A stretch of 63,706 bases of DNA, counting the filler, from Conidiobolus incongruus B7586 (lineage: Eukaryota): assembly GCA_000697335.1 (NCBI GenBank). It is 8 parts of 8 records of this genome, joined end to end, with 100 filler letters (N's around TTAATTAATTAA, not from the genome) between each part and the next. Parts side by side here need not be neighbours in the genome. Positions count along the whole stretch, not along the records: positions 17,019 to 22,286 come from JNEM01006058.1; 7 more parts are not named here. One strand, written 5' to 3'. Below, one piece after another: positions 1 to 63,706 of the stretch. Within the stretch, counting starts at the first letter, position 1. Every line of letters starts with the position of its first letter. Made by a program: the position numbers and the translations under genes. The notes below the pieces were generated by a model. The model did no database searches. It had not been told where the DNA came from and saw nothing but the letters and a program-made list of their open reading frames with translations.

Positions 1-16
1 TAAAACCCCCCGGTAT

Positions 17-351
17 TGTCACGAGTCAGGTGACTCTCCTCCCACGTAATATGCTTACTTCAACTGAATATAAGGGTCATTCCCCCCCTCATGTGACCAA
101 CCACTTCAACCCTATCCTTTAATCAGCTAATGATACAACCCTCCAGAAAACTCCAGAAACCTACTACTCTATGCACTATATATAGAACCCAGAAACAGAG
201 CTATACTACAGAGAAGGAGTTTGATCTGGGTCCTCCCAGCTATTTGGCTTAAATCAATAAACCCCCTATCTCCCTAACCTTTACCTGGAAATCCCTAGAT
301 CTCTCTCTTTTGCTTATACTATTCCGGACGCGGCTTTCCCAAGACGTGTTA
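17..351 (+). mobile_element. Solo LTR (family A, copy 1), 335 bp, 4-bp TSD GTAT
   Basis: Starts TGTCACG and ends CGTGTTA (degenerate inverted terminus). GTAT lies at 13-16 and 352-355. Internal TATA-like box (~178) and AATAAA (256-261). Aligns by eye with 41184-41494 and with the reverse complement of 38999-39309. Confidence 0.85.
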
Positions 352-2780
352 GTATAAATCAATTTAATTTAATCTGAAACTTTGTTGAGACTAAATTTGA
401 CGGGATAAACTAAGTTTTATTATTTTGAAATTTTATACTAATGGAATGAAACTGATCGTTTGAATAGTAATATTTAAGTAATAGCGATCAAATATCCATA
501 AATCTCTAATTGATAAAAAAATTCATATTGTTTTCTATTATATTATTTTCATTATTATAATTTTGTTGATGTGGCATTATCTGAAAAAAGCTATTTATCA
601 ATGGCAACTTTCAAGTCATATATTTGAAGATCAATATATTAACAAAGGTTTTACGCCAATAAATATAATAAACATTTAATTAACACGGATATAATATACT
701 CTTTAATTTGTTCTATATTTCACAATTTTGATAATAAAAATTTTTACTTTTTAAAATTGAAAAACTTGTATAATATAATTATTTGAAATTATTTTTCTTG
801 GGTAAAGATAATTTGACTATAATAATATATTTTTGAAAAGATCTTGATTATCAAGTAAATCAACATCATAAAGCTATATTTCTATATGGAGTATATTTAG
901 CAAAATTGAAAAATATGAGAGGTGAAATAATTGGAAAAAACAATATTAATTGACATGAGGATTAAATTAAATTTATATTAAGTTTCATAAATTCAAAATA
1001 ATATGAGTCATCAAGACTAGCCATTACCAGTATGATACATTTATTGGGTGATCATTGAAATGACTTGTTCACCAGTCTGACTGAATTCACATTCAATTGA
1101 TGACTATCATATTAATCATTCGCCAATTTTTTTTCATATGTTCTATAGTTTCTGATATTAAGGTTTTAAGGTATTCAAAGTGTCAAAATCCTTATCCAAT
1201 TGATTTAAATTTTATGTATAAAAATATTGATTGGATAAAACGATATTGACTACAAATGATTAATATTGCTTGGGTTTTCAACTTGAAAATTGAAGAATAT
1301 TATGCAGCATATTAACAAATTAAAAACTTTTTTCCATTTAATCCAAGTATCAATTAGGTTAATCTTGAAATATCTATAATTTTAATTAATCGGCTATTAT
1401 GCAGGATCTATAAAAATCTTCACATTAATTAATTTTTAATTGATATTAGTACACTGATTAATATAGGCTAGTTCAAATTTATTTCCAAAGTCTCTCTCAT
1501 AATTAATTTAGTTTTTTTGTACAAATATTTAAATAAGTTATTTTTCTGTAATTAAATTAAACTCTGTTATTAGAAGCATTCCTCCCTATTTGGTAAAGTA
1601 ATTAAATCAGAGTTGGCAAACTTTTGGCTTTTTCGAAAAGAGATAAAAATTCACTTTGCTATTTTATTAACACATCATTTCACACTTATAATCATTTAAT
1701 CGGGTATTTTGTTTAGCTAAAAAAATAAAATTTTCAAAAAAGGATTATTTATTTATTTATTAATTAGAATATATTGGTTTTAAAAAATTATATAAACTTA
1801 CAGCTTATATATCATATTATTAAAAAGTGTTGATAAAATGATCTTTATTAATATTATTGCATTAAATCCCAAGTTTATATTATATCTTGAAAATAGATTT
1901 TCATCATAAGTTATAATGAAGTAAATCTTCAATTTCAAATTATTCACTTTTTTACCAAACTTATTCAAAGCATTGTATTTTATCAAAAGGTGGACAATAT
2001 ATAAGTGATTGGAAATTTGATTTAAAATTGAGTATATATTTTGATCAAATAATAAATTAAATAGGCTATTAAATTTTTCAAATAAATTTTTGCAATATGA
2101 TAATTGAATATAATAAAAATTTTCAAATTATAATGTGTTGCATAACATAATTGGAAAAATGTCATATATTTCAAAAAAAACACCTGATGTCAACACTGAA
2201 TTAAATTGATATTAGCAATAATTTTAACACATTTGACCTGAAATTCGTTTACGAATGTTATCTTATTGGTTGATTGTATCAATCTTCTTACCCAGGACAT
2301 TGTGATAGCTTAGTACATCTGGTACCTCATAACTTGTAGACATTTTCGTATCATAGGGTTCCAACATAATTGATTATAACTAAGTTGTTCCTATTTATTA
2401 TCAAATTTTCAATTTAGATACAATCAAATAGATTAAAATTGGAAGTAAGGAAATAAGCTTTATATATAATTAATATCATAATTTTTATAATTATATGCTT
2501 TACAAAAAATAAAATTTAAAAATAATTAACCTTAAACGATATTATGATTCAGTTCAAAAAATGTAATACCTGGATTAGAATGACTCATACTTATCTCCTT
2601 TGACTGATGCTAAACACATATTGTATTGATCTACTTCAATTTTTAATTTTCAGAAATAAATTTTTTTATCACACTATTCTAAATAATCATATTTCTATTC
2701 ATAATTCAATATCCATAAAGATACTATTTCTAATTCAATTTTTTCTTAATAAATAGTAATTATCAAATTGAAATTATTGA

Positions 2781-2783
<3 letters not shown>

Positions 2784-2811
<28 letters not shown>
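2784..2811. repeat. (TA)n microsatellite
   Basis: Perfect TA run; similar runs near 4744, 37543 and 44972. Confidence 0.9.
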
Positions 2812-3129
2812 GCATAAAATAAAATTACTAATAAATGATGAATGAAAATATAATAACATAATTATTATTAAATAAATATGAGACAATATACATTTAATAG
2901 TACATTAATATTAAAAATTAGAATTTAAATATTTCTCTAACCTAAATTACATTCAAAAATATGAATCAACAATTTAAAATATTAGTAAAAATCCCATAAT
3001 AATATCAATGAATAACATGAATATAAAGATATGTCAATGCAGAGTCATTAATTTTAACAATTTAAAATAAAATTGAATAAAAGTTCATTCAATTAAATTA
3101 TTAAACCAGTTTAATATAAAATTATACTA

Positions 3130-4350
3130 ATGAATGATAATAATAATAATAATAAATTGAAAAAGAATTTCATTATACGTAATATCGATGCTCCAGTTAC
3201 TAGTTTAAATTATTTTAAAATTAATTTAAATAACTGGAAGAATTTGTTAATTGTAGGGTAAAATGATTTCATATTTTGTTGATATTTTGAGCTGATTAAT
3301 ATAATTATTAGCGATGAAAATGGCCAAATTTATATCTTTAATTTAATTAATTATAGGATGGTACTCAACTGGAGGGCGCATCAATCAAGTATATTAAGTG
3401 TACAGTCCTTTGACAACGGAATTTTTACTACTTATGGAAGGGGCGAAAGCTTAAAGTTTTGGAAGTTAGCTGATCAGTCAAATGCTCGATGCTTGTTTGA
3501 GCTGCCTGTTGAATGCATCAATTTTTCTAATGCTTCAATCGTTCAGTTGGATCACTACCAATTTTTAGTTGCTTCTCCTAAAGATGAGTCATTTCAATTG
3601 TCTTATGTGACCTTAGATTTGGATAACTTTAATGGTTCAATTCGTCAGTCAAAACTCTATGAGCCTTATAATCGTGGTCAAGTTACTACAATGAAATTAG
3701 TTCAAGACCCCTCAACTCCTAATTATGCTAAACTATTTGTTGGGTTTGAGCAAGGAACAATTGCAATTTACAGTATCCAATATGATATATTTTATTCCCT
3801 TTCCATTGCCGAATTATGTAATAGTCAATTTCACCAAGAGCCTGGTAATTATATATCATAATTTAAATCATTGACTGATACTGAATAGTTAATTAGTTAC
3901 AAGAATTACAATATCAAAAGACTGTCAATTTGGATATTCCGTATCTGCTGATGATTTAATATGCAGGTTTAGTATCAATCAACAAGTAAGCATCTTACAA
4001 ATATTTTTATTTATTATATTTAACGAAATACTTAGGATACAATTGAGATTTGTAATCAATACAAATTATCAACTCCTGGACTGAATGATATAATATATTC
4101 TTTGAATACTCCTACTATAATTGCGACAGGAGGATGGGATAATTCAGTCAGATTATTCACAAAATCATTGAAGCCATTGACTAGCATTGAATTTCATAAA
4201 GATTCAATCAGTTGTATCGAAATGACTGATAAGTTTTATGTTTCAAAACAGTTTAATTTATCAACTGGTCAAGTTGAAAGTAAACAAATTTCTCTAATCA
4301 TTGTTGGATCTCATGATTCTTTAATTTCTATTTGGGAATATAATCAATAA
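3130..4350 (+). CDS. ASA1: ASTRA-associated WD40 protein (Asa1/GNB1L family), 4 exons: 3130-3257, 3312-3844, 3897-3985, 4036-4350
   Basis: GT-AG introns join one frame: ...LLIVGDENGQIYIFNL...WRAHQSSIL...TYGR...LPVECINFS...HQEPV...IATGGWDNSVRLF...FHKDSI...GSHDSLISIWEY. This matches the Asa1/GNB1L pattern. Confidence 0.8.
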
Positions 4351-5565
4351 AAATTTGAACATATTAGAAATATTTTTTATTATATATATTATTCAAATTT
4401 TGTATATCAGTAAAAGTAGGGGTAATAGATTTTAATGATTTAAAAATTCATATTGTTTAAAATATTATATAATATTAAAGAAAAATACTGGTAAAATTCA
4501 ATGAGTTTACTATTAAATAAATTAATATAAAAATAATATTGTGTTTTAAAGTAGGCTATATACAAAATAGATCAAGTATATTACAGTAATTTAAAATAAA
4601 TATATTCTGTTTTTTTTTAAAAAAAATGACGCATTTGTCAATATTACATAATCTATACTTTAACTATACAATTATTGTGTCCCATTTTCAAGAAAAATCA
4701 TATATTGAATTAATATTTATCAGATTTAATCATATTTAACAGTTATATATATATATATATATAATCTTGTTACTAAAGCATTTGATATTTATAATCAAAG
4801 AACAATAGTAATATTCTTAGTGTTTATCAATCGAAAAAATGATTTGATTAATATGGTCCATTGCTAACTACTCTGATATTCTCATAATGACTAAATTGGC
4901 TTCTTTTTAATTGTTTTATTTTTAATAGGGGAGTTGATTGTATAATATCCGACTTAGATTTAGCTTTTAACCAATGATATACATATTATATCATCTAATA
5001 ATATATTTTCATTATAATTATCTTTTATAATTTAAAATATATTTTCAAAATTGATGCTTAACAATCAAAGAATTTCACGAATGATATTTATAAAACTTTA
5101 ATATATTCTCAAATATGTAAAAATAGCTTTTGTTTGAATATCAGAATTGGGTAATTGCTTTATAATGTAATAAACTTTAGTTAGCAATTATATTGTATAT
5201 TAGAGGAATTTCCTGTAAACCTCATTTAAGAATTAGAGGTAAATGAAGAGAATATATAGCTGTTGCAAATATTTTTATACTTTATTCTAAAATAATTCTA
5301 TTAATCATTGTGTCTTAATTAATCATAACTCTAAGTATAATTATTAAATCTAGTATATGATATTATTCCGATTATATATTAGTCTAATGGTATAATAGTA
5401 ATTAAATTTAACAGTAACTCTGAATTTTTTTAAATTATCAACCCACAAATAAACTAAAATTTAAGATCCAATTTGATAGCCAAGTTTTGAAAATTCCTTT
5501 CGGATAATAAATTTAAAATATGTAAATTATCTAAAAACTCAGTTATCTTTCTTTAATTATTCATT

Positions 5566-7314
5566 ATGGAACCCCCATTAAAAGAGAACGTTGCACTACC
5601 TAAGCTTTTAACTAATGACTCTTTAGCTGTATTTTTAAATAAGAATAATCTTAGCTTTCAACTAACTCCAAGTTCTGGAAGAGGTATCATAGCTTTGAAA
5701 AAATTCAGTAGCAATGAGCTCATTTTAAAATCCTCTCCATTATCCTTTATACCTGGTGAAAATTCTGTTGATAAAGATGTGTGTGGTCAGTGTTGTATAA
5801 AACTTAGTGACTCTAACAGGTTTTGGTGTAGTGGGTGTAAATCGATAGCGTACTGTGACCAACCATGTCAATTAGCCAGTTGGATTATGGGCCATAAATG
5901 GGAATGTCAATTTTATCAACAACAGATATTGAAGCACAATAAACAAGCTCAAAATGTAGTCTCTAAAGCTAATCTTACTAGATGGAGAGAAGATACTACT
6001 GCTAACTGGACAGAGGTGGTAATGCTGAGGAGGGTTTGTTTATCCTTATGGGCGTTAAACTACTTAGAAATCAAGGCTGAACAGCTGACTAAAAATGAAA
6101 AGCAGGTTTATATCCGACTCAAATTACTTTGGAAAGCTCAGTCGCTTCTAGTCTCTCATATCAATGACTTTTCTCCTGATCAGTTGGCTCATTTTGAAAA
6201 AATTGCGAAAAAGGTTCGACATCAACTAGAATTAATCCTGCCTAGGTATCGATTTGATAACTTTGGATGGTTACCCAATTTGAGTGAATTGATTAAGCTT
6301 CAAGCCCAATTCCATTGTAATAACTTTGATATTCACGATTCCCAATTATACGTCATAGGTCAGGGTACTTTCCCCATTGGATCTCTATTTAATCATTCAT
6401 GCTCTCCGAATGTTCTAGTGTTGTACCACCATGATTCAGATCATATTACCCAAAGAATGATATCTCTATGCCCTATAGCAAAGGGTCAAGAGCTAACCAT
6501 TTGTTATATCGATCTTATATATTCTAGGCAAAGAAGGCAGCTTTTGCTCAATGCTAAATACTTTTTCAATTGTAGTTGTAACAGATGTTTCAATGAGAAT
6601 GAAGATCATGATAGATTAGCTAAATGGATCGGGCTTTATAAAGATCACACTCCATGTCATTCCCCTTTATATTCAGCCAAATTCAATAATGACCATTTGA
6701 GGTTAGTGCTTCAAAATTTTGACATAGAAGAACATCGCTTATCAGATAATTCACTGGATGATTTGGTTACTTTAGTCAAATATATTTACATTAAGCATCC
6801 AAAAGGAAAGCAATCAACTCCTCCGCCACCACAAAAGGAATTAATTAAATCAATTATCCAGCTCTTTATTCAAGATATTATCTTGCCAATTGAAAAATCT
6901 ACTCCTCCAAAAATATCAAAACAAGTGTTGGATCATTTAACAACAAGTTCTGCTGAATTTCAGCAACTCACCTCCGATTTTTCGTCCAATTTAAATTCCT
7001 CAGATTGGCTTAAAAGTATTATCCTTGGTTTACCCATTCTCACTATTTATTACTTGAGCTATCCTCTCTATCATCCTATTATTTCTCTTCATTATTTAAC
7101 ATTAACCAAAGCCCTGTATAACTATGCACCTCAATATCTTAAAGCATATCCTAATGACATGGCTCTAGTTTATTCTGCTCTAGGTCAATGGCTCAAAAGA
7201 GCTGAGAGAATGAAAGAATTACACGTTAGCGAATCAGATTGCTTGATCATAGATCTGAATCAATTGAGATCTGATATTACAAAAGAAATTTCTATTACGT
7301 CTAGAAATATGTAA
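5566..7314 (+). CDS. SMYD-family SET/MYND protein lysine methyltransferase
   Basis: GRGIIA (SET-N), MYND finger CGQC...CSGC...YC...CQ...W..HKWEC, FNHSCSPN, ELTICY, post-SET YFFNCSCNRC. Single exon. Confidence 0.92.
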   Translation: MEPPLKENVALPKLLTNDSLAVFLNKNNLSFQLTPSSGRGIIALKKFSSNELILKSSPLSFIPGENSVDKDVCGQCCIKLSDSNRFWCSGCKSIAYCDQPCQLASWIMGHKWECQFYQQQILKHNKQAQNVVSKANLTRWREDTTANWTEVVMLRRVCLSLWALNYLEIKAEQLTKNEKQVYIRLKLLWKAQSLLVSHINDFSPDQLAHFEKIAKKVRHQLELILPRYRFDNFGWLPNLSELIKLQAQFHCNNFDIHDSQLYVIGQGTFPIGSLFNHSCSPNVLVLYHHDSDHITQRMISLCPIAKGQELTICYIDLIYSRQRRQLLLNAKYFFNCSCNRCFNENEDHDRLAKWIGLYKDHTPCHSPLYSAKFNNDHLRLVLQNFDIEEHRLSDNSLDDLVTLVKYIYIKHPKGKQSTPPPPQKELIKSIIQLFIQDIILPIEKSTPPKISKQVLDHLTTSSAEFQQLTSDFSSNLNSSDWLKSIILGLPILTIYYLSYPLYHPIISLHYLTLTKALYNYAPQYLKAYPNDMALVYSALGQWLKRAERMKELHVSESDCLIIDLNQLRSDITKEISITSRNM

Positions 7315-7473
7315 ATTTTGATTTATAGTTGTTATAATTCCTCTTAATAAATATTAGATTAGCTCAATTATTAAAATATTATAACCATATTAATTTTAAC
7401 AAATTTTTAATATTTTATTCTTAAATCATTTACATCTGAGACTGAAAAAAAAATTTTAGTGTAAGATTTGAAT

Positions 7474-7514
7474 TCACGTGATCCGGTTGACCAAAAGATT
7501 TGATTGGTCAAATC
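7474..7514 (+). promoter_or_regulatory. E-box TCACGTGA plus inverted CCAAT box inside overlapping short inverted repeats, upstream of SNAPC3
   Basis: TCACGTGA at 7474-7481; TTGACCAA (7487)...TTGGTCAA (7504); ATTGG at 7503-7507. Lies ~110-150 bp upstream of ATG 7622. Function is inferred. Confidence 0.4.
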
Positions 7515-7621
7515 GCATCTCGTTTAAACTTAAAAATGTTGTCATTCATTTTTTTATTTTTATCACTTTCTTTATCAATTTGGCAATATCAATAATTTTA
7601 AAATAATATTATAATTGAATA

Positions 7622-9232
7622 ATGAGATTACATCCAAATGCATCACATTTGATTGACCCAGTTGCTTTTGCAAAAGAGTTCACAGAAGCTTTAGAATTAA
7701 CTGATACTCAACCTGATTATTATAGTTTGTTAAAATCTCAGCCTATATTCCAACAAATTGAGGCGAGGTGTAAAATTCCAGAACGTTGCGCATTGCCCAA
7801 CCAACTTTTTGCCGATCCTTCTTTATACTTCCAGTGGAAATATAATCGTGAAGAAAAGGTCAAATCTAAAGCTTCAAAGCAGATTAAAACTATCAAAACT
7901 AATGCTAATAAGAATCAACCTATGAATCCTCCTAAACCTTTCTTAACGGATTTTGTTAAAGAAGATTTGGAATCCGCTAGTAGAACAAGGATTGCCCCAG
8001 TGAGTGCCAATAAAAGAGCCAAACTTAATAACCTTAAAGTTGATACAAGAGCAACCAACCAACATAATGAGCGCGAAGATTCTCCTCTATCGCCTTTGAC
8101 AGATTTATCAAACGATTCTGGAGGTGAAGAAAATAAAAAATCTAACACTGCCTCTTCCACAAATCCTCATGTTAAGGGTGAAAATGGTGATGAGCCTCCT
8201 TCTCCTAAATACAAAGGATTGGTATTTCCTCCTAACCACCCCATGACCCAAGTTCCTCCTGAGTTACATCTTCAATCTCTGGGAAGCATTGATGTTAATA
8301 ATTTACTCACTAATACTGCGTTAACTCTAGAGCAGCGTTTACATAATTTAATCTTTTTATTAGATTCTTCCAGAATTCGCTCCGTTCAAGAGTTGAATCG
8401 TCATGAACTAGTTGGAAAACAAAGAGTGGAAATGAATTACTTACCTTCTACGAAAACTAAACCAAGACATCACTCTAACCCTAATCAAATGCTCAATCGC
8501 TCTGTACCAGTATTTTCTATTGCTATTTTCTTCCCTAACAAGAAGCCCCAGTATCGTATGCAAGAATTTTTACTCTTGGGATCTCAGCCCTTGACTGATT
8601 TAAGAGATGCACTATACTGTCTATCTGATTTTGTAGCATCAGCGATTGAGCCACCATGCCCATCTAAACCAGGTGCTGCTTTACAGAATGAAAAGGTTGA
8701 ACGTCTCAATTCCCGCCAAAAGAAAATGTCTTCTTCATATTTCTTTGTTGAAGATGTGTTTTATTGTGATACGAGAGCAGATAAGAGTGAAGATTATGCC
8801 AACACAATTATTGAATGGAGTAATGATCCAGCTCGTCAGTCTCAGCCTAATAATCCATTTAAGAATCTCAAATTGGCTCATGCTGAATCCGTATGCTTCC
8901 AAGATCTCGCATGGAGAATTGACCAACCCTATTTATTCACACATCAAGGAAATTGTGAACATATTTTCATAGTGAAGGAAATTCGACTCTTGGATCCTAA
9001 GATTGATGACACAGTCTATGATGCTTATCCTAAACCTGTATTTATGTCCAAGATTAATAGACACAAGTGTCAAATGTGTAACTTATTCCCTGCTAAATAC
9101 ATCACTGTAGGAGATATCCATGCTGGTGAATCACCTTGTTTCTTCTGTGAACATTGTTTTGATCCGTTTCACTTTGATGAGGATGGTCAACCACTTTATG
9201 ATTTTGCTACTTATTTTTATGCTTATGATTAA
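7622..9232 (+). CDS. SNAPC3: snRNA-activating protein complex subunit 3 (SNAP50)
   Basis: SNAP50 C-terminal domain motifs: QEFLLLGSQPLTDLRDALYC, SSYFFVEDVFYCDTR, YLFTHQGNCEH, CQMC...SPCFFCEHCFDPFH. Confidence 0.9.
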   Translation: MRLHPNASHLIDPVAFAKEFTEALELTDTQPDYYSLLKSQPIFQQIEARCKIPERCALPNQLFADPSLYFQWKYNREEKVKSKASKQIKTIKTNANKNQPMNPPKPFLTDFVKEDLESASRTRIAPVSANKRAKLNNLKVDTRATNQHNEREDSPLSPLTDLSNDSGGEENKKSNTASSTNPHVKGENGDEPPSPKYKGLVFPPNHPMTQVPPELHLQSLGSIDVNNLLTNTALTLEQRLHNLIFLLDSSRIRSVQELNRHELVGKQRVEMNYLPSTKTKPRHHSNPNQMLNRSVPVFSIAIFFPNKKPQYRMQEFLLLGSQPLTDLRDALYCLSDFVASAIEPPCPSKPGAALQNEKVERLNSRQKKMSSSYFFVEDVFYCDTRADKSEDYANTIIEWSNDPARQSQPNNPFKNLKLAHAESVCFQDLAWRIDQPYLFTHQGNCEHIFIVKEIRLLDPKIDDTVYDAYPKPVFMSKINRHKCQMCNLFPAKYITVGDIHAGESPCFFCEHCFDPFHFDEDGQPLYDFATYFYAYD

Positions 9233-9611
9233 TTCATTTCTATTGATGCATTTATTGAATATATGCTTTATAATAAATTTTCTTTTATATTACTATATTA
9301 ATTATTTTTAATTTGATAACATTTCTGACTCATATAGCTAACTAAAACGCACATATATAATATATAATTTTAAATTTCAAATTTCGAAATCAAAAATATT
9401 AAATATTTTTAATATAAAATAATTATTTTATTCAATAAATAATAGTATCTAAAATTTGAATTTCATAAACAGATAAATTATTATTAAATTATTTCGAAAC
9501 TAAGTAATTTAAAGTTTTATTTATATTGTATATATTTATAAAAGCTGAAAATTATTATCTAAAAAATAGAATTTTTATTCAAATAGAAAGAAAGAAAATT
9601 TGAGATTTGAA

Positions 9612-11704
9612 TTATTCAAGAGGTCGATTAGATTGTCTATATTGGTTGAGAGCTTCTTCAACTTTGGTAAAAAACCATTTTTTGGCAGCTGCTTCAGTGA
9701 TGGGAATAAAAGGACCAGGCTCTCCATTGTTGAGAATAAACTGAATTCCATTATTGACCATATCGACAGTATGTAATTCAGCTAAGGCAATATCCCATTC
9801 TAAAGTAAGTTGCTTGGAACGAAGGAGTAATACTCTGTTACCAGTCAGCATGATTACATTTTGCGAGCTTCTAAGATCATAATGTGCGATATAATGCTCA
9901 GAGAAATATTTACCATCCTTAACTTCTTTGAGCCAGGACTGGCCTAAAGCCTCTCGTTGAGAATATGGTTTTAAGACACCATCTGGCCCAATATATCTTG
10001 TTAGACGAACACGGTCAATATCGGTACCATCAAACACAGTTGTGGTATTACGAATTCCTTCTGCGACATTACTAGCAAGATCAAAAACACCAACAACTGG
10101 TTTGGCAACAGCTCCAACTAAACCTTTACCAATACCCTTGAAGAAACCACCAACACCCTCTTTTTCAGCACCTTCAATGGGTCTCATCAAAACACCAGTT
10201 AAGCCACTAGCTACACTCGATCCAAAAGAGTTGGCACCTTGGGCAACACCGTATAAGGCATGCTTAGGCCTATTCCTGACTCTTGTCATTCTACGTCTAT
10301 CTTGGTATGCTTTATCCATAGTAACGACAGAGAGACCTTTACCCAAACTCTCAGTAATTTTACTGAGTGAATCGGATAAACCGAATACAGTCTTTTTAAC
10401 GAAGGAACTAGTGCCTCTAGCCAGCCCAATACCAAAATCTTGAGGTCTATCGCTCATTACGAAGCCTTGATAAGGCTCATAGAATATATCAACGACACCA
10501 CTGCTTAAGTTATTGAATAAGCCTACTGGATTCCCAATGACATCAGCAGAACCTACAATTTTATGTATCTGGAACAAGAATTCTTGGCTGTAGTAACTGG
10601 AGAATCGATTCACCAATACAGGATAAGTAGCCAACAAATTTTCAAGCACTAGAGCATTGAATTTAATTGGTGCATCGTTGATACTACCAATTGTCATAGT
10701 GAGGACATTAAATAAGAAGGTAATTGGATTATGTGAAGGCGGTGGATTTTCTTCTTGGTTAATTCTCTCAGTTCGAGTGAAGGAGATATTAAACTTCAGT
10801 GGTTGAATATGGAAAACTTCAAAGAATGAGAGATGTTCATCTTCTTGAGCTTTTGGCTCAATAATTTCCATGGAGTGAGGGTCGAGTTCATCATCTTGAG
10901 TAGCTTCAATTTCATGTCCTGGAATACTATATTTAGCGAAATCCAGTAGAGCAAACAAGAAATCTTCGTCCACTTCAAATGACATAGCTTGCATCAAAAA
11001 AGTAACATATTTATAGAATTTAACACCATACGATTCATCTTTAGCTCTAACAGCAATAAATCTAAGAGCAGGATGTAAATTAGATTCGTTGCCATGCTTT
11101 GGAATTTCTGTGGGGTAGAGAATAATGGGGTATAATGCTCCGTATAACTGATTGTCAACTTGAATCCATTTAATACATAAGCTGATAGACTGAGAAGCAT
11201 CAGAATCCTCGAATTTGAAATCAAGTCCTCTGAAGGTTGCATAAATTAATTCTTGATTTCTTCTATTGATTACAGAGACGCCAATTCCTTCCAATTTGAC
11301 TTGGAAAGTGAATGATACTTTGGATTCAGTTTGAACTAACTCAAATCCTTGAGTGGTTCCAGTCCTGGTAATAGTAGTATTTGTAGAAGTAGTAGGGTTA
11401 GAAGCAGGAGCAGGAGCATATGTTGGTTTGAAAACACTCTCATCAGCACGGTAAGGAGTTAATCGAAGCACCATCACAAGGCCTTCAGCTTTAACTTCAA
11501 TAGACATAATATGCGATTGATTTCCAATCTTAAACTTGAAAGGCATGCTAACACCAATTTCTTGGAAATCAATTTCTCTTTGGAATCCGTTTACACTAAT
11601 GACTAACAATTTGTTCTTTTCAGATGGATAATCCCATGAATAAGGCACAATTCTACCAGCAGGAAGACGATATTTAGTGCCTTCAGCAGCTCCAGAAGAT
11701 TGTC
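9612..11704 (-). CDS. VPS13: VPS13 lipid-transfer protein, C-terminal part (5' truncated at contig edge)
   Basis: IKWIQVDNQLYG, GSADVIGNPVGLF, ATG_C-like region GAEKEGVGGFFKGIGKGLVG, C-terminal PH-like region. Confidence 0.95.
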
Positions 11705-11804
11705 NNNNNNNNNNNNNNNNNNNNNNNNNNNNNNNNNNNNNNNNNNNNTTAATTAATTAANNNNNNNNNNNNNNNNNNNNNNNNNNNNNNNNNNNNNNNN
11801 NNNN
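11705..11804. other. Artificial contig spacer (44N-TTAATTAATTAA-44N); identical spacers at 16919-17018, 22287-22386, 37574-37673, 46388-46487, 60020-60119, 61581-61680
   Basis: Seven identical 100-bp blocks with a six-frame stop linker. Genes are cut at their edges. Confidence 0.97.
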
Positions 11805-11887
11805 TTAAAATAGAAATAATATTGGTTTAGCTATCAAACTGGAAGAGATGATTAATTTTGAAATACAACATTATTTCTCCCCCTTTT
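11805..11887 (-). repeat. Polypurine tract (11874-11887) and first 66 bp of the 3' LTR (11805-11870)
   Basis: Minus strand reads AAAAGGGGGAGAAA-TAA-TGTTGTATTTC... just after the integrase. This LTR start differs from family A. Confidence 0.8.
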
Positions 11888-11950
11888 AAACTGATGCAGT
11901 CCTCTATCAGTTATATTCATGTCGCACTATGTTATTCTTACGATATCGTT

Positions 11951-14644
11951 TTAATCGATTTTGATGTATTCCTTCCATAACAATATGCAATTTTCATGAA
12001 CTATATCATATGTAGCATTTGATCTTACTAATAAAACAATATAAGGTCCATCATATTTCTGATGCATTTTCTTTCTTCCTTTTGTATTTAGCAACCTAAC
12101 ATAATTACCAATTTTGTATTTCGGCTTAATAATTTCATCACCTTCTTGTAATTGTAATTCCTTGAACACTCGATTCTCCCTATATTCCCATTGATTAATA
12201 TAGCGTTCTAATTCTGATATAGGTTTGATCCATGTATCATCCAGAATCAAGGTACTCTCCAATAATCGTGGTTCTTGTCCGAATAATATTTCGAAAGGCG
12301 ATATTCGATCCGACTGTGGCGTCACTCGGTATGCAAACAATACTTTATTAATTTCTTGGTCCCAATCCTTTGGATGGTCAATTGATAATTTTTCTAAATG
12401 TTCACATAATGTCCTATTAAATCTCTCTACTCTCCCATTAGCCTGAGGATGGTATGCTGACGTAAATCGATGTTCTACTTGAAGTATCTTGACGAGTTTT
12501 CTCATAATATCACAATTGAATTGAGGACCTCTATCAGTTGTAATGATTTTTGGAAGTCCAAAATTTAAAATAATATGGGTGTAAATAAATTCAGCAACTA
12601 TCTCTGCAGTTTGTGCTTTATATGGTACAGCTATTGGCCAACGAGATTGGTATTCTGTTGCAACCAGTATATATTGATTACCATAAGTTGAAGGTTCAAA
12701 CGGTCCTACAAAGTCCAATGCAATTTGTTTAAATAATTCGTTACTTACTATATGTCTAGAAGGTACTTTTTCTATAGTTTTATCAAACATTTGGCATGTA
12801 TGACACTTAGCGATAATTTCTCGAACTGTCTTATTAATTTTTGGCCACCAAAAATATTTCTGAATTAGACTTAATGTAGCTGTAATACCACAATGAGCTC
12901 CATTTGTATGGAATATTTCGGTTAATTCTTCTCGATATTGTTGTTTTGGGATTATTTGTATCCGTTCTCCTGCTTTTCTAGTTAAGTTATCATTACGAAT
13001 TGAATATCTTTTGCACTGATTCCGAAATTGTAGAAAGGTTTTGTATGATGGAAACTTTGGTGGTTTACCATATTTCAGCGTCCGGTATATCTTTAGTAAA
13101 TAAGGTTCATAATCTATTTCAGTAAAATTTTCAACCATTGCTGCGGTTTCAACCAATTGTCTACTTAATACATCTGCTGGTATGTTATCCTTTCCTGGTT
13201 TATATTCTACTTCAAAATCATAAAACTGTAATTTATATAACCAACGAGCATGTTGATCTATTGGATTTGTTGCCTTGAGGTATTTTTTAAGTGGAGCATG
13301 ATCTGTTTGAATTTTGAAATGTCGTCCAAATAAATAAGGTCTGAAATGTTCTACCGCTAAGACAGCTGCGTACGCTTCTTTATGGACAGTCGCGTAATTC
13401 AACTCAGCTTTATTAAATTTCTTGGAATAATAGCTAATAACTGATTCTTTTTTATCTCCTGGATGTAATTGGGTAAGTACAGCACCTACTCCTAGACCCG
13501 AAGCGTCTGTTTGCAAAACAAATTCAAGATCAAAATTTGGTAGTTTGAGAATAGGAGCAGAGATTAGTGCATTACGAAGTTGATGAAAACTCTTTTTAGC
13601 TTGTTCATTAAAATCAAAAGTATCATTAGTTTTAGTTAACTCAGTTAAGGGTTGAGCTATTTTGGAAAAATCTTTAACAAAGCGTCGGTAATAATTAACA
13701 AAGCCTAAGAATGCTCTCACCTCTTTAGCGTCTTTGAGTTCAGACCAATCTTTGATTCGTTGTATCTTAGAGGGATCAGTTTCTAAACCTTTGTTACTAA
13801 TAATGTATCCTAAATAGTTGATTGAATCATATGCAAAGTAACATTTTTTAGGACTAATACATAATTGATGCTTTTCTAATCGTTCTAATACTTTTTGGAT
13901 ATGAATTAAGTGATCTTCTTTGGTACGACTGTAAATTATGATATCGTCTAAGTAAACTAGAACGAAATCATATAAAAATTCCTTCATTATATTATTCATC
14001 ATGGACTGAAATGTTGCTGGTGCGTTCGATAAACCGAAAGGCATGACTTTAAAAGCGAAATGATTAGTGCGTGAACTAAATCCTGTTAATGGAATTGACT
14101 CTGTATCCATTGGTACTTGCCAATAACCTGAGAATAAATCTAATGTAGTAAAAATAGTAGCCCCATTTAAGGAATCAAGCAATTCATCGATTTTAGGTAA
14201 AGGAAAAGCATTCTTGATAGTAAGATTATTTAATTCTCTATAATCAATACATAATCGTATTTTTCCATCCTTTTTAGGAACTAATATAATTCGGAATGTC
14301 CATGGCGAATCTGACTCTTGAATAATACCGTTATCTAGCATAGATTGTAATTCTTCATCTAGCCATTTCAATTTTGCTTGTGGAAGCCGTCCTATTTTCT
14401 GTTTGATAGGGGTTATGTTTTTATCGATCAACTCGATTCGATGAGTGATTGCTGTTGTTTTCCTTACTTTCTTAAGGTCTGTACATAGTATATTTGGGAA
14501 TTTTGTCAAAAGATTAATAATGGATTCTTTATCAATAAGAGTTCCGATATTAATTAAATCTACTTTGTTATCGATTGGAGGAGCAATTTCAGTTAAAGCA
14601 GCTGACTCAAGTCGTTGAATTGTGGGGTGTTTAAATTTTTTTTT
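11951..14644 (-). CDS. pol: Pol: reverse transcriptase, RNase H, integrase (frame open from 14644; true C-terminus probably continues in another frame to ~11910)
   Basis: RLCIDYRELN, MPFGLSNAPATFQ, YLDD, LQTDASG, H..GAH...C..C, ALDFVGP/TTDRGPQF/GRVERFN, GPY. The shifted frame ends GIHQNRLKRYR. Confidence 0.95.
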   Translation of the reverse strand, partial: KKKFKHPTIQRLESAALTEIAPPIDNKVDLINIGTLIDKESIINLLTKFPNILCTDLKKVRKTTAITHRIELIDKNITPIKQKIGRLPQAKLKWLDEELQSMLDNGIIQESDSPWTFRIILVPKKDGKIRLCIDYRELNNLTIKNAFPLPKIDELLDSLNGATIFTTLDLFSGYWQVPMDTESIPLTGFSSRTNHFAFKVMPFGLSNAPATFQSMMNNIMKEFLYDFVLVYLDDIIIYSRTKEDHLIHIQKVLERLEKHQLCISPKKCYFAYDSINYLGYIISNKGLETDPSKIQRIKDWSELKDAKEVRAFLGFVNYYRRFVKDFSKIAQPLTELTKTNDTFDFNEQAKKSFHQLRNALISAPILKLPNFDLEFVLQTDASGLGVGAVLTQLHPGDKKESVISYYSKKFNKAELNYATVHKEAYAAVLAVEHFRPYLFGRHFKIQTDHAPLKKYLKATNPIDQHARWLYKLQFYDFEVEYKPGKDNIPADVLSRQLVETAAMVENFTEIDYEPYLLKIYRTLKYGKPPKFPSYKTFLQFRNQCKRYSIRNDNLTRKAGERIQIIPKQQYREELTEIFHTNGAHCGITATLSLIQKYFWWPKINKTVREIIAKCHTCQMFDKTIEKVPSRHIVSNELFKQIALDFVGPFEPSTYGNQYILVATEYQSRWPIAVPYKAQTAEIVAEFIYTHIILNFGLPKIITTDRGPQFNCDIMRKLVKILQVEHRFTSAYHPQANGRVERFNRTLCEHLEKLSIDHPKDWDQEINKVLFAYRVTPQSDRISPFEILFGQEPRLLESTLILDDTWIKPISELERYINQWEYRENRVFKELQLQEGDEIIKPKYKIGNYVRLLNTKGRKKMHQKYDGPYIVLLVRSNATYDIVHENCILLWKEYIKID

Positions 14645-16918
14645 CTAAGTGGATTCTTAGTCATTGTTTCTATAGTTTCTTCCTTATCACCTTGTTTTAT
14701 CTTCATCATTTGGAAAGGATAATTGACTGTAGCATATGTTTTATCTAACCAATTACGACCAAGAATAATAGGTAAATTAGGGTTATCCATCACTAAGAAT
14801 TTATCTTTTATAATGATTTCTCCTACTTGGATATCAACGTCTCTTATCTCCCCTGTTGTCTTTGTAGTGGCGCCTACAACTGTCAATCGTATACTAGATG
14901 GAATTACTCGTTCCTGTAAATTCACTGCCTCTACAACCTGACTATGCATTATATTGGATTCGCTACCAGAATCAATGAAGGCTGTAACCTTTATTCCATT
15001 TATGTAACAATAAATTAAAGGGCAACCTCTAGGTTCACCAGACCAAGGAGGAACATAATTTGTAGAGCCTAGACCTTGATCCTGCCTTTCTGTAACTGGG
15101 ATCATGGATAAAGGAATTTCAATAATTTTGGGTTGTTCAAATTTTTCACATATCAATTGTGCAACTTTCTCACCTTCTAAAACTAGATGAGGTTTGTTAG
15201 AATTGTTGATGAGAATTATTTTGATCTCGCCAGTGAAGTTTGGATCAATTACTCCTCCGCCAACATCAAGAGCTCTCTTACTTGCTAGTCCTGATCGTGG
15301 AGCAATTCTTAAATAGGTACCTTCTGGAGGTATAGCCACTAATCCTGTCCTAATTACGGCTCTTGAATGTGCTGGTATTGGGACATCTTCTATTGCTGTG
15401 AGATCCATCCCGGCGTCATTTTTAAAATTGAATCTCGGAATGATTGCTTTTGAATCTTTCTTAGCGAATCGAATTTCTGGTGGTTTACATTCTTCTTGAA
15501 GCGCCATAGCTGCTATTTGTTCAACTCGTTCTTCGGTTATTTCTTGTCGTTGATTCGCTAATTTAAATAAGCCAGTACGAATTCTTGGTGACATTTCCAT
15601 CAATTGTATTAAGGGAATATTATATTTCAAATTCAACATATCTTTAAGGACTTCCGTAGCTTCACCCTCAGTTAGATTTGGCTTCCTTTGTGTTTTCCGT
15701 TTCTTTTGAGTTTTCTTTTTGGCTTCTTTCACTAATTTTTCTGCTTGTAAGTCCAAAAATCTATTATAATCTTCTCGAGATATTGAAATATTTCTCGGAA
15801 TTTCCTTTGCTTGTTCTTCAATTTCTTTATCAATCTCTTTAAGGTCCAATTTATTTGAAGTAACTAATGGTATAGCTTCTGGATTAATTGCAGACATTGA
15901 CTTATTATTTAAGTCGCTAAGAGGAATCAATTGTTGGTTGGTTGTGTTTTGATTCGTAGTTGCTGTTCGTGTCTTTGGAAAATTAATTACACCAGAAGAT
16001 CCATCAGGTTTCTCTAATTGATATGGTTGTTTTTCATTTTTTCTTTTTTCTTTGTTAGTAACTTCTTTCTTAGGTCTAGCCATCATAGCTGGTTCAATCC
16101 GCCCTAGTATTTTGCGCATTTCCTCTAATGTTTCCTGTTCATATTTAGGATCCATTTCGTCTTCGTCGTCAGAATCTGAACCACTAGTGTCATATTCAGA
16201 ACTGTCAGATTCTTCGGGATCTGTCTCATTTCTAACTGAAACCATTGCTGGCATTTGACATTGATCAGGATTAATCTCATCATCATCAACTAAAAATGGT
16301 TCTATCTCTTGGCCATCTACCATATTTAATTGTTGGTCATAACTGTGGTCTACTTGTACCATTGTCGCCTGAGAATCTTTAACCATTGTACAGTCACGAT
16401 ATATATGACCTAGTTGACCACAATTATTACATCCTGGCTTAATACCATTACGTCTGTTGTAATTAGTTGTGTTACTATAATTGTGTCTGGTAACTGTTAC
16501 TTGATTTGTATTACTTTTGTAATTACTCAAGTTGTTCTTTTCTTCAGCATTCAAATCCTTTAAATCTCTTCCTTCAGCAAGCCACGCCCATTTTTGTTCA
16601 GTCAAAATTTTCTCTGCTTTGTAAATTTTCTGCTTTAGTTCTTCTAATGACCAATCTACAATACTTTCATGGAAATGGTTCAGAAATAAACGTATGTCTT
16701 TCTTTAGCCCCTTCAGAATAACCATACGAACATCGATAATATTTAGGTTATCAGGATCTCTAAATCTTGCAACCATTCTATCTACAAAGTCACTCGCAGA
16801 TTCATTCGGGCTCATCTTTAATTCATCTATGTTGGAACTCAGATTTCTCTGGTTGTTGAACCTGAATCGTTTAATAAATTCTTGTTCAAATACTTTCCAT
16901 GTTTCGATTTCCATTACA
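14593..16918 (-). CDS. gag: Gag-dUTPase-aspartic protease polyprotein (5' truncated)
   Basis: Retrotransposon gag-like N-terminus, CNNCGQLGHIYRDC knuckle (~16390-16431), five dUTPase motifs (~15060-15480), protease FIDSGS (~14965) and ILGRNWL. Confidence 0.93.
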
Positions 16919-17019
16919 NNNNNNNNNNNNNNNNNNNNNNNNNNNNNNNNNNNNNNNNNNNNTTAATTAATTAANNNNNNNNNNNNNNNNNNNNNNNNNN
17001 NNNNNNNNNNNNNNNNNNG

Positions 17020-18276
17020 TTACTATTTAGTTTAAGCATGATTAAATTAAACAACCAATTTTAAAAAGTTAATTTTTTAATCAAAAAAACTAATATATAT
17101 ATATATATTAAAAATAAATAAACATTTGAATATATGATATATAAAAATAAATATATAATATAAATTTAATAGTTTCTTTTATTATTAATAACTTTTTACT
17201 ATACTTTTAACAAACTTCTAACACTTAAAAAACAGTTTTTTTTATTAAAGACTAAAATTTAATGTTTTACAAACTAATTAAATTTTCCTGTAAAAATTTT
17301 CTTTCCTGTAAGCTAGTTTTTTAATTGCCTAAAGCAATTATAATCACATAAGTTATAATTAAAAGAATATACTAGATATGGTAGTTTTTTCCAGTTATTT
17401 TTAATTAGAAAGTTTTTTACAGCTTTAGATTTATGTATTTTACAATTATCATGCAAAATAATAGGTTTTCTCAAATTATATTGAGAACACTAATTAAAAA
17501 TACTTTTATTGAAAAAAACAAAATATAGTTTACTATTAATTGATTTTCCTTTAGGAACTAAATAAGAATAGCATATACTATTATAATCTATTATAATAAT
17601 TAACATTTGCTTATTAACAAAATACTTATTTAAAGGGATTTGTGGAGGAAGTTGATTTAACTTAATCTAGCATTTTGATTTGTGTTTTGGTAAAGGATTA
17701 TACATAGGGATTTAAGATTCATCAATTATAATTATTTGCTGTAAAAGTTTAAGCTTCTAGTAATATTTCAATAAGTTTTGTTTAGCAATAGCTACTCTAG
17801 CTTTTTTTAAGTTTTAGTTAAATTATAAGGTACCTATTTTATATTTTTATTTATTAATTTTAGTTTAAACTTTAAAATAGATAAAATACTTATAAAACTA
17901 ATATTAAAGTACTTAGATAATTCTCTAACTAAAATAAAAAGGTGTTTTTCAATATATTTTTTTACTCTATTTACAATTGAAAGAGTAATAGTTAAAGTTA
18001 ATCTTTTAGATTTTAGCAGGTTTTGAATAGTTTCTTTCTTAGCTTTAAAGTAATTTACCTAGCAATAAATTGTTAATTTAGATAATACTTTATTACCAAA
18101 AGCTGCTTGTAAATTTTAAATAATTTTAGAGGGTTTATGGTTAAGTTTTACTAATACTAAAATAAAAAACTTTTGATGATTACTATTTAGTTTAAGCATG
18201 ATTAAATTAAACAACCAATTTTAAAAAGTTAATTTTTTAATCAAAAAAACTAATATATATATATATATTAAAAATA
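17020..18276. repeat. Exact 97-bp direct repeat, 17020-17116 = 18180-18276
   Basis: Identical by eye. Covers the mariner start codon and upstream sequence. Confidence 0.9.
17166..18199 (-). pseudogene. Degenerate mariner (DD34D) transposase
   Basis: Manual translation: ATG at 18199, LQAAFGNKVLSKLTIYC*V..FK (HTH), K*VPYNL (WVPHEL-like), IIIDES*I, ILHDNCKIH-34 aa-CDY including LPYLVYSFNYNLCDY (HPPYSPDLAPSDY-like), C-terminal SLLKV**KVINNKRNY*. Confidence 0.85.
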
Positions 18277-18329
18277 TATAATTTCCTATTAACTTTATAT
18301 ATATTTATTTATTTCAAACTAATAATATG

Positions 18330-21300
18330 TTTGAAAAATCAAAAATTAAAAAATTTCCCATTATTTTAAATTTAAAGTAATAATTATTAAGTTAATATTT
18401 GCTGGATTTTTATAATTTGAATAAAAAAATAAGTATGTAAAATTTTTAACAAAGTATTTACAATATAGTTTTATTAACCTAAAAGATATTAAATAAAGAA
18501 AAAATAAGCTTAAATAGTTTTAATCTATTTAATTTATTTTCTTAATAAATACTTCTGAGTATTTAAGTAAATAAGTGATTTATAATTTATAAGTGTTAAG
18601 AAAAAATTGTAGGATAAGAAATATAAGTGATTTTTGATTATTTCTACTAAAGCAAAAAGTTTTTATTTATAAACTAGATATTTTAATTTAACTGGTTTTA
18701 TTTTTCTTAACCAGAATATTATTAGTTTTAAAGTAATATTTATAAGGTTAAATTTAACTTATTCTCTTTTATTTATTATTTTATCTTATAGTTATAAGGT
18801 AAAGTATAAATTAAATTCAAACTAGGTTAACTATCTACTAATTGTAAAAAAATTAAAGTTAGTAAAAATAATAGTAGGTAGTTTTAAATTAAAGATAGAT
18901 AAAGTAAAAACATTAGTAATATAAAAAATTAAAGTATTTATGTAAAAAGTGTATAGTAGGGTTTATTCAAAAAGAGAGTTTTTTTAAGAGATTAGTAAGA
19001 AAAATAATAAGTTTAATAAAAGAATTAATGAAGTTTTTAAAGTAATTTAATAATTTAAATATAAACATAAGTTAATTTTTGTTTATAAGTATAGTAAAAG
19101 CTTTAACACCATTAAGTTTAGTTAAATCAATATTAATTCCTTAAGAGTAAATAATATAACTATAGAAAAAAACAGAAGAGGTACTAAAGATGTATTTTGA
19201 TAATTTTAAAAGTAATTTATATTTTTGAATAATTTATAAAACTTAATTAACATGTTAAATATATTCTTCTTTAGTTTTTAAATAGATTAGGATATTATTA
19301 AACTATATAATAATAAAATTATTAAAAATAAAGTTGAAAAAGGAATTAATAAATTAAATAAAAGTTATAAAGGTATTATATAATCTAAAGTTTATAATAG
19401 TAAATTTATAGTAACTTAAAAGAATATTGAAAATAGTTAAAGGGATAAAATTTTCTTTAATTCTAATGTTATAATATTTATTTTTAATATCTAATTTAGT
19501 AAATATAGTTGATTTAAGTAGTTTATCCTTAATATTATATAGGTTTAGTAATAAAGTTTTATCTTTAATAGTTTTAGAGTTTAAAACAAAATTATCAATA
19601 TATAGTTTTTAACCACCATCAGCTTTTTTTACAAAGAGGATTAAAAATTTTTATAGTAAAGAAAAAGGTTTAATATATTTATTAATAAATAGTTTTTAGA
19701 TTTTTTCTTTTAAAGTTTAATATTATTTAAAAGATAAATAGTAAGTAAATTTTAAATATAATTGTGTATTAAAGAGTAGTTTAATTTTATACTTAATATT
19801 GTGTTTAAAAGGTAATTTATTTATAGATTTAAAAACATTAACAAATTAACTTATTATATTATATAAGAAGTAGTTATTAAATATAACTTTATTGAAATCA
19901 ACAAATAAAGTATTAATAGATAAATAATAAACAAATATATATCTTTATAAATTATTAAGGTTTTTAATTAGTTTTTTATATTGGTTTTTACTTATAATAA
20001 TAGAATTATTTGCCACAATTATAGAGTTAGTGTTAGATAAAGTATTTAATAGTTTTATAGTAGGGTAATGTAGGTTTTTTAAGATTAATTCTACTAATTT
20101 CTTTTAGAATGTAAAAAAAATAGATTTGTAACTTTTTAGGGTAATATTCATAGATATAAAACTATGATATTTAAACTAATTTTAACCTAGTATAAAATTA
20201 TAACTAATGTTACCAACTAAGAATTTAATATATTAGGAATAATTAGGGGGTAATAATAGGTATTTAAATATAGTATTAAATGCTTGTTCTATTAAGTTGT
20301 TAGTATATTTAATTATCAAGTTACTTTTTTAGGTAGGTAAAGATAGCTTTATAACAATAAAAGAAGAGATAATATAACTAAAATAACTAGAATTAATTAA
20401 AACACTAACAAGTGTGTTTATAAAAAAATTAATTAACACAAACAATAGTATGATAGTTAAAGGTAAAAAATCACAAGGTAAATTAATTACTAGAATATTT
20501 CTAGTTTCTAATAGTTTAATTAGTTAGATTTCTCTAGTATATATAATTTAATTTATAGAATCAATAGTTTATTAGAACTTTTGTGGATTAGATTAGAATC
20601 TACTAACTAATTATAAAAAAGGTGATTCTAAAGTTATATTAATATTATTCAAGTTTGATTTATAGTTGGTAAGTTAAAATTATTGAAAATTTAACAGATG
20701 TTGCTTTTTTAAAGGGTATTTATTAACTCTATAGTTAACTTAAGTTTTTTAACAGTAATAACAACCTTTGTTTATTCTTAAGTAGGTTTTAGCTTCTTCA
20801 CTAAAGGTTTTCTCATAAAGTTTTAATGTAATAACATCTATCATTTAAAACTTAAATGAGTTAAAGTAAAGTTTAAAAGATTAATTTTTAAGGTGGGAAA
20901 ATTTAATTATAAAGTAAAAGATATTATCAATTATAATTGCTACATCATAAATATTAGAAAAAAACATATTATTAAAGTGTTTCTTACTAACTAACTAGAG
21001 CTTTATTTAAAAGTTAAGATATTGTAATAGTTTGTAGATTTATTCTTCTTCAATAATATTTAATATGTTTAAACATATCTCATTAAATTTCTCAATTAAT
21101 TAACTTATAAAAGTTTTTTATTTAAGTTAAAAAAGCTTTTCTCTTATTAATTAAACTTAATCTTTTAAGTAATACCTTTCTTTAAGAGCTTTTTCTAATT
21201 GTTTAAAAGTTTATATTTTTGTAGTAAATTATCCTCTTGAAGATTCTTTAGGATTAAACTTGTAATAAGTTAATTACTAAATATAAATAGATTTTTCTAA

Positions 21301-21900
21301 AAAAAAATAGTTAATTTAAAGATATTTTTTAAATCATCTAAGATTAAATTAAGATAATTCTTTATATTTTTAAAGTAGTTTTCAAGTGTGTAGAAGTTTT
21401 TAAAACTATTATAAGTAGTTAATTTGTCTTTAAAGATATTAAAAAGGTAGTTTAATATATTAATTATAATGAAGTAACTAGTTTGTTAGATTTAAACTCT
21501 TTAAGACATTTTTTTTTCAATCAGAAGTTGTTTAATATATGTTTTTTAAAGGGTAATAAGTTTTTAAAAACTAAAGTTTTAGATTTATTTAGTAATTAAG
21601 CTGTTATTATTATTAAAATAATATAAGGATATTTTTTTTAATGGTATTATAATATATAGTGTTAAATTTAAATGAAATAAATTATAGATAAGATTTAAAA
21701 TAGCAATAATTAAGTTTAATACAAATAGTTATTAATTTCTAATAAGTTTTTAATAATTTTATTACTGCTACTATTTAATTATAAAGGTAGTTAAACTAAT
21801 ATAGTATAGAGGAAAACTTAATATAAAAGTAGTGTGGTATAAAATATAATAATATAATGTAGCTATAGTGTGTAAATGTAAATAAAGTTTAATTAAGCTT
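18330..21900 (-). mobile_element. Heavily mutated Ty3/gypsy relic (gag, RT, RNase H); boundaries approximate
   Basis: Manual translation: GCYYC*KT*VNYRVNKYP (Gag knuckle, ~20750); LILFVKKADGG*KLYIDNFVLNSKTIKD...IFTKLDIKNKYYNIRI (~19450-19640); FNNILIY (YxDD, ~19290); IIFTNFNFFTISR*LT* (TDAS-like, ~18850). Confidence 0.85.
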
Positions 21901-22386
21901 TAAACTAGGATGAGTCACTAATATATTAAGATTTATATTAGGTAGTGTTAATATCCTATAATATTAACAGAATATAATCTCAATTTTAGAAATAGTATAA
22001 AAGTAAAAAATAGTAAAAATTGAGAGGAAAAAGAAAAACCTAGTTTATTAGATAATTCAATGCTATTTATACAATTAATTTAACTATATAAGTATAAATT
22101 AATCATATAATTTATAGTTAATTGGATTATATAAAAGTATATATAAGAATTTAAAGAATTAGTCTTTTAACAAAAAGAATGATTTAAGTATAATTATAAA
22201 TAATATAGAAATTTAAGTTAATATTAATTATATAATAAAATATATATAAAAGTTTTATTATTTATATATTTTTAATTTATAAACCCNNNNNNNNNNNNNN
22301 NNNNNNNNNNNNNNNNNNNNNNNNNNNNNNTTAATTAATTAANNNNNNNNNNNNNNNNNNNNNNNNNNNNNNNNNNNNNNNNNNNN

Positions 22387-25300
22387 TCTATTTTGAAGGA
22401 GGCTGATCGAGTGAGTGAAGAGGCCAAAGTGCCTCAAATTTCAAAAGATCCATTTATTCCTCCTAAGTTTACTAATAATAGAGACAACGACATTGAAAAT
22501 GTGATCAAATCTTTGCAAGATCAAGATCCAAAAAATAAGGCTGATGTTCTCAATTTAATGAACGCTTTCCTAAAGCATCACTACATTGGTCCTGATGGCA
22601 ACTACAATATAAACATATTCCCATTGATCACAGAAGTGATTAATTTGATCACTTCTAGTGACTTTGACTTTAAAAAGAACAAATGTATAGAACAGTTGCA
22701 CTCGGTGATAAACCAACTCAATAAAGAAATGGATACAGTAAGAAAGGCACCTGAGCCACCAAAGCCCTTTTCACCACCAAAAACAACGGGAGATAAGCGG
22801 AAAGATCTTGAAAACCTCAAAGAATCATTGAAAACCGCGAATAGGTTCAATAGACAGGATGCAGTCGATGCTATATCAAAGTATACAATATCTTACTACG
22901 CAAACACGGAGGGCCAAATCCTTTCCTCGGTCTATACCAATTACAACAAACTCATGGAATATGTTGGAAACCCTAGTGTAGACCTGGCAAGCGACAAAGT
23001 GATCAATATAATCAGTGGATTCTTCCGTAAGATGGATGAAGATAAAAAACAAGTCGAGGCGAAGCAACGGGGTAAGTATCAAGCACCTGAATTCATTGGT
23101 ACCAAATCCATTGATCTTCAGAACCTCGTCCTGTCTTTTGGTTCAGTCACTGACAAAAACCAACAAGAACCAGCTGATCAAGTGGTCAAATTTATTATAA
23201 AATATTACGCAGATGAGAATCAATATTTTTCAAAGAGTGTGCTTGATGCTGTGAATCAAATATCCAGTATGATCACTAGTGAGCAGTTTGACTTCAGGGA
23301 TAGAGAGCACATTAAAGCTCTCCAAATTGCCTTATCTGATCTCGATAACCTTTATGAGCAGTCTAAGGTTGCTAAACCATCATGCAAACCATACAAAGCG
23401 CCTGTCATATCGGACGACAGGAAGATCGATCAGGCGAGACTGATGAGATCTTTATCTTCAGTAACAGACTGCAACAAAGACCAAGTACTAGCATTCATCA
23501 AGTTCTTTTTGACCAAGTACTATGCCGAAACAGATAATAGATTTGATCCACAAGTTGAAAAGATTGTTGTTCAACTTTTCAACTTGATTACTCCTGCCAA
23601 CTTCGACTTTACTAACGATGATAACTTGGATCAAATCGAGCGACTTTTGGGAGCATTGGAAACTATTTATAGCAAGTCCAAGCTCGAGAAGAGCACTCCT
23701 TATGCAGCATTCAACCTCACTGGGAAAATATCCTACGACGAGCAGACTTTGCTTTGGTCACTCAACTCAGTAAACGACTTCAACAAGGATCAAGCGATCC
23801 AACAATTCATCAAGTTCATTGATTATTATTTCCAAGATTCCAATAAGAAATTCGAAAAGCCCATTTACGAGCTAGCAGACCAACTCGTCAAGATGCTAAA
23901 CACTCCTGGGTTTAATTTTGCAAGCAGCGCTAGCCAAAACCAGGTGCGAGATATCCTCTTCCAAATGGAAGCCATGCTGCAACAGATACAGGGCCCTGCA
24001 CAGGGTGCCTCGTCGTATAATGCACCAATACTTTCTGGTAACCGTATTCAAGACCAGAGCGCATTTTTGAAATCGCTCTCATCCGTAACTAAGGACAATA
24101 AGCAAGGCGCAATCGCTCATTTGATATCACTCATCAACTATTACTATAGGAGTAGAAATGGTGATGTGACTGGGGAACTGTACGATCTCGCCAATCATCT
24201 GATCAACAAGCTCACATCTCCTAGCTTCAATCCGCAAGACATCGAAGATATCGAAGCAATTCGTCAGATCTTCCGTAATTTGGACGAAGAGCAGGATAAG
24301 CAGCTGAAGAGTGAACCCCAGGGCACTTATCCTGAGCCCACTATCACGCGCAATTATCCCTACGATATCCAGCAAATTTTTTCATCGTTCAAATTTGCAA
24401 ACGTTGCCAACAAAGATCAAGTTATATTATTTCTTCTCAAGTTCATGGACAAGATGTTTGCCAATGCCAATGGCTTCCTGGCCTATCCCCTTGACCAGCT
24501 TGCTGACCAGGTCAACAACATCGTTTCAGCACCCTCTTTTAGCTTTACCAATGAAAATGATCAGAAGTTACTGAGATCAGTCTTAGATCAAATGTATGCT
24601 AAATGGCAGGAAAAGGTTAACAAGCAAACTGGTCCAGCATATAATATCCCCATCTTATCGGGCGACAGATCGAAAGATCTGCAAAGCCTAATCAATTCAT
24701 TCAGCTCAATTAATTCTCACAACAAAGCTCAAGCTATATCCTCGATTATTCTTTTCGTCCAATCCTATTATACAAATCCCAATGGCCGACTTCATTCTCA
24801 ATTGGATAGTATGGTGCAACAATTTGTTAATACCATCAACTCCAACGACTTCGAGTTCAATGACAAAGGAATTGCTATATTAACCGATATGTTGACTCAG
24901 ATCGATATTACTTGGGATAACTTGAGAAAACAAACCAAGTCATTCCAACCTTTTCAAGTTCCCTATCTCACTGGAAACAGGGATGTCGATGTTACTAATC
25001 TATTCAACGCACTGCTTACTGTTACCCCACCAACAAAATTCGAGGGAATCAAGGCTATTATGGACTTTGTCGCAAAATCTATGGGGACGGAAAGGGTTCA
25101 TATAATGAAATATATCTAACTACAGTCAATCAACTCTCCCAGAAACTCTCATCTCCCCAGTTTGATGCAGCTTCACAATCAGGGCAGTCAACCATTCTAA
25201 GCTACTTGAATCAGCTTGAAGAATTGAAGAAGACCTATGAACAACAGATGAAGGAGTTCCAACCTTATGTTGCACCAGATTTCACTGGTAATATGTCCAT

Positions 25301-25901
25301 TGATCAGAAGAATTTGTTTGAATCCTTTTCCATAGTCACCAAATCCAACCAGCCAGGAGCGATCAGTGCGCTTATCAAATATATTCTCAAGTATTACGGA
25401 AATAAATATGGCCAATTTGACTACCCTGTAAATGAGCCCGCATCCAAGCTGATCCAATCTTTAACCAATCCTGAGGTCGATCTCACCAACCCTAGTACCA
25501 TTCAATTTATCACCCAATGCATCGCGGAGATGGATTCCATTTTGGCTAAACTAAACAATCCCATCTACGTCAAATTTGTACCACCTTCCTTAGTTGAAGA
25601 TTTGAATACTAACAATGCATTAGTAATCAGCGCCATTCGACAGATCAATACTAGCAACAAAAAGGATGTATCTGACTTTGTCATCAGCTTCTTGGCCAAG
25701 CATTTCGGTAACACCGATGGTAGCTTCGATAGTCTATTGTATCCATGTATAATCAAACTACTGGATACCATTAATGCGAATGACTTTGACCCCAGTGATC
25801 CTAATAGCGAATTAGAAATAGAAACCACTCTATACGATATCAAAGATATATACGAGAAAAGGATAGCGCATAAAAAACACAAGAATAGCTATAAAAATTA
25901 G
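22387..25901 (+). CDS. Large intronless protein of at least 11 tandem ~100-aa repeats, unknown function; 5' truncated, one 1-nt frameshift at ~25075
   Basis: Repeat heads: FIPPKFTN, FSPPKTTG, YQAPEFIG, YKAPVISD, YAAFNLTG, YNAPILSG, YPEPTITR, YNIPILSG, FQVPYLTG, YVAPDFTG, FVPPSLVE. The 908-aa and 231-aa ORFs join if one base is added at GCAAAATCTAT. Confidence 0.85.
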
Positions 25902-26946
25902 CTAGAAACTAATATATAAATATACTGAATAAATAAATTAAAAGATAGTGTATAATTTATTTTATTCATCTTTGTTTTGAGAATCTGTAAATAATATTAA
26001 ATTGCTTCAAAAAGTAAACTTATTGTAAATATTATATTTTTTAAATCTATATCCGCCAAATATAGAGATCAATTTTTTGAATTATTTTGAAAACAATAGG
26101 ATTATTATTATTATATCTAATTTCGATTTTTGATAACTAATTCTGAACTTTTGTTTATTCATTTTATATAAACATCAATCGCTTCTACATAAAAATGGCA
26201 TATAGATTCAATAAATTATTTTTTTACTTTCAAGATATGTATTGAGCATAATTAGAACATATCTGAACAGGTATCGAAGAATTTAACCAGTAAAATTTAA
26301 AATATTATTGTATATGTATAAATTCAAATTATTTTTTTGCAATATTATTAATGGTGTTAATTATATAAATTTGACAGTTTTTTAGTTTGGTTTTGTTATT
26401 ATATTATCTTATTTTATTGATTTTGGCATGATTCATTCGATGATTATTACTAAAATCACACTAATTGTATTTTGTTGCTCTAAATCGGAAAAATCAATAA
26501 TTTATCATTAATCGATGTTATTAAACTCATCTTTTCATCACTTAATATCTAATAAAAATTAATTTTCCAGTATACTACAATTAATAAAAATTTGTCAAGT
26601 AATGCACTTGGATTATTGAATGCTGTTATATATTTATCCAAGTTAATACTTAGGTATATTAAAAATTCATTAAAAGAGAATAAAGATATTAACTTATACT
26701 TCGTGGCACATAAAATGGATAATTGATTTAATATATATAATTTGAGATAATATTCAATTGAATATAACACATCGATATTTGCAAATTTGATTGCTACAGT
26801 TAATTGAAATAGACCATAAAATATTTTCATAAAATGAAGGATAGATATAAAAATTTAAAAAATATATATCTCAAATTTACATTGATCAGTTTTATACCTA
26901 TTCAATGAAAAATTGTACTATTTTCGCATTACAAGAGACTGAACCA

Positions 26947-29900
26947 TTAAACAGGTGAATGTAACCCCAATTTCGTATTAAATTCCAACTTACTTCGCTT
27001 TTGAAATTTAATATATTTCCTCCTATCAAACCATCGGATGAGCTCTTGAATGGGCAAAAATAGTAATGGGCTCAAAAATCCTATCAAGTAATAAGCCAAT
27101 GGCAGAGCTTCAAAGATCTGTTTAACTGAGAAGGGACTGAAAATAAAGAACAGGAATGTAAATGCTACTTGAACACTCCACATCAATATCACGCTGATAA
27201 CCCAGATGGTATTGTGCAATGGGTTATACTCCCAGATGGGTAAAGTTCGACTCATAAAAGTAGCTGATATAATTGTTAAATGATATACTATAAATAGCAA
27301 TAAAAGGTTTTGGCAGTGTAAATGAGCCCATTGATGCGAATTGTTCCAATTGCTCCAATCCCCATGTCGATGAAATTTCACGTGATCATGAGCTTTATCA
27401 CTGGTCAACTCCCAAATATATTGCCAACTAATCCAGAACATTGTGGCCCACACTCCAACTGAGACGATCATACGATAGATACCATATCGGAAAAAGCGCC
27501 AGAAATCTTGGACGTGATCTAAGTTTTTGGTGACGAAGGAGGTCATGGTATTGGGTTCGTGAGGATTCCATAGGAAGTTGACAGCAATAAAAGAAAGGAT
27601 GAGCCAAGATAGCCAGAAGATATGGTAGCCGTAAAGGATGGGTGGTAGTAAGAGTGCAATAGATGTGATATAGAGCATACTGATACCTAGTCCACTTGCT
27701 AGCAGGAATGCTCCACCCTGTCTTACTGCAGCCATCAGTCTTCGAGCCTCTCGAATGATCTGAGTGAGTACAAAAAAGCTAGTATCACGATGGAAAAATA
27801 GTCCACAAGGCAAAGAAGTCAAAGTAGAGCCTATTGAGAGTGTCGAATGAAGCTCTAGATTGGGATTGCGCTTTCTTGAAGCGGGCGAAGTAGCGATATG
27901 TCGATTAAGAGGCTCAACAGCAATACCAAGGTCGGCAGCTGCGAAAGAGGGTGTATTCACATAGTTTAAAGAGTTTCCAATACAGCAAACTACTTCCCCA
28001 TATTCTTGATAAATTTTGATCATTTCAGTTACGGCAGAAGGGGAGCACTCAGCAAAGAGGGAAACTTGGAGAGGAATATCATCGACATTTTCCAAATGAT
28101 CTCGAATCTGTTCAATACCTCTGGGTAAATGTGCTTTGATATAATGATCTTCAAAATCTTCCTCCTCTTCGCTACTCATGCGAATACATGTATTCCAATC
28201 AGTTTCCAATCCCAGACGCTCAGCAAATGCTTTACTCTCTTTCTCCGATCCGGGTGACAAATAAGCAAATCGAATACCAGCTAAACTCAAATCTTCAATA
28301 AAATCACAAACATCATTCTTAGGCTGATGTGCCATAGTAGATAAAGCTAAGAACACTTGATCTTTAACCGAAGCACGATAGAAAGCCTCTGGATTTTCAG
28401 CGGCTAGACTAGGATCAATTTCGGCATCTTCTTCCGATGCACTGGGACGATTTAAACTGAGATATCTTAACATTGGACTAGCGCTAGGATCGGATGTTGA
28501 TGGAAGCGTTTCCAAAGGTGTATGCGGAATCACCGAAGCTTCGTCAAGTCGAATGACCGAGAGATCTTGATTATTCAAAAAGGTTAATCTCTCTCTATTT
28601 GCAACATTAATAGGCCTGTAGGAGTAAGCAATAACTTGAGAATCCTTCAAAGCAGCATTTTGATAAAAATCATGAAGCTTCGCTTGACAAGCACCAGATA
28701 ACGGGCGAAGAGTTGTTCCATCCCAGAAATCTGGACATAAATCTAAAATTAATTCAGGGTGACCAGAGCTGAAGAGCTGATAGGAATTGGATTTGACTTC
28801 TTCATACAAATTGGATACGACAGAAGGAAGTTCCATGCGGTATTTCTTAAATAAGGGATCTTCTATCACGGAATGATAGGGTGCAGTCACAACAATGGTT
28901 TTTTGATGCGAGAATCCTTCAATGATATCTTCTTTAAAGCCTATTTCTTTACCCAATCTACAAAGACAAGTTTGTCGTGCTGGACACAAGTTACATTTGA
29001 TTTGGTTCATCGGATCACTCAAATGGGGCTCCCAATCATTCTTACGACTCTTTTCTAATCTGCACCTAGTAGAGAGAAGCAGATTGAATCCAAGTGGCTT
29101 TAAGAGTTGAATGTACTTTTGCCAATCGTTATCCTCAAATTTAATACCATTGGGATAATAGTCACTATCTTCTGATAGATCCAGCAACACCATATTCTCT
29201 TCTTCATCAAGGAACATCAATTCTTCAATCTGGGGAAAAGGCGTAGCAATCGTCTCCTCTTTATCAATCACACAGATTGTTGTAATACTTCCCAAAGATT
29301 CGAATAAATTGGTCGATCGAGTGAGTGAAAAATTATGATCTTTCCTAGTTAATAGACTCCAAAATTTCGAAAGAACTTGCTTCATGTTAACTTCAACATT
29401 TTTGACTGGGGAAGGCGCTTCAGTATCAAATTCGTCAATATCCTCCTCATCTTCAAATTCTTCTTTGTTCTTTTGAAGTGCTTCAAATAATACTAGAATA
29501 TAAGCATTACAATAATTTCTGACTAAAAACCATAAATTAGGGAAACTGAGGGGTACCCAGGCCAAAAATGTATATGAGGGAACTTGAATCAATAACTCAA
29601 TCCAATGATTCACGTGATTCTTAGGTAGGTCATGGAAGAAGTAAATGAATGAACAAACTATCAGAGCTAAAATGAATACAGCTAACCCAAGTCTTCGAAT
29701 AAATAAATGTTTAATTCGTCTCATTTGATTTTGGATCACACTAACAGGTCGCTCTTGAGCTACTGTATCCTTCAAAGTTTGAGCAAGTCTCGTTTCCAAC
29801 AGTTTAAATTTAAATGTATCCATTTTCTCTACAATGGAGGGGATGGCATCGAAAAATCCAGCTTTTAAAGTTTGTCCCTTCCTAAGAACTAATTTTTTAT

Positions 29901-30796
29901 TTAATTCTAACCCGTAAAGATCAGCACAGAATTCCATATCACAAAATGAGTTAGCGCCCAGAGGCAATTCCACAATATCACCGAATACAGTTAAATGTAT
30001 GGGTAAAGGATGCAAAAATCCATCTCTATAAACATCAACAATGGACAAAGTAGGAAACAATGGCACTTTGATCATTCTCATAGGTCTCACCCTATTATCT
30101 TCAAGTACCTTTAATATTAATTTGGCTCTTTCGTAAAGTTCTCTAGCATATCTCTGCGATTCACATATTGAAATATAATAACTCCAAAGAACTAAACCTG
30201 TTAATAGTCCTATTTCTACCAATATACCTTTGATTCGAAATTGATAAATTGGGTTGTGTAATTGTTGAAAAATATAAGAAAAGATTAAGAGAATTATCAT
30301 AAGGATGACTAATATAGTGTCTTTGCGTTTTAAAAAATCAATATTATCTACAAAGCCATGATTAATATTACATATATTAATTATCAAATATTATTATTAC
30401 TTGTAGGTGTTTCATCTTCTTCGGCAGGTGCTACGATTTCTTCAACAATTCTTATTAAAATCCTATACACTTAAATTAATATATATTAAAAAGTACATAA
30501 TAGAATATATTATACCCATAAGCTTCTGTATCTTCTAGACCAATGTTACCAGTATTAGAGATATTCGATTGTGTTAAATAACAAGGTAATTGATTCAAAT
30601 TATCCCGACTCTCTCTCTGTAACTCAACTTCTAAAGTTGAAATCTCTTCAGACAAATTGCGAGTATGGTGAGGATTCGAAATATAACTGTGTATCGATGA
30701 AGACAGAGAACCTTGATTATGTTCTTGTTGTATTTGAGTTTTTACACGTTTGGGTATTGAACTATTTTCAGTTGGTATAGGCTGCGAATGCGACAT
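26947..30796 (-). CDS. TMEM94: TMEM94/KIAA0195 (ERMA) atypical P-type-ATPase-like membrane protein; about two short 5' introns
   Basis: LGSITTICVIDKEET, FEDNDWQKYIQLLKPLG, RLGLETDWNTCI, LPRGIEQIRDHLENVDDIPLQVSLF, FQKRSKLEFNTKLGLHSP. Upstream exons 30796-~30520 and ~30463-30401 splice in frame. Confidence 0.88.
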
Positions 30797-33740
30797 TTTA
30801 TGATATTAATTAAAATTATATAGTGAATTAATTAGTATTAGGCTGATGAGAGCCTAATACAAAATATTTAATATTAATTTAAAATAAATTATAATATGAT
30901 AATAAAAAATTGAATATATTCTTGTCAATGATATTGACGTTTATATTAAATGTGTTAGTTTTTTAATTTTAATTTAATGCAAGATTTCTTCTTTTTACAC
31001 CTTAAACTTATAGATTTCGAATTTATCAAACTCTAATGGGATTGCATATATTAAATTCATCCAAATTTTTAAATTCAAAATAGGTATATAGTTTTTAATG
31101 ATATCCTTTAAATAAATTAATTATTGAAAATAAATAATTTATTATTAAATTAATCAATAATATTTATAGTTATGGACTGAATATATCTTATTTTAATAAA
31201 TTCCATAGTTAATTTTTAATCAGAGTCCTTTTATTTTCAGAGGATTGAATAAGGAAATCAACTATTTTTTCACACTTTACGTTTAATTGAATCAATATTA
31301 ATTTGAAACTTGAAAACTACTGTAAATTTGAATAATTTATATACCATTTTGGAATGACCTAATATTTTCATTGACAATGTGATTTTGATATATTGATTTT
31401 CAGAGCAAGCTATCATAAATCCAAATTTACCTTTGACAAATTGTGTTTATGAAATTTTTAATTAAACGATTTTGAAAGTTTATTCTATCTTATTATATCT
31501 TAATATATCAAAAACACTTATTATTCAAAGTATGAATTTAATAGAAATTTCAAAAAGTTTGGCACAATATATTATTTTTAACTTTAACTCTAATAATATT
31601 ACTTCGATTCAACAATTATATATATTTCCTAAAATATTACCATATACAAATAATTATCTAATTTGGTTAAATATAAAAGACTCATTGAATATAAAAGTAT
31701 ATAGAAAAATTCTATTCTATAATAAATATGACACATATCAAAAATAATATTTTTAATTTATCTATTGTTGTATATATGTGTCATAAAATAAGGCAAGTTC
31801 TTGTTAATAGATGATGCTTTGATAGATGCAACTAGTATTTTAGTTGCATTTTCCATAATATAAATACATATTTTTATGAATGATAATAAACACTCTCTCT
31901 TAGCTTGATATTTACTTACATCATCCATTCACAATTAAATCTAGCATAACCATTTTTGATCTGAAAGAATGACTTCCAACAATAATAACTCTAATACAAA
32001 TTTTCACCATCTTGAAACCTATGGAACTGTAAACAATAGAGTTTTACAACATCTAATCTATAAAATATATAATATAATAACATAATACTGTATCATCAAT
32101 CAATTTATAAGGTATTGAGTATTATTTATTAAATTATAAAATTTATATATCAAGTATATCGTAGTGCTTGTATTAAATTAAGGATAAATTTTCATTTTTA
32201 GTTAATTATATTTTAACACTATTATTTTTTTACAAAATCAATTTTATTAAATATATTAGAATGATTACTTATTCAATATATTCATCAATTTTTTTAAATT
32301 CGTTTCGCAAATTTTGATCTAAAGAAGTTTAATTCAGGCGATTGTCAATGTGTTAATTGTCAAAATTTTGAATAATATATATTTAATAAATGTAATATAT
32401 TAGTAAGCTCTTAAACACTACAAATAATAGCGATTATTATCAAATTACATATATATTATAATAAATTTATAATTGATGATGTGCTATTTTTACCAAAATT
32501 TTCTCAGGTTTATTTCATATAATTATGATTACCAAACCAAGAGACCTATCTTGCATTGGAACACCTGCCAAATTATCTATTGGTCGCGAATTGTCTTGTA
32601 AATTTGGCCAATACTTATATTGAGTGGATTAATATAAATTTTATTATCAAATATCTCAAATAATATTTATTCTCATTGTTATTAATATATTTATATAAAT
32701 TTCTCGATAAGAAAAAATACAAGTTATTATAGTTATATGGTTAGCACATATATAATAAATGCTTGCAATATTTATATATTTAATATCAAATTAAATAAAC
32801 TTTTTTTATTAAAGTTTGTATAAGATTGACCAAAAATTTCCATGAGCTGAGTCTATTTTTAATCGTTTTCTCTTATTAATCGTTTTTAAATTGAAACAAT
32901 TATATTTCAACATCATATTATAAATATAATGCAAGAAAAATTTAAAAATGCTCTCGATCATAATATATTTAGAAATTATAAATAAGCGTCTATAGTTTTC
33001 ATTCAAAAAATATAAGCATATATTATTGAATTAAAGAAGTTGCAACAGATAAATTACTGCGAAATAATGAAGTCTTAATTCTGAACATTTAATTTATCTT
33101 CTTGATATATATAATCGAAAATATATTTCATCTGACTTTTCCAGATATATTAATAATCTACATACTCTATGACTCAAATTGCAAATCATATTGGAAATTA
33201 AAATATATTAAAATCTGTTTTATATGGGGAAAGAATAAAGCTCCAAGACAAAATCAGAGATTTGTAAAAATAAACAGTTTATAATGAACATATCAATATT
33301 TAGTATAGATATTAATATCTTATAATGTGTCATGTAAAAAATAAATATAGCATATGGTTTATCTATACATATGATGTTGTTAAATTGAGTTACTAAAAAT
33401 CTTGTAAAAGATCCATATTTCATTAGTTCCTTGATATAAGGCGTAATTGACTATCGATTTTGACTTTTTAATTTTAGTCACTTTCTTATTCATTCTATAA
33501 TTATCTCACTAAAATAGTCATTTCAATTTAATAATTAATATCATCATCCATCCAATGATAAAAAGATTAATATAGTTATCATTAACTAGAATGGATATTT
33601 TTTATGTTAATATAAATTTGCTATCCCTCATATTCCGCCACATCTACTTTCATTAGTGTGGGATTCATAATTTCATAGCTATAAAAACAACACAATCCAA
33701 GAATTTTTCATTAATATTTAGCTCCATTATAGTCATTACC

Positions 33741-34115
33741 ATGCATTTTACTGATCTCATCAATTTAACTCTCCTTTCTTTAGCTGCATCTGTTCCTCAA
33801 TCCGAACACAGCAAATCCGACTATAATGTAGTTCTCTTTGAGCATGTGTTATTCCAAGGTCGCCAAATCAATGTAAAACCATCCATTTTCTGTAAAAATC
33901 TTAATTCTGAGGACCAAGATCAGGCCAGTTCCGCTCAATGGGACCTTAAGCATTCCGAAGATTTCGAGGTTCAATTCTTTACTGAGGCCGATTGCAGAGG
34001 CTATATGAAGAGCTGGCTAGGCGAAACTCCTAAGAATAATCAACCTAATAATTTTGTATACGATGATCTCAATGATAGAGTTAAATCGCTTAGATTGAAG
34101 TTTATTCGTCATTAG
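33741..34115 (+). CDS. Small secreted beta/gamma-crystallin-like protein
   Basis: Signal-peptide-like N-terminus, then two Greek-key-like motifs: VLFEHVLFQG...DQASSAQW and VQFFTEADCRG...LNDRVKSLRL. Two cysteines. Confidence 0.7.
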   Translation: MHFTDLINLTLLSLAASVPQSEHSKSDYNVVLFEHVLFQGRQINVKPSIFCKNLNSEDQDQASSAQWDLKHSEDFEVQFFTEADCRGYMKSWLGETPKNNQPNNFVYDDLNDRVKSLRLKFIRH

Positions 34116-35046
34116 TTATCATATCCTTATTATTTTGCCCAATTTTTATATCATTAATTAATTAATAAACACTTTTTGAAATCACAACTCTATCATATAT
34201 ATCATAATATTATTATTCCTGTTTATTTTTGCACTGTTAAAAGACATGCTTTGAAGATTGTAATTCTTAAGAATGTACAATGAGATTATTTGATATATCG
34301 AATGAATAGTGTAAAATTTTCAAAGTATTGATTCTGATCAAATTAGAGAACTTTATATAATGAATAAAGATCATATACTAATTGTAATAAATGGGTTGGA
34401 AATAATGGATATTTAAATTAAAAAAAAGATCAATATTAATAATTTCTTTGTTGACATATAGACAAACACAATTTGTAATAAAATTAAAATCCTACCAAAT
34501 TTGAAAATAATTAGGCATATTTTTCGAGATGCGAGCTGAATTAATATTCTTCAGTTGTTTTATTTTTTTGTTATAAGCATTTATAACTACAAGGAACATT
34601 TCAATTATTCAATTTATTCTTTTCTAGTATGTCATACACAATTAATTAAATATTTTTAAATTTAATAAAATTGAGATAATTTTAGGAACATTTTGATCAA
34701 CTTTTGAGAGATTAAAAGTTGTATTAGGAATTTGATCCAATTGATAATAAAAAATTATTGATAAAACTGATTTTTATATATTATAAATATTATGGAGATT
34801 GATTGATTTATACATGAACTTTGCAATTACTAGTTAGTTAATTTCCTTAAATCATAAACGAATTCGGTGATAATGTTCATCAATCCCATAAATCGATTCA
34901 AGAATATTTAATATGAATATAGATTAAAGGCAATTAAACAAGTAATGTAAATTTATTATTCATTTTAATATATCATAATAGCATCAAATGAATTATAATT
35001 ATAAAGTAATTAATATGATTTATTAATTAATGAAATAAAAATAATA

Positions 35047-37169
35047 ATGGTTCAAAACAATAATGATAGAAAACTAATCCTCCTGTCAAAAGGACTACTT
35101 TTCAACAACACAAAGAAGAAATAGAAGCTAAAAAGAGGGTAAATACTCACAACTTAAGAAAATTTAACTTTATATTAAATTAAAATAATAGAGAGAAGAG
35201 GCAGAAACTGCTCAAGTTTATGCTGATTTTATTGCCGATTTTGGAGAGGGAGATGATCAAAATACACAATCGAGTACTCTTCAAGTTAAAACTTTTGTCA
35301 AATCATCTTCGTCCAAACCACATTCAAGTAAAAATAATGAAACAGCGAAAATACATATGATCATATTAACTTAATATCAACTATTGTAACTATCGTTTTA
35401 GATGTTACTCAAAATCCATACATTCAATCTGAAGTATATCAACCTAAAATGCTTGATGCAATTGGAGCTAAAAATTATACTTCACAAAGTGGACACAGTT
35501 CAGGAGTTCAAGTGAATCAACCTGTACCAACAGTAAGTTAATATTTCAACTCAAGAATATTGCGGTCTTATCGAAAACGACTGAATTCATAATTCAGCAG
35601 GGAACCAAGAAAAAGAAAAATTTAGATAGCTTTCTAGAAGAGTTAAAAAGGTATAAAATTAGGCATATTTAAAATGCTCATGCAACTAACTTAAATACTA
35701 GAGAGCAACAGGAAAGAGAACTTCGAACTAAACTTCAGCAACACATATCAAATATTCAAATTCCAAATGCTTCAACTAATCGTCAAGCAAAAACATTCTC
35801 AGATACACCACCTGATTCTAATTCTACAAACCTTTTCGTGGGAAATATATCGCCTCAGGTTAATGAAATACTTTTGATGCAAACATTTGGGAAATTTGGC
35901 CCTATAGCTAGTGTGAAAATAATGTGGCCCCGAACCCCAGAAGAAAGTGATCGTCGCCATAACTCTGGCTTTGTTTGCTTTATGAAAAGAGAGCATGCAA
36001 TTAATGCATTATCTGCCTTGGATGGCTCAGATTTAATGGGACTTAATTTGAGAATCGGTTGGGGCAAATCTGTACAGCTCCCATCAATTCCAATTTATGA
36101 TCCTAATCAACCCAAAAAGCATATATCAACAAATCTACCATTTAACGCAGTTTCAACTCCAGATAAAAAAGCGCAAGTTCAAATCATTATTCCATCAGAT
36201 ACCCGTCAATTGAAAATTATCCATCAGACAATTGAAAAAGTTTTGACTTTAGGTGCGCCTTTTGAGCTGCTTTTAATAGAGAGAAAGTCATCTGATCCAA
36301 ACTTCTCTTTTTTGACAGATTATACCACACCTCACCATATATACTATAGGTGGAAAATGTTTTCTTTGCTTCAGGGTGACTCTGTAGATGAATGGCGAAT
36401 CCAACCTTTCCAGATGTATGAAAATGGCCCAGAGTTTTTACCGCCTCCAATTCCCATTCCCGAACCATCAATTGATGAATTATCAGATTTAGACTCAGAA
36501 GGAAACGAATTTCCTGGAACTTCTAAGGGCCAACTTTTGCCTCGAAAATCTAAAATATTCCACAAAATGATTAATGAGCTCACCCTCAACAGAGACAGTA
36601 TTGGAAATGTTATGGTATTCTTAGTTGATCATGCCGATGCAGCCGATGAGACTGCTTCTGCACTTTGTGATTTACTAATTTCTGAAAAAACGGATAATAA
36701 TCATAAACTGGCTTTATTGTATCTGATATCAGACACATTACATAATATTTCTCTCGAAGTATCTGGTTCTTGGAAATTAAGATCCAAATTTGAAACACTA
36801 TTGCCCATAATATTTATTCATTTCCACTCTGTTTACCGAGGTATTCAAGCTTTGGGTCGTTTAAAGGCCGAGACTTTTAGAAAACGAGTCATGATGATAT
36901 TTCCTGGATGGGAACGAATGGCATTTTTCCCACAACCATTTTTAGATCATCTTGCCAATTTATTCCAACATGGGGAAAATTATGAACAAGTTTTGATTTC
37001 GAATCAACCATCTCAAGTGGCAGGACCTGTTCAGCAGAATGACTCTACTACATCTCCCAATGAAGACATTGATGGTGTACCTTTAGTCAGCAGTGATAAT
37101 GAAGAAGTTGACGGTGTTCCTCTCCAGGATGATGATGTTGATGGTGTTGCTTATTACTCTGATGATTAA
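35047..37169 (+). CDS. U2SURP: U2 snRNP-associated SURP-motif protein (SR140): RRM, SURP and CID domains, several 5' introns
   Basis: TFQQHKEEIEAKKR, KKNLDSFLEELK, TNLFVGNI...GPIASVKIMWPR...GFVCFM, HIYYRWKMFSLLQGD, LYLISDTLHN, EDIDGVPL. Exon 1 needs +1 A at 35070-35073. Confidence 0.9.
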
Positions 37170-37709
37170 TATACATTATAAATGGTTAATTATTGGAAAT
37201 TTGGTATATTTATATTGAGCATATCATTAAATTCAATACTCATAATCATTATCATATTCAAATACATATTATTAATTCTCTGTATACAGTATTAATTCCA
37301 AAATATTTACTTCATTAAAAATTTTTCAAAATTAACTTCAATTTACATAGGATTTTTTTATTTAAATTTTAATTATTATCAAAACAAGTTTAATATACCA
37401 TTTGTCAAATGTATTAAATCAAAAATTTGAGAATTTTTTCTTGATTTATTTATTTAAAAAGAAATGGCAAATTTTTTGATTTCTGATTTTTCAACTATAT
37501 TATTAGTTTACAAAAATAAATTATATATATTTTATATATTTATATATATATATATATATATTGAATTATTAATNNNNNNNNNNNNNNNNNNNNNNNNNNN
37601 NNNNNNNNNNNNNNNNNTTAATTAATTAANNNNNNNNNNNNNNNNNNNNNNNNNNNNNNNNNNNNNNNNNNNNATATTTATATTAATTATATTAATTATA
37701 TTAATTATA

Positions 37710-38406
37710 TTTAAAAGTAAAATACTAAATTAATTATTATTTAGGGACATATATTACCTTTAAGTAAAAAATATGTTTGTTAAATTAATAAGGGAATATA
37801 TATTAAGATAAATTAAAGTATTTTAAATAATAAGTTAAAAAAAAAACTATTTAATCATATAAGTTCAATATATTTAATATTATTTTCTAATAAAATAATA
37901 ACTTTTATTATATTATACATTTTAATACCTAATAGTTTAATAATAATAGAATAAAATTTATAAAATAATTTATTTAATTTTTTAACCTTAATTTAATTTT
38001 ATATTTTTAGGATTAATAAAAAAAATTATTAAAACTTTTTTTTTAATAAAAAATTTAACTTAGCTTTAAAAATATCTTTAAGAAGTATAAAACAAGAGTA
38101 AACTTTTTTAATATAAAAAGTTAATTAATTTTATACTTTATATATATAAACAAATTTAAAAAATTAAAGATAGATATATTAAGTTTAAATTTTTTTTATT
38201 ATCAAAAACCTATTAATTTATAACTTAAGTTTAAAAAAATATTTTATCTAATTAATGATTAAATATTAATATTTAATGACTTATATTATTAATAATTATA
38301 TATAAATTAAATTATTAAATTTAGGTTTATTTTATTAAGTATTGATTAAGGTATCAGTAAAAATATAGATGTTTTTGATTTTATAACTTATTTTTATAGG
38401 TTAGTA
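37710..38406 (+). mobile_element. Tc1-like DNA transposon relic, 3' half with right terminal inverted repeat
   Basis: Colinear with 45870-46387. The reverse complement of 38340-38406 matches 44995-45060. Followed by TA. Confidence 0.75.
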
Positions 38407-38998
38407 TACTTAAATTTTATTATTTAATTTGAAATTTATTTGAAATGGAAAAATAAAATAAAAAAATCTATCCAACTCATTTGTATACCATATTTGATAT
38501 TATATTGCAAATTGCTGGAAAGTACCTTTATAATATAGATCAAGTAGATTAGATAAAACAGGCTGAAATTAACCAAAGACACACTTTAAATGGTTTTATA
38601 AAAATATTAATTTATAAGGATTAGACCTGATCAAAGTGATGTCAGAGCAAAAATATACTTAGTAGTGATTTTATAATATTACCAGTTCTTTCAATAATAT
38701 GTTAAATCACTTATTATAGTTGTTCTTCCAGTTTGACATTATATAAGGATTCTGAATGTTACTAGTTTATGAATTATATTGGAAATGATGAGAGATCAAG
38801 TCAAATGACGAGCAGACCTCCCAATTGGTGAAATTAAAGCAATATAAACATATCTCATGAATTATATCTTGATATAAAATTATTATTAGGATTCATAAAG
38901 AAATGTAATTTTAATAATAGTGTTTATTATATAAATTAAAAAGAGCACTTCATAGTGTATATACTGATAGATCTTTCAAGGCATCAGATTTAATATAT

Positions 38999-39309
38999 TA
39001 ATATAACTTGGGAAAGTTGTGTTTGGATTAGATAGGTAAATGAGAGAGATCTAGGGAGATAAGGGTTTATTGGTTTTAAACAAATAGCTGGGAGTACCCA
39101 GATCGAACTCGTCTCTTGAAAATAGTCCTAATTCAGAGTTTTATTTAGAGTGAATTAGGTAAAGTAGTTTATGAGATTCACCAATGACTTGCATCATCAG
39201 CCAATTAAAAGATAGAGCTGAAGCAGCTGATATGAGAGGGAAGAAATGACTTTTATATTAGGTCAGTGTATGCAAATTTGATATGAGATGAGTCACCTGA
39301 CTCGTAATA
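38999..39309 (-). mobile_element. Solo LTR (family A, copy 2), 311 bp, TSD ATAT
   Basis: Reverse complement aligns to 41184-41494. ATAT at 38995-38998 and 39310-39313. Confidence 0.82.
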
Positions 39310-39630
39310 ATATCAAATATATAATCAATTAATAAATAAATAAATATAATATATATAAATCCTGTTTTTGAATTTCCATATCCTACTTCGAAAATTGAAA
39401 AGTTGAGGTATATTATTAACTTAAAGATATTAGTATATCAAGTGTTGTTCTGTTTATAGTCACATGAATAATCCCAAAATATTTTAATTATAAATTAACA
39501 ATATATAACAAATATGAGAAATGGGATTAAAATTATAATTGAATCAAATTGGTACTTGAAAAAAATTTCTCTTTCTAATATAAATTAAAATAAATTCCAA
39601 GATATAATAAACAGTTCTAAATTATTCACT

Positions 39631-41164
39631 ATGCCACGATTCCCCAATTATAACGAGTATACTCAATATGAGAACCGACTGCTACAATCACGTAATTTTC
39701 AGCTCCAGGAAAAGTTATTCACTAATTTTTTAGTTCGACTGCTGCGCCAGTACCCCAAGTTATGGATTCATATTACCGATATAGAGAGAATTATAGCAAA
39801 AATTCCAAAATTTAGAGATTGGCAAGATGTTGATTTGATGAAATTTTTTCATGACAAACGCTATCCTGAGCATTTCGCCTTTGGATTCATGGATAGTGGA
39901 AATAGTAAGAGCGATTTTGTAGTACAGTTGTTACAGCCTAGTTCTTTTGATTTTGAGGTAAAAACTATGGATTTTAATCATTATATAAAATTTGGAAAAT
40001 TAGATAATATTTGGCAGGTAAATTATTATTTATGAATAATAAATTAATTCAACTAACAAATTAGATTGGCAGACATTTAAATTAAACAATACAGATTATA
40101 TTAGAGCAGAATATGTCAAAAATATAATTCAAGATGTAATTGATCGATCATTTAACAATTATTGCACACTAGAGAGCCATGGAAGCATTCCAATCAGATT
40201 GGGCACGTATGATAGTGATATTGATCTTTTGGTAAGGTTTCATAAAGAAATAAGCATACCCAAGATGGAAAAATTCTTCGCAACGATTAAACCCATTTTA
40301 ACCAATAACGGATTCGAATTCTTGGCAAATTGGAAGAGCGTCATAGGTACTCCTATCATGAAGCTATATCATTACCAATCTGAGTTTAGTATTGATATTG
40401 GTGTTTGGTGTCCCATACTAAGATCGAAAACCAATCTGATAAATGCTTATTGTAAATTAGATCTTGAGATTAGGAAGGCTGTTCAACTGATCAAAATTTG
40501 GGCAAATCGCAGACAACTGGATAACCCCGGTAAAACCCAAGTAGTTAGTTCTTATTGTCATGTCATCATGTTTATTACTTATCTTATAATCATTGAAGCG
40601 GTGCCCAATCTCAGAACCATACATCCTCGAGTCAAATTCTGGTATGGTGATACTATTAATTACAAGCCCATCATTTTTCCCGAAACAAGTGCTGATACCG
40701 ACAACCAGTTGAGTGAGTTTTGCACTATAACACAGGCTGGACACGAGATTTTCCTCCCAGTTTACTTCCACAATCGGTTAACCTTCCAAATAAGTCAAAA
40801 TTGGGATATTCAAAGGGTCATTAAGAGCTACTTCTACTTCATGGGTTTTGTATTTGACTACCGTAATTGGGAGTTGAGCTTATATCATGGTAACGTCATT
40901 AGATCACCTTCATCCATTGATCAAATTGACAATAATACCAAACTGTTGCGCGTCCATCATCCTTTCAACCCCAGTCAGATAGAATCCAAAGCTGCAAAAC
41001 CATGGTGTGTTGATGGGCTTAAGTGGGAATTTATGCGAGGTTTTCACCTACTCCATCGTGGTGACATCAACGAACTATTCCATGAAGCTACACCTCCAAC
41101 CGTTGAGGAAGCAGTGAAATATAATATGTACGCTCACGTAAGACGATGGGAGCATTATTCATAA
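39631..41164 (+). CDS. Cid1/TUTase-family non-canonical RNA nucleotidyltransferase (exons 39631-40017, 40073-41164)
   Basis: HGSIPIRLGTYDSDIDL (hGS...DxD), SIDIG (third Asp), LIKIWANRRQL, SSYCHVIMFITYL, PAP-associated region FYFMGFVFDY...VHHPF. Confidence 0.85.
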
Positions 41165-41183
41165 CAATTTCTTATAAAACTAT

Positions 41184-41494
41184 TGTAACGAGTCAGTTGA
41201 CTCTATTCGACCTAATTATACTTACCTCAACCTAATGTTAAAGTCATTTCCTCCCTCTCATATCAGCTGCTTCAGCTCTATCTTTTAATTGGCCGATGGT
41301 GCAAGTCATTGGAGAATCGCTCAAATCATCTTACCCAATCCACTCTATATTAAACCCTGAATTAGGTCTATTTTCGAGAGACGAGTTCGATCTGGGTACT
41401 CCCAGCTATTTATCTTAAACCAATAAACCCTATATCCATAGATCTCTCCCATTTACCTAAACTAATCTAGATATGGTTTTCCGAAGACATGATA
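41184..41494 (+). mobile_element. Solo LTR (family A, copy 3), 311 bp, TSD CTAT
   Basis: TGTAACG...CATGATA. CTAT at 41180-41183 and 41495-41498. AATAAA at 41422-41427. Confidence 0.87.
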
Positions 41495-43758
41495 CTATCA
41501 ATCAAAAAATTTTTTAAACTGATCTTAATGTAAATCTTTGATGAAAATAATATTACTTAAGTGTAAATTTTACAAATTTTTTTATCAATCATAATATGCA
41601 AATTGTACAAATTAATGTTTGAAAAAAAACAATATTAACAATTGATATATTTCCATTCCAATATTTTTCAAAATTTATTAAAACTGAACTATTGTGCTAA
41701 GAGACTAAAGCTCTAAGTTCTTGATACATATCGTCTGATATGTTTATTATTCAACATCTTTGGATTAACTATGATCAATATCACCTAAATCCTGTTTTAG
41801 TAAAATCAATTGCCTAAATGATTACAAATAGAGTAATAAACATGCTTCCACTTCTTCCTGTCTTATAATTAACTAATTGATTGGTTAATTCTCTTAGTTA
41901 ATATCTAATTCATTAATTATTGACTATTCCTATCAATTGCTAATTATATTTGGTACTATTTACTATCTTGAACCATCTGTAATCATTTGTTGAATTTAAC
42001 TTACAGTTAATTGGAATTAAAATTACTTTCTATTTTAAGATCTCCCTTTGCACTATAACTATCCCTTGTTTGAAGGACTATTAACTTTTATTACTTACAC
42101 ATTGTATTTTTTTTGACTACTGGTGATCAAACTGAGAACATATGGTCATTCTTGTTTTTCCAATATTTCAATATTTTAAATTCAATTAAAGATGATTATA
42201 AATAGAATTAAAATAATATCGAATACTCCTATTATAGTGTGAAATATAACTTAAATAAATTATAAATATTAATTAATTCATTGTATTGACTAATATATAG
42301 TTAAGATTAATAACTATAAGTTCAATCAATTCAATTTCAACTCAAGTTTAGTATTGTATTGTATCTATAAACTAATATATATTTCAGAAAATAATAAAAT
42401 TATAATTAGTTTAAAGTGATATTAAGAGAAAGAAATAAGGTTCGAAAAATATATTTCATAACTTTATTTAGTAAATATAAAGCATAAAACTTTCATATAT
42501 TAGTCTGTTAGGAAATATAGCATAAGAAATTACTAATATGAGTAAAAGTCAAGTTATAACATAAATTGATTATAAGGCTATGTGACTTCAATTAAATCAA
42601 TTCCTTTTGTTGAAACTGATCATTTATCTCATAAAATAATTATATAATCCTTAAATTATGAATGTATAATACCAATTTTATATTCTTGAGTAATTGATTA
42701 AGATGGTTTAGTAATAAAATAAACACCAATATCTTCACAATAACTATTGAACTCAAATTGTAACGATAATTAAGATTATAAACTTGATTCATTTGCTCTG
42801 TTTTTTTTTCTTGAAAGGCAACAATAACGCAAAATTACTGCTCAATAGTATTGAGTATAAATAAAAATTTAATAGTGAATTTATGTTATATTTTAGAATA
42901 GAATAATATTAAATTCTAGGATTTGTAATTATTATGTTTTTGAAAGGTAATTATTCTTTATCTTCTAATCAATGTCAATAAGCTTAAAACTTATTGTTTT
43001 CATTAATAAACGGAAACATCTTTTAGTCGATTATAATTGTATCGACACCAATATTGATAATAGCGATAATAGAATTGAATTAAAAAGATTGTGTGTGGAT
43101 TTTTTAATTAATTTAAGATATAGTTGTAATAGAGTTGTGATCATAAAAAAAGTTATATTCTTGATTTTATTATAATGAAGAATATATGTTATTTGAGCCA
43201 AATTAATAACTTAGCTATTGTCATAGTTCTTAATATTAAGATTTTTTTTTGGATTTTTGTCAAGATGATATTACAAATCAAAAATTTGATATTAATCAAT
43301 AATTTATAATGATGATGTCATATCTATTGAATATAGCCCTAATTCAAAAATCAGCCATATAAAAATAATATATAGAGGGTTGATTATATTTCATATCAGC
43401 TTAAAATTAATATCTTAATTGACTTAAATAATTAATTGATTATATATAGAACAAATATATAAAGAAATCATGAAATTTTAAAAACATGACAAATTCATAC
43501 TAAGTGGGACAAGGTCTAAGTCTAGCCATAAAAAGATTTAAATTAAACGCAACAACTGGAAAAATTCAGAGAAACTTCTATTAATCTTCCCTATTTTTGA
43601 CAAACACAATACTTATACTCTATTCAATACTGAACTCTTTAATATTCAGTCTTATTCGAATCCTGAAAATGTTTCAATTGGCTCTTTGATATTATATTCG
43701 ATTATGAATACGAATTTATGAACTCTAGAATGGATAATTGGGTAGCTAATATTATTTA

Positions 43759-44497
43759 ATGGTTACAAAGTGCACCTCTGAGTGCATTATTTCTAATAAG
43801 GTTCATAAACCCTTATCTTCTCAACAATATTCTTTAATGAGTTTGACCTCAGTAAATGAACAATTTGCCTCCAACTTGGAAACGTATCAATACTATTTGC
43901 AGTATTGGAAAGAGTTGAGATTGACTTTTTCTAGAATTTTAAAAGATTTGTTAGGTTTGCTATGATAAGTGTTTTGAGTCAGTTGTCGGTGGTGAGGTGG
44001 TTGGCTATTCCAGTTGCGAGTGTTAATTTGTTATCTCAAATATTTGGATGTCCTATTGCTATTACTTTGGCTTCAATGCCAATATTAATACATAGCACAA
44101 AACCTTGTATTCTACACCTATTAAAGCCCTATTAAGGGATTAAGGCCCTGAGTCGTGGATTATTAAACCCTACCTGGGTTGTATTGCTTTTCGATTTTGT
44201 GACAAACGCAAGTTCTTTAGGGAACACGAAAGTTATTTATTTGGATTCAGTTTATTATTTTATATACTGATTAATATGACATTCGTAGGACCAATCTTTT
44301 TCTTGATTGCTCAAAATGCCATGGTTGTATTGTTAAGTGAGACTATAGAAATCTCCACAAAATCTCAGTACATCTGATGAGAATATGAAAACAGATATAT
44401 CTGAGACTGCTTTAGATTAATCAGCGCCTTCCAAACCATTTAGTGAGCCAGTTGCATAATTGAATATATAGTCAAAGATGCCCAATTTTTATTATAA
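43759..44497 (+). pseudogene. Possible decayed gene of unknown family
   Basis: Locally higher GC. Codon-like frame (VCYDKCFESVVGGEVVGYSSCEC*...GPESWIIKPYLGCIAFRFCDKRKFFREHE) with scattered stops and an intron-like GT..AG at ~44232-44288. Confidence 0.3.
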
Positions 44498-44994
44498 ATT
44501 CTTTTTAACTATTGAGTAATATTGATAATTCATCTTTATTTTTGATAATACCATATTATTAAAAGAATGGGAAATTGTTAAATTTCAGATTTTTCAATCA
44601 TATAACATTTTTGTAAAAATAATATATAAAAAATAAAAAATATATATATAGTTTTAGTCTATTTATATTAAAATAGATTATTTTTTATTTTAAGTCATAT
44701 TTTAAATAATTATTAATAAAATGATCTATATTTAATTTTAATTATAATTAAGAGTATTTTTTGATTTCAAGAATTTATAACTTAACTATAAAGTATATAA
44801 AGCTATTTTAAACTTAAAAACTATTTTTAAAGATTATGTTTTATTTAAAACAACTATTTATTAAACAATATCAAAAAAATAGGAAATTTTTTAATTTCTA
44901 ACTTTTCAAGCTTATTATTAATTTTATTTAAAAATATATATAAAGTAAATAAGAAAATATATAGTTTTGAGTTATATATATATATATATATATA

Positions 44995-46387
44995 TATTAA
45001 CCTACAAATTAAGTCATAAAATCAAAAATATATATATTTTATTTAATAACTAAAACAATTGTATATATTAGATTATTTAAAATTATAATATATAATTAAA
45101 GTATATTATTTGATAATAAATAAATATATTTAGGTATATTTAATAAACTATTAGCAAAAATATTAACCTTTAATATTTAATTGAAATAAATTATAAATTT
45201 GCAAGTATTTAAGATAAAGGGATATATTTAACAATATATAACCATATCTTTTTTCTCTCCTTGTTATTATTTATTATAATATTTTATAGATATATTAAAT
45301 TTTTCTATTAGTATTATAATATTTAAATCCCTCTCTAAAAAGATTTACTTGTATATTAATTAACTATATAAAAAAATAAATCAACTTATAATATTATTAA
45401 AATTACTAGTGTTAGCTAGTCTATTATAATTAAAGTTATTAAGAATAACAATAAAAACACACTTAAACTTAAACTTAAGGATGATAAAATCATAAATAAA
45501 TATAATAAAAAATATATCTATAGGTTAATTAATATAGGTAATTATAATATTATTATAGAAATATAGCAACAACTATAATGCTATATAAGAATATTAGTTA
45601 GCACTAATACTATTATATATACTTTATATTAACATAGATATTACTTATATCTTAAGAAAAAATACCTTTAATTAAAGAAATCCCATTATAAAACTAGATG
45701 GGAGTTTAAATATTGTTTTTAATATTAAACTAAAAATAATTAAAGTAAAGTCATTTAATTTAATAAAAAAAAAAATGTATTTTAGTAAATTAAATAAAAA
45801 AGTTAAATATTTTAAAATAAATATAAATCTATTTTATAACTATAGTATTAATTTTATCTAAAAATATAATGATAAGTTAATTATTATTTGGAGATATATG
45901 TTATCTTTAGGTGTAAAGTATTTTTATAAATTTAATAAGGGAATTAATATTGAAATATATTAAAATATTCTAAATAATAAATTAAAAAAAACTATTGAAT
46001 AATATAGGTTAAATAAATCTATTGTTATTTTTTAGCAATATAATATATTTTATTATATTATAGCTTTTATTATTAAATAGCTTAAAAATAACAAGATAAT
46101 AATTATAAAATAGCTTTTTTGATTTTTTAATCTTAATTAAATATTTTTAAGATTAGTTAAAAAAAGGTATTAAAGTTTTCCCCCTAATAAAAAATTTAGA
46201 TTAATTTTAAAAATATGTTTAAGAAGTATAGAATAAGATTAACTCTATTTAATATAAGAAGTTAATTGATTCTATATCTTATAAACTTAAAGAAGTTAAA
46301 AAAGCTAATAATAGATACACTAGGTTTTAATTTTTCTTATCACCAAAAACCTACAAATTTATAACTTATTTTAAATAAAATTTAAAA
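44995..46387 (+). mobile_element. Tc1-like (DD34E-type) transposon relic with left TIR; transposase ~45240-46330
   Basis: Manual translation KYNDKLIIIWRYM (KHGGGSIMIWGCM-like), VIF*QYN (FQQDN), *LF*FFNLN*I (WPSQSPDLNPI), LIDSISYKL..VKKANNRYTRF*. Inserted next to a TA run. Confidence 0.8.
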
Positions 46388-46487
46388 NNNNNNNNNNNNN
46401 NNNNNNNNNNNNNNNNNNNNNNNNNNNNNNNTTAATTAATTAANNNNNNNNNNNNNNNNNNNNNNNNNNNNNNNNNNNNNNNNNNNN

Positions 46488-47784
46488 TTTTATTAACACT
46501 TTTATGCTTACCTTCAGAAGCTTTTGCACTCCATTGATTTTGTTAACAAAACTGATAAATAGATTTCAACTTGGTAATCAATCCGTTTTAAGAGATCGAA
46601 CGAATCAAACTTTATCTCAAGACGAAGTTCACACAATTCAGATGAAAGTATGTACCGTTTTTATGCTTTGGCTGGAGACGTTTTTCTTTGAAGATCAAGA
46701 TATGGTGATTTTGGATCCACTAGGTAAATTTTGCCCAGAGTTGATTCGATGGAACTTCAAATGGGAGGAGAGCAAGATTATGACATTAATTAAGGATAAG
46801 ATATGCAAGCTATTCATTAGCCAGAATAATTCGAATTTCATGGCACCTGATAATTATCATCAAGACAATGACAGTACTGCTGCAAATTGTATCTTTTTTA
46901 CTCCCCCTCCATTGATATCTTCGTCTACCCCTCCACAGCCAATTTTAACAAAATCTTTATTACTACGATTAATCGATGAATCAAATAGCTCTTTAAGCAT
47001 ATTGGAACTAGATCCAGTGGAAGTTGCTAGACAATTGACAATACTCGAATGCAAGAACTTTTGCAAAATTAAGCCTTTTGACTTATTTGGCAGAGACTTT
47101 ACGAAAAGTAAGCTGAATCAAGGGTCCAGCTGTCAATCAATCAAATTAATGTCACAAACTTCAACTAATGTAACCAATATGGTTATAAGACATATTCTTA
47201 GCGATGTGCAGCCTAAGTTGAGAGCTAAAACCCTGAAGTTTTATATCAAGCTAGCCGATGAATGCTGTAATTTAAGAAATTACAACACTTTAATGGCCAT
47301 TGTCTGCGGGTTAAACAGTACTCCAATTGCAAGACTAAAGAAGACATGGAAACTTCTAAATCAAAAGTATCATTCGATATTTGATAATTTGAAGACTCTG
47401 ACCGATACCAATCGAAATTATTTTACCTATCGAAATCTGGTTAAAAGCTCTCCTACTCCTTGTCTACCTTTTCTTGGTCTCTATTTAACGGATCTAACGT
47501 TTACAGATGATGGCAATCCAGCATTCAAACCACATCCAATGGAACAAATGGATCATAACAGATCAAAAATGGTGAACTTTAGCAAATGCATAAAAACATT
47601 CAACCTTATAAAAGAAATCCTTCGCTTCCAAACCCCGTATAATTTGATTGAAGTAATGGAAATTCAAGAACTACTTCAAGATGAGTTGGATATAAATAAA
47701 TGCAGAAGGGGACTGGGAAGTAATGATATTGATTTTCTATATCATAAATCATTGAGACTAGAGCCCAAAAACTTGAATATTTAA
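46488..47784 (+). CDS. Ras guanine-nucleotide exchange factor (CDC25-like), REM plus RasGEF part, 5' truncated
   Basis: FMLTFRSF, LDPVEVARQLT, LRNYNTLMAIVCGLNSTPIARLKKTW, PCLPFLGLYLTDLTFTDDGNP. Confidence 0.93.
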
Positions 47785-48866
47785 ATAATAAACAAATAAT
47801 CCAATACTGCTAATTTATAGCCTACAAAATATACACTACTGTATTTAATAAATGTACTATTACAACATATTATTTTATATAATGATTCCAAATATCATAT
47901 TTCTCACTTTGGAAATCAAAGATATTTGAATTAAATATTTCATTCATCACTATATGAAAATTTTGGTATTTTTATCAAGTACATGAGATAATTATTGCAA
48001 TACTCATATTTTATAAATGACACTAAACTAATAAAAATTTTATGTTTATCTTAATAAATAAAAAATCAAACATTGCGATATTAATCAGTTGTCAAATGAA
48101 ATATTACTAGAATATTCTATATAAAATATAATGAAATAAAGCATTTATGATAATACTAAAATGATTAAAGCAATAGATAAAAAGAATATCCATTAAGAAA
48201 AAAGCAAGATAATACTTTTATGAACTTGATATGGACATATTTATACAAATATCTTGTTAAAAATTTAAAAACTATATTTAAATTAAAAAATCCAAAAATT
48301 TTCATATTTGCAAAAGATCAATAATGGAATTAGAATCATTATTAAAATGAAAAATTTATATGGATCCAAGATGATATGGCGAAGAATTAAAAATCATTAA
48401 TACACAATACCACAATATAGAGATAATTAAATAATCTGTTATTTACAAAACTTGATGGATCATAATTCCAATAAATTATCAATAGTTTTAAAAGCATAAA
48501 TAATATATTAAAATACAATTTGAATGAAACAAATATATTTCTATTTTGATATTCGCTGAATACATTCATCAAATTTCGACAAATAATAATCAAAAATATA
48601 TTCAACTTGACAACTCTTTTTCCTTGATCAAATTACATTTATTTTTAAAAAAATATAATTTTAATATACTCAAGGTTAATGAACTATTCAAATTAATTCA
48701 AATCAAAAAATATTAACAAATCTTAAATTGATTGGCTGAACTCTTTATCAGTAACTCACTACTATTTGCCTAATATGGAAAAAACTGATATCATCATTGG
48801 GACGAAAATTACAAAACGTTGCAATAGATTCTAAACATTTCCAATCTTTTACACAATAAAAATATA

Positions 48867-50242
48867 ATGGACAATAACTTGACTAAAAAATCTAAACCGA
48901 CAGCAGAGCAATCAGATTCTGAAAAAAACTCTCAAACTGAGCTAGTATATAATAACAATGAAAGAATATTGTGCTATCACGGACCATTACTATACGAGGC
49001 TAAAGTAAAAAAATGATAAATATTTTTACTTTCCTATACTGCTCCTCATAAATTTTTCTAGATTTTAGAAAAGAGAGACTTTACTGGTTCCGATTCCGAA
49101 GATTCAGTTCTTATTCAACCTGACAATTCAGACGAAGAAGAAACAAAACCTATTGGAACCCATTATTTTGTACACTATAAAGGGTGGAAACATACGTAAG
49201 TGTATCATATTATCAAATTTAAAGCATTTAAACCAAACATTTGATTTAGCTGGGATGAATGGGTTCCTCAAAGTAGAATAATTAAATGGAATGAAGAAGG
49301 ATTAGCTAAACAAAAGGAATTGAAAGAAGGATTAGGATTAAGACAAAAGGGTAAAACCAGCTCTGAAACTCAAACTACAAAAAGATCTACGATGACGTCA
49401 ACTCGAGCGGGTGAAATCAAAGTAAATACTTATCATCAATATTTTATGCTAAATTAACAAAGCATTCACAGAGGAGGAAAGATTCTAACAAAACCCCCGA
49501 ACCTCTTACCAACACTAAGCAAACTAATCTTCAACCAATGGAATCTAAAACTACTCCTCCTAAGCCAGATCCGGGATTTTGCTTTGAGCTTGGAGATAAT
49601 CTCAAAACCTTATTAGCTAATCAATGGGAAGCAATTACCGTGGATCACAAAGTAATACTTTTATAAATATTGCTTAGTAAACTAATAGCCATTAATATTT
49701 TATCACTTTTATAGTTAACGAAATTACCAAAGAGTCCCAATGTTAAGCAAATTCTGAACAATTACCAACAAGAATTTAATAAAAATCAAACAGAATCCGA
49801 TAAACAGTAAGCCTCTAAGATTATATCATCATTTATAACTTTACTAATGTTCTAGATATCCTATAGATTATGTGAACGAAATGGTCGAAGGAATATACTT
49901 ATACTTTGACAAACTATTAAACGTCCTACTATTATACCCTCAAGAGAGAGAACAATATGAAAAACTTATTAAAGAAAATAGCTCCCTTGAAGTAGGACAG
50001 CTTTATGGAGGAGACCATCTATTAAGATTATTTTTAGAACTTCCTTCATTATTAAATCAATGCAATATTGAACCTGAGTATTTGGAAAACATCAAAAAAC
50101 TGATTCAAGAGTAATAAGGTAATTGCTTGCTATAATATTATTAATCATAACTCACAATATCCTCAGATACCTCGAAAACCATAAGGATGAATATTTTTCT
50201 GAAGATTGGATAGATGCTGGTGAACTAAAATCATCTAATTAA
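48867..50242 (+). CDS. EAF3: MRG-family chromodomain protein Eaf3/MRG15, multi-exon
   Basis: ILCYHGPLLYEAK, YFVHYKGWKH..WDEWVP, YFDKLLNVLLLYPQEREQY, LYGGDHLLRLFLELP. Short GT-AG introns. Confidence 0.9.
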
Positions 50243-50995
50243 TAGTATTGCGCGAAAATTAATTGGAAAGAATCATTTTAATTTATATTGCACTGAATAT
50301 TATATTTACATTTGTTTTATTGAAACTAAACTAAAATTACATCATTTTTCAAATAAACATTATAGCAACATTAATTCATTTGAAATTTATTGGAAAATTG
50401 TGAAGTATTTTAAAACATATATCTAAACAACTTAAAACAAATCCAGCAGTTATCTAATAAATTAATCAAAAATTGGAAAATATAGGGAACTATTATCTTG
50501 AATCAAATTACTCAATATATAATATAAGATAAAATTTAAATATACCCTCATTATTAGATTTTTGAGATTATAATAAACAATATCAGATATGATTTTCTGA
50601 ACAATTATCAATACTATCACTTAAACCAATATTGTCATTAATAAACCCATATAAAAATTGATTATATTCCTCTTAAAATATTTTATTAATTTAATAAGAA
50701 AATTCTCAGTTTCGTTTTCATATATTTATACTATATATCGAAATACGAAATACCAACCATGATAGTATTTCAAAAAATAATGTTAAAATAAATTTATAAT
50801 TATTCATAAATAATTAAAATAATAATATAATTTTTGAATACAGTTTATTTTATAAAAAATAATAAAGATAGCGAAACAAAATCATAAATAATAGTAACAA
50901 CAGTGTGATATATAGAAGTATTATTTATACAGGTAACCAATCTAAAGAAATAATATTTCAAAAATAAAGTCGATTTAGTTGAATTATTTGATTAA

Positions 50996-53900
50996 TTATG
51001 TACTCTCCTTTTCTTTGGAGCTTGAATTCATTGTGACTGACTTATTGATAGCAGCCATGAGTTCATTAAATCTGAGGGGTTTGCTAACGTAGTCATCCAT
51101 GCCAGATGCTATACATTTCTCTCGATCCCCAATCATCGCATGAGCAGTCAAAGCAACAATCGGCGTCCTATGACCAGATTCAGTTCCCATTCTCGAATGT
51201 GCTGTGTCGCTTCAAAACCTCCCATGATTGGCATTTGAACATCCATCAAAATCAAGTCATATTTGTTATTTTTAACTGCCTCAACGGCTAACAATCCGTT
51301 AGAAACGATGGTAGCTTTATGTCCGAATTTTTCGAGGATTCTAACAGCCAATTTCTGATTGACAATATTATCTTCAGCTAGAAGAATGTTCAATGGTGCT
51401 TTCTTGGCTTTGGACGAATCTGAAGGAATAATAGAATAATTCTCCATAGCAGAATAAAGGGCATTGACAAGATCAGGGAATTGAACAGGTTGGTTAATAT
51501 ATGATGAGATCCCAAGCTCAATGGAAACCTTAATCACTAAAGGTGGCATATTAGGGGACATTAAAATAATTGGAACATAACGCAAACTAGAAATTTCTCT
51601 AAGTTTTTCAACTATTTCCAAATCATCTACAATAAGCATATCTGTACGAGGAACTTGGGGAGTTCCTTGAGCGGCAATTACACCTGCTTCTTCCATAGTA
51701 TGGACTACTACATAATGAAGTTGAAGGATTTCAAGCATATGAACTAGATCTGGTATATCATCGGATCGTTTAGTATCAACAACAACTACACCACGAGTTG
51801 AATATGGAGATAAGCGATTCAGGCTTGATCTACAGTAGTATTGGCCAAAGTACATTGGACAGTAAAATAAAATTGAGATCCTTTACCAAAAACACTATGT
51901 ACCCAAAGCTCACCACCCATCAGAACAACAAGTCGCTTAGAAATGGATAAGCCTAAACCTGTACCACCATATTTACGAGTGGTAGAACCATCGGCTTGTT
52001 GGAATGTATCAAAAATCAAATTGAGTTTTCCAGCGTCAATACCAATACCAGTGTCACTAACACAGAACAGCAAAGTGATTTTATCACCATGGATTTCTTT
52101 GGTTTGAGCTGTACAAACCACTCTTCCTTTAGTTGTAAATTTCACAGCATTTCCAATTAAGTTAGTAATCACTTGTCTTAATCTGAGAGGATCACCAATC
52201 AATTGATCGGGTATTGTGCCATCAAGATCATATATGAGATCAAGTTTCTTTTGATTAGCTTTGACTGATAAAGTCTTCAAGACGCCAAAAACAGCTGAGC
52301 GTAAAGAGAATGGGATCTGCTCCATTACTAACTTATTAGCTTCAATCTTAGAAATATCCAAAATATCATCAATAATCGTTAAGAGAGAATTGGCCATGGT
52401 TGATACAATCATAAGATTTTCTCTTTGTTGCCTTGTTAATTCAGTTTCAAGAGTTAAAGCGGTCATACCAATAATACCATTCATTGGAGTTCTAATTTCG
52501 TGAGACATATTGGCCAAGAATTCAGATTTAGCTCTATTAGCCAATTCAGCAGCTTCACGAGCCATTGTATTCTTTTGAATACTTTCTCTCAAAGTATACA
52601 CCATTTGATTAATCTTAGTTTTAAGCGAATCCATTTCACCTGAAGCTTCAACAGTAATAAAGCGAGTAAAATCACCATCAGTAGCAGCAGCAGAAATTTG
52701 TGCAAAAGCCCTGACTTGAGAAGTAAGATTAGCAGCCATAGTATTCACGTTATAGGTAATCTCTTTCCAAGTTCCTGATACATCCTTTACTTGGGCTTGC
52801 ACCCCAAGTTTACCTTCAGTTCCTACCTCTCGAGCAACACGAGTCACTTCAGAAGCAAACATTCTTAATTGGTCAACCATGGTATTGATAGTATTCTTAA
52901 GATCTAAAATTTCGCCTTCAACGTTAACAGTAATCTTCTTAGATAAATCACCAAATGCTACAGCTTTACAAACATTAGCAATATCTCTAACTTGAAGAGT
53001 AAGATTGGAAGCCATCGTATTCACATTGTCAGTTAATTCTTTCCAAGTGCCACCAACGTCTTTCACATATGCTTGTCCACCAAGTTTACCTTCTGTTCCT
53101 ACTTCTCGAGCAACACGAGTTACTTCTGAAGCAAACATACGTAGCTGATCAACCATAGAGTTAACCGTATTCTTTAACTCCAATATTTCTCCTTTAACAT
53201 TCACCGTGATTTTACGAGATAAATCACCACAAGCAACCGCAGTAGTTACTGCAGCAATGGAACGCACTTGACCCGTAAGATTAGCAGCCATAATATTTAC
53301 ATTATCTGTGAGATCTTTCCATGTACCACCAACGTCTTTGACTACAGCCTGACCTCCCAATTTACCTTCGGTTCCGACTTCAAGCGACACACGAGTAACT
53401 TCAGTGGCAAAGGTCTGTAACTGATCCACCATGGTATTTATTGTGTTTTTCAAATCCAGCATTTCACCTTTGACATTAACAGTGATCTTCTTCGAGAGAT
53501 CACCTCGAGCTACTGCTTTACTGACATTCGCAATATCCCTGACCTGGGCAGTCAAATTGGCAGCCATAGTGTTTACATTATCGGTTAATTCTTTCCAAGT
53601 ACCACCGACGTCTTTAACATGAGCTTGAACACCCAATTTACCTTCAGTACCCACTTGAAACGCCACCCTCGTTACTTCTGCAGCAAAAGTCCTAAGTCGG
53701 TCAACCATAGAATTGACGGTTGTTTTTAATAAATGTATCTCTCCCTTTACATCGACCGTAATCTTTTTAGACAAATCACCATCTGCCACAGCTGTGGTAA
53801 CCTCGGCAATTGATCGTACTTGACTTGTGAGATTGGCAGCCATAAGATTTACATTATCTGTAAGATCCTTCCATGTACCTGCTACATCTTTAACAACAGC

Positions 53901-55838
53901 TTGACCTCCGAGTTTTCCTTCTGTTCCTACTTCGAGTGAAACTCTGGTCACTTCAGTAGCAAAGGTCCTCAGTTGATCAACCATCGTATTAATAGTATTC
54001 TTCAAGTCTAAGATTTCACCCTTGACATTGACTGTTATCTTTTTAGAAAGATCTCCAGTTGCAACAGCTTTACTGACATTCGCGATATCCCTCACCTGTG
54101 CTGTAAGATTAGAGGCCATGGTATTTACACTATCTGTCAAAACTTTCCATGTTCCTCCAACTCCGTCGACTTCTGCTTGAGCACCAAGTTTACCTTCTGT
54201 ACCTACTTCATGTGCAACACGAGTAACTTCAGCTGCAAACATTCTTAGTTGGTCAACCATAGTATTAATGGTTACTTTGAGTTCTAGAATTTCACCCTGA
54301 ACAGAAACAGTCACTTTTTGAGAAAGATCACCACAGGCAACAGCTGTACAAACAGTAGCAATATCACGCACTTGAGCAGTCAAATTGGAAGCCATTAAAT
54401 TGACATTATTGGTCAAATCTTTCCAAGTACCACCTACATCTTTGACAATGGCTTGTCCCCCGAGTTTACCCTCGGTTCCTACCTCAAGTGATACACGAGT
54501 TACTTCAGTAGCAAAAGTTTGTAACTGGTCAACCATAGTGTTAATGGTATCTTTAAGGTCACGAATTTCACCTTTGACATCAACAGTGACTTTTTTGGAC
54601 AAATCGCCGCGAGCTACAGCTTTACTAACATCGGCAATATCACGTACTTGAGCAGTAAGATTAGAAGCCATCGTATTTACATTATCTGTTAACAATTTCC
54701 AAGTACCGCCGACACCTTCGACCTGAGCCTGTACACCTAACTTTCCCTCAGTACCGACTTCGTGAGCGACACGCGTAACTTCAGAAGCAAAAGAATTTAA
54801 TTGATCTACCATCGTATTCAGTGTATTCTTCAGGACCAGTGTCTCTCCTTTAACATTAATTGTAATTTTTTTGGTTAAATCTCCGTTAGCTACCGCTGTA
54901 CTGATTTCAGCAATAGCTCTGACTTGCTCTGAATGGTTAGAGGACATTAAATTGACATTGTCAACCATTTGGAGCCAAGCGCCATTTATATTCTCCACAT
55001 TCGCCAATAGGCCCAATTTCCCCTCAGCTCCTGTTTGATGGACAACATGATTGACCTCAGAGGTGAATCGCTCTAACTTGGAAACCATGGTGTTAAGACT
55101 ACGTTTTAAACCAGCCATGTGTCCCTCTGGAACGGGTGTTGTCACTCGTAAAGTCAAATCGCCATTTTCGACAGCTTGTACGACTTGAGTGCATTCACAT
55201 AAGAATTGATTCCATTCCGAAGGAGTATTGAGTGTGGAGTTCAATTTGGTACCCGTCGTGGTATGAAATGAATGGAATGGGTAGCTCTCTGTAGTTTCTG
55301 ATAATGGACATAACTGTTCCTTGGTGTTTGGATTGAAGATTTCTGCATGAAGTGGATTTTCCAATGGACCCGAGTCGGGCGATGATTGGACTAGGGGTGG
55401 AGGCGATCTTCCCAACTAATAATGCATCAAATTAAAGTTAATATCATTCAATGAATATTCAATAGTAGGAGAAAATAGAGAGAATCAGTCAAAAAGTATT
55501 TGATAATAAAAAGTATGACAATATTAATATAATAGCTTATATTGAATATTGGCATCCGGACAAATAGAAAAAAGTATTCTTTATGTGCAAGAGTTTGTTT
55601 TTTGACTAGTAAAAACCCATTGAATAAGGTGAAGTAGACTTATTACCTTCAAGTAGTTGTTTTCAATTTCTAATTCTTTAGTCTTTTGTATTAGTTGAAC
55701 TAGTAAACTATCTATTTGAGCAGTTTGACTATTCGCTTCTTTCCCTTGATAAATAATAGGGAATAGGGGAAAATCTGTTGGAGAATCACATGTATAGTGT
55801 CGCAACACTTGCCCAAGATGCTCGATATAATCAGTCAT
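50996..55838 (-). CDS. NIK1: Group III hybrid histidine kinase (poly-HAMP, HisKA, HATPase, degenerate receiver, intact receiver); intron 55416-55646; two 1-nt frameshifts (~51822, ~51185)
   Basis: Nine 92-aa GTEGKLG-type units, [38 protein letters not shown]...ILMDVQMP...SKP. The three ORFs join by +1 base each. Confidence 0.95.
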
Positions 55839-58800
55839 ATAATAAGAATTAGCTGATATGAGTAATGTAATTGAGAAAAGTTTGAATAGGTTGGTTGAAT
55901 AGAGTAATTTTAATTATTTTTTATAAGGAAACTTCAAATATACAAATAAAGAAATATAAAAAATAGGCAGAATAGTATACAAGAGGTATTAGTTTTGAGT
56001 TTAAAAAAGTTGATTAACAACAATGCATTAATGTGAGATATGTATCAAGCAATTTTAATTAATTGAAACAATCTGCAAAGAGAGTAAATTAAACTAATAG
56101 AAATTGAGAAAGATAGTTTCGAGTGAATGGTGAATGGGGCAATGCTCAGTATTTATATCAGTTTCAAAAGCTGACTTCTCTCTATGAATATAAAATCTTA
56201 ATTCTATTTATATGTTTTGATTATGGGTTAATATTCTGAATGAGGTTCAAAAGTCATCTTACTTCTTTTGATAGATCGCTTCCCCCCATTACCTTCCCCA
56301 TCTCGATCTCCCTATTAAGGAAATTCTTATTTGTACATGGATTAGGCAATCGACCTCAACCAACCATATCCACAGAACCTGATTCAGAAATGAATTAGTC
56401 AACTTTTGGTCCTAATATTATTAAAGAGAGAATCTGAGGGGATTAGGTGAAAAATTATGAATAATTGGGTAGTTGAGGTTAATCAAGCCTATATTAATCG
56501 AAAACTCTTAGCACCTGATGATCAAACAAGAGTTATTCAAAACAAATTACCAACTCAATAGGCTGGTCATCACCTTACAACTGTTTCATTTATTAATCAA
56601 TTTAAAACTCTGAAAAATATTATTATTTATATCCTTTTTTCTCCCAAATACCTATCCAAATCTTATTTTAATCGATTATGAGAATTTGAACTTGATAACA
56701 AATGATATTCTATTTATCTAATATTCTTTAGATTCAAAATAGTCACATTTTTAAACATTATTCGTCTATTTGATAGTTATTCAAGATGAGTTTATTTGAT
56801 TTGATCGATCTATAATTCAGAAAATGATCATAACATAGTCATATTAAGTGATGATGACCTGAGTATTATTGGATTATATTTCTATGGGTATTTGGTTTGT
56901 GAATTTTATTTAATTCTTCAAATTTTATGCCTGGTAAGGTAATTAAATTGATCACTTTGAGAATCTTGAGATGAATAGAATAAATTTTTACGCATTGTAA
57001 TAAAGAGCTAATTCACAGTTGATCTAATATATACAATCATATGATATTAATTAATAAAGTTTATCTAAAATATTTTATTAAATGTTTATTAGGTAGAACA
57101 ATTTTAAAAAATATTTAAAATTTAATTTTTATTCAATTAATAAATTTAATAATTTACACAAATATTACTAAAAAATTTTCAAAATTTTGATTTGTTTAAA
57201 AGGATGTAAATTCTGATCAAGGACAAATACAAATATGCAATCTCTCTTATTATAATGAACTTTATAAAAATTCCAATTTAATTCAAACTAAGCTTTATTT
57301 TGATCAAATACTATGATTGACTATTTGGAACTAACCAAAGTTATATCAAATGTTTATTCTAACTCATCACAATCCCTTAATTAAAAACTATTAAATCTTT
57401 TTATATCAGTTACAATTATGACATTATTTTTATGTAATCCTCCTAAGACTCAAATATTCCAACTTTTCTCAAATTATCAAAATCCAACAAAAAAAGTTGT
57501 GGATCAAATCAAATTATGATTGGTTAAAAATAAACATTGTCAATTTGGCTTATATTTGACACAGATTCAAATGATTTCAAATAGTTTAATTGGCTGAATA
57601 CTGAACTAGTATTTGTGTTAGTAATTAATCCAATCCTTAAATAAATTTCGAGAACTTACAGCTGACATATTTGTATATCACAATATTCAGGGTATATTGA
57701 TAATTTAGTAACTGTCTCACTAAATTAAGGTTAATTTTTATTGATTTGATTCATGATTTTAAAAATTTAATAAATATTGCTAATTTCTAGTGGCTATTTG
57801 ACTCATTACAATTTTGCTTAAAACAAAATTGATAGATTTTTCTTGAATTTTCAACATTAATATTTTGAACTTACCTATTAAATTAATGTTTACTTCAATT
57901 GTTGGTTAATTATTAAAAATTAACCTTATATAAATATTCCATTCTTCAAGCCCAAATATTAACGAAAGATGACATGAAATTGTGTCATATTCTGGAATCT
58001 TGGCTACTCGCTAATAATAGATCCATTATATCCATCTAAATGTTCCCAGTTTCATTTCACATTATTAAAAGAATTTTATCAAAAAATAATAAAGCAATAT
58101 AATAATAAATATAAAATATTTATAACAATTAATAATAAACATACGCTATTCAAAAATCAATAAACAAGTTTGGGTTTATTAATTAGTATTTCCTAGCAAA
58201 AAAATTATGTTTTAGTTGAAAACTACCCAATTACAAATAGAATCAAGTTTTTTTTAAAGGATTAATCCTGAATAATGATCGGGATTAATTATTTCAAATT
58301 AAAAATATATTCTATAGTTAATATTTTATTTAAATTTTAAACATAAATCATCAAAATAATTAGAAAATTTTTCCAAATATTAAATGTATATCCTTGAAAT
58401 AAACTAAATCTTGTTAGTACATTTAGAATCATTGAACGCTATTTATCAGATTTATAATAATGTATGTTTTATAACTTTATAATCAGCATTGGCAAATAAT
58501 ATGAGCTCTATGATTCATATTAAATTAATAAGAACTGCATATTTTCGAATGCTTTGCTTATTATTTAGTAATTGATCATTTTTCATATTGATATAGATGA
58601 TATTTGTAATCATCAAAATACTGACCTAGTTGATATTAAATCAACTATATGAACATGCAATATTCTACATATTCATTGTCCATTCATATTGTTTACTGGA
58701 ATTGCATTTATCTTTTATACAATGATTGGGTTATTTTGAATCGGTAATATCTGATATCTGGAAAATTCTTTATAAAATCAAAATAAACACCAATAGTGTT

Positions 58801-60149
58801 TCTGTGTTATCTTTGTAAATAGATTAATTGAACGATTATTTAAATATCGAGCCGCTTTATCCCTTCTTTTTAATTATAATATATGTATTGAATATTATAT
58901 TAATAGAGATTAATATATTTTTGTTATTTTAAATTCTTATAGTTAATTAACTAATTTGTTCTATTTTAGGTACTTAAAGAACCATTTTAACAAATTTATT
59001 CACCAAGTATTTTTTTTTTCATTCAACATGTTTAAGTTAATCCATTACTATTTTCATATACTATCTTTATTCCATATAATAAGATTTAATATTATTTATT
59101 AAATCTCTTAGCTTAGTTTATTGTAACATTTTCCTCAAAAATTTAATTGTTTTTCAATCAAACTACAGGAAATAATATGAAATATTAATAATTCAAAATA
59201 TACAATCACTAATTGTGAATATTAATACTAGTTCTATTAAATATCGATATACTCTTTCAAATATACTTGAGTCTAAACTTAATTAAAACTTATAATATAT
59301 AAATTGAAGAGTACTAATTAGTACTTGAATGAATTTCGAATTTTGAAAGATTTTGAATGTATTGTATATTTTACAGTATGATATTTAATATATATTATTC
59401 AAATTTATTTAGTCTTTAATTTAATACTTAAATCACAACCAATATTTATAATGATACATTGAGATATATTTTGATTAAATATCATTAATAGTTTTTATCT
59501 CTAATATAGAACTACCTCCTTTGATGTGCATTGGGTTTGAAGATCATAAATGAAGTGATGATTTTAAATATATCAATTTCTATATATTCTTTTGCTGAAT
59601 GAAATTATTGATTAACTAATAATAAATTCTGGTTGGTATAATAATAGTCATGTTGAATTAATTAATATTATATTATATCATTAGAATTACATAAATAATA
59701 AATCTTATATTGTTATTCAAATACAAAAATTATATAAAGATTTATTATTTTAATTAATTTTCAACTATTATATAATATCAACTATGAATAGAGATTAGAT
59801 TGAAAAGAAAATAATGACTTATTTTTTTTAAATTTTTCAAATATATTAATAATTTCAAATAATATTAAATATAAAATATATATTAAATTAATATTTTCAA
59901 ACTTTATTTATTTATAATAGTTTTTTTATTTAAAATTTCAAATAATTATTAATATATTTAAATAAATTAAAAAGTTATTAAGTCTTTAATTTTAATATTA
60001 TTGAAAATTATTTTTAATANNNNNNNNNNNNNNNNNNNNNNNNNNNNNNNNNNNNNNNNNNNNTTAATTAATTAANNNNNNNNNNNNNNNNNNNNNNNNN
60101 NNNNNNNNNNNNNNNNNNNGTCATAACATTTTAAATGTATGTAATATAG

Positions 60150-60652
60150 ATAGTATTGATGCCCTTCAGAAGATTCAAAAGAAGCGTGAACAGCACAACC
60201 GTGTTGAGCGTCGTCGTCGTTCTCTTATGAATCATTCTATAGATGAATTATGGGAGTTGATTCCCACAAAAGTTAAAGAAGGATCGAAATGTGCAAGAAG
60301 TAGCGTTATTAAAGTTGCCGTAGAATACATCAAACTTCTATCTGATCAAAATAATCAACTAAGGCAAGAGAATGATAATTTAAAAAGGCACCAAACTTTG
60401 CATCTTCCACCTCCTGAAGAGCCAGCTCATCCTTCTCCTACACTCTCTCCTCCATCCAGCTCTCTTCCTCCTCTTTTATCATGTAAGCCTCTAGCTGCTA
60501 ACCATTCCAATTCCCACAAAGATGTAGATGCTCCATACTGGCGTCTTCCAGAATTGAGTAGCATTCCAACTAATCCTGATCATAGCCATCATCCTCAGCC
60601 AATTGAGCCCACTTTTCACATTAAGCAAAGCTTTGGACCCTTTCCTTTTTGA
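60150..60652 (+). CDS. bHLH(-ZIP) transcription factor, terminal exon (5' missing)
   Basis: KKREQHNRVERRRRSLMNHSIDELWELIP...RSSVIKVAVEYIKLL followed by a zipper-like segment. H-E-R basic residues are typical of CACGTG binders. Confidence 0.88.
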
Positions 60653-61680
60653 TTAATATTTCTTTTGGTCATTGAAATTTGAATATTATCTATAGCAATT
60701 TTTGCTTATCTTGATAAATCGTATCTTTCCCTCTTTCTTGTCATCCTCATTTAAAGTTAATAAGTATATTAATTTGGATAATAAATTTTTATTTGTTTAT
60801 AATGTATTTGATTATCCTTATACTAATCAACTTTCACTCACTCTATTACTATTAATACTTTAAAACATATTTTTTCCAATTCTTACAAATAATAGATATT
60901 ATGGCAACAGATCATTTTCAGCATTCACTTTGTATTTATGATTCATTTTAAATACAACCATTAAATCATTAACATTTACTATTTCAAACCAAATATTTCA
61001 CTATTCTCAAATGCCTTATCAAAACAGTTACTTATTTTTGCCAATCAAACCATAAAATCTTTTTGCTTTATTAAAGGTTTGGTATTTTCAGATTAACAAT
61101 GGCTATATAAATTCAACCTAATAATTTATTCATTATAATTATATATATTTCTGATAATTAAATTTGTCTAGAGTTGATTATATTTGATTACCTTAGTTCA
61201 AGTTATATATAAAGTTTAGAAACCTTCAAAAATTAAACCTCAACACTAACCTTGTAAAATTAGTATAATTGATTATTAATTAATAAAGGAATATAATTTT
61301 AATAATATTAATGAATTGATTTATTTTTATAAGATTTTAAAGATATTTAAAACTAATTCAATTTAAGTGATAAATAAAGATATTTATAAATATTATATGA
61401 TTTGCTTAAATATTATTAAAAAAATAATCCTTTAAATTTTGAAATTATATTTATATATTTATTATTAATAAATTTATTGGTTTTTTATTATTTTAAATTC
61501 AAAAACCAAAAAATTAAAATTTAAATTTATAAACTTAAAAAAATTTTATACTTAAATTTGTAATATTATTAATAAATTTANNNNNNNNNNNNNNNNNNNN
61601 NNNNNNNNNNNNNNNNNNNNNNNNTTAATTAATTAANNNNNNNNNNNNNNNNNNNNNNNNNNNNNNNNNNNNNNNNNNNN

Positions 61681-63192
61681 GAGGCCTACAAGAAGCAGTT
61701 GGAAAAATGGCAAACTCAAGACAAAATTATCAAAGGATTCCAGGATTATAGTGGTAACTCTCTTATTGATTTTAGAATTACCTTGACAGATAGTCAAATG
61801 GCTGAAGCTGAAAAAGTCGGGCTATTGACTCGCTTTGGTTTGATTTCGCAAATGAGTACATCCAATATGGTTTGCTTTGATAGTGAAAGCCGCATCAAAA
61901 AATATGGCTCTCCGGAAGAGATTCTAGAAGAGTTTTATGAAATCCGACTCAAATATTATATCGAAAGAAAGAAACATTTATCGAGTTTATTGAAGACAGA
62001 TTTTGATAAGATAAGCGAAAAAGTCCGATTTATTCTCGAAGTTATTAAAGGAACTCTCAAGATCAATAATAGGAAGAAAAAGGATATTGTTAAAGATTTG
62101 AGAAATAAAAATTATCTTCCATTCCCTCCTGGTGGTCATGTAGTTAACGATGAAGAAGATAGCGATTCTGTTGAAAACTCTAAAGATTATGACTATTTAC
62201 TGAATATGCCAATCTACAATTTGACGCAGGAAAAAGTAGATAAACTACTTAAAGAAAAAGATAATACTCAAAAGGAGCTCGAATTACTTCTTTCAAGAAC
62301 TCCATATGATTTGTGGGAGATTGATCTTCAGAATATTGAAAAAGAATGGGAAAGAATTCTTGAGCTTGATAGAATTGAACAAGAATCCAGTACTTTGGGC
62401 GGATCAAATCGTAATAAGAAGGGTAAAGGTAAACGAACCAGTGCTGCAGCTAAACCTAACAAGCCAGATGATGACGGTGATTTCGATCCAAAACCTAGTG
62501 CCAAACGCAAGGCTACAAGTACATCCACTAAATCACTAAGTGGCCAGTCCACAATGGACCAATTTATTATAAAACCAGAAAAACCTGCAGAAAATGTCTT
62601 TGTTTTGGATTCCGACAAGGACGAAGATGATGTAGTCAAAATTATACGAAGTTCTCCAGAAAAATCAAGTGCCGTGAAAAAAGCAAAAGTTGATACTCAA
62701 GTCGCCAATACGGATGATTCTGATCCTCCCACTGCTAAGGTCTCGGATCCTTTTGCGCAATCTTCTGTATTTTCATGTGATTTCTTTGACAATGATGGAC
62801 CTGAAGCTTCTATCAATGCTTCAAACTTTAAGCAGGATTCAAAGAATGCTACTTCAATTACTAAATCATCTTCTAAATCCAAATCAATTATCATTGACCC
62901 TGAGCTATCTGACAATGATGACCCCAAAGCTTCCACCAGCGCTTCAAAACCTAAGCAGACTGGTAAGAAAACTACTTCAGCTGCTAAATCAACCACTAAA
63001 TCCAAAGCTAAAGTCATTGACTCTGATTTATCTGAAAATGACCAACCTCAAGTGTCATCTCCTGTGCAGCCTAGGTCTATGCCACGTAGAGGAACTGCTA
63101 CCAAGCGAAGCTATAAGGTTATTAGCTCAAGCGATGAAGAGAACGACGATACAGATGACTATTTCGATAACAATGATGATGATTTTGAGTGA
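61681..63192 (+). CDS. TOP2: DNA topoisomerase II, C-terminal part
   Basis: SNMVCFD...IKKY, RLKYYIERK, RFILEVI, YDYLLNMPIYNLT, LWEIDL, followed by a charged low-complexity tail. Confidence 0.95.
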   Translation, partial: EAYKKQLEKWQTQDKIIKGFQDYSGNSLIDFRITLTDSQMAEAEKVGLLTRFGLISQMSTSNMVCFDSESRIKKYGSPEEILEEFYEIRLKYYIERKKHLSSLLKTDFDKISEKVRFILEVIKGTLKINNRKKKDIVKDLRNKNYLPFPPGGHVVNDEEDSDSVENSKDYDYLLNMPIYNLTQEKVDKLLKEKDNTQKELELLLSRTPYDLWEIDLQNIEKEWERILELDRIEQESSTLGGSNRNKKGKGKRTSAAAKPNKPDDDGDFDPKPSAKRKATSTSTKSLSGQSTMDQFIIKPEKPAENVFVLDSDKDEDDVVKIIRSSPEKSSAVKKAKVDTQVANTDDSDPPTAKVSDPFAQSSVFSCDFFDNDGPEASINASNFKQDSKNATSITKSSSKSKSIIIDPELSDNDDPKASTSASKPKQTGKKTTSAAKSTTKSKAKVIDSDLSENDQPQVSSPVQPRSMPRRGTATKRSYKVISSSDEENDDTDDYFDNNDDDFE

Positions 63193-63465
63193 TTTTAATA
63201 TATACTATACTCTGGACTTTTTTTCAAGTTTCTATTGCTACAATTACTATCAACTGTTAACGTTCTCAAATAAGTAAATTTTAATTAGAATAAGTTTAAA
63301 ATTTAAATTTTTAATCATTTTAAATTATTTTATTCTAATTTTTTTATGCAATTCAAGTCTATATATTAATATTTAATAAAAAATTCACTTGGGCAAAATT
63401 TCTTCAAAACTACTTTATTATAACAAATAATTTAAAATGATATAAAATCTATAGTACTATTTGAT

Positions 63466-63706
63466 TTAATAAATTGGGAAATCTTTATCAACCTCATTGG
63501 TCCAACTCAAAAGCCCACCTTGAATATCTTTGATAACTCTGCTTTCTCCCTTTTCGTCGAGATAGCGCTTATATAGCTCAACAGCCAATTGACTGTCGTT
63601 ACCCAATCTACACAGAAAGTAGAATGGTTTACTGAGATCATGCTTGGTATGAAGGGTGTCAAGTTCTTTCTCCAATTGATTTAATGGAATACTAACGGAG
63701 TTTGGC
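63466..63706 (-). CDS. UBA4: Uba4/MOCS3 rhodanese domain, C-terminal end (runs off window)
   Basis: NSVSIPL, LCRLGNDSQLAV, DIQGGLLSWTNEVDKDFPIY. Confidence 0.92.
   Translation of the reverse strand, partial: PNSVSIPLNQLEKELDTLHTKHDLSKPFYFLCRLGNDSQLAVELYKRYLDEKGESRVIKDIQGGLLSWTNEVDKDFPIY

Follow-up and report, generated by a model that had tools for sequence, protein, structure and literature searches.

The window analysed here (the whole stretch of 63,706 nucleotides, made up of eight contigs joined by 100-base N-spacers) carries, on the minus strand of the contig at 11805–16918, an element that by its sequence is a chromodomain-less LTR retrotransposon of the Ty3/gypsy type, in which a trimeric-type dUTPase domain lies between the CCHC zinc knuckle and the aspartic protease. 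We consider it probable that this is a young element from a fungus likely of entomophthoralean type, likely translated as one polyprotein, and that its dUTPase acts, with reduced efficiency, to keep dUTP low where reverse transcription takes place. The novelty is in the lineage and not in the layout. The element is non-chromoviral, and its only close relative among the matches listed is a JGI metagenome protein (P0025). The undescribed lineage suspected in a first-pass annotation of this DNA is consistent with this result, as no named close relative was recovered among the matches listed in the searches run, and none of the collections covered, which do not include Repbase and GyDB, seems to catalogue it.

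The coding region is divided between two overlapping frames, a stop-free frame of 774 codons (16917–14596) containing a weak Gag match, the CCHC knuckle, the dUTPase, and the aspartic protease, and a second frame of 897 codons containing reverse transcriptase (RT), RNase H, and integrase. All features lie on the minus strand. In coding order, the C-terminal capsid/Gag part (16435–16918; Retrotrans_gag E 0.0073, below cut-off) is truncated by the contig end, past which (16918) one read contig (X1 record 8) extends for 656 nt. It is followed by the CCHC zinc knuckle of the nucleocapsid (16387–16434, motif at 16431–16390; Pfam zf-CCHC E 9.2e-05, above cut-off), a charged spacer of about 300 aa with no Pfam match (15481–16386), the last part of which could be aligned with P0025, the dUTPase domain (15055–15480; Pfam PF00692 E 2.5e-25), and the aspartic protease of DSG type (14731–15015; Pfam Asp_protease E 3.6e-11), with its motif FIDSGSE at 14979–14959. 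An apparent −1 frame change within an A-run containing slippery-looking heptamers (14635–14644) marks the passage from protease to RT. Beyond it lie the RT core (13799–14281, with YLDD at 13954–13943; Pfam RVT_1 E 6.2e-39), RNase H (13220–13609; Pfam RT_RNaseH E 1.7e-32), the integrase zinc-binding domain and core (12377–12946; Pfam Integrase_H2C2 E 7e-17, rve E 1e-10), and, from sequence and Pfam, a C-terminal integrase tail (11907–11993) that is out of frame in the window copy. At 28 aa this tail is too short for a chromodomain, and the ORF ends about 40 nt ahead of the LTR; a Pfam search for a chromodomain gave no match in either the window or P0025.

A polypurine tract (11874–11887) precedes by 3 nt the start of the 3′ LTR (11805–11870), which begins with TG and of which the first 66 nt are present before the contig end cuts it. 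At position 11870, 20 contigs of read run X1 diverge into dissimilar flanks, which fixes the LTR boundary, and the summed read depth there is 14,315 as compared to ∼220–430 inside the element in the same run. The order protease–RT–RNase H–integrase and a TG-starting LTR preceded by a polypurine tract place the element in Ty3/gypsy, the LTR evidence consisting of these 66 nt of the 3′ LTR in a contig that begins inside gag; the 5′ LTR, the primer-binding site, and the target-site duplication lie outside the window. The RT groups with gypsy RTs, its best named matches being Ty3/297-type polyproteins at 40–48% (best 120 of 5163 matches). An initial assignment to a Ty3/gypsy element, likely fungal, agrees with the Pfam domains and with the VPS13 matches described below.

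Each of the five dUTPase motifs that had been reported in frame between the knuckle and the DSG protease was located in the 16917–14596 frame: motif I AGMDL (15414–15400), motif II RSGLA (15297–15283), motif III GVIDPNFTG (15255–15229), motif IV KVAQLI (15168–15151), and motif V RQDQGLGST (15087–15061). The five motifs, motif III including its catalytic Asp, are those of a homotrimeric dUTPase, the PF00692 match spans profile positions 3–128 of 129 (126/129), and the best PDB match of the domain is a dUTPase (E 7e-31). PDB scores of 94–110 bits for cellular-type dUTPases versus 52–58 bits for a lower-scoring group support, by score, a cellular-type rather than retroviral-type domain, in line with the resemblance to cellular DUT noted at the outset; the entries at 52–58 bits we take to be lentiviral dUTPases, and the organisms of the PDB matches are likewise our assumption. 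A single-sequence AlphaFold model had a pLDDT of 31.

Across 171 aligned homologues, the nine near-invariant positions (D26, R62, S63, D79, Q108, R132, G136, G138, and S139 in domain numbering) are all retained, including the motif III Asp common to 166/171 homologues, which is described as positioning the catalytic water (available text of PMC4531489), and the motif IV Gln common to 168/171. At four further motif positions the window has Asn, Phe, Gln, and Leu in place of the prevailing Asp (142 homologues), Tyr (145), Gly (121), and Phe (144); the window residues occur elsewhere in 5, 19, 0, and 8 of the 171, respectively. In 126 homologues every one of the nine strict residues is kept; 76 of these match consensus at all four positions, 38 differ from it at one, 12 at two, and none at more. 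The description of the dUTPase as intact is therefore to be read with caution, given the rare residues at four motif positions. One of these removes the aromatic residue of motif V, Leu standing in the window where 144/171 homologues have Phe. This aromatic stacks on uracil, and its loss in human and mycobacterial enzymes (as Ala mutants, not Leu) is described as lowering kcat ∼20-fold and catalytic efficiency ∼100-fold (PMC2978360, in the part available). With four departures from consensus, the uracil-stacking Phe among them, the enzyme is probably weak, and the domain sequence, together with the branch lengths given below, suggests a dUTPase that is under constraint yet probably slow.

P0025 is a single 1438-aa ORF with dUTPase, protease, RT, RNase H, and integrase in the same order as in the window, and is the one close relative found by RT (about 63–64% identity in RT/RNase H; others 35–48%, among the best 120 of 5163 matches from 7969 scored candidates). 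Identity between the two is 70% in the RT core, 54% in integrase, 46% in protease, and 34% in dUTPase. The P0025 dUTPase is in frame, with motifs II, IV, and V degenerate and 3/9 strict residues left, and its protease motif reads DNG. The dUTPase branch length is 0.30 for the window element versus 1.49 for P0025, while the RT branches are 0.19 and 0.38; a fivefold difference in dUTPase as compared to twofold in RT argues for constraint in the window element and release in P0025. An alternative that we regard as possible but doubtful is that the window domain is a pseudo-dUTPase, or is becoming one, either kept for a non-catalytic role (as a trimer scaffold or spacer in assembly or protease activation) or drifting. 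Such a reading would accommodate the co-occurrence of four rare motif residues, beyond any of the 126 comparable homologues, as well as the P0025 domain remaining in frame at 34% identity despite the loss of motifs II, IV, and V, and it has a precedent in the dUTPase-related protein of BIV, described as inactive (available part of PMC4531489) and, in the title of PMC4261571, as needed for replication. It is opposed by retention of the nine strict residues while RT diverged to 64%, by the short branch, and by the finding that three of the four substitutions each occur singly in other homologues. A constrained, slow enzyme in the window element and a decayed one in P0025 would make the dUTPase an accessory, dispensable module.

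Copies of the element were examined in four public read runs, which contain 85–86% of sampled words. They stem from a single sample and study, which may be those from which the window itself derives, and so are not independent; three further runs (X5–X7) contain almost none of the words. Neither of the window copy's two frame breaks occurs in the dominant read contigs, which carry one extra base at 14635, at the protease/RT frame change (4/4 runs, one sample), and one extra base near 11990, at the second frame change; the common form is therefore most likely a single ORF, and in the window copy the frame change at 14635–14644 probably reflects a lesion or an error in base calling. These observations weigh on a betaretrovirus-like interpretation, in which the dUTPase would remain on the nucleocapsid, tethered to the copied RNA, and expression of pol would depend on programmed −1 frameshifting downstream of the protease. 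The linear order is identical to that of betaretroviruses, in-frame slippery-looking heptamers are present at 14644–14635, and a minor decayed copy with a 3-base insertion at the protease/RT junction preserves the window's frame. However, the extra base held by the dominant contigs at the junction demotes a programmed frameshift, P0025 as well as the dominant contigs reads protease into RT in one frame, and predicted structure past the heptamer is weak (−5 to −10 kcal/mol over 60–100 nt, as calculated with no shuffle control). Moreover, 303 residues separate the knuckle from the dUTPase, as compared to 29 codons from the end of motif V to the protease DSG, and gag and dUTPase are joined without a frameshift. 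We accordingly regard a betaretrovirus-like arrangement as quite unlikely. The nucleocapsid–dUTPase–protease order given by the first-pass annotation stands, but adjacency to the knuckle does not, and the proposed convergence on a betaretroviral nucleocapsid–dUTPase fails on the 303-residue spacer and on the single frame with no gag/pro frameshift. Misassembly, or a one-off insertion of the dUTPase into the window copy, might be suspected of a short, spacer-flanked contig cut at both ends but is extremely improbable, being refuted in effect by a gap-free 1742-nt contig (X1 record 6) that covers knuckle, spacer, dUTPase, and protease motif at even depth across all junctions, such that the sequence is not chimeric, and by P0025, which has its dUTPase at the identical place.

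Differences between copies were analysed from 40 listed of 384 rows, a "best supported" subset, comprising 21 rows for the dominant contig and 17 for the minor copy; two rows were left out, at 14642 (within the junction) and 12964 (close to a contig end). The window and dominant contig are ∼0.4% apart. In RT–RNase H–integrase, 7/10 listed differences between them are synonymous (random expectation 0.21; p 0.001), while in gag and spacer the figure is 2/11. The synonymous excess in pol marks window and dominant contig as genuine copies subject to purifying selection. The dUTPase has no listed difference between the two, an outcome that chance gives with P 0.16 and that is thus uninformative; three other letters differ in X4 record 30, each of them listed at a place not within the dUTPase. 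Depth in X1 is 220–308 for the dominant contigs versus 18–33 for the minor ones, and such ratios would suggest about ten young copies. The family looks young and nearly whole, and the element is unusually well preserved.

Phylogenetic trees placed the window element and P0025 together with strong values (100/100 in the RT tree of 43 rows and 100/92 in the dUTPase tree of 44 rows). RT trees were built with FastTree (113 rows, nine redundant Araneus rows removed) and IQ-TREE (43 chosen rows, bootstrap not fully settled), with no retroviral outgroup and no Ylt1 or SN_1006 reference rows; the dUTPase tree used 44 of 172 rows. In the RT trees, the window element and P0025 stand alone as a pair and fall outside a 13-row chromovirus-like group that includes Wallemia, Tanacetum, Chara, one chromodomain-bearing row, and P0005. 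An RT clade of the window element, P0025, and P0005 was rejected (p-AU 0.0008), and two or more RT backbones therefore carry the dUTPase–protease layout, as a result of either separate captures or module exchange. In the dUTPase trees, P0025 is the only supported partner of the window element and no donor emerges, and a single origin of the six dUTPases in dUTPase–protease order was not rejected (p-AU 0.094). As to an independent capture, separate RT and dUTPase trees (without host DUT1) thus uphold the split from P0005 in RT but leave a single dUTPase origin unrejected.

Other proteins and loci combining these domains were collected. Among 174 fetched dUTPase proteins, 21 also have a protease, with the order dUTPase–protease in five (P0025, P0005, P0155, P0189, and P0239) and protease–dUTPase in 16. 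A HMMER search of 1.84 billion representatives returned, among the best 150, only P0025 and P0155 as spanning dUTPase and protease contiguously. RT–integrase alignment scans found no relatives among 249 pattern matches in viral contigs and none among 173 in metagenome contigs. A DNA scan for dUTPase–protease retained 80/181 loci, of which 4/80 have a gypsy RT, always with the dUTPase after RNase H, and so dUTPase–protease order was seen at 0 of these 4 loci. The metagenome gypsy elements L002, L007, L012, and L027 have the dUTPase directly after RNase H, a lentivirus-like position, and copia-type proteins with a dUTPase were also seen. In the ESM Atlas, where every match scored <0.9 and serves as a lead only, two clusters combine dUTPase with protease families of gypsy type. 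P0136, a gypsy polyprotein that groups with a Rhizophagus row in the RT tree, has a precomputed PF00293 domain, which we take to be NUDIX, and is possibly another nucleotide-cleaning capture.

The host is likely an entomophthoralean-type fungus, judging from a single gene, VPS13, encoded on a neighbouring contig. This gene matches a JGI protein at 92%, followed by Neoconidiobolus thromboides and Massospora cicadina at 58%, with matches in Glomeromycota and Dimargaritales (53–56%) below these. The window also encodes a histidine kinase with eight HAMP repeats of 276-nt period (51822–55415) and a receiver domain in a separate ORF (51151–51882); multi-HAMP kinases of this kind are presumably of fungal type. 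Two further regions were observed. At 39062–41431, inverted repeats of 251 nt (83% complementary) surround a 373-codon ORF (40043–41164; Pfam MTPAP-like_central E 1.8e-08), part of the flanking repeat recurring at 217–270, and the whole is possibly a terminal-inverted-repeat element with a nucleotidyltransferase. At 22387–25901, an ORF of 900+ codons is followed by one of 300 codons, internally repetitive and helical-looking, with no Pfam match.

The differences among copies are biased in kind. In run X1, C>T or G>A changes make up 207/258 difference places, as compared to 25 reverse transitions, and 12/16 listed minor-copy transitions fall at CpA (35% expected; p 0.001), with 3/17 listed minor-copy rows creating stops. 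This CpA-biased C-to-T decay fits a RIP-like process, with methyl-CpG decay contributing to it or perhaps accounting for part of it. The contig at 17019–22286 contains a wrecked gypsy element (RT at 19866–18979, tblastn E 2e-23) with 17% GC and no CpG, and its composite RIP index is positive (+0.5 to +0.9) in five of five 1-kb windows; it begins with a 102-nt direct repeat, 99% identical (17020–17121 and 18180–18281), possibly a fragment of an LTR or else an overlap in the assembly. An Entomophthora paper raises RIP outside Dikarya from dinucleotide indices, flagged there as uncertain, and the accessible part of PMC12543289 contains nothing specific on the zoopagomycete group. CpA-biased decay from copy to copy in a likely zoopagomycete bears on RIP outside Dikarya and may be a better lead than the dUTPase. 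A more far-reaching interpretation, which we hold to be unlikely, is that a deep, uncatalogued, non-chromoviral entomophthoralean lineage acquired a cellular-type dUTPase independently and is converting it to a non-catalytic structural part, weakened in the still mobile family here and dead but in frame in the sister, in a host with RIP-like CpA-to-TpA mutation outside Dikarya.

In the favoured reading of a slow but active dUTPase, and by analogy with retroviral precedent, the order Gag–knuckle–spacer–dUTPase–protease–RT–RNase H–integrase would be translated as one polyprotein and packaged into a particle, where the element's protease would release the dUTPase, with or without a portion of the spacer. 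The enzyme would then trimerise and convert dUTP to dUMP, and through this local removal of dUTP the RT would incorporate less uracil into cDNA. A dUTPase was already there in the common ancestor of the window element and P0025. Because the family looks young and nearly whole, the enzyme is testable, and with P0025 it forms a natural pair of kept and decayed dUTPases that makes the function of a retrotransposon dUTPase directly testable.

No description of a dUTPase–protease element in Zoopagomycota was found in the literature searched, with most subscription journals outside its scope; an Entomophthora muscae preprint reports, in the part available, enrichment of dUTPase, retroviral protease, and zf-CCHC domains in the proteome, which may reflect similar elements. 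A layout proposed as new has a precedent in PosPlaTy3-3 of Postia placenta, whose Pol is described as having the dUTPase at its amino terminus (Novikova et al. 2010, PMC2864245), and the same order was found in 5/21 proteins with both dUTPase and protease. The accessible text of that paper places the dUTPase at the carboxyl terminus in PosPlaTy3-4 and between protease and RT in PosPlaTy3-5, and leaves the role and origin of these dUTPases open (PMC2864245). Compared by description, PosPlaTy3-3 resembles the window element as a fungal Ty3/gypsy element with dUTPase ahead of protease but differs in that the dUTPase elements of that paper are termed chromodomain-containing (PMC2864245), whereas the window element has no chromodomain, and in that its host is a basidiomycete as opposed to a likely zoopagomycete. 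PosPlaTy3-4 and -5, Phanerochaete elements, Tuber Tmt1, and bdelloid Juno, Vesta, and TelKA are likewise Ty3/gypsy elements with a dUTPase (available text of PMC2864245 and PMC5408684). As described there, the dUTPase lies between protease and RT or ends Pol in PosPlaTy3-4 and -5, Tmt1, and Juno, Vesta, and TelKA, unlike in the window, the rotifer elements having it between protease and RT (PMC5408684). A vertebrate metavirus with a dUTPase is mentioned in PMC11011659, and the betaretroviral dUTPase has been likened to that of fungal chromoviruses (PMC2774666), each as seen in the accessible part of the source. In betaretroviruses (MMTV p30, MPMV) the dUTPase is described as a trans-frame gag/pro protein fused to nucleocapsid, and the linear order nucleocapsid, dUTPase, protease is shared with the window element (PMC4531489, part available). 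Unlike betaretroviruses, the window element has these domains in one frame, the 303-residue spacer, no env, and a gypsy-type RT–RNase H–integrase. P0025 is alike as a sister lineage with the same domain order and unlike in its degenerate dUTPase motifs and DNG protease.

What the first reader, a model, noticed from the sequence alone, without database searches (positions are those of the whole stretch)
17019..22286. RIP-like C>T/G>A hypermutation of transposons in an apparently non-Dikarya fungus
Seen: the ORF-less AT-rich contig is readable as transposon protein in which conserved residues change by transitions on both strands: W>stop (TGG>TAA/TAG), D>N (YxDD>FNN), P>L/F, C>Y, H>Y, G>K/S/N, R>K. 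Reading frames are largely preserved and I could spot essentially no CpG. The Tc1 relics show the same pattern, while host genes and the dUTPase element are spared. Known: this is the signature of repeat-induced point mutation, characterised in Ascomycota with RIP-like cases in Basidiomycota. Inference: a repeat-targeted mutator, or intense 5mC deamination, possibly with broader context than CpA.
Basis: partly seen in the sequence, partly recalled or inferred. Interest (0 to 1): 0.8.

Follow-up and report, generated by a model that had tools for sequence, protein, structure and literature searches.

The report
Transposon-only C-to-T hypermutation in Conidiobolus-like fungus
Dead transposons in this Conidiobolus-like fungus have had about half of their cytosines turned into thymine, every CG first and then CA and CT, while neighbouring genes are untouched, which likely reflects a methylation-linked genome defence in a fungal group that a recent kingdom-wide screen scored as having none.

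Summary
Confirmed. Contig 17019-22286 holds a dead Ty3 retrotransposon and a mariner relic, with 0 CpG (36 expected) and CpA at 0.64 of expectation (intergenic 1.18). At conserved reverse-transcriptase positions, 50 of 84 C/G bases show C>T or G>A, on both strands, while 100 of 113 A/T bases are unchanged. An intact Ty3 in the window gives 8 of 83 and 99 of 111. General AT drift is therefore rejected.

Two probable Tc1 relics show the same scar on a contig whose gene matches only Conidiobolus paralogues and unnamed sequences, and the scar ends near a transposon end. The focal contig shares a short repeat with three host-gene contigs. Contamination is unlikely.

Fitted context order is CpG > CpA > CpT >> CpC, unlike CpA-first canonical RIP. 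Best reading: a methyltransferase-coupled mutator aimed at long repeats. It works like RIP; membership is unproven, since no enzyme, methylome or life stage could be tested.

Prior print: index-only RIP claims in Entomophthorales (2024) versus 'no_rip' for 8 of 8 Zoopagomycota (2025). The evidence is one window.

The parts
18985..21384 (-). Ty3/Gypsy gag-protease-reverse transcriptase relic, 800 codons read in one frame with 48 stops (42 TAA, 4 TAG, 2 TGA) and no Trp codon left
   Evidence: RVT_1, weak Retrotrans_gag, tblastn single HSP 20169-18979, composition
18414..18986 (-). RNase H relic of the same element after one frameshift; no integrase match seen downstream
   Evidence: RT_RNaseH E 2.5e-4; tblastn 18758-18414
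21385..22286 (-). Upstream stretch with the same signature; probable gag start, leader or LTR, not assigned
   Evidence: 21400-22286: 0 CpG, CpA o/e 0.59; mutated state
18272..18371 (.). Short unclassified repeat next to a (TA)n run, shared with three host-gene contigs (near 37452, 44556, 44873, 59808)
   Evidence: alignment scores 59-104 against null maxima 38-42; blastn
17110..18255 (-). Mariner transposase relic between two (TA)n runs; catalytic part 17786-17301; ends approximate, N-terminal part read by eye only
   Evidence: Mos1 E 2.6e-12; Transposase_1 and DDE_3 weak; N-terminal part had no meaningful hit
17020..17121 (+). 102-bp 99% identical copy of 18180-18281 at the contig edge (collapsed tandem copy or assembly overlap)
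37674..38413 (+). Probable Tc1 relic A with the same signature; the mutated state ends at 38426, near the end of its terminal inverted repeat
44990..46387 (+). Probable Tc1 relic B with the same signature (mutated state begins at 44613 and includes a copy of the short repeat)
   Evidence: HTH_Tnp_Tc3_2 weak, E 0.06; 78% identical to relic A
11805..16918 (-). Control: intact dUTPase-bearing Ty3 element, not hypermutated
   Evidence: Pfam; 108 CpG; RT C/G transitions 8 of 83
39026..41500 (.). Control: two ~300-bp LTR-like repeats (39026-39312, 41181-41500; third copy at 14-345) flanking a nucleotidyltransferase gene; largely spared
35673..37166 (+). Taxonomic anchor: U2 snRNP SURP gene, 70% to Conidiobolus coronatus; other named fungi in the top ranks about 37-44%

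Best explanation
Long transposon copies in this Conidiobolus-like fungus carry dense C-to-T changes on both strands, complete at CpG, heavy at CpA and less at CpT, and these likely come from a cytosine methyltransferase that marks such repeats and whose marked cytosines are converted to thymine far faster than background. Shown: the spectrum, its restriction to transposon relics, both strands, the lineage. Estimated from a rough model: the order CpG > CpA > CpT >> CpC. Inferred: (1) a DIM-2/DNMT1-family enzyme is recruited to long or heterochromatic repeats; (2) methylated or enzyme-bound cytosines are deaminated and fixed as T, at about ten times the background rate even outside CpG; (3) C runs erode from the 3' end because CpC resists until its neighbour has changed; (4) short repeats of about 300 bp and a young or low-copy element escape. 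The effect is RIP-like inactivation. The life stage is unknown; a vegetative Dim2-type mutator is slightly favoured over premeiotic RID-type RIP.
For: Spectrum: relic RT C/G sites 50 transitions, 10 transversions, 24 kept of 84; A/T sites 100 kept of 113. Intact control: 8, 7, 68 of 83; 99 of 111. By my arithmetic this is about 0.8 excess transitions per C/G site against at most about 0.09 excess changes per A/T site. Copy test: Tc1 pair 67 transitions to 22 conserved C/G (75%), LTR-like pair 25 to 90 (22%), p 1e-14, with similar A<>T divergence (7% vs 9%, p 0.39). Context: fitted rates CpG 3-10, CpA 0.8-2.0, CpT 0.45-1.0, CpC 0.05-0.2 in all three relic sets and under both ancestor proxies; flat (0.3-0.8) in intergenic DNA. 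Conserved CC doublets became CT 6 times, TT 10 times, TC never (p 0.03). Targeting: a Markov model trained on the Ty3 part of the focal contig labels the focal contig, both Tc1 regions and one 394-bp contig end, and no host ORF. Precedent: Dim2-dependent mitotic C>T in repeats of Zymoseptoria (PMC8016269, passages). A review says Dim-2 occurs in early-diverging fungi (PMC7862722, passages); RID/Masc1 is documented solely in Pezizomycotina per PMC5751038 (passages).
Against: No methyltransferase gene or methylation data was seen for this organism; no whole genome is held. In Zymoseptoria the Dim2 mutator spares CpG, whereas CpG is the first target here. A review passage calls 5mC scarce in Zoopagomycota (PMC11258239), and C. 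coronatus is scored no_rip. The ancestor is unknown: polarity rests on distant homologues (about 30% identity) and on an unrelated intact element as control. The context fit uses proxy compositions and a coarse grid. The RNase H alignment was partly misplaced (9 of 27 changed columns explained), so the nucleotide counts use RT only. A 5-kb intact Ty3 is spared and a 99% identical 102-bp duplicate persists, so the process is incomplete, slow or extinct. The Ty3 coding strand keeps 315 C but 176 G, which is unexplained.
Confidence: 0.58

Rival explanations
1. True RIP or an independently evolved equivalent: duplicated DNA is recognised by homology around zygospore formation, and a RID-like enzyme mutates both copies in bursts, here with a CpG > CpA preference.
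For: Density, both strands, preserved frames, little change at A/T sites. Sharp edge near a transposon end. Short repeats spared, in line with RIP's length threshold (recalled). Entomophthoraceae encode methyltransferases that group with RID at 12-14% identity, which the authors decline to call homologues (PMC11105155, passages). Tuber shows CpG plus CpA bias with RID and Dim2 (PMC4352252, passages).
Against: The CpG-first order is not the canonical CpA preference. That orthogroup was listed for three Entomophthoraceae species only. A long intact Ty3 and a near-identical duplicate remain. Nothing here tests timing or homology dependence.
Confidence: 0.27
2. Passive deamination of methylated CpG plus long general AT-biased drift in dead elements.
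For: CpG loss is total. The genome is AT-rich (intergenic GC 21%) and CpG is mildly low everywhere (o/e 0.6-0.8). The Tc1 pair shows 7% A<>T divergence, so some neutral decay.
Against: Obligatory CpA and CpC sites are hit too (6 of 11 and 10 of 21 transitions). A/T sites are as intact as in a living element. A CpG-plus-uniform model fits worse than separate contexts by about 6-31 rough log units per set. Intergenic DNA has CpA o/e 1.18.
Confidence: 0.07
3. An AID/APOBEC-like cytidine deaminase attacks transposon DNA or cDNA.
For: TpC is low (o/e 0.73 vs 1.14), a 5' pyrimidine effect of 1.2-1.9 appears in most fits, and the Ty3 coding strand is G-poor.
Against: DNA transposons without a cDNA stage are hit equally. 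Conserved C and G on the coding strand are kept at the same rate (10 of 35, 14 of 49). The dominant determinant is the 3' base, whereas such deaminases read the 5' base (recalled). No deaminase was looked for.
Confidence: 0.05
4. The AT-rich contigs come from a contaminating ascomycete, or are a sequencing artefact.
For: The focal contig carries no host gene of its own, and reads could not be inspected.
Against: The same signature flanks a gene whose 6 homologues are 3 C. coronatus paralogues and 3 unnamed sequences. The focal contig shares a repeat with three host-gene contigs. Both C>T and G>A occur on one strand with context dependence and clean edges.
Confidence: 0.03

Closest known systems
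Repeat-induced point mutation (RIP) of Neurospora crassa and other Pezizomycotina
   Same: Dense C:G>T:A confined to repeats, both strands, frames kept, CpA depleted and TpA enriched (composite index 0.76 in the focal contig, -0.65 intergenic), short repeats spared.
   Different: CpG is the strongest target here; host is Zoopagomycota; RID, premeiotic timing and homology trigger untested.
Dim2-dependent mitotic C>T mutator of Zymoseptoria tritici (PMC8016269)
   Same: Repeat-restricted C>T tied to a methyltransferase, more than tenfold rate increase, includes CpA, needs no meiosis.
   Different: There >98% of C>T changes are at CpA and CpG is spared; here CpG is erased and CpT is also hit.
CpG plus CpA transposon bias of Tuber melanosporum; CpG/TpCpG bias of Pucciniomycotina (PMC4352252, PMC3318451)
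   Same: CpG-first context with CpA second matches Tuber.
   Different: Those are Dikarya; Pucciniomycotina lack the CpA/CpT component seen here.
Index-based RIP signal in Entomophthorales, Zoophthora radicans 24.2% (PMC11105155)
   Same: Same order of fungi, same kind of claim.
   Different: Giant-genome species and dinucleotide indices only, in the passages read; no site-level spectrum, context order or internal control.

Membership tests
RIP (canonical) | Large excess of C:G>T:A transitions over other changes | tested here: met
   50 transitions and 10 transversions at 84 C/G sites; 100 of 113 A/T sites kept; Tc1 pair
RIP (canonical) | Confined to repeated DNA, genes spared | tested here: met
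   segmentation; host ORFs keep 445 CpG, CpA o/e 1.14; one window only
RIP (canonical) | Both strands affected | tested here: met
   C>T 21 of 35, G>A 29 of 49 on the coding strand
RIP (canonical) | CpA is the preferred target | tested here: not met
   CpG ranks first (0 left; fitted 3-10 vs CpA 0.8-2.0). CpA is first among non-CpG contexts, so two layered processes are possible.
RIP (canonical) | Length and identity threshold of the repeat | tested here: inconclusive
   ~300-bp LTR-like repeats and short isolated copies spared, but also a 5-kb intact Ty3 of unknown copy number
RIP (canonical) | Depends on a RID/Masc1 methyltransferase | not testable with these tools
   no genome held
RIP (canonical) | Occurs premeiotically, triggered by homology pairing | not testable with these tools
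   needs crosses
Dim2-type mitotic mutator | Intact Dim2 and 5mC on transposons | not testable with these tools
   no genome or methylome
Dim2-type mitotic mutator | Mutates CpA but spares CpG (Zymoseptoria) | tested here: not met
   0 CpG of 36 expected vs passage
Passive 5mCpG decay | Excess limited to CpG | tested here: not met
   non-CpG sites heavily hit
Ty3/Gypsy LTR retrotransposon (relic) | gag-protease-RT-RNase H order, with integrase and LTRs | tested here: inconclusive
   RT and RNase H matched, gag weak, protease by tblastn HSP; integrase and LTRs not found
Entomophthoromycotina host (non-Dikarya) | Host genes closest to Conidiobolus | tested here: met
   2 of 2 genes searched; best-hit evidence, no tree built

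The most novel reading that the evidence does not exclude
Entomophthoromycotina possess an active, homology-triggered repeat mutator with its own CpG > CpA > CpT code, run by a methyltransferase outside the RID clade. RIP-type defence would then either predate the Dikarya or have evolved independently in zygomycete fungi, and k-mer screens miss it in AT-rich genomes.
Probability: 0.27. Interest if true: 0.85.

Novelty: new variant of a known kind. Interest (0 to 1): 0.62.

Why it matters
Whether RIP-like defence exists outside Dikarya is open and disputed. One paper inferred it from indices in Entomophthorales. A 1,239-genome screen scored all 8 Zoopagomycota in its table, C. coronatus included, as no_rip. 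This window gives site-level evidence with internal controls and a specific context order in a relative of C. coronatus, whose sequenced relatives have compact genomes (33-44 Mb). That makes the question testable by methylome, enzyme inventory and mutation-accumulation lines. It may also bear on why Conidiobolus genomes stayed small while Entomophthoraceae swelled to 0.5-1 Gb (inference).

Tried and rejected
No whole genome is held, so copy numbers, further copies and methyltransferase genes could not be searched. No sequencing-read evidence was obtained, so coverage and copy variants remain open. The metagenome scan returned 2 loci at 25% identity, not Conidiobolus-like, and they were not used. 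The search for intact relatives of the mariner relic found none among 136 candidates. The 150 best RT relatives are distant (about 30%); the ten looked up are algal, plant and amphibian elements, so no close ancestor was available. Raw transition:transversion ratios of copy pairs are uninformative in such AT-rich DNA (Tc1 pair 1.25, LTR-like pair 1.23) and were replaced by a per-C/G measure. The short-repeat pairs and the Tc1 inverted-repeat pair were too short or too divergent for spectra. The RNase H columns were partly misaligned and left out of the nucleotide counts. The first rate fit stalled at its start values and was redone by grid. Bewick et al. 2019 could not be read. In the supplements of PMC12543289, files 13-19 were not searched and three tables are too large to read, so Rid1/Dim2 presence in Conidiobolus there is unseen. 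The supplements of PMC5751038 and PMC11105155 gave no RID counts or RIP values. OcculterCut's main text does not mention these fungi. Searches listed no paper giving a site-level spectrum for Conidiobolus transposons; only top listings were seen and subscription papers are not covered. Rejected: AT drift, CpG-only decay, cDNA editing, contamination.
Full report
Setting. The window is eight contigs joined by N-linkers; no whole genome is held. The host is a relative of Conidiobolus coronatus (Entomophthoromycotina, Zoopagomycota). The SURP gene at 35673-37166 is 70% identical to C. coronatus and about 37-44% to the other named fungi in the top ranks. The nucleotidyltransferase at 40043-41161 has six homologues at E<=1e-10: three C. 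coronatus paralogues and three unnamed sequences. This is best-hit evidence from two genes; no tree was built.

Anatomy. The focal contig 17019-22286 has GC 16.6% and no stop-free frame above 84 codons. On the minus strand it reads as a Ty3 element: gag (weak Pfam), protease and RT in the same frame from 21384 to 18985 (one tblastn HSP spans 20169-18979), then RNase H after one frameshift. No integrase was found. Next come a short repeat (18272-18371), a (TA)n run, and a mariner relic whose catalytic part matches Mos1 (E 2.6e-12). The first 102 bases duplicate 18180-18281 at 99%. Compensating frameshifts between gag and protease cannot be excluded.

Composition. The contig has 0 CpG where 36.3 are expected; CpA o/e is 0.64 and TpC 0.73. 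Equally AT-rich intergenic DNA (17 kb, GC 21%) has CpG 0.62, CpA 1.18 and TpC 1.14; the composite RIP index is +0.76 against -0.65. Host ORFs keep 445 CpG and the intact dUTPase-bearing Ty3 keeps 108. In the 800 relic codons Trp is 0%, Gln 1.1%, Pro 1.6%, Arg 1.5%, against 1.1, 4.7, 5.3 and 5.1% in the intact element; stops are 6%.

Polarised spectrum. I aligned the relic RT to 140 of the 150 library relatives. Of 113 columns conserved in at least 80%, 65 are changed, and 42 of these are reachable by C>T/G>A alone (null mean 12.1, max 25); the intact control has 7 of 30. At bases fixed by the genetic code the relic shows 50 transitions, 10 transversions and 24 kept of 84 C/G sites, but 100 kept of 113 A/T sites. 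The control shows 8, 7 and 68 of 83, and 99 of 111. The element thus lost about half its C/G while its A/T sites stayed as close to the family as those of a living element. By my arithmetic this is about 0.8 excess transitions per C/G site against at most about 0.09 per A/T site. The control is a different Ty3 lineage, so this is approximate. C and G on the coding strand were kept equally (10 of 35, 14 of 49). The RNase H alignment was partly misplaced and is excluded from these counts.

Copy test. Two probable Tc1 relics (37674-38413, 44990-46387; weak Pfam E 0.06; 78% identical) differ by a transition at 67 columns against 22 conserved C/G (75%). A spared pair of ~300-bp LTR-like repeats on the same contig gives 25 against 90 (22%; p 1e-14), with similar A<>T divergence (7% vs 9%, p 0.39). 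Raw transition:transversion ratios (1.25 and 1.23) do not separate them, because few C/G remain.

Targeting. A three-state Markov segmentation, trained on the Ty3 part of the focal contig, marks as mutated the whole focal contig, 37674-38426, 44613-46387 and 61187-61580, and no host ORF. The edge at 38426 lies near the end of the Tc1 inverted repeat (38238-38408 matches 45164-44993). Short isolated copies of the shared repeat at contig ends lack CpG (only 2-3 expected) but are not CpA-depleted. The focal contig shares that repeat with four places on three host-gene contigs (scores 59-104, null maxima 38-42). With this makes contamination unlikely.

Context. Fitting C>T rates to random strings drawn from two ancestor proxies gives CpG 3-10, CpA 0.8-2.0, CpT 0.45-1.0 and CpC 0.05-0.2 in the Ty3, mariner and Tc1 relics, and a flat 0.3-0.8 in intergenic DNA. 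The CpG value is only a lower bound and the model is rough. Independently, conserved CC doublets became CT 6 times and TT 10 times but never TC (p 0.03), so the 5' C changes only after its neighbour. A weaker 5' pyrimidine effect appears in most fits.

Mechanism. An order set by the 3' base, CpG > CpA > CpT >> CpC, is what C5 cytosine methyltransferases tend to show (recalled). DNA transposons and both strands are hit, which argues against cDNA editing. Non-CpG sites changed about ten times faster than background, which passive decay of partly methylated sites would struggle to give (inference). I therefore favour a methyltransferase-coupled mutator on long repeats (0.58) over premeiotic RID-type RIP or an equivalent (0.27); these two are not exclusive, and a CpA mutator layered on CpG decay would look the same. 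Precedent for a mitotic route is Dim2 in Zymoseptoria, though it spares CpG (PMC8016269, passages). RID/Masc1 is reported only from Pezizomycotina (PMC5751038, passages), while Dim-2 is said to exist in early-diverging fungi (PMC7862722, passages). Against: 5mC is called scarce in Zoopagomycota (PMC11258239, passages); an intact 5-kb Ty3 and a 99% duplicate persist; the Ty3 relic's C-over-G excess (315 vs 176) is unexplained; no enzyme was seen.

Prior art. PMC11105155 (passages) reports index-based RIP in 24.2% of Zoophthora radicans and 2-6% of relatives, with stated caveats. PMC12543289 (abstract, sections 8, 9, 11, supplement files 1 and 12) finds RIP-like signatures almost only in ascomycetes and lists 8 of 8 Zoopagomycota, including C. 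coronatus, as no_rip; it used only scaffolds above 50 kb. PMC4352252 (passages) gives CpG plus CpA for Tuber; PMC3318451 (passages) gives TpCpG for Pucciniomycotina. PMC12387763, PMC13297926 and PMC4943192 were seen as passages or searched without relevant hits. My searches listed no site-level study for Conidiobolus. Unchecked notes of this scan describe CpG plus CpA scars in a Dimargaritales fungus and in Jimgerdemannia; these are leads, not support.

Verdict. It works like RIP, does not meet RIP's CpA-first criterion, and cannot be filed as RIP until enzyme and timing are known. It is a new variant of a known kind, in a lineage where the literature disagrees; the evidence is about 7.5 kb of relics in one window. 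Interest 0.62.

Noticed in passing
window 11805-16918 (-): Intact Ty3 element with a dUTPase domain between the gag zinc knuckle and the protease, gag-pro and pol in different frames. dUTPase domains are enriched among E. muscae retroelement domains. It is the one long element here that is spared.
   Followed up: partly
window 14-345, 39026-39312, 41181-41500: Family of ~300-bp LTR-like repeats; two copies in inverted orientation bracket the nucleotidyltransferase gene. They keep CpG (18, o/e 0.49) with CpA o/e 0.84, at most a mild touch of the mutator.
   Followed up: partly
window 39589-41164 (+): Poly(A)/TUTase-like nucleotidyltransferase of a small Conidiobolus-type paralogue family, 45-49% identity; possibly tied to RNA silencing (speculation).
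   Followed up: partly
window 17020-17121 and 18180-18281: 99% identical direct repeat at the contig edge inside hypermutated DNA: a collapsed tandem mariner, a duplication after mutation, or an assembly overlap.
   Followed up: no
window 18272-18371, 37452-37562, 44556-44650, 44873-44987, 59808-59935: Unclassified AT-rich short repeat, in most copies next to a (TA)n run, often at contig ends or beside transposon relics.
   Followed up: partly
window 22387-25901 (+): Large protein of about 70-residue repeats in two overlapping frames, with no Pfam match for the first frame; function unknown.
   Followed up: no
window 18420-21384 (-): Coding strand of the Ty3 relic keeps 315 C but only 176 G, although conserved RT sites lost C and G equally; unexplained.
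   Followed up: partly
window 61187-61580: Very AT-rich, CpG-free contig end called 'mutated' by the segmentation but not CpA-depleted and without recognisable coding relic.
   Followed up: no
window 7619-9232 (+), 26947-30390 (-), 51819-55415 (-): SNAPc subunit 3 gene, a long protein with a Cation_ATPase_C hit, and a multi-HAMP histidine kinase whose internal repeats are not hypermutated.
   Followed up: no
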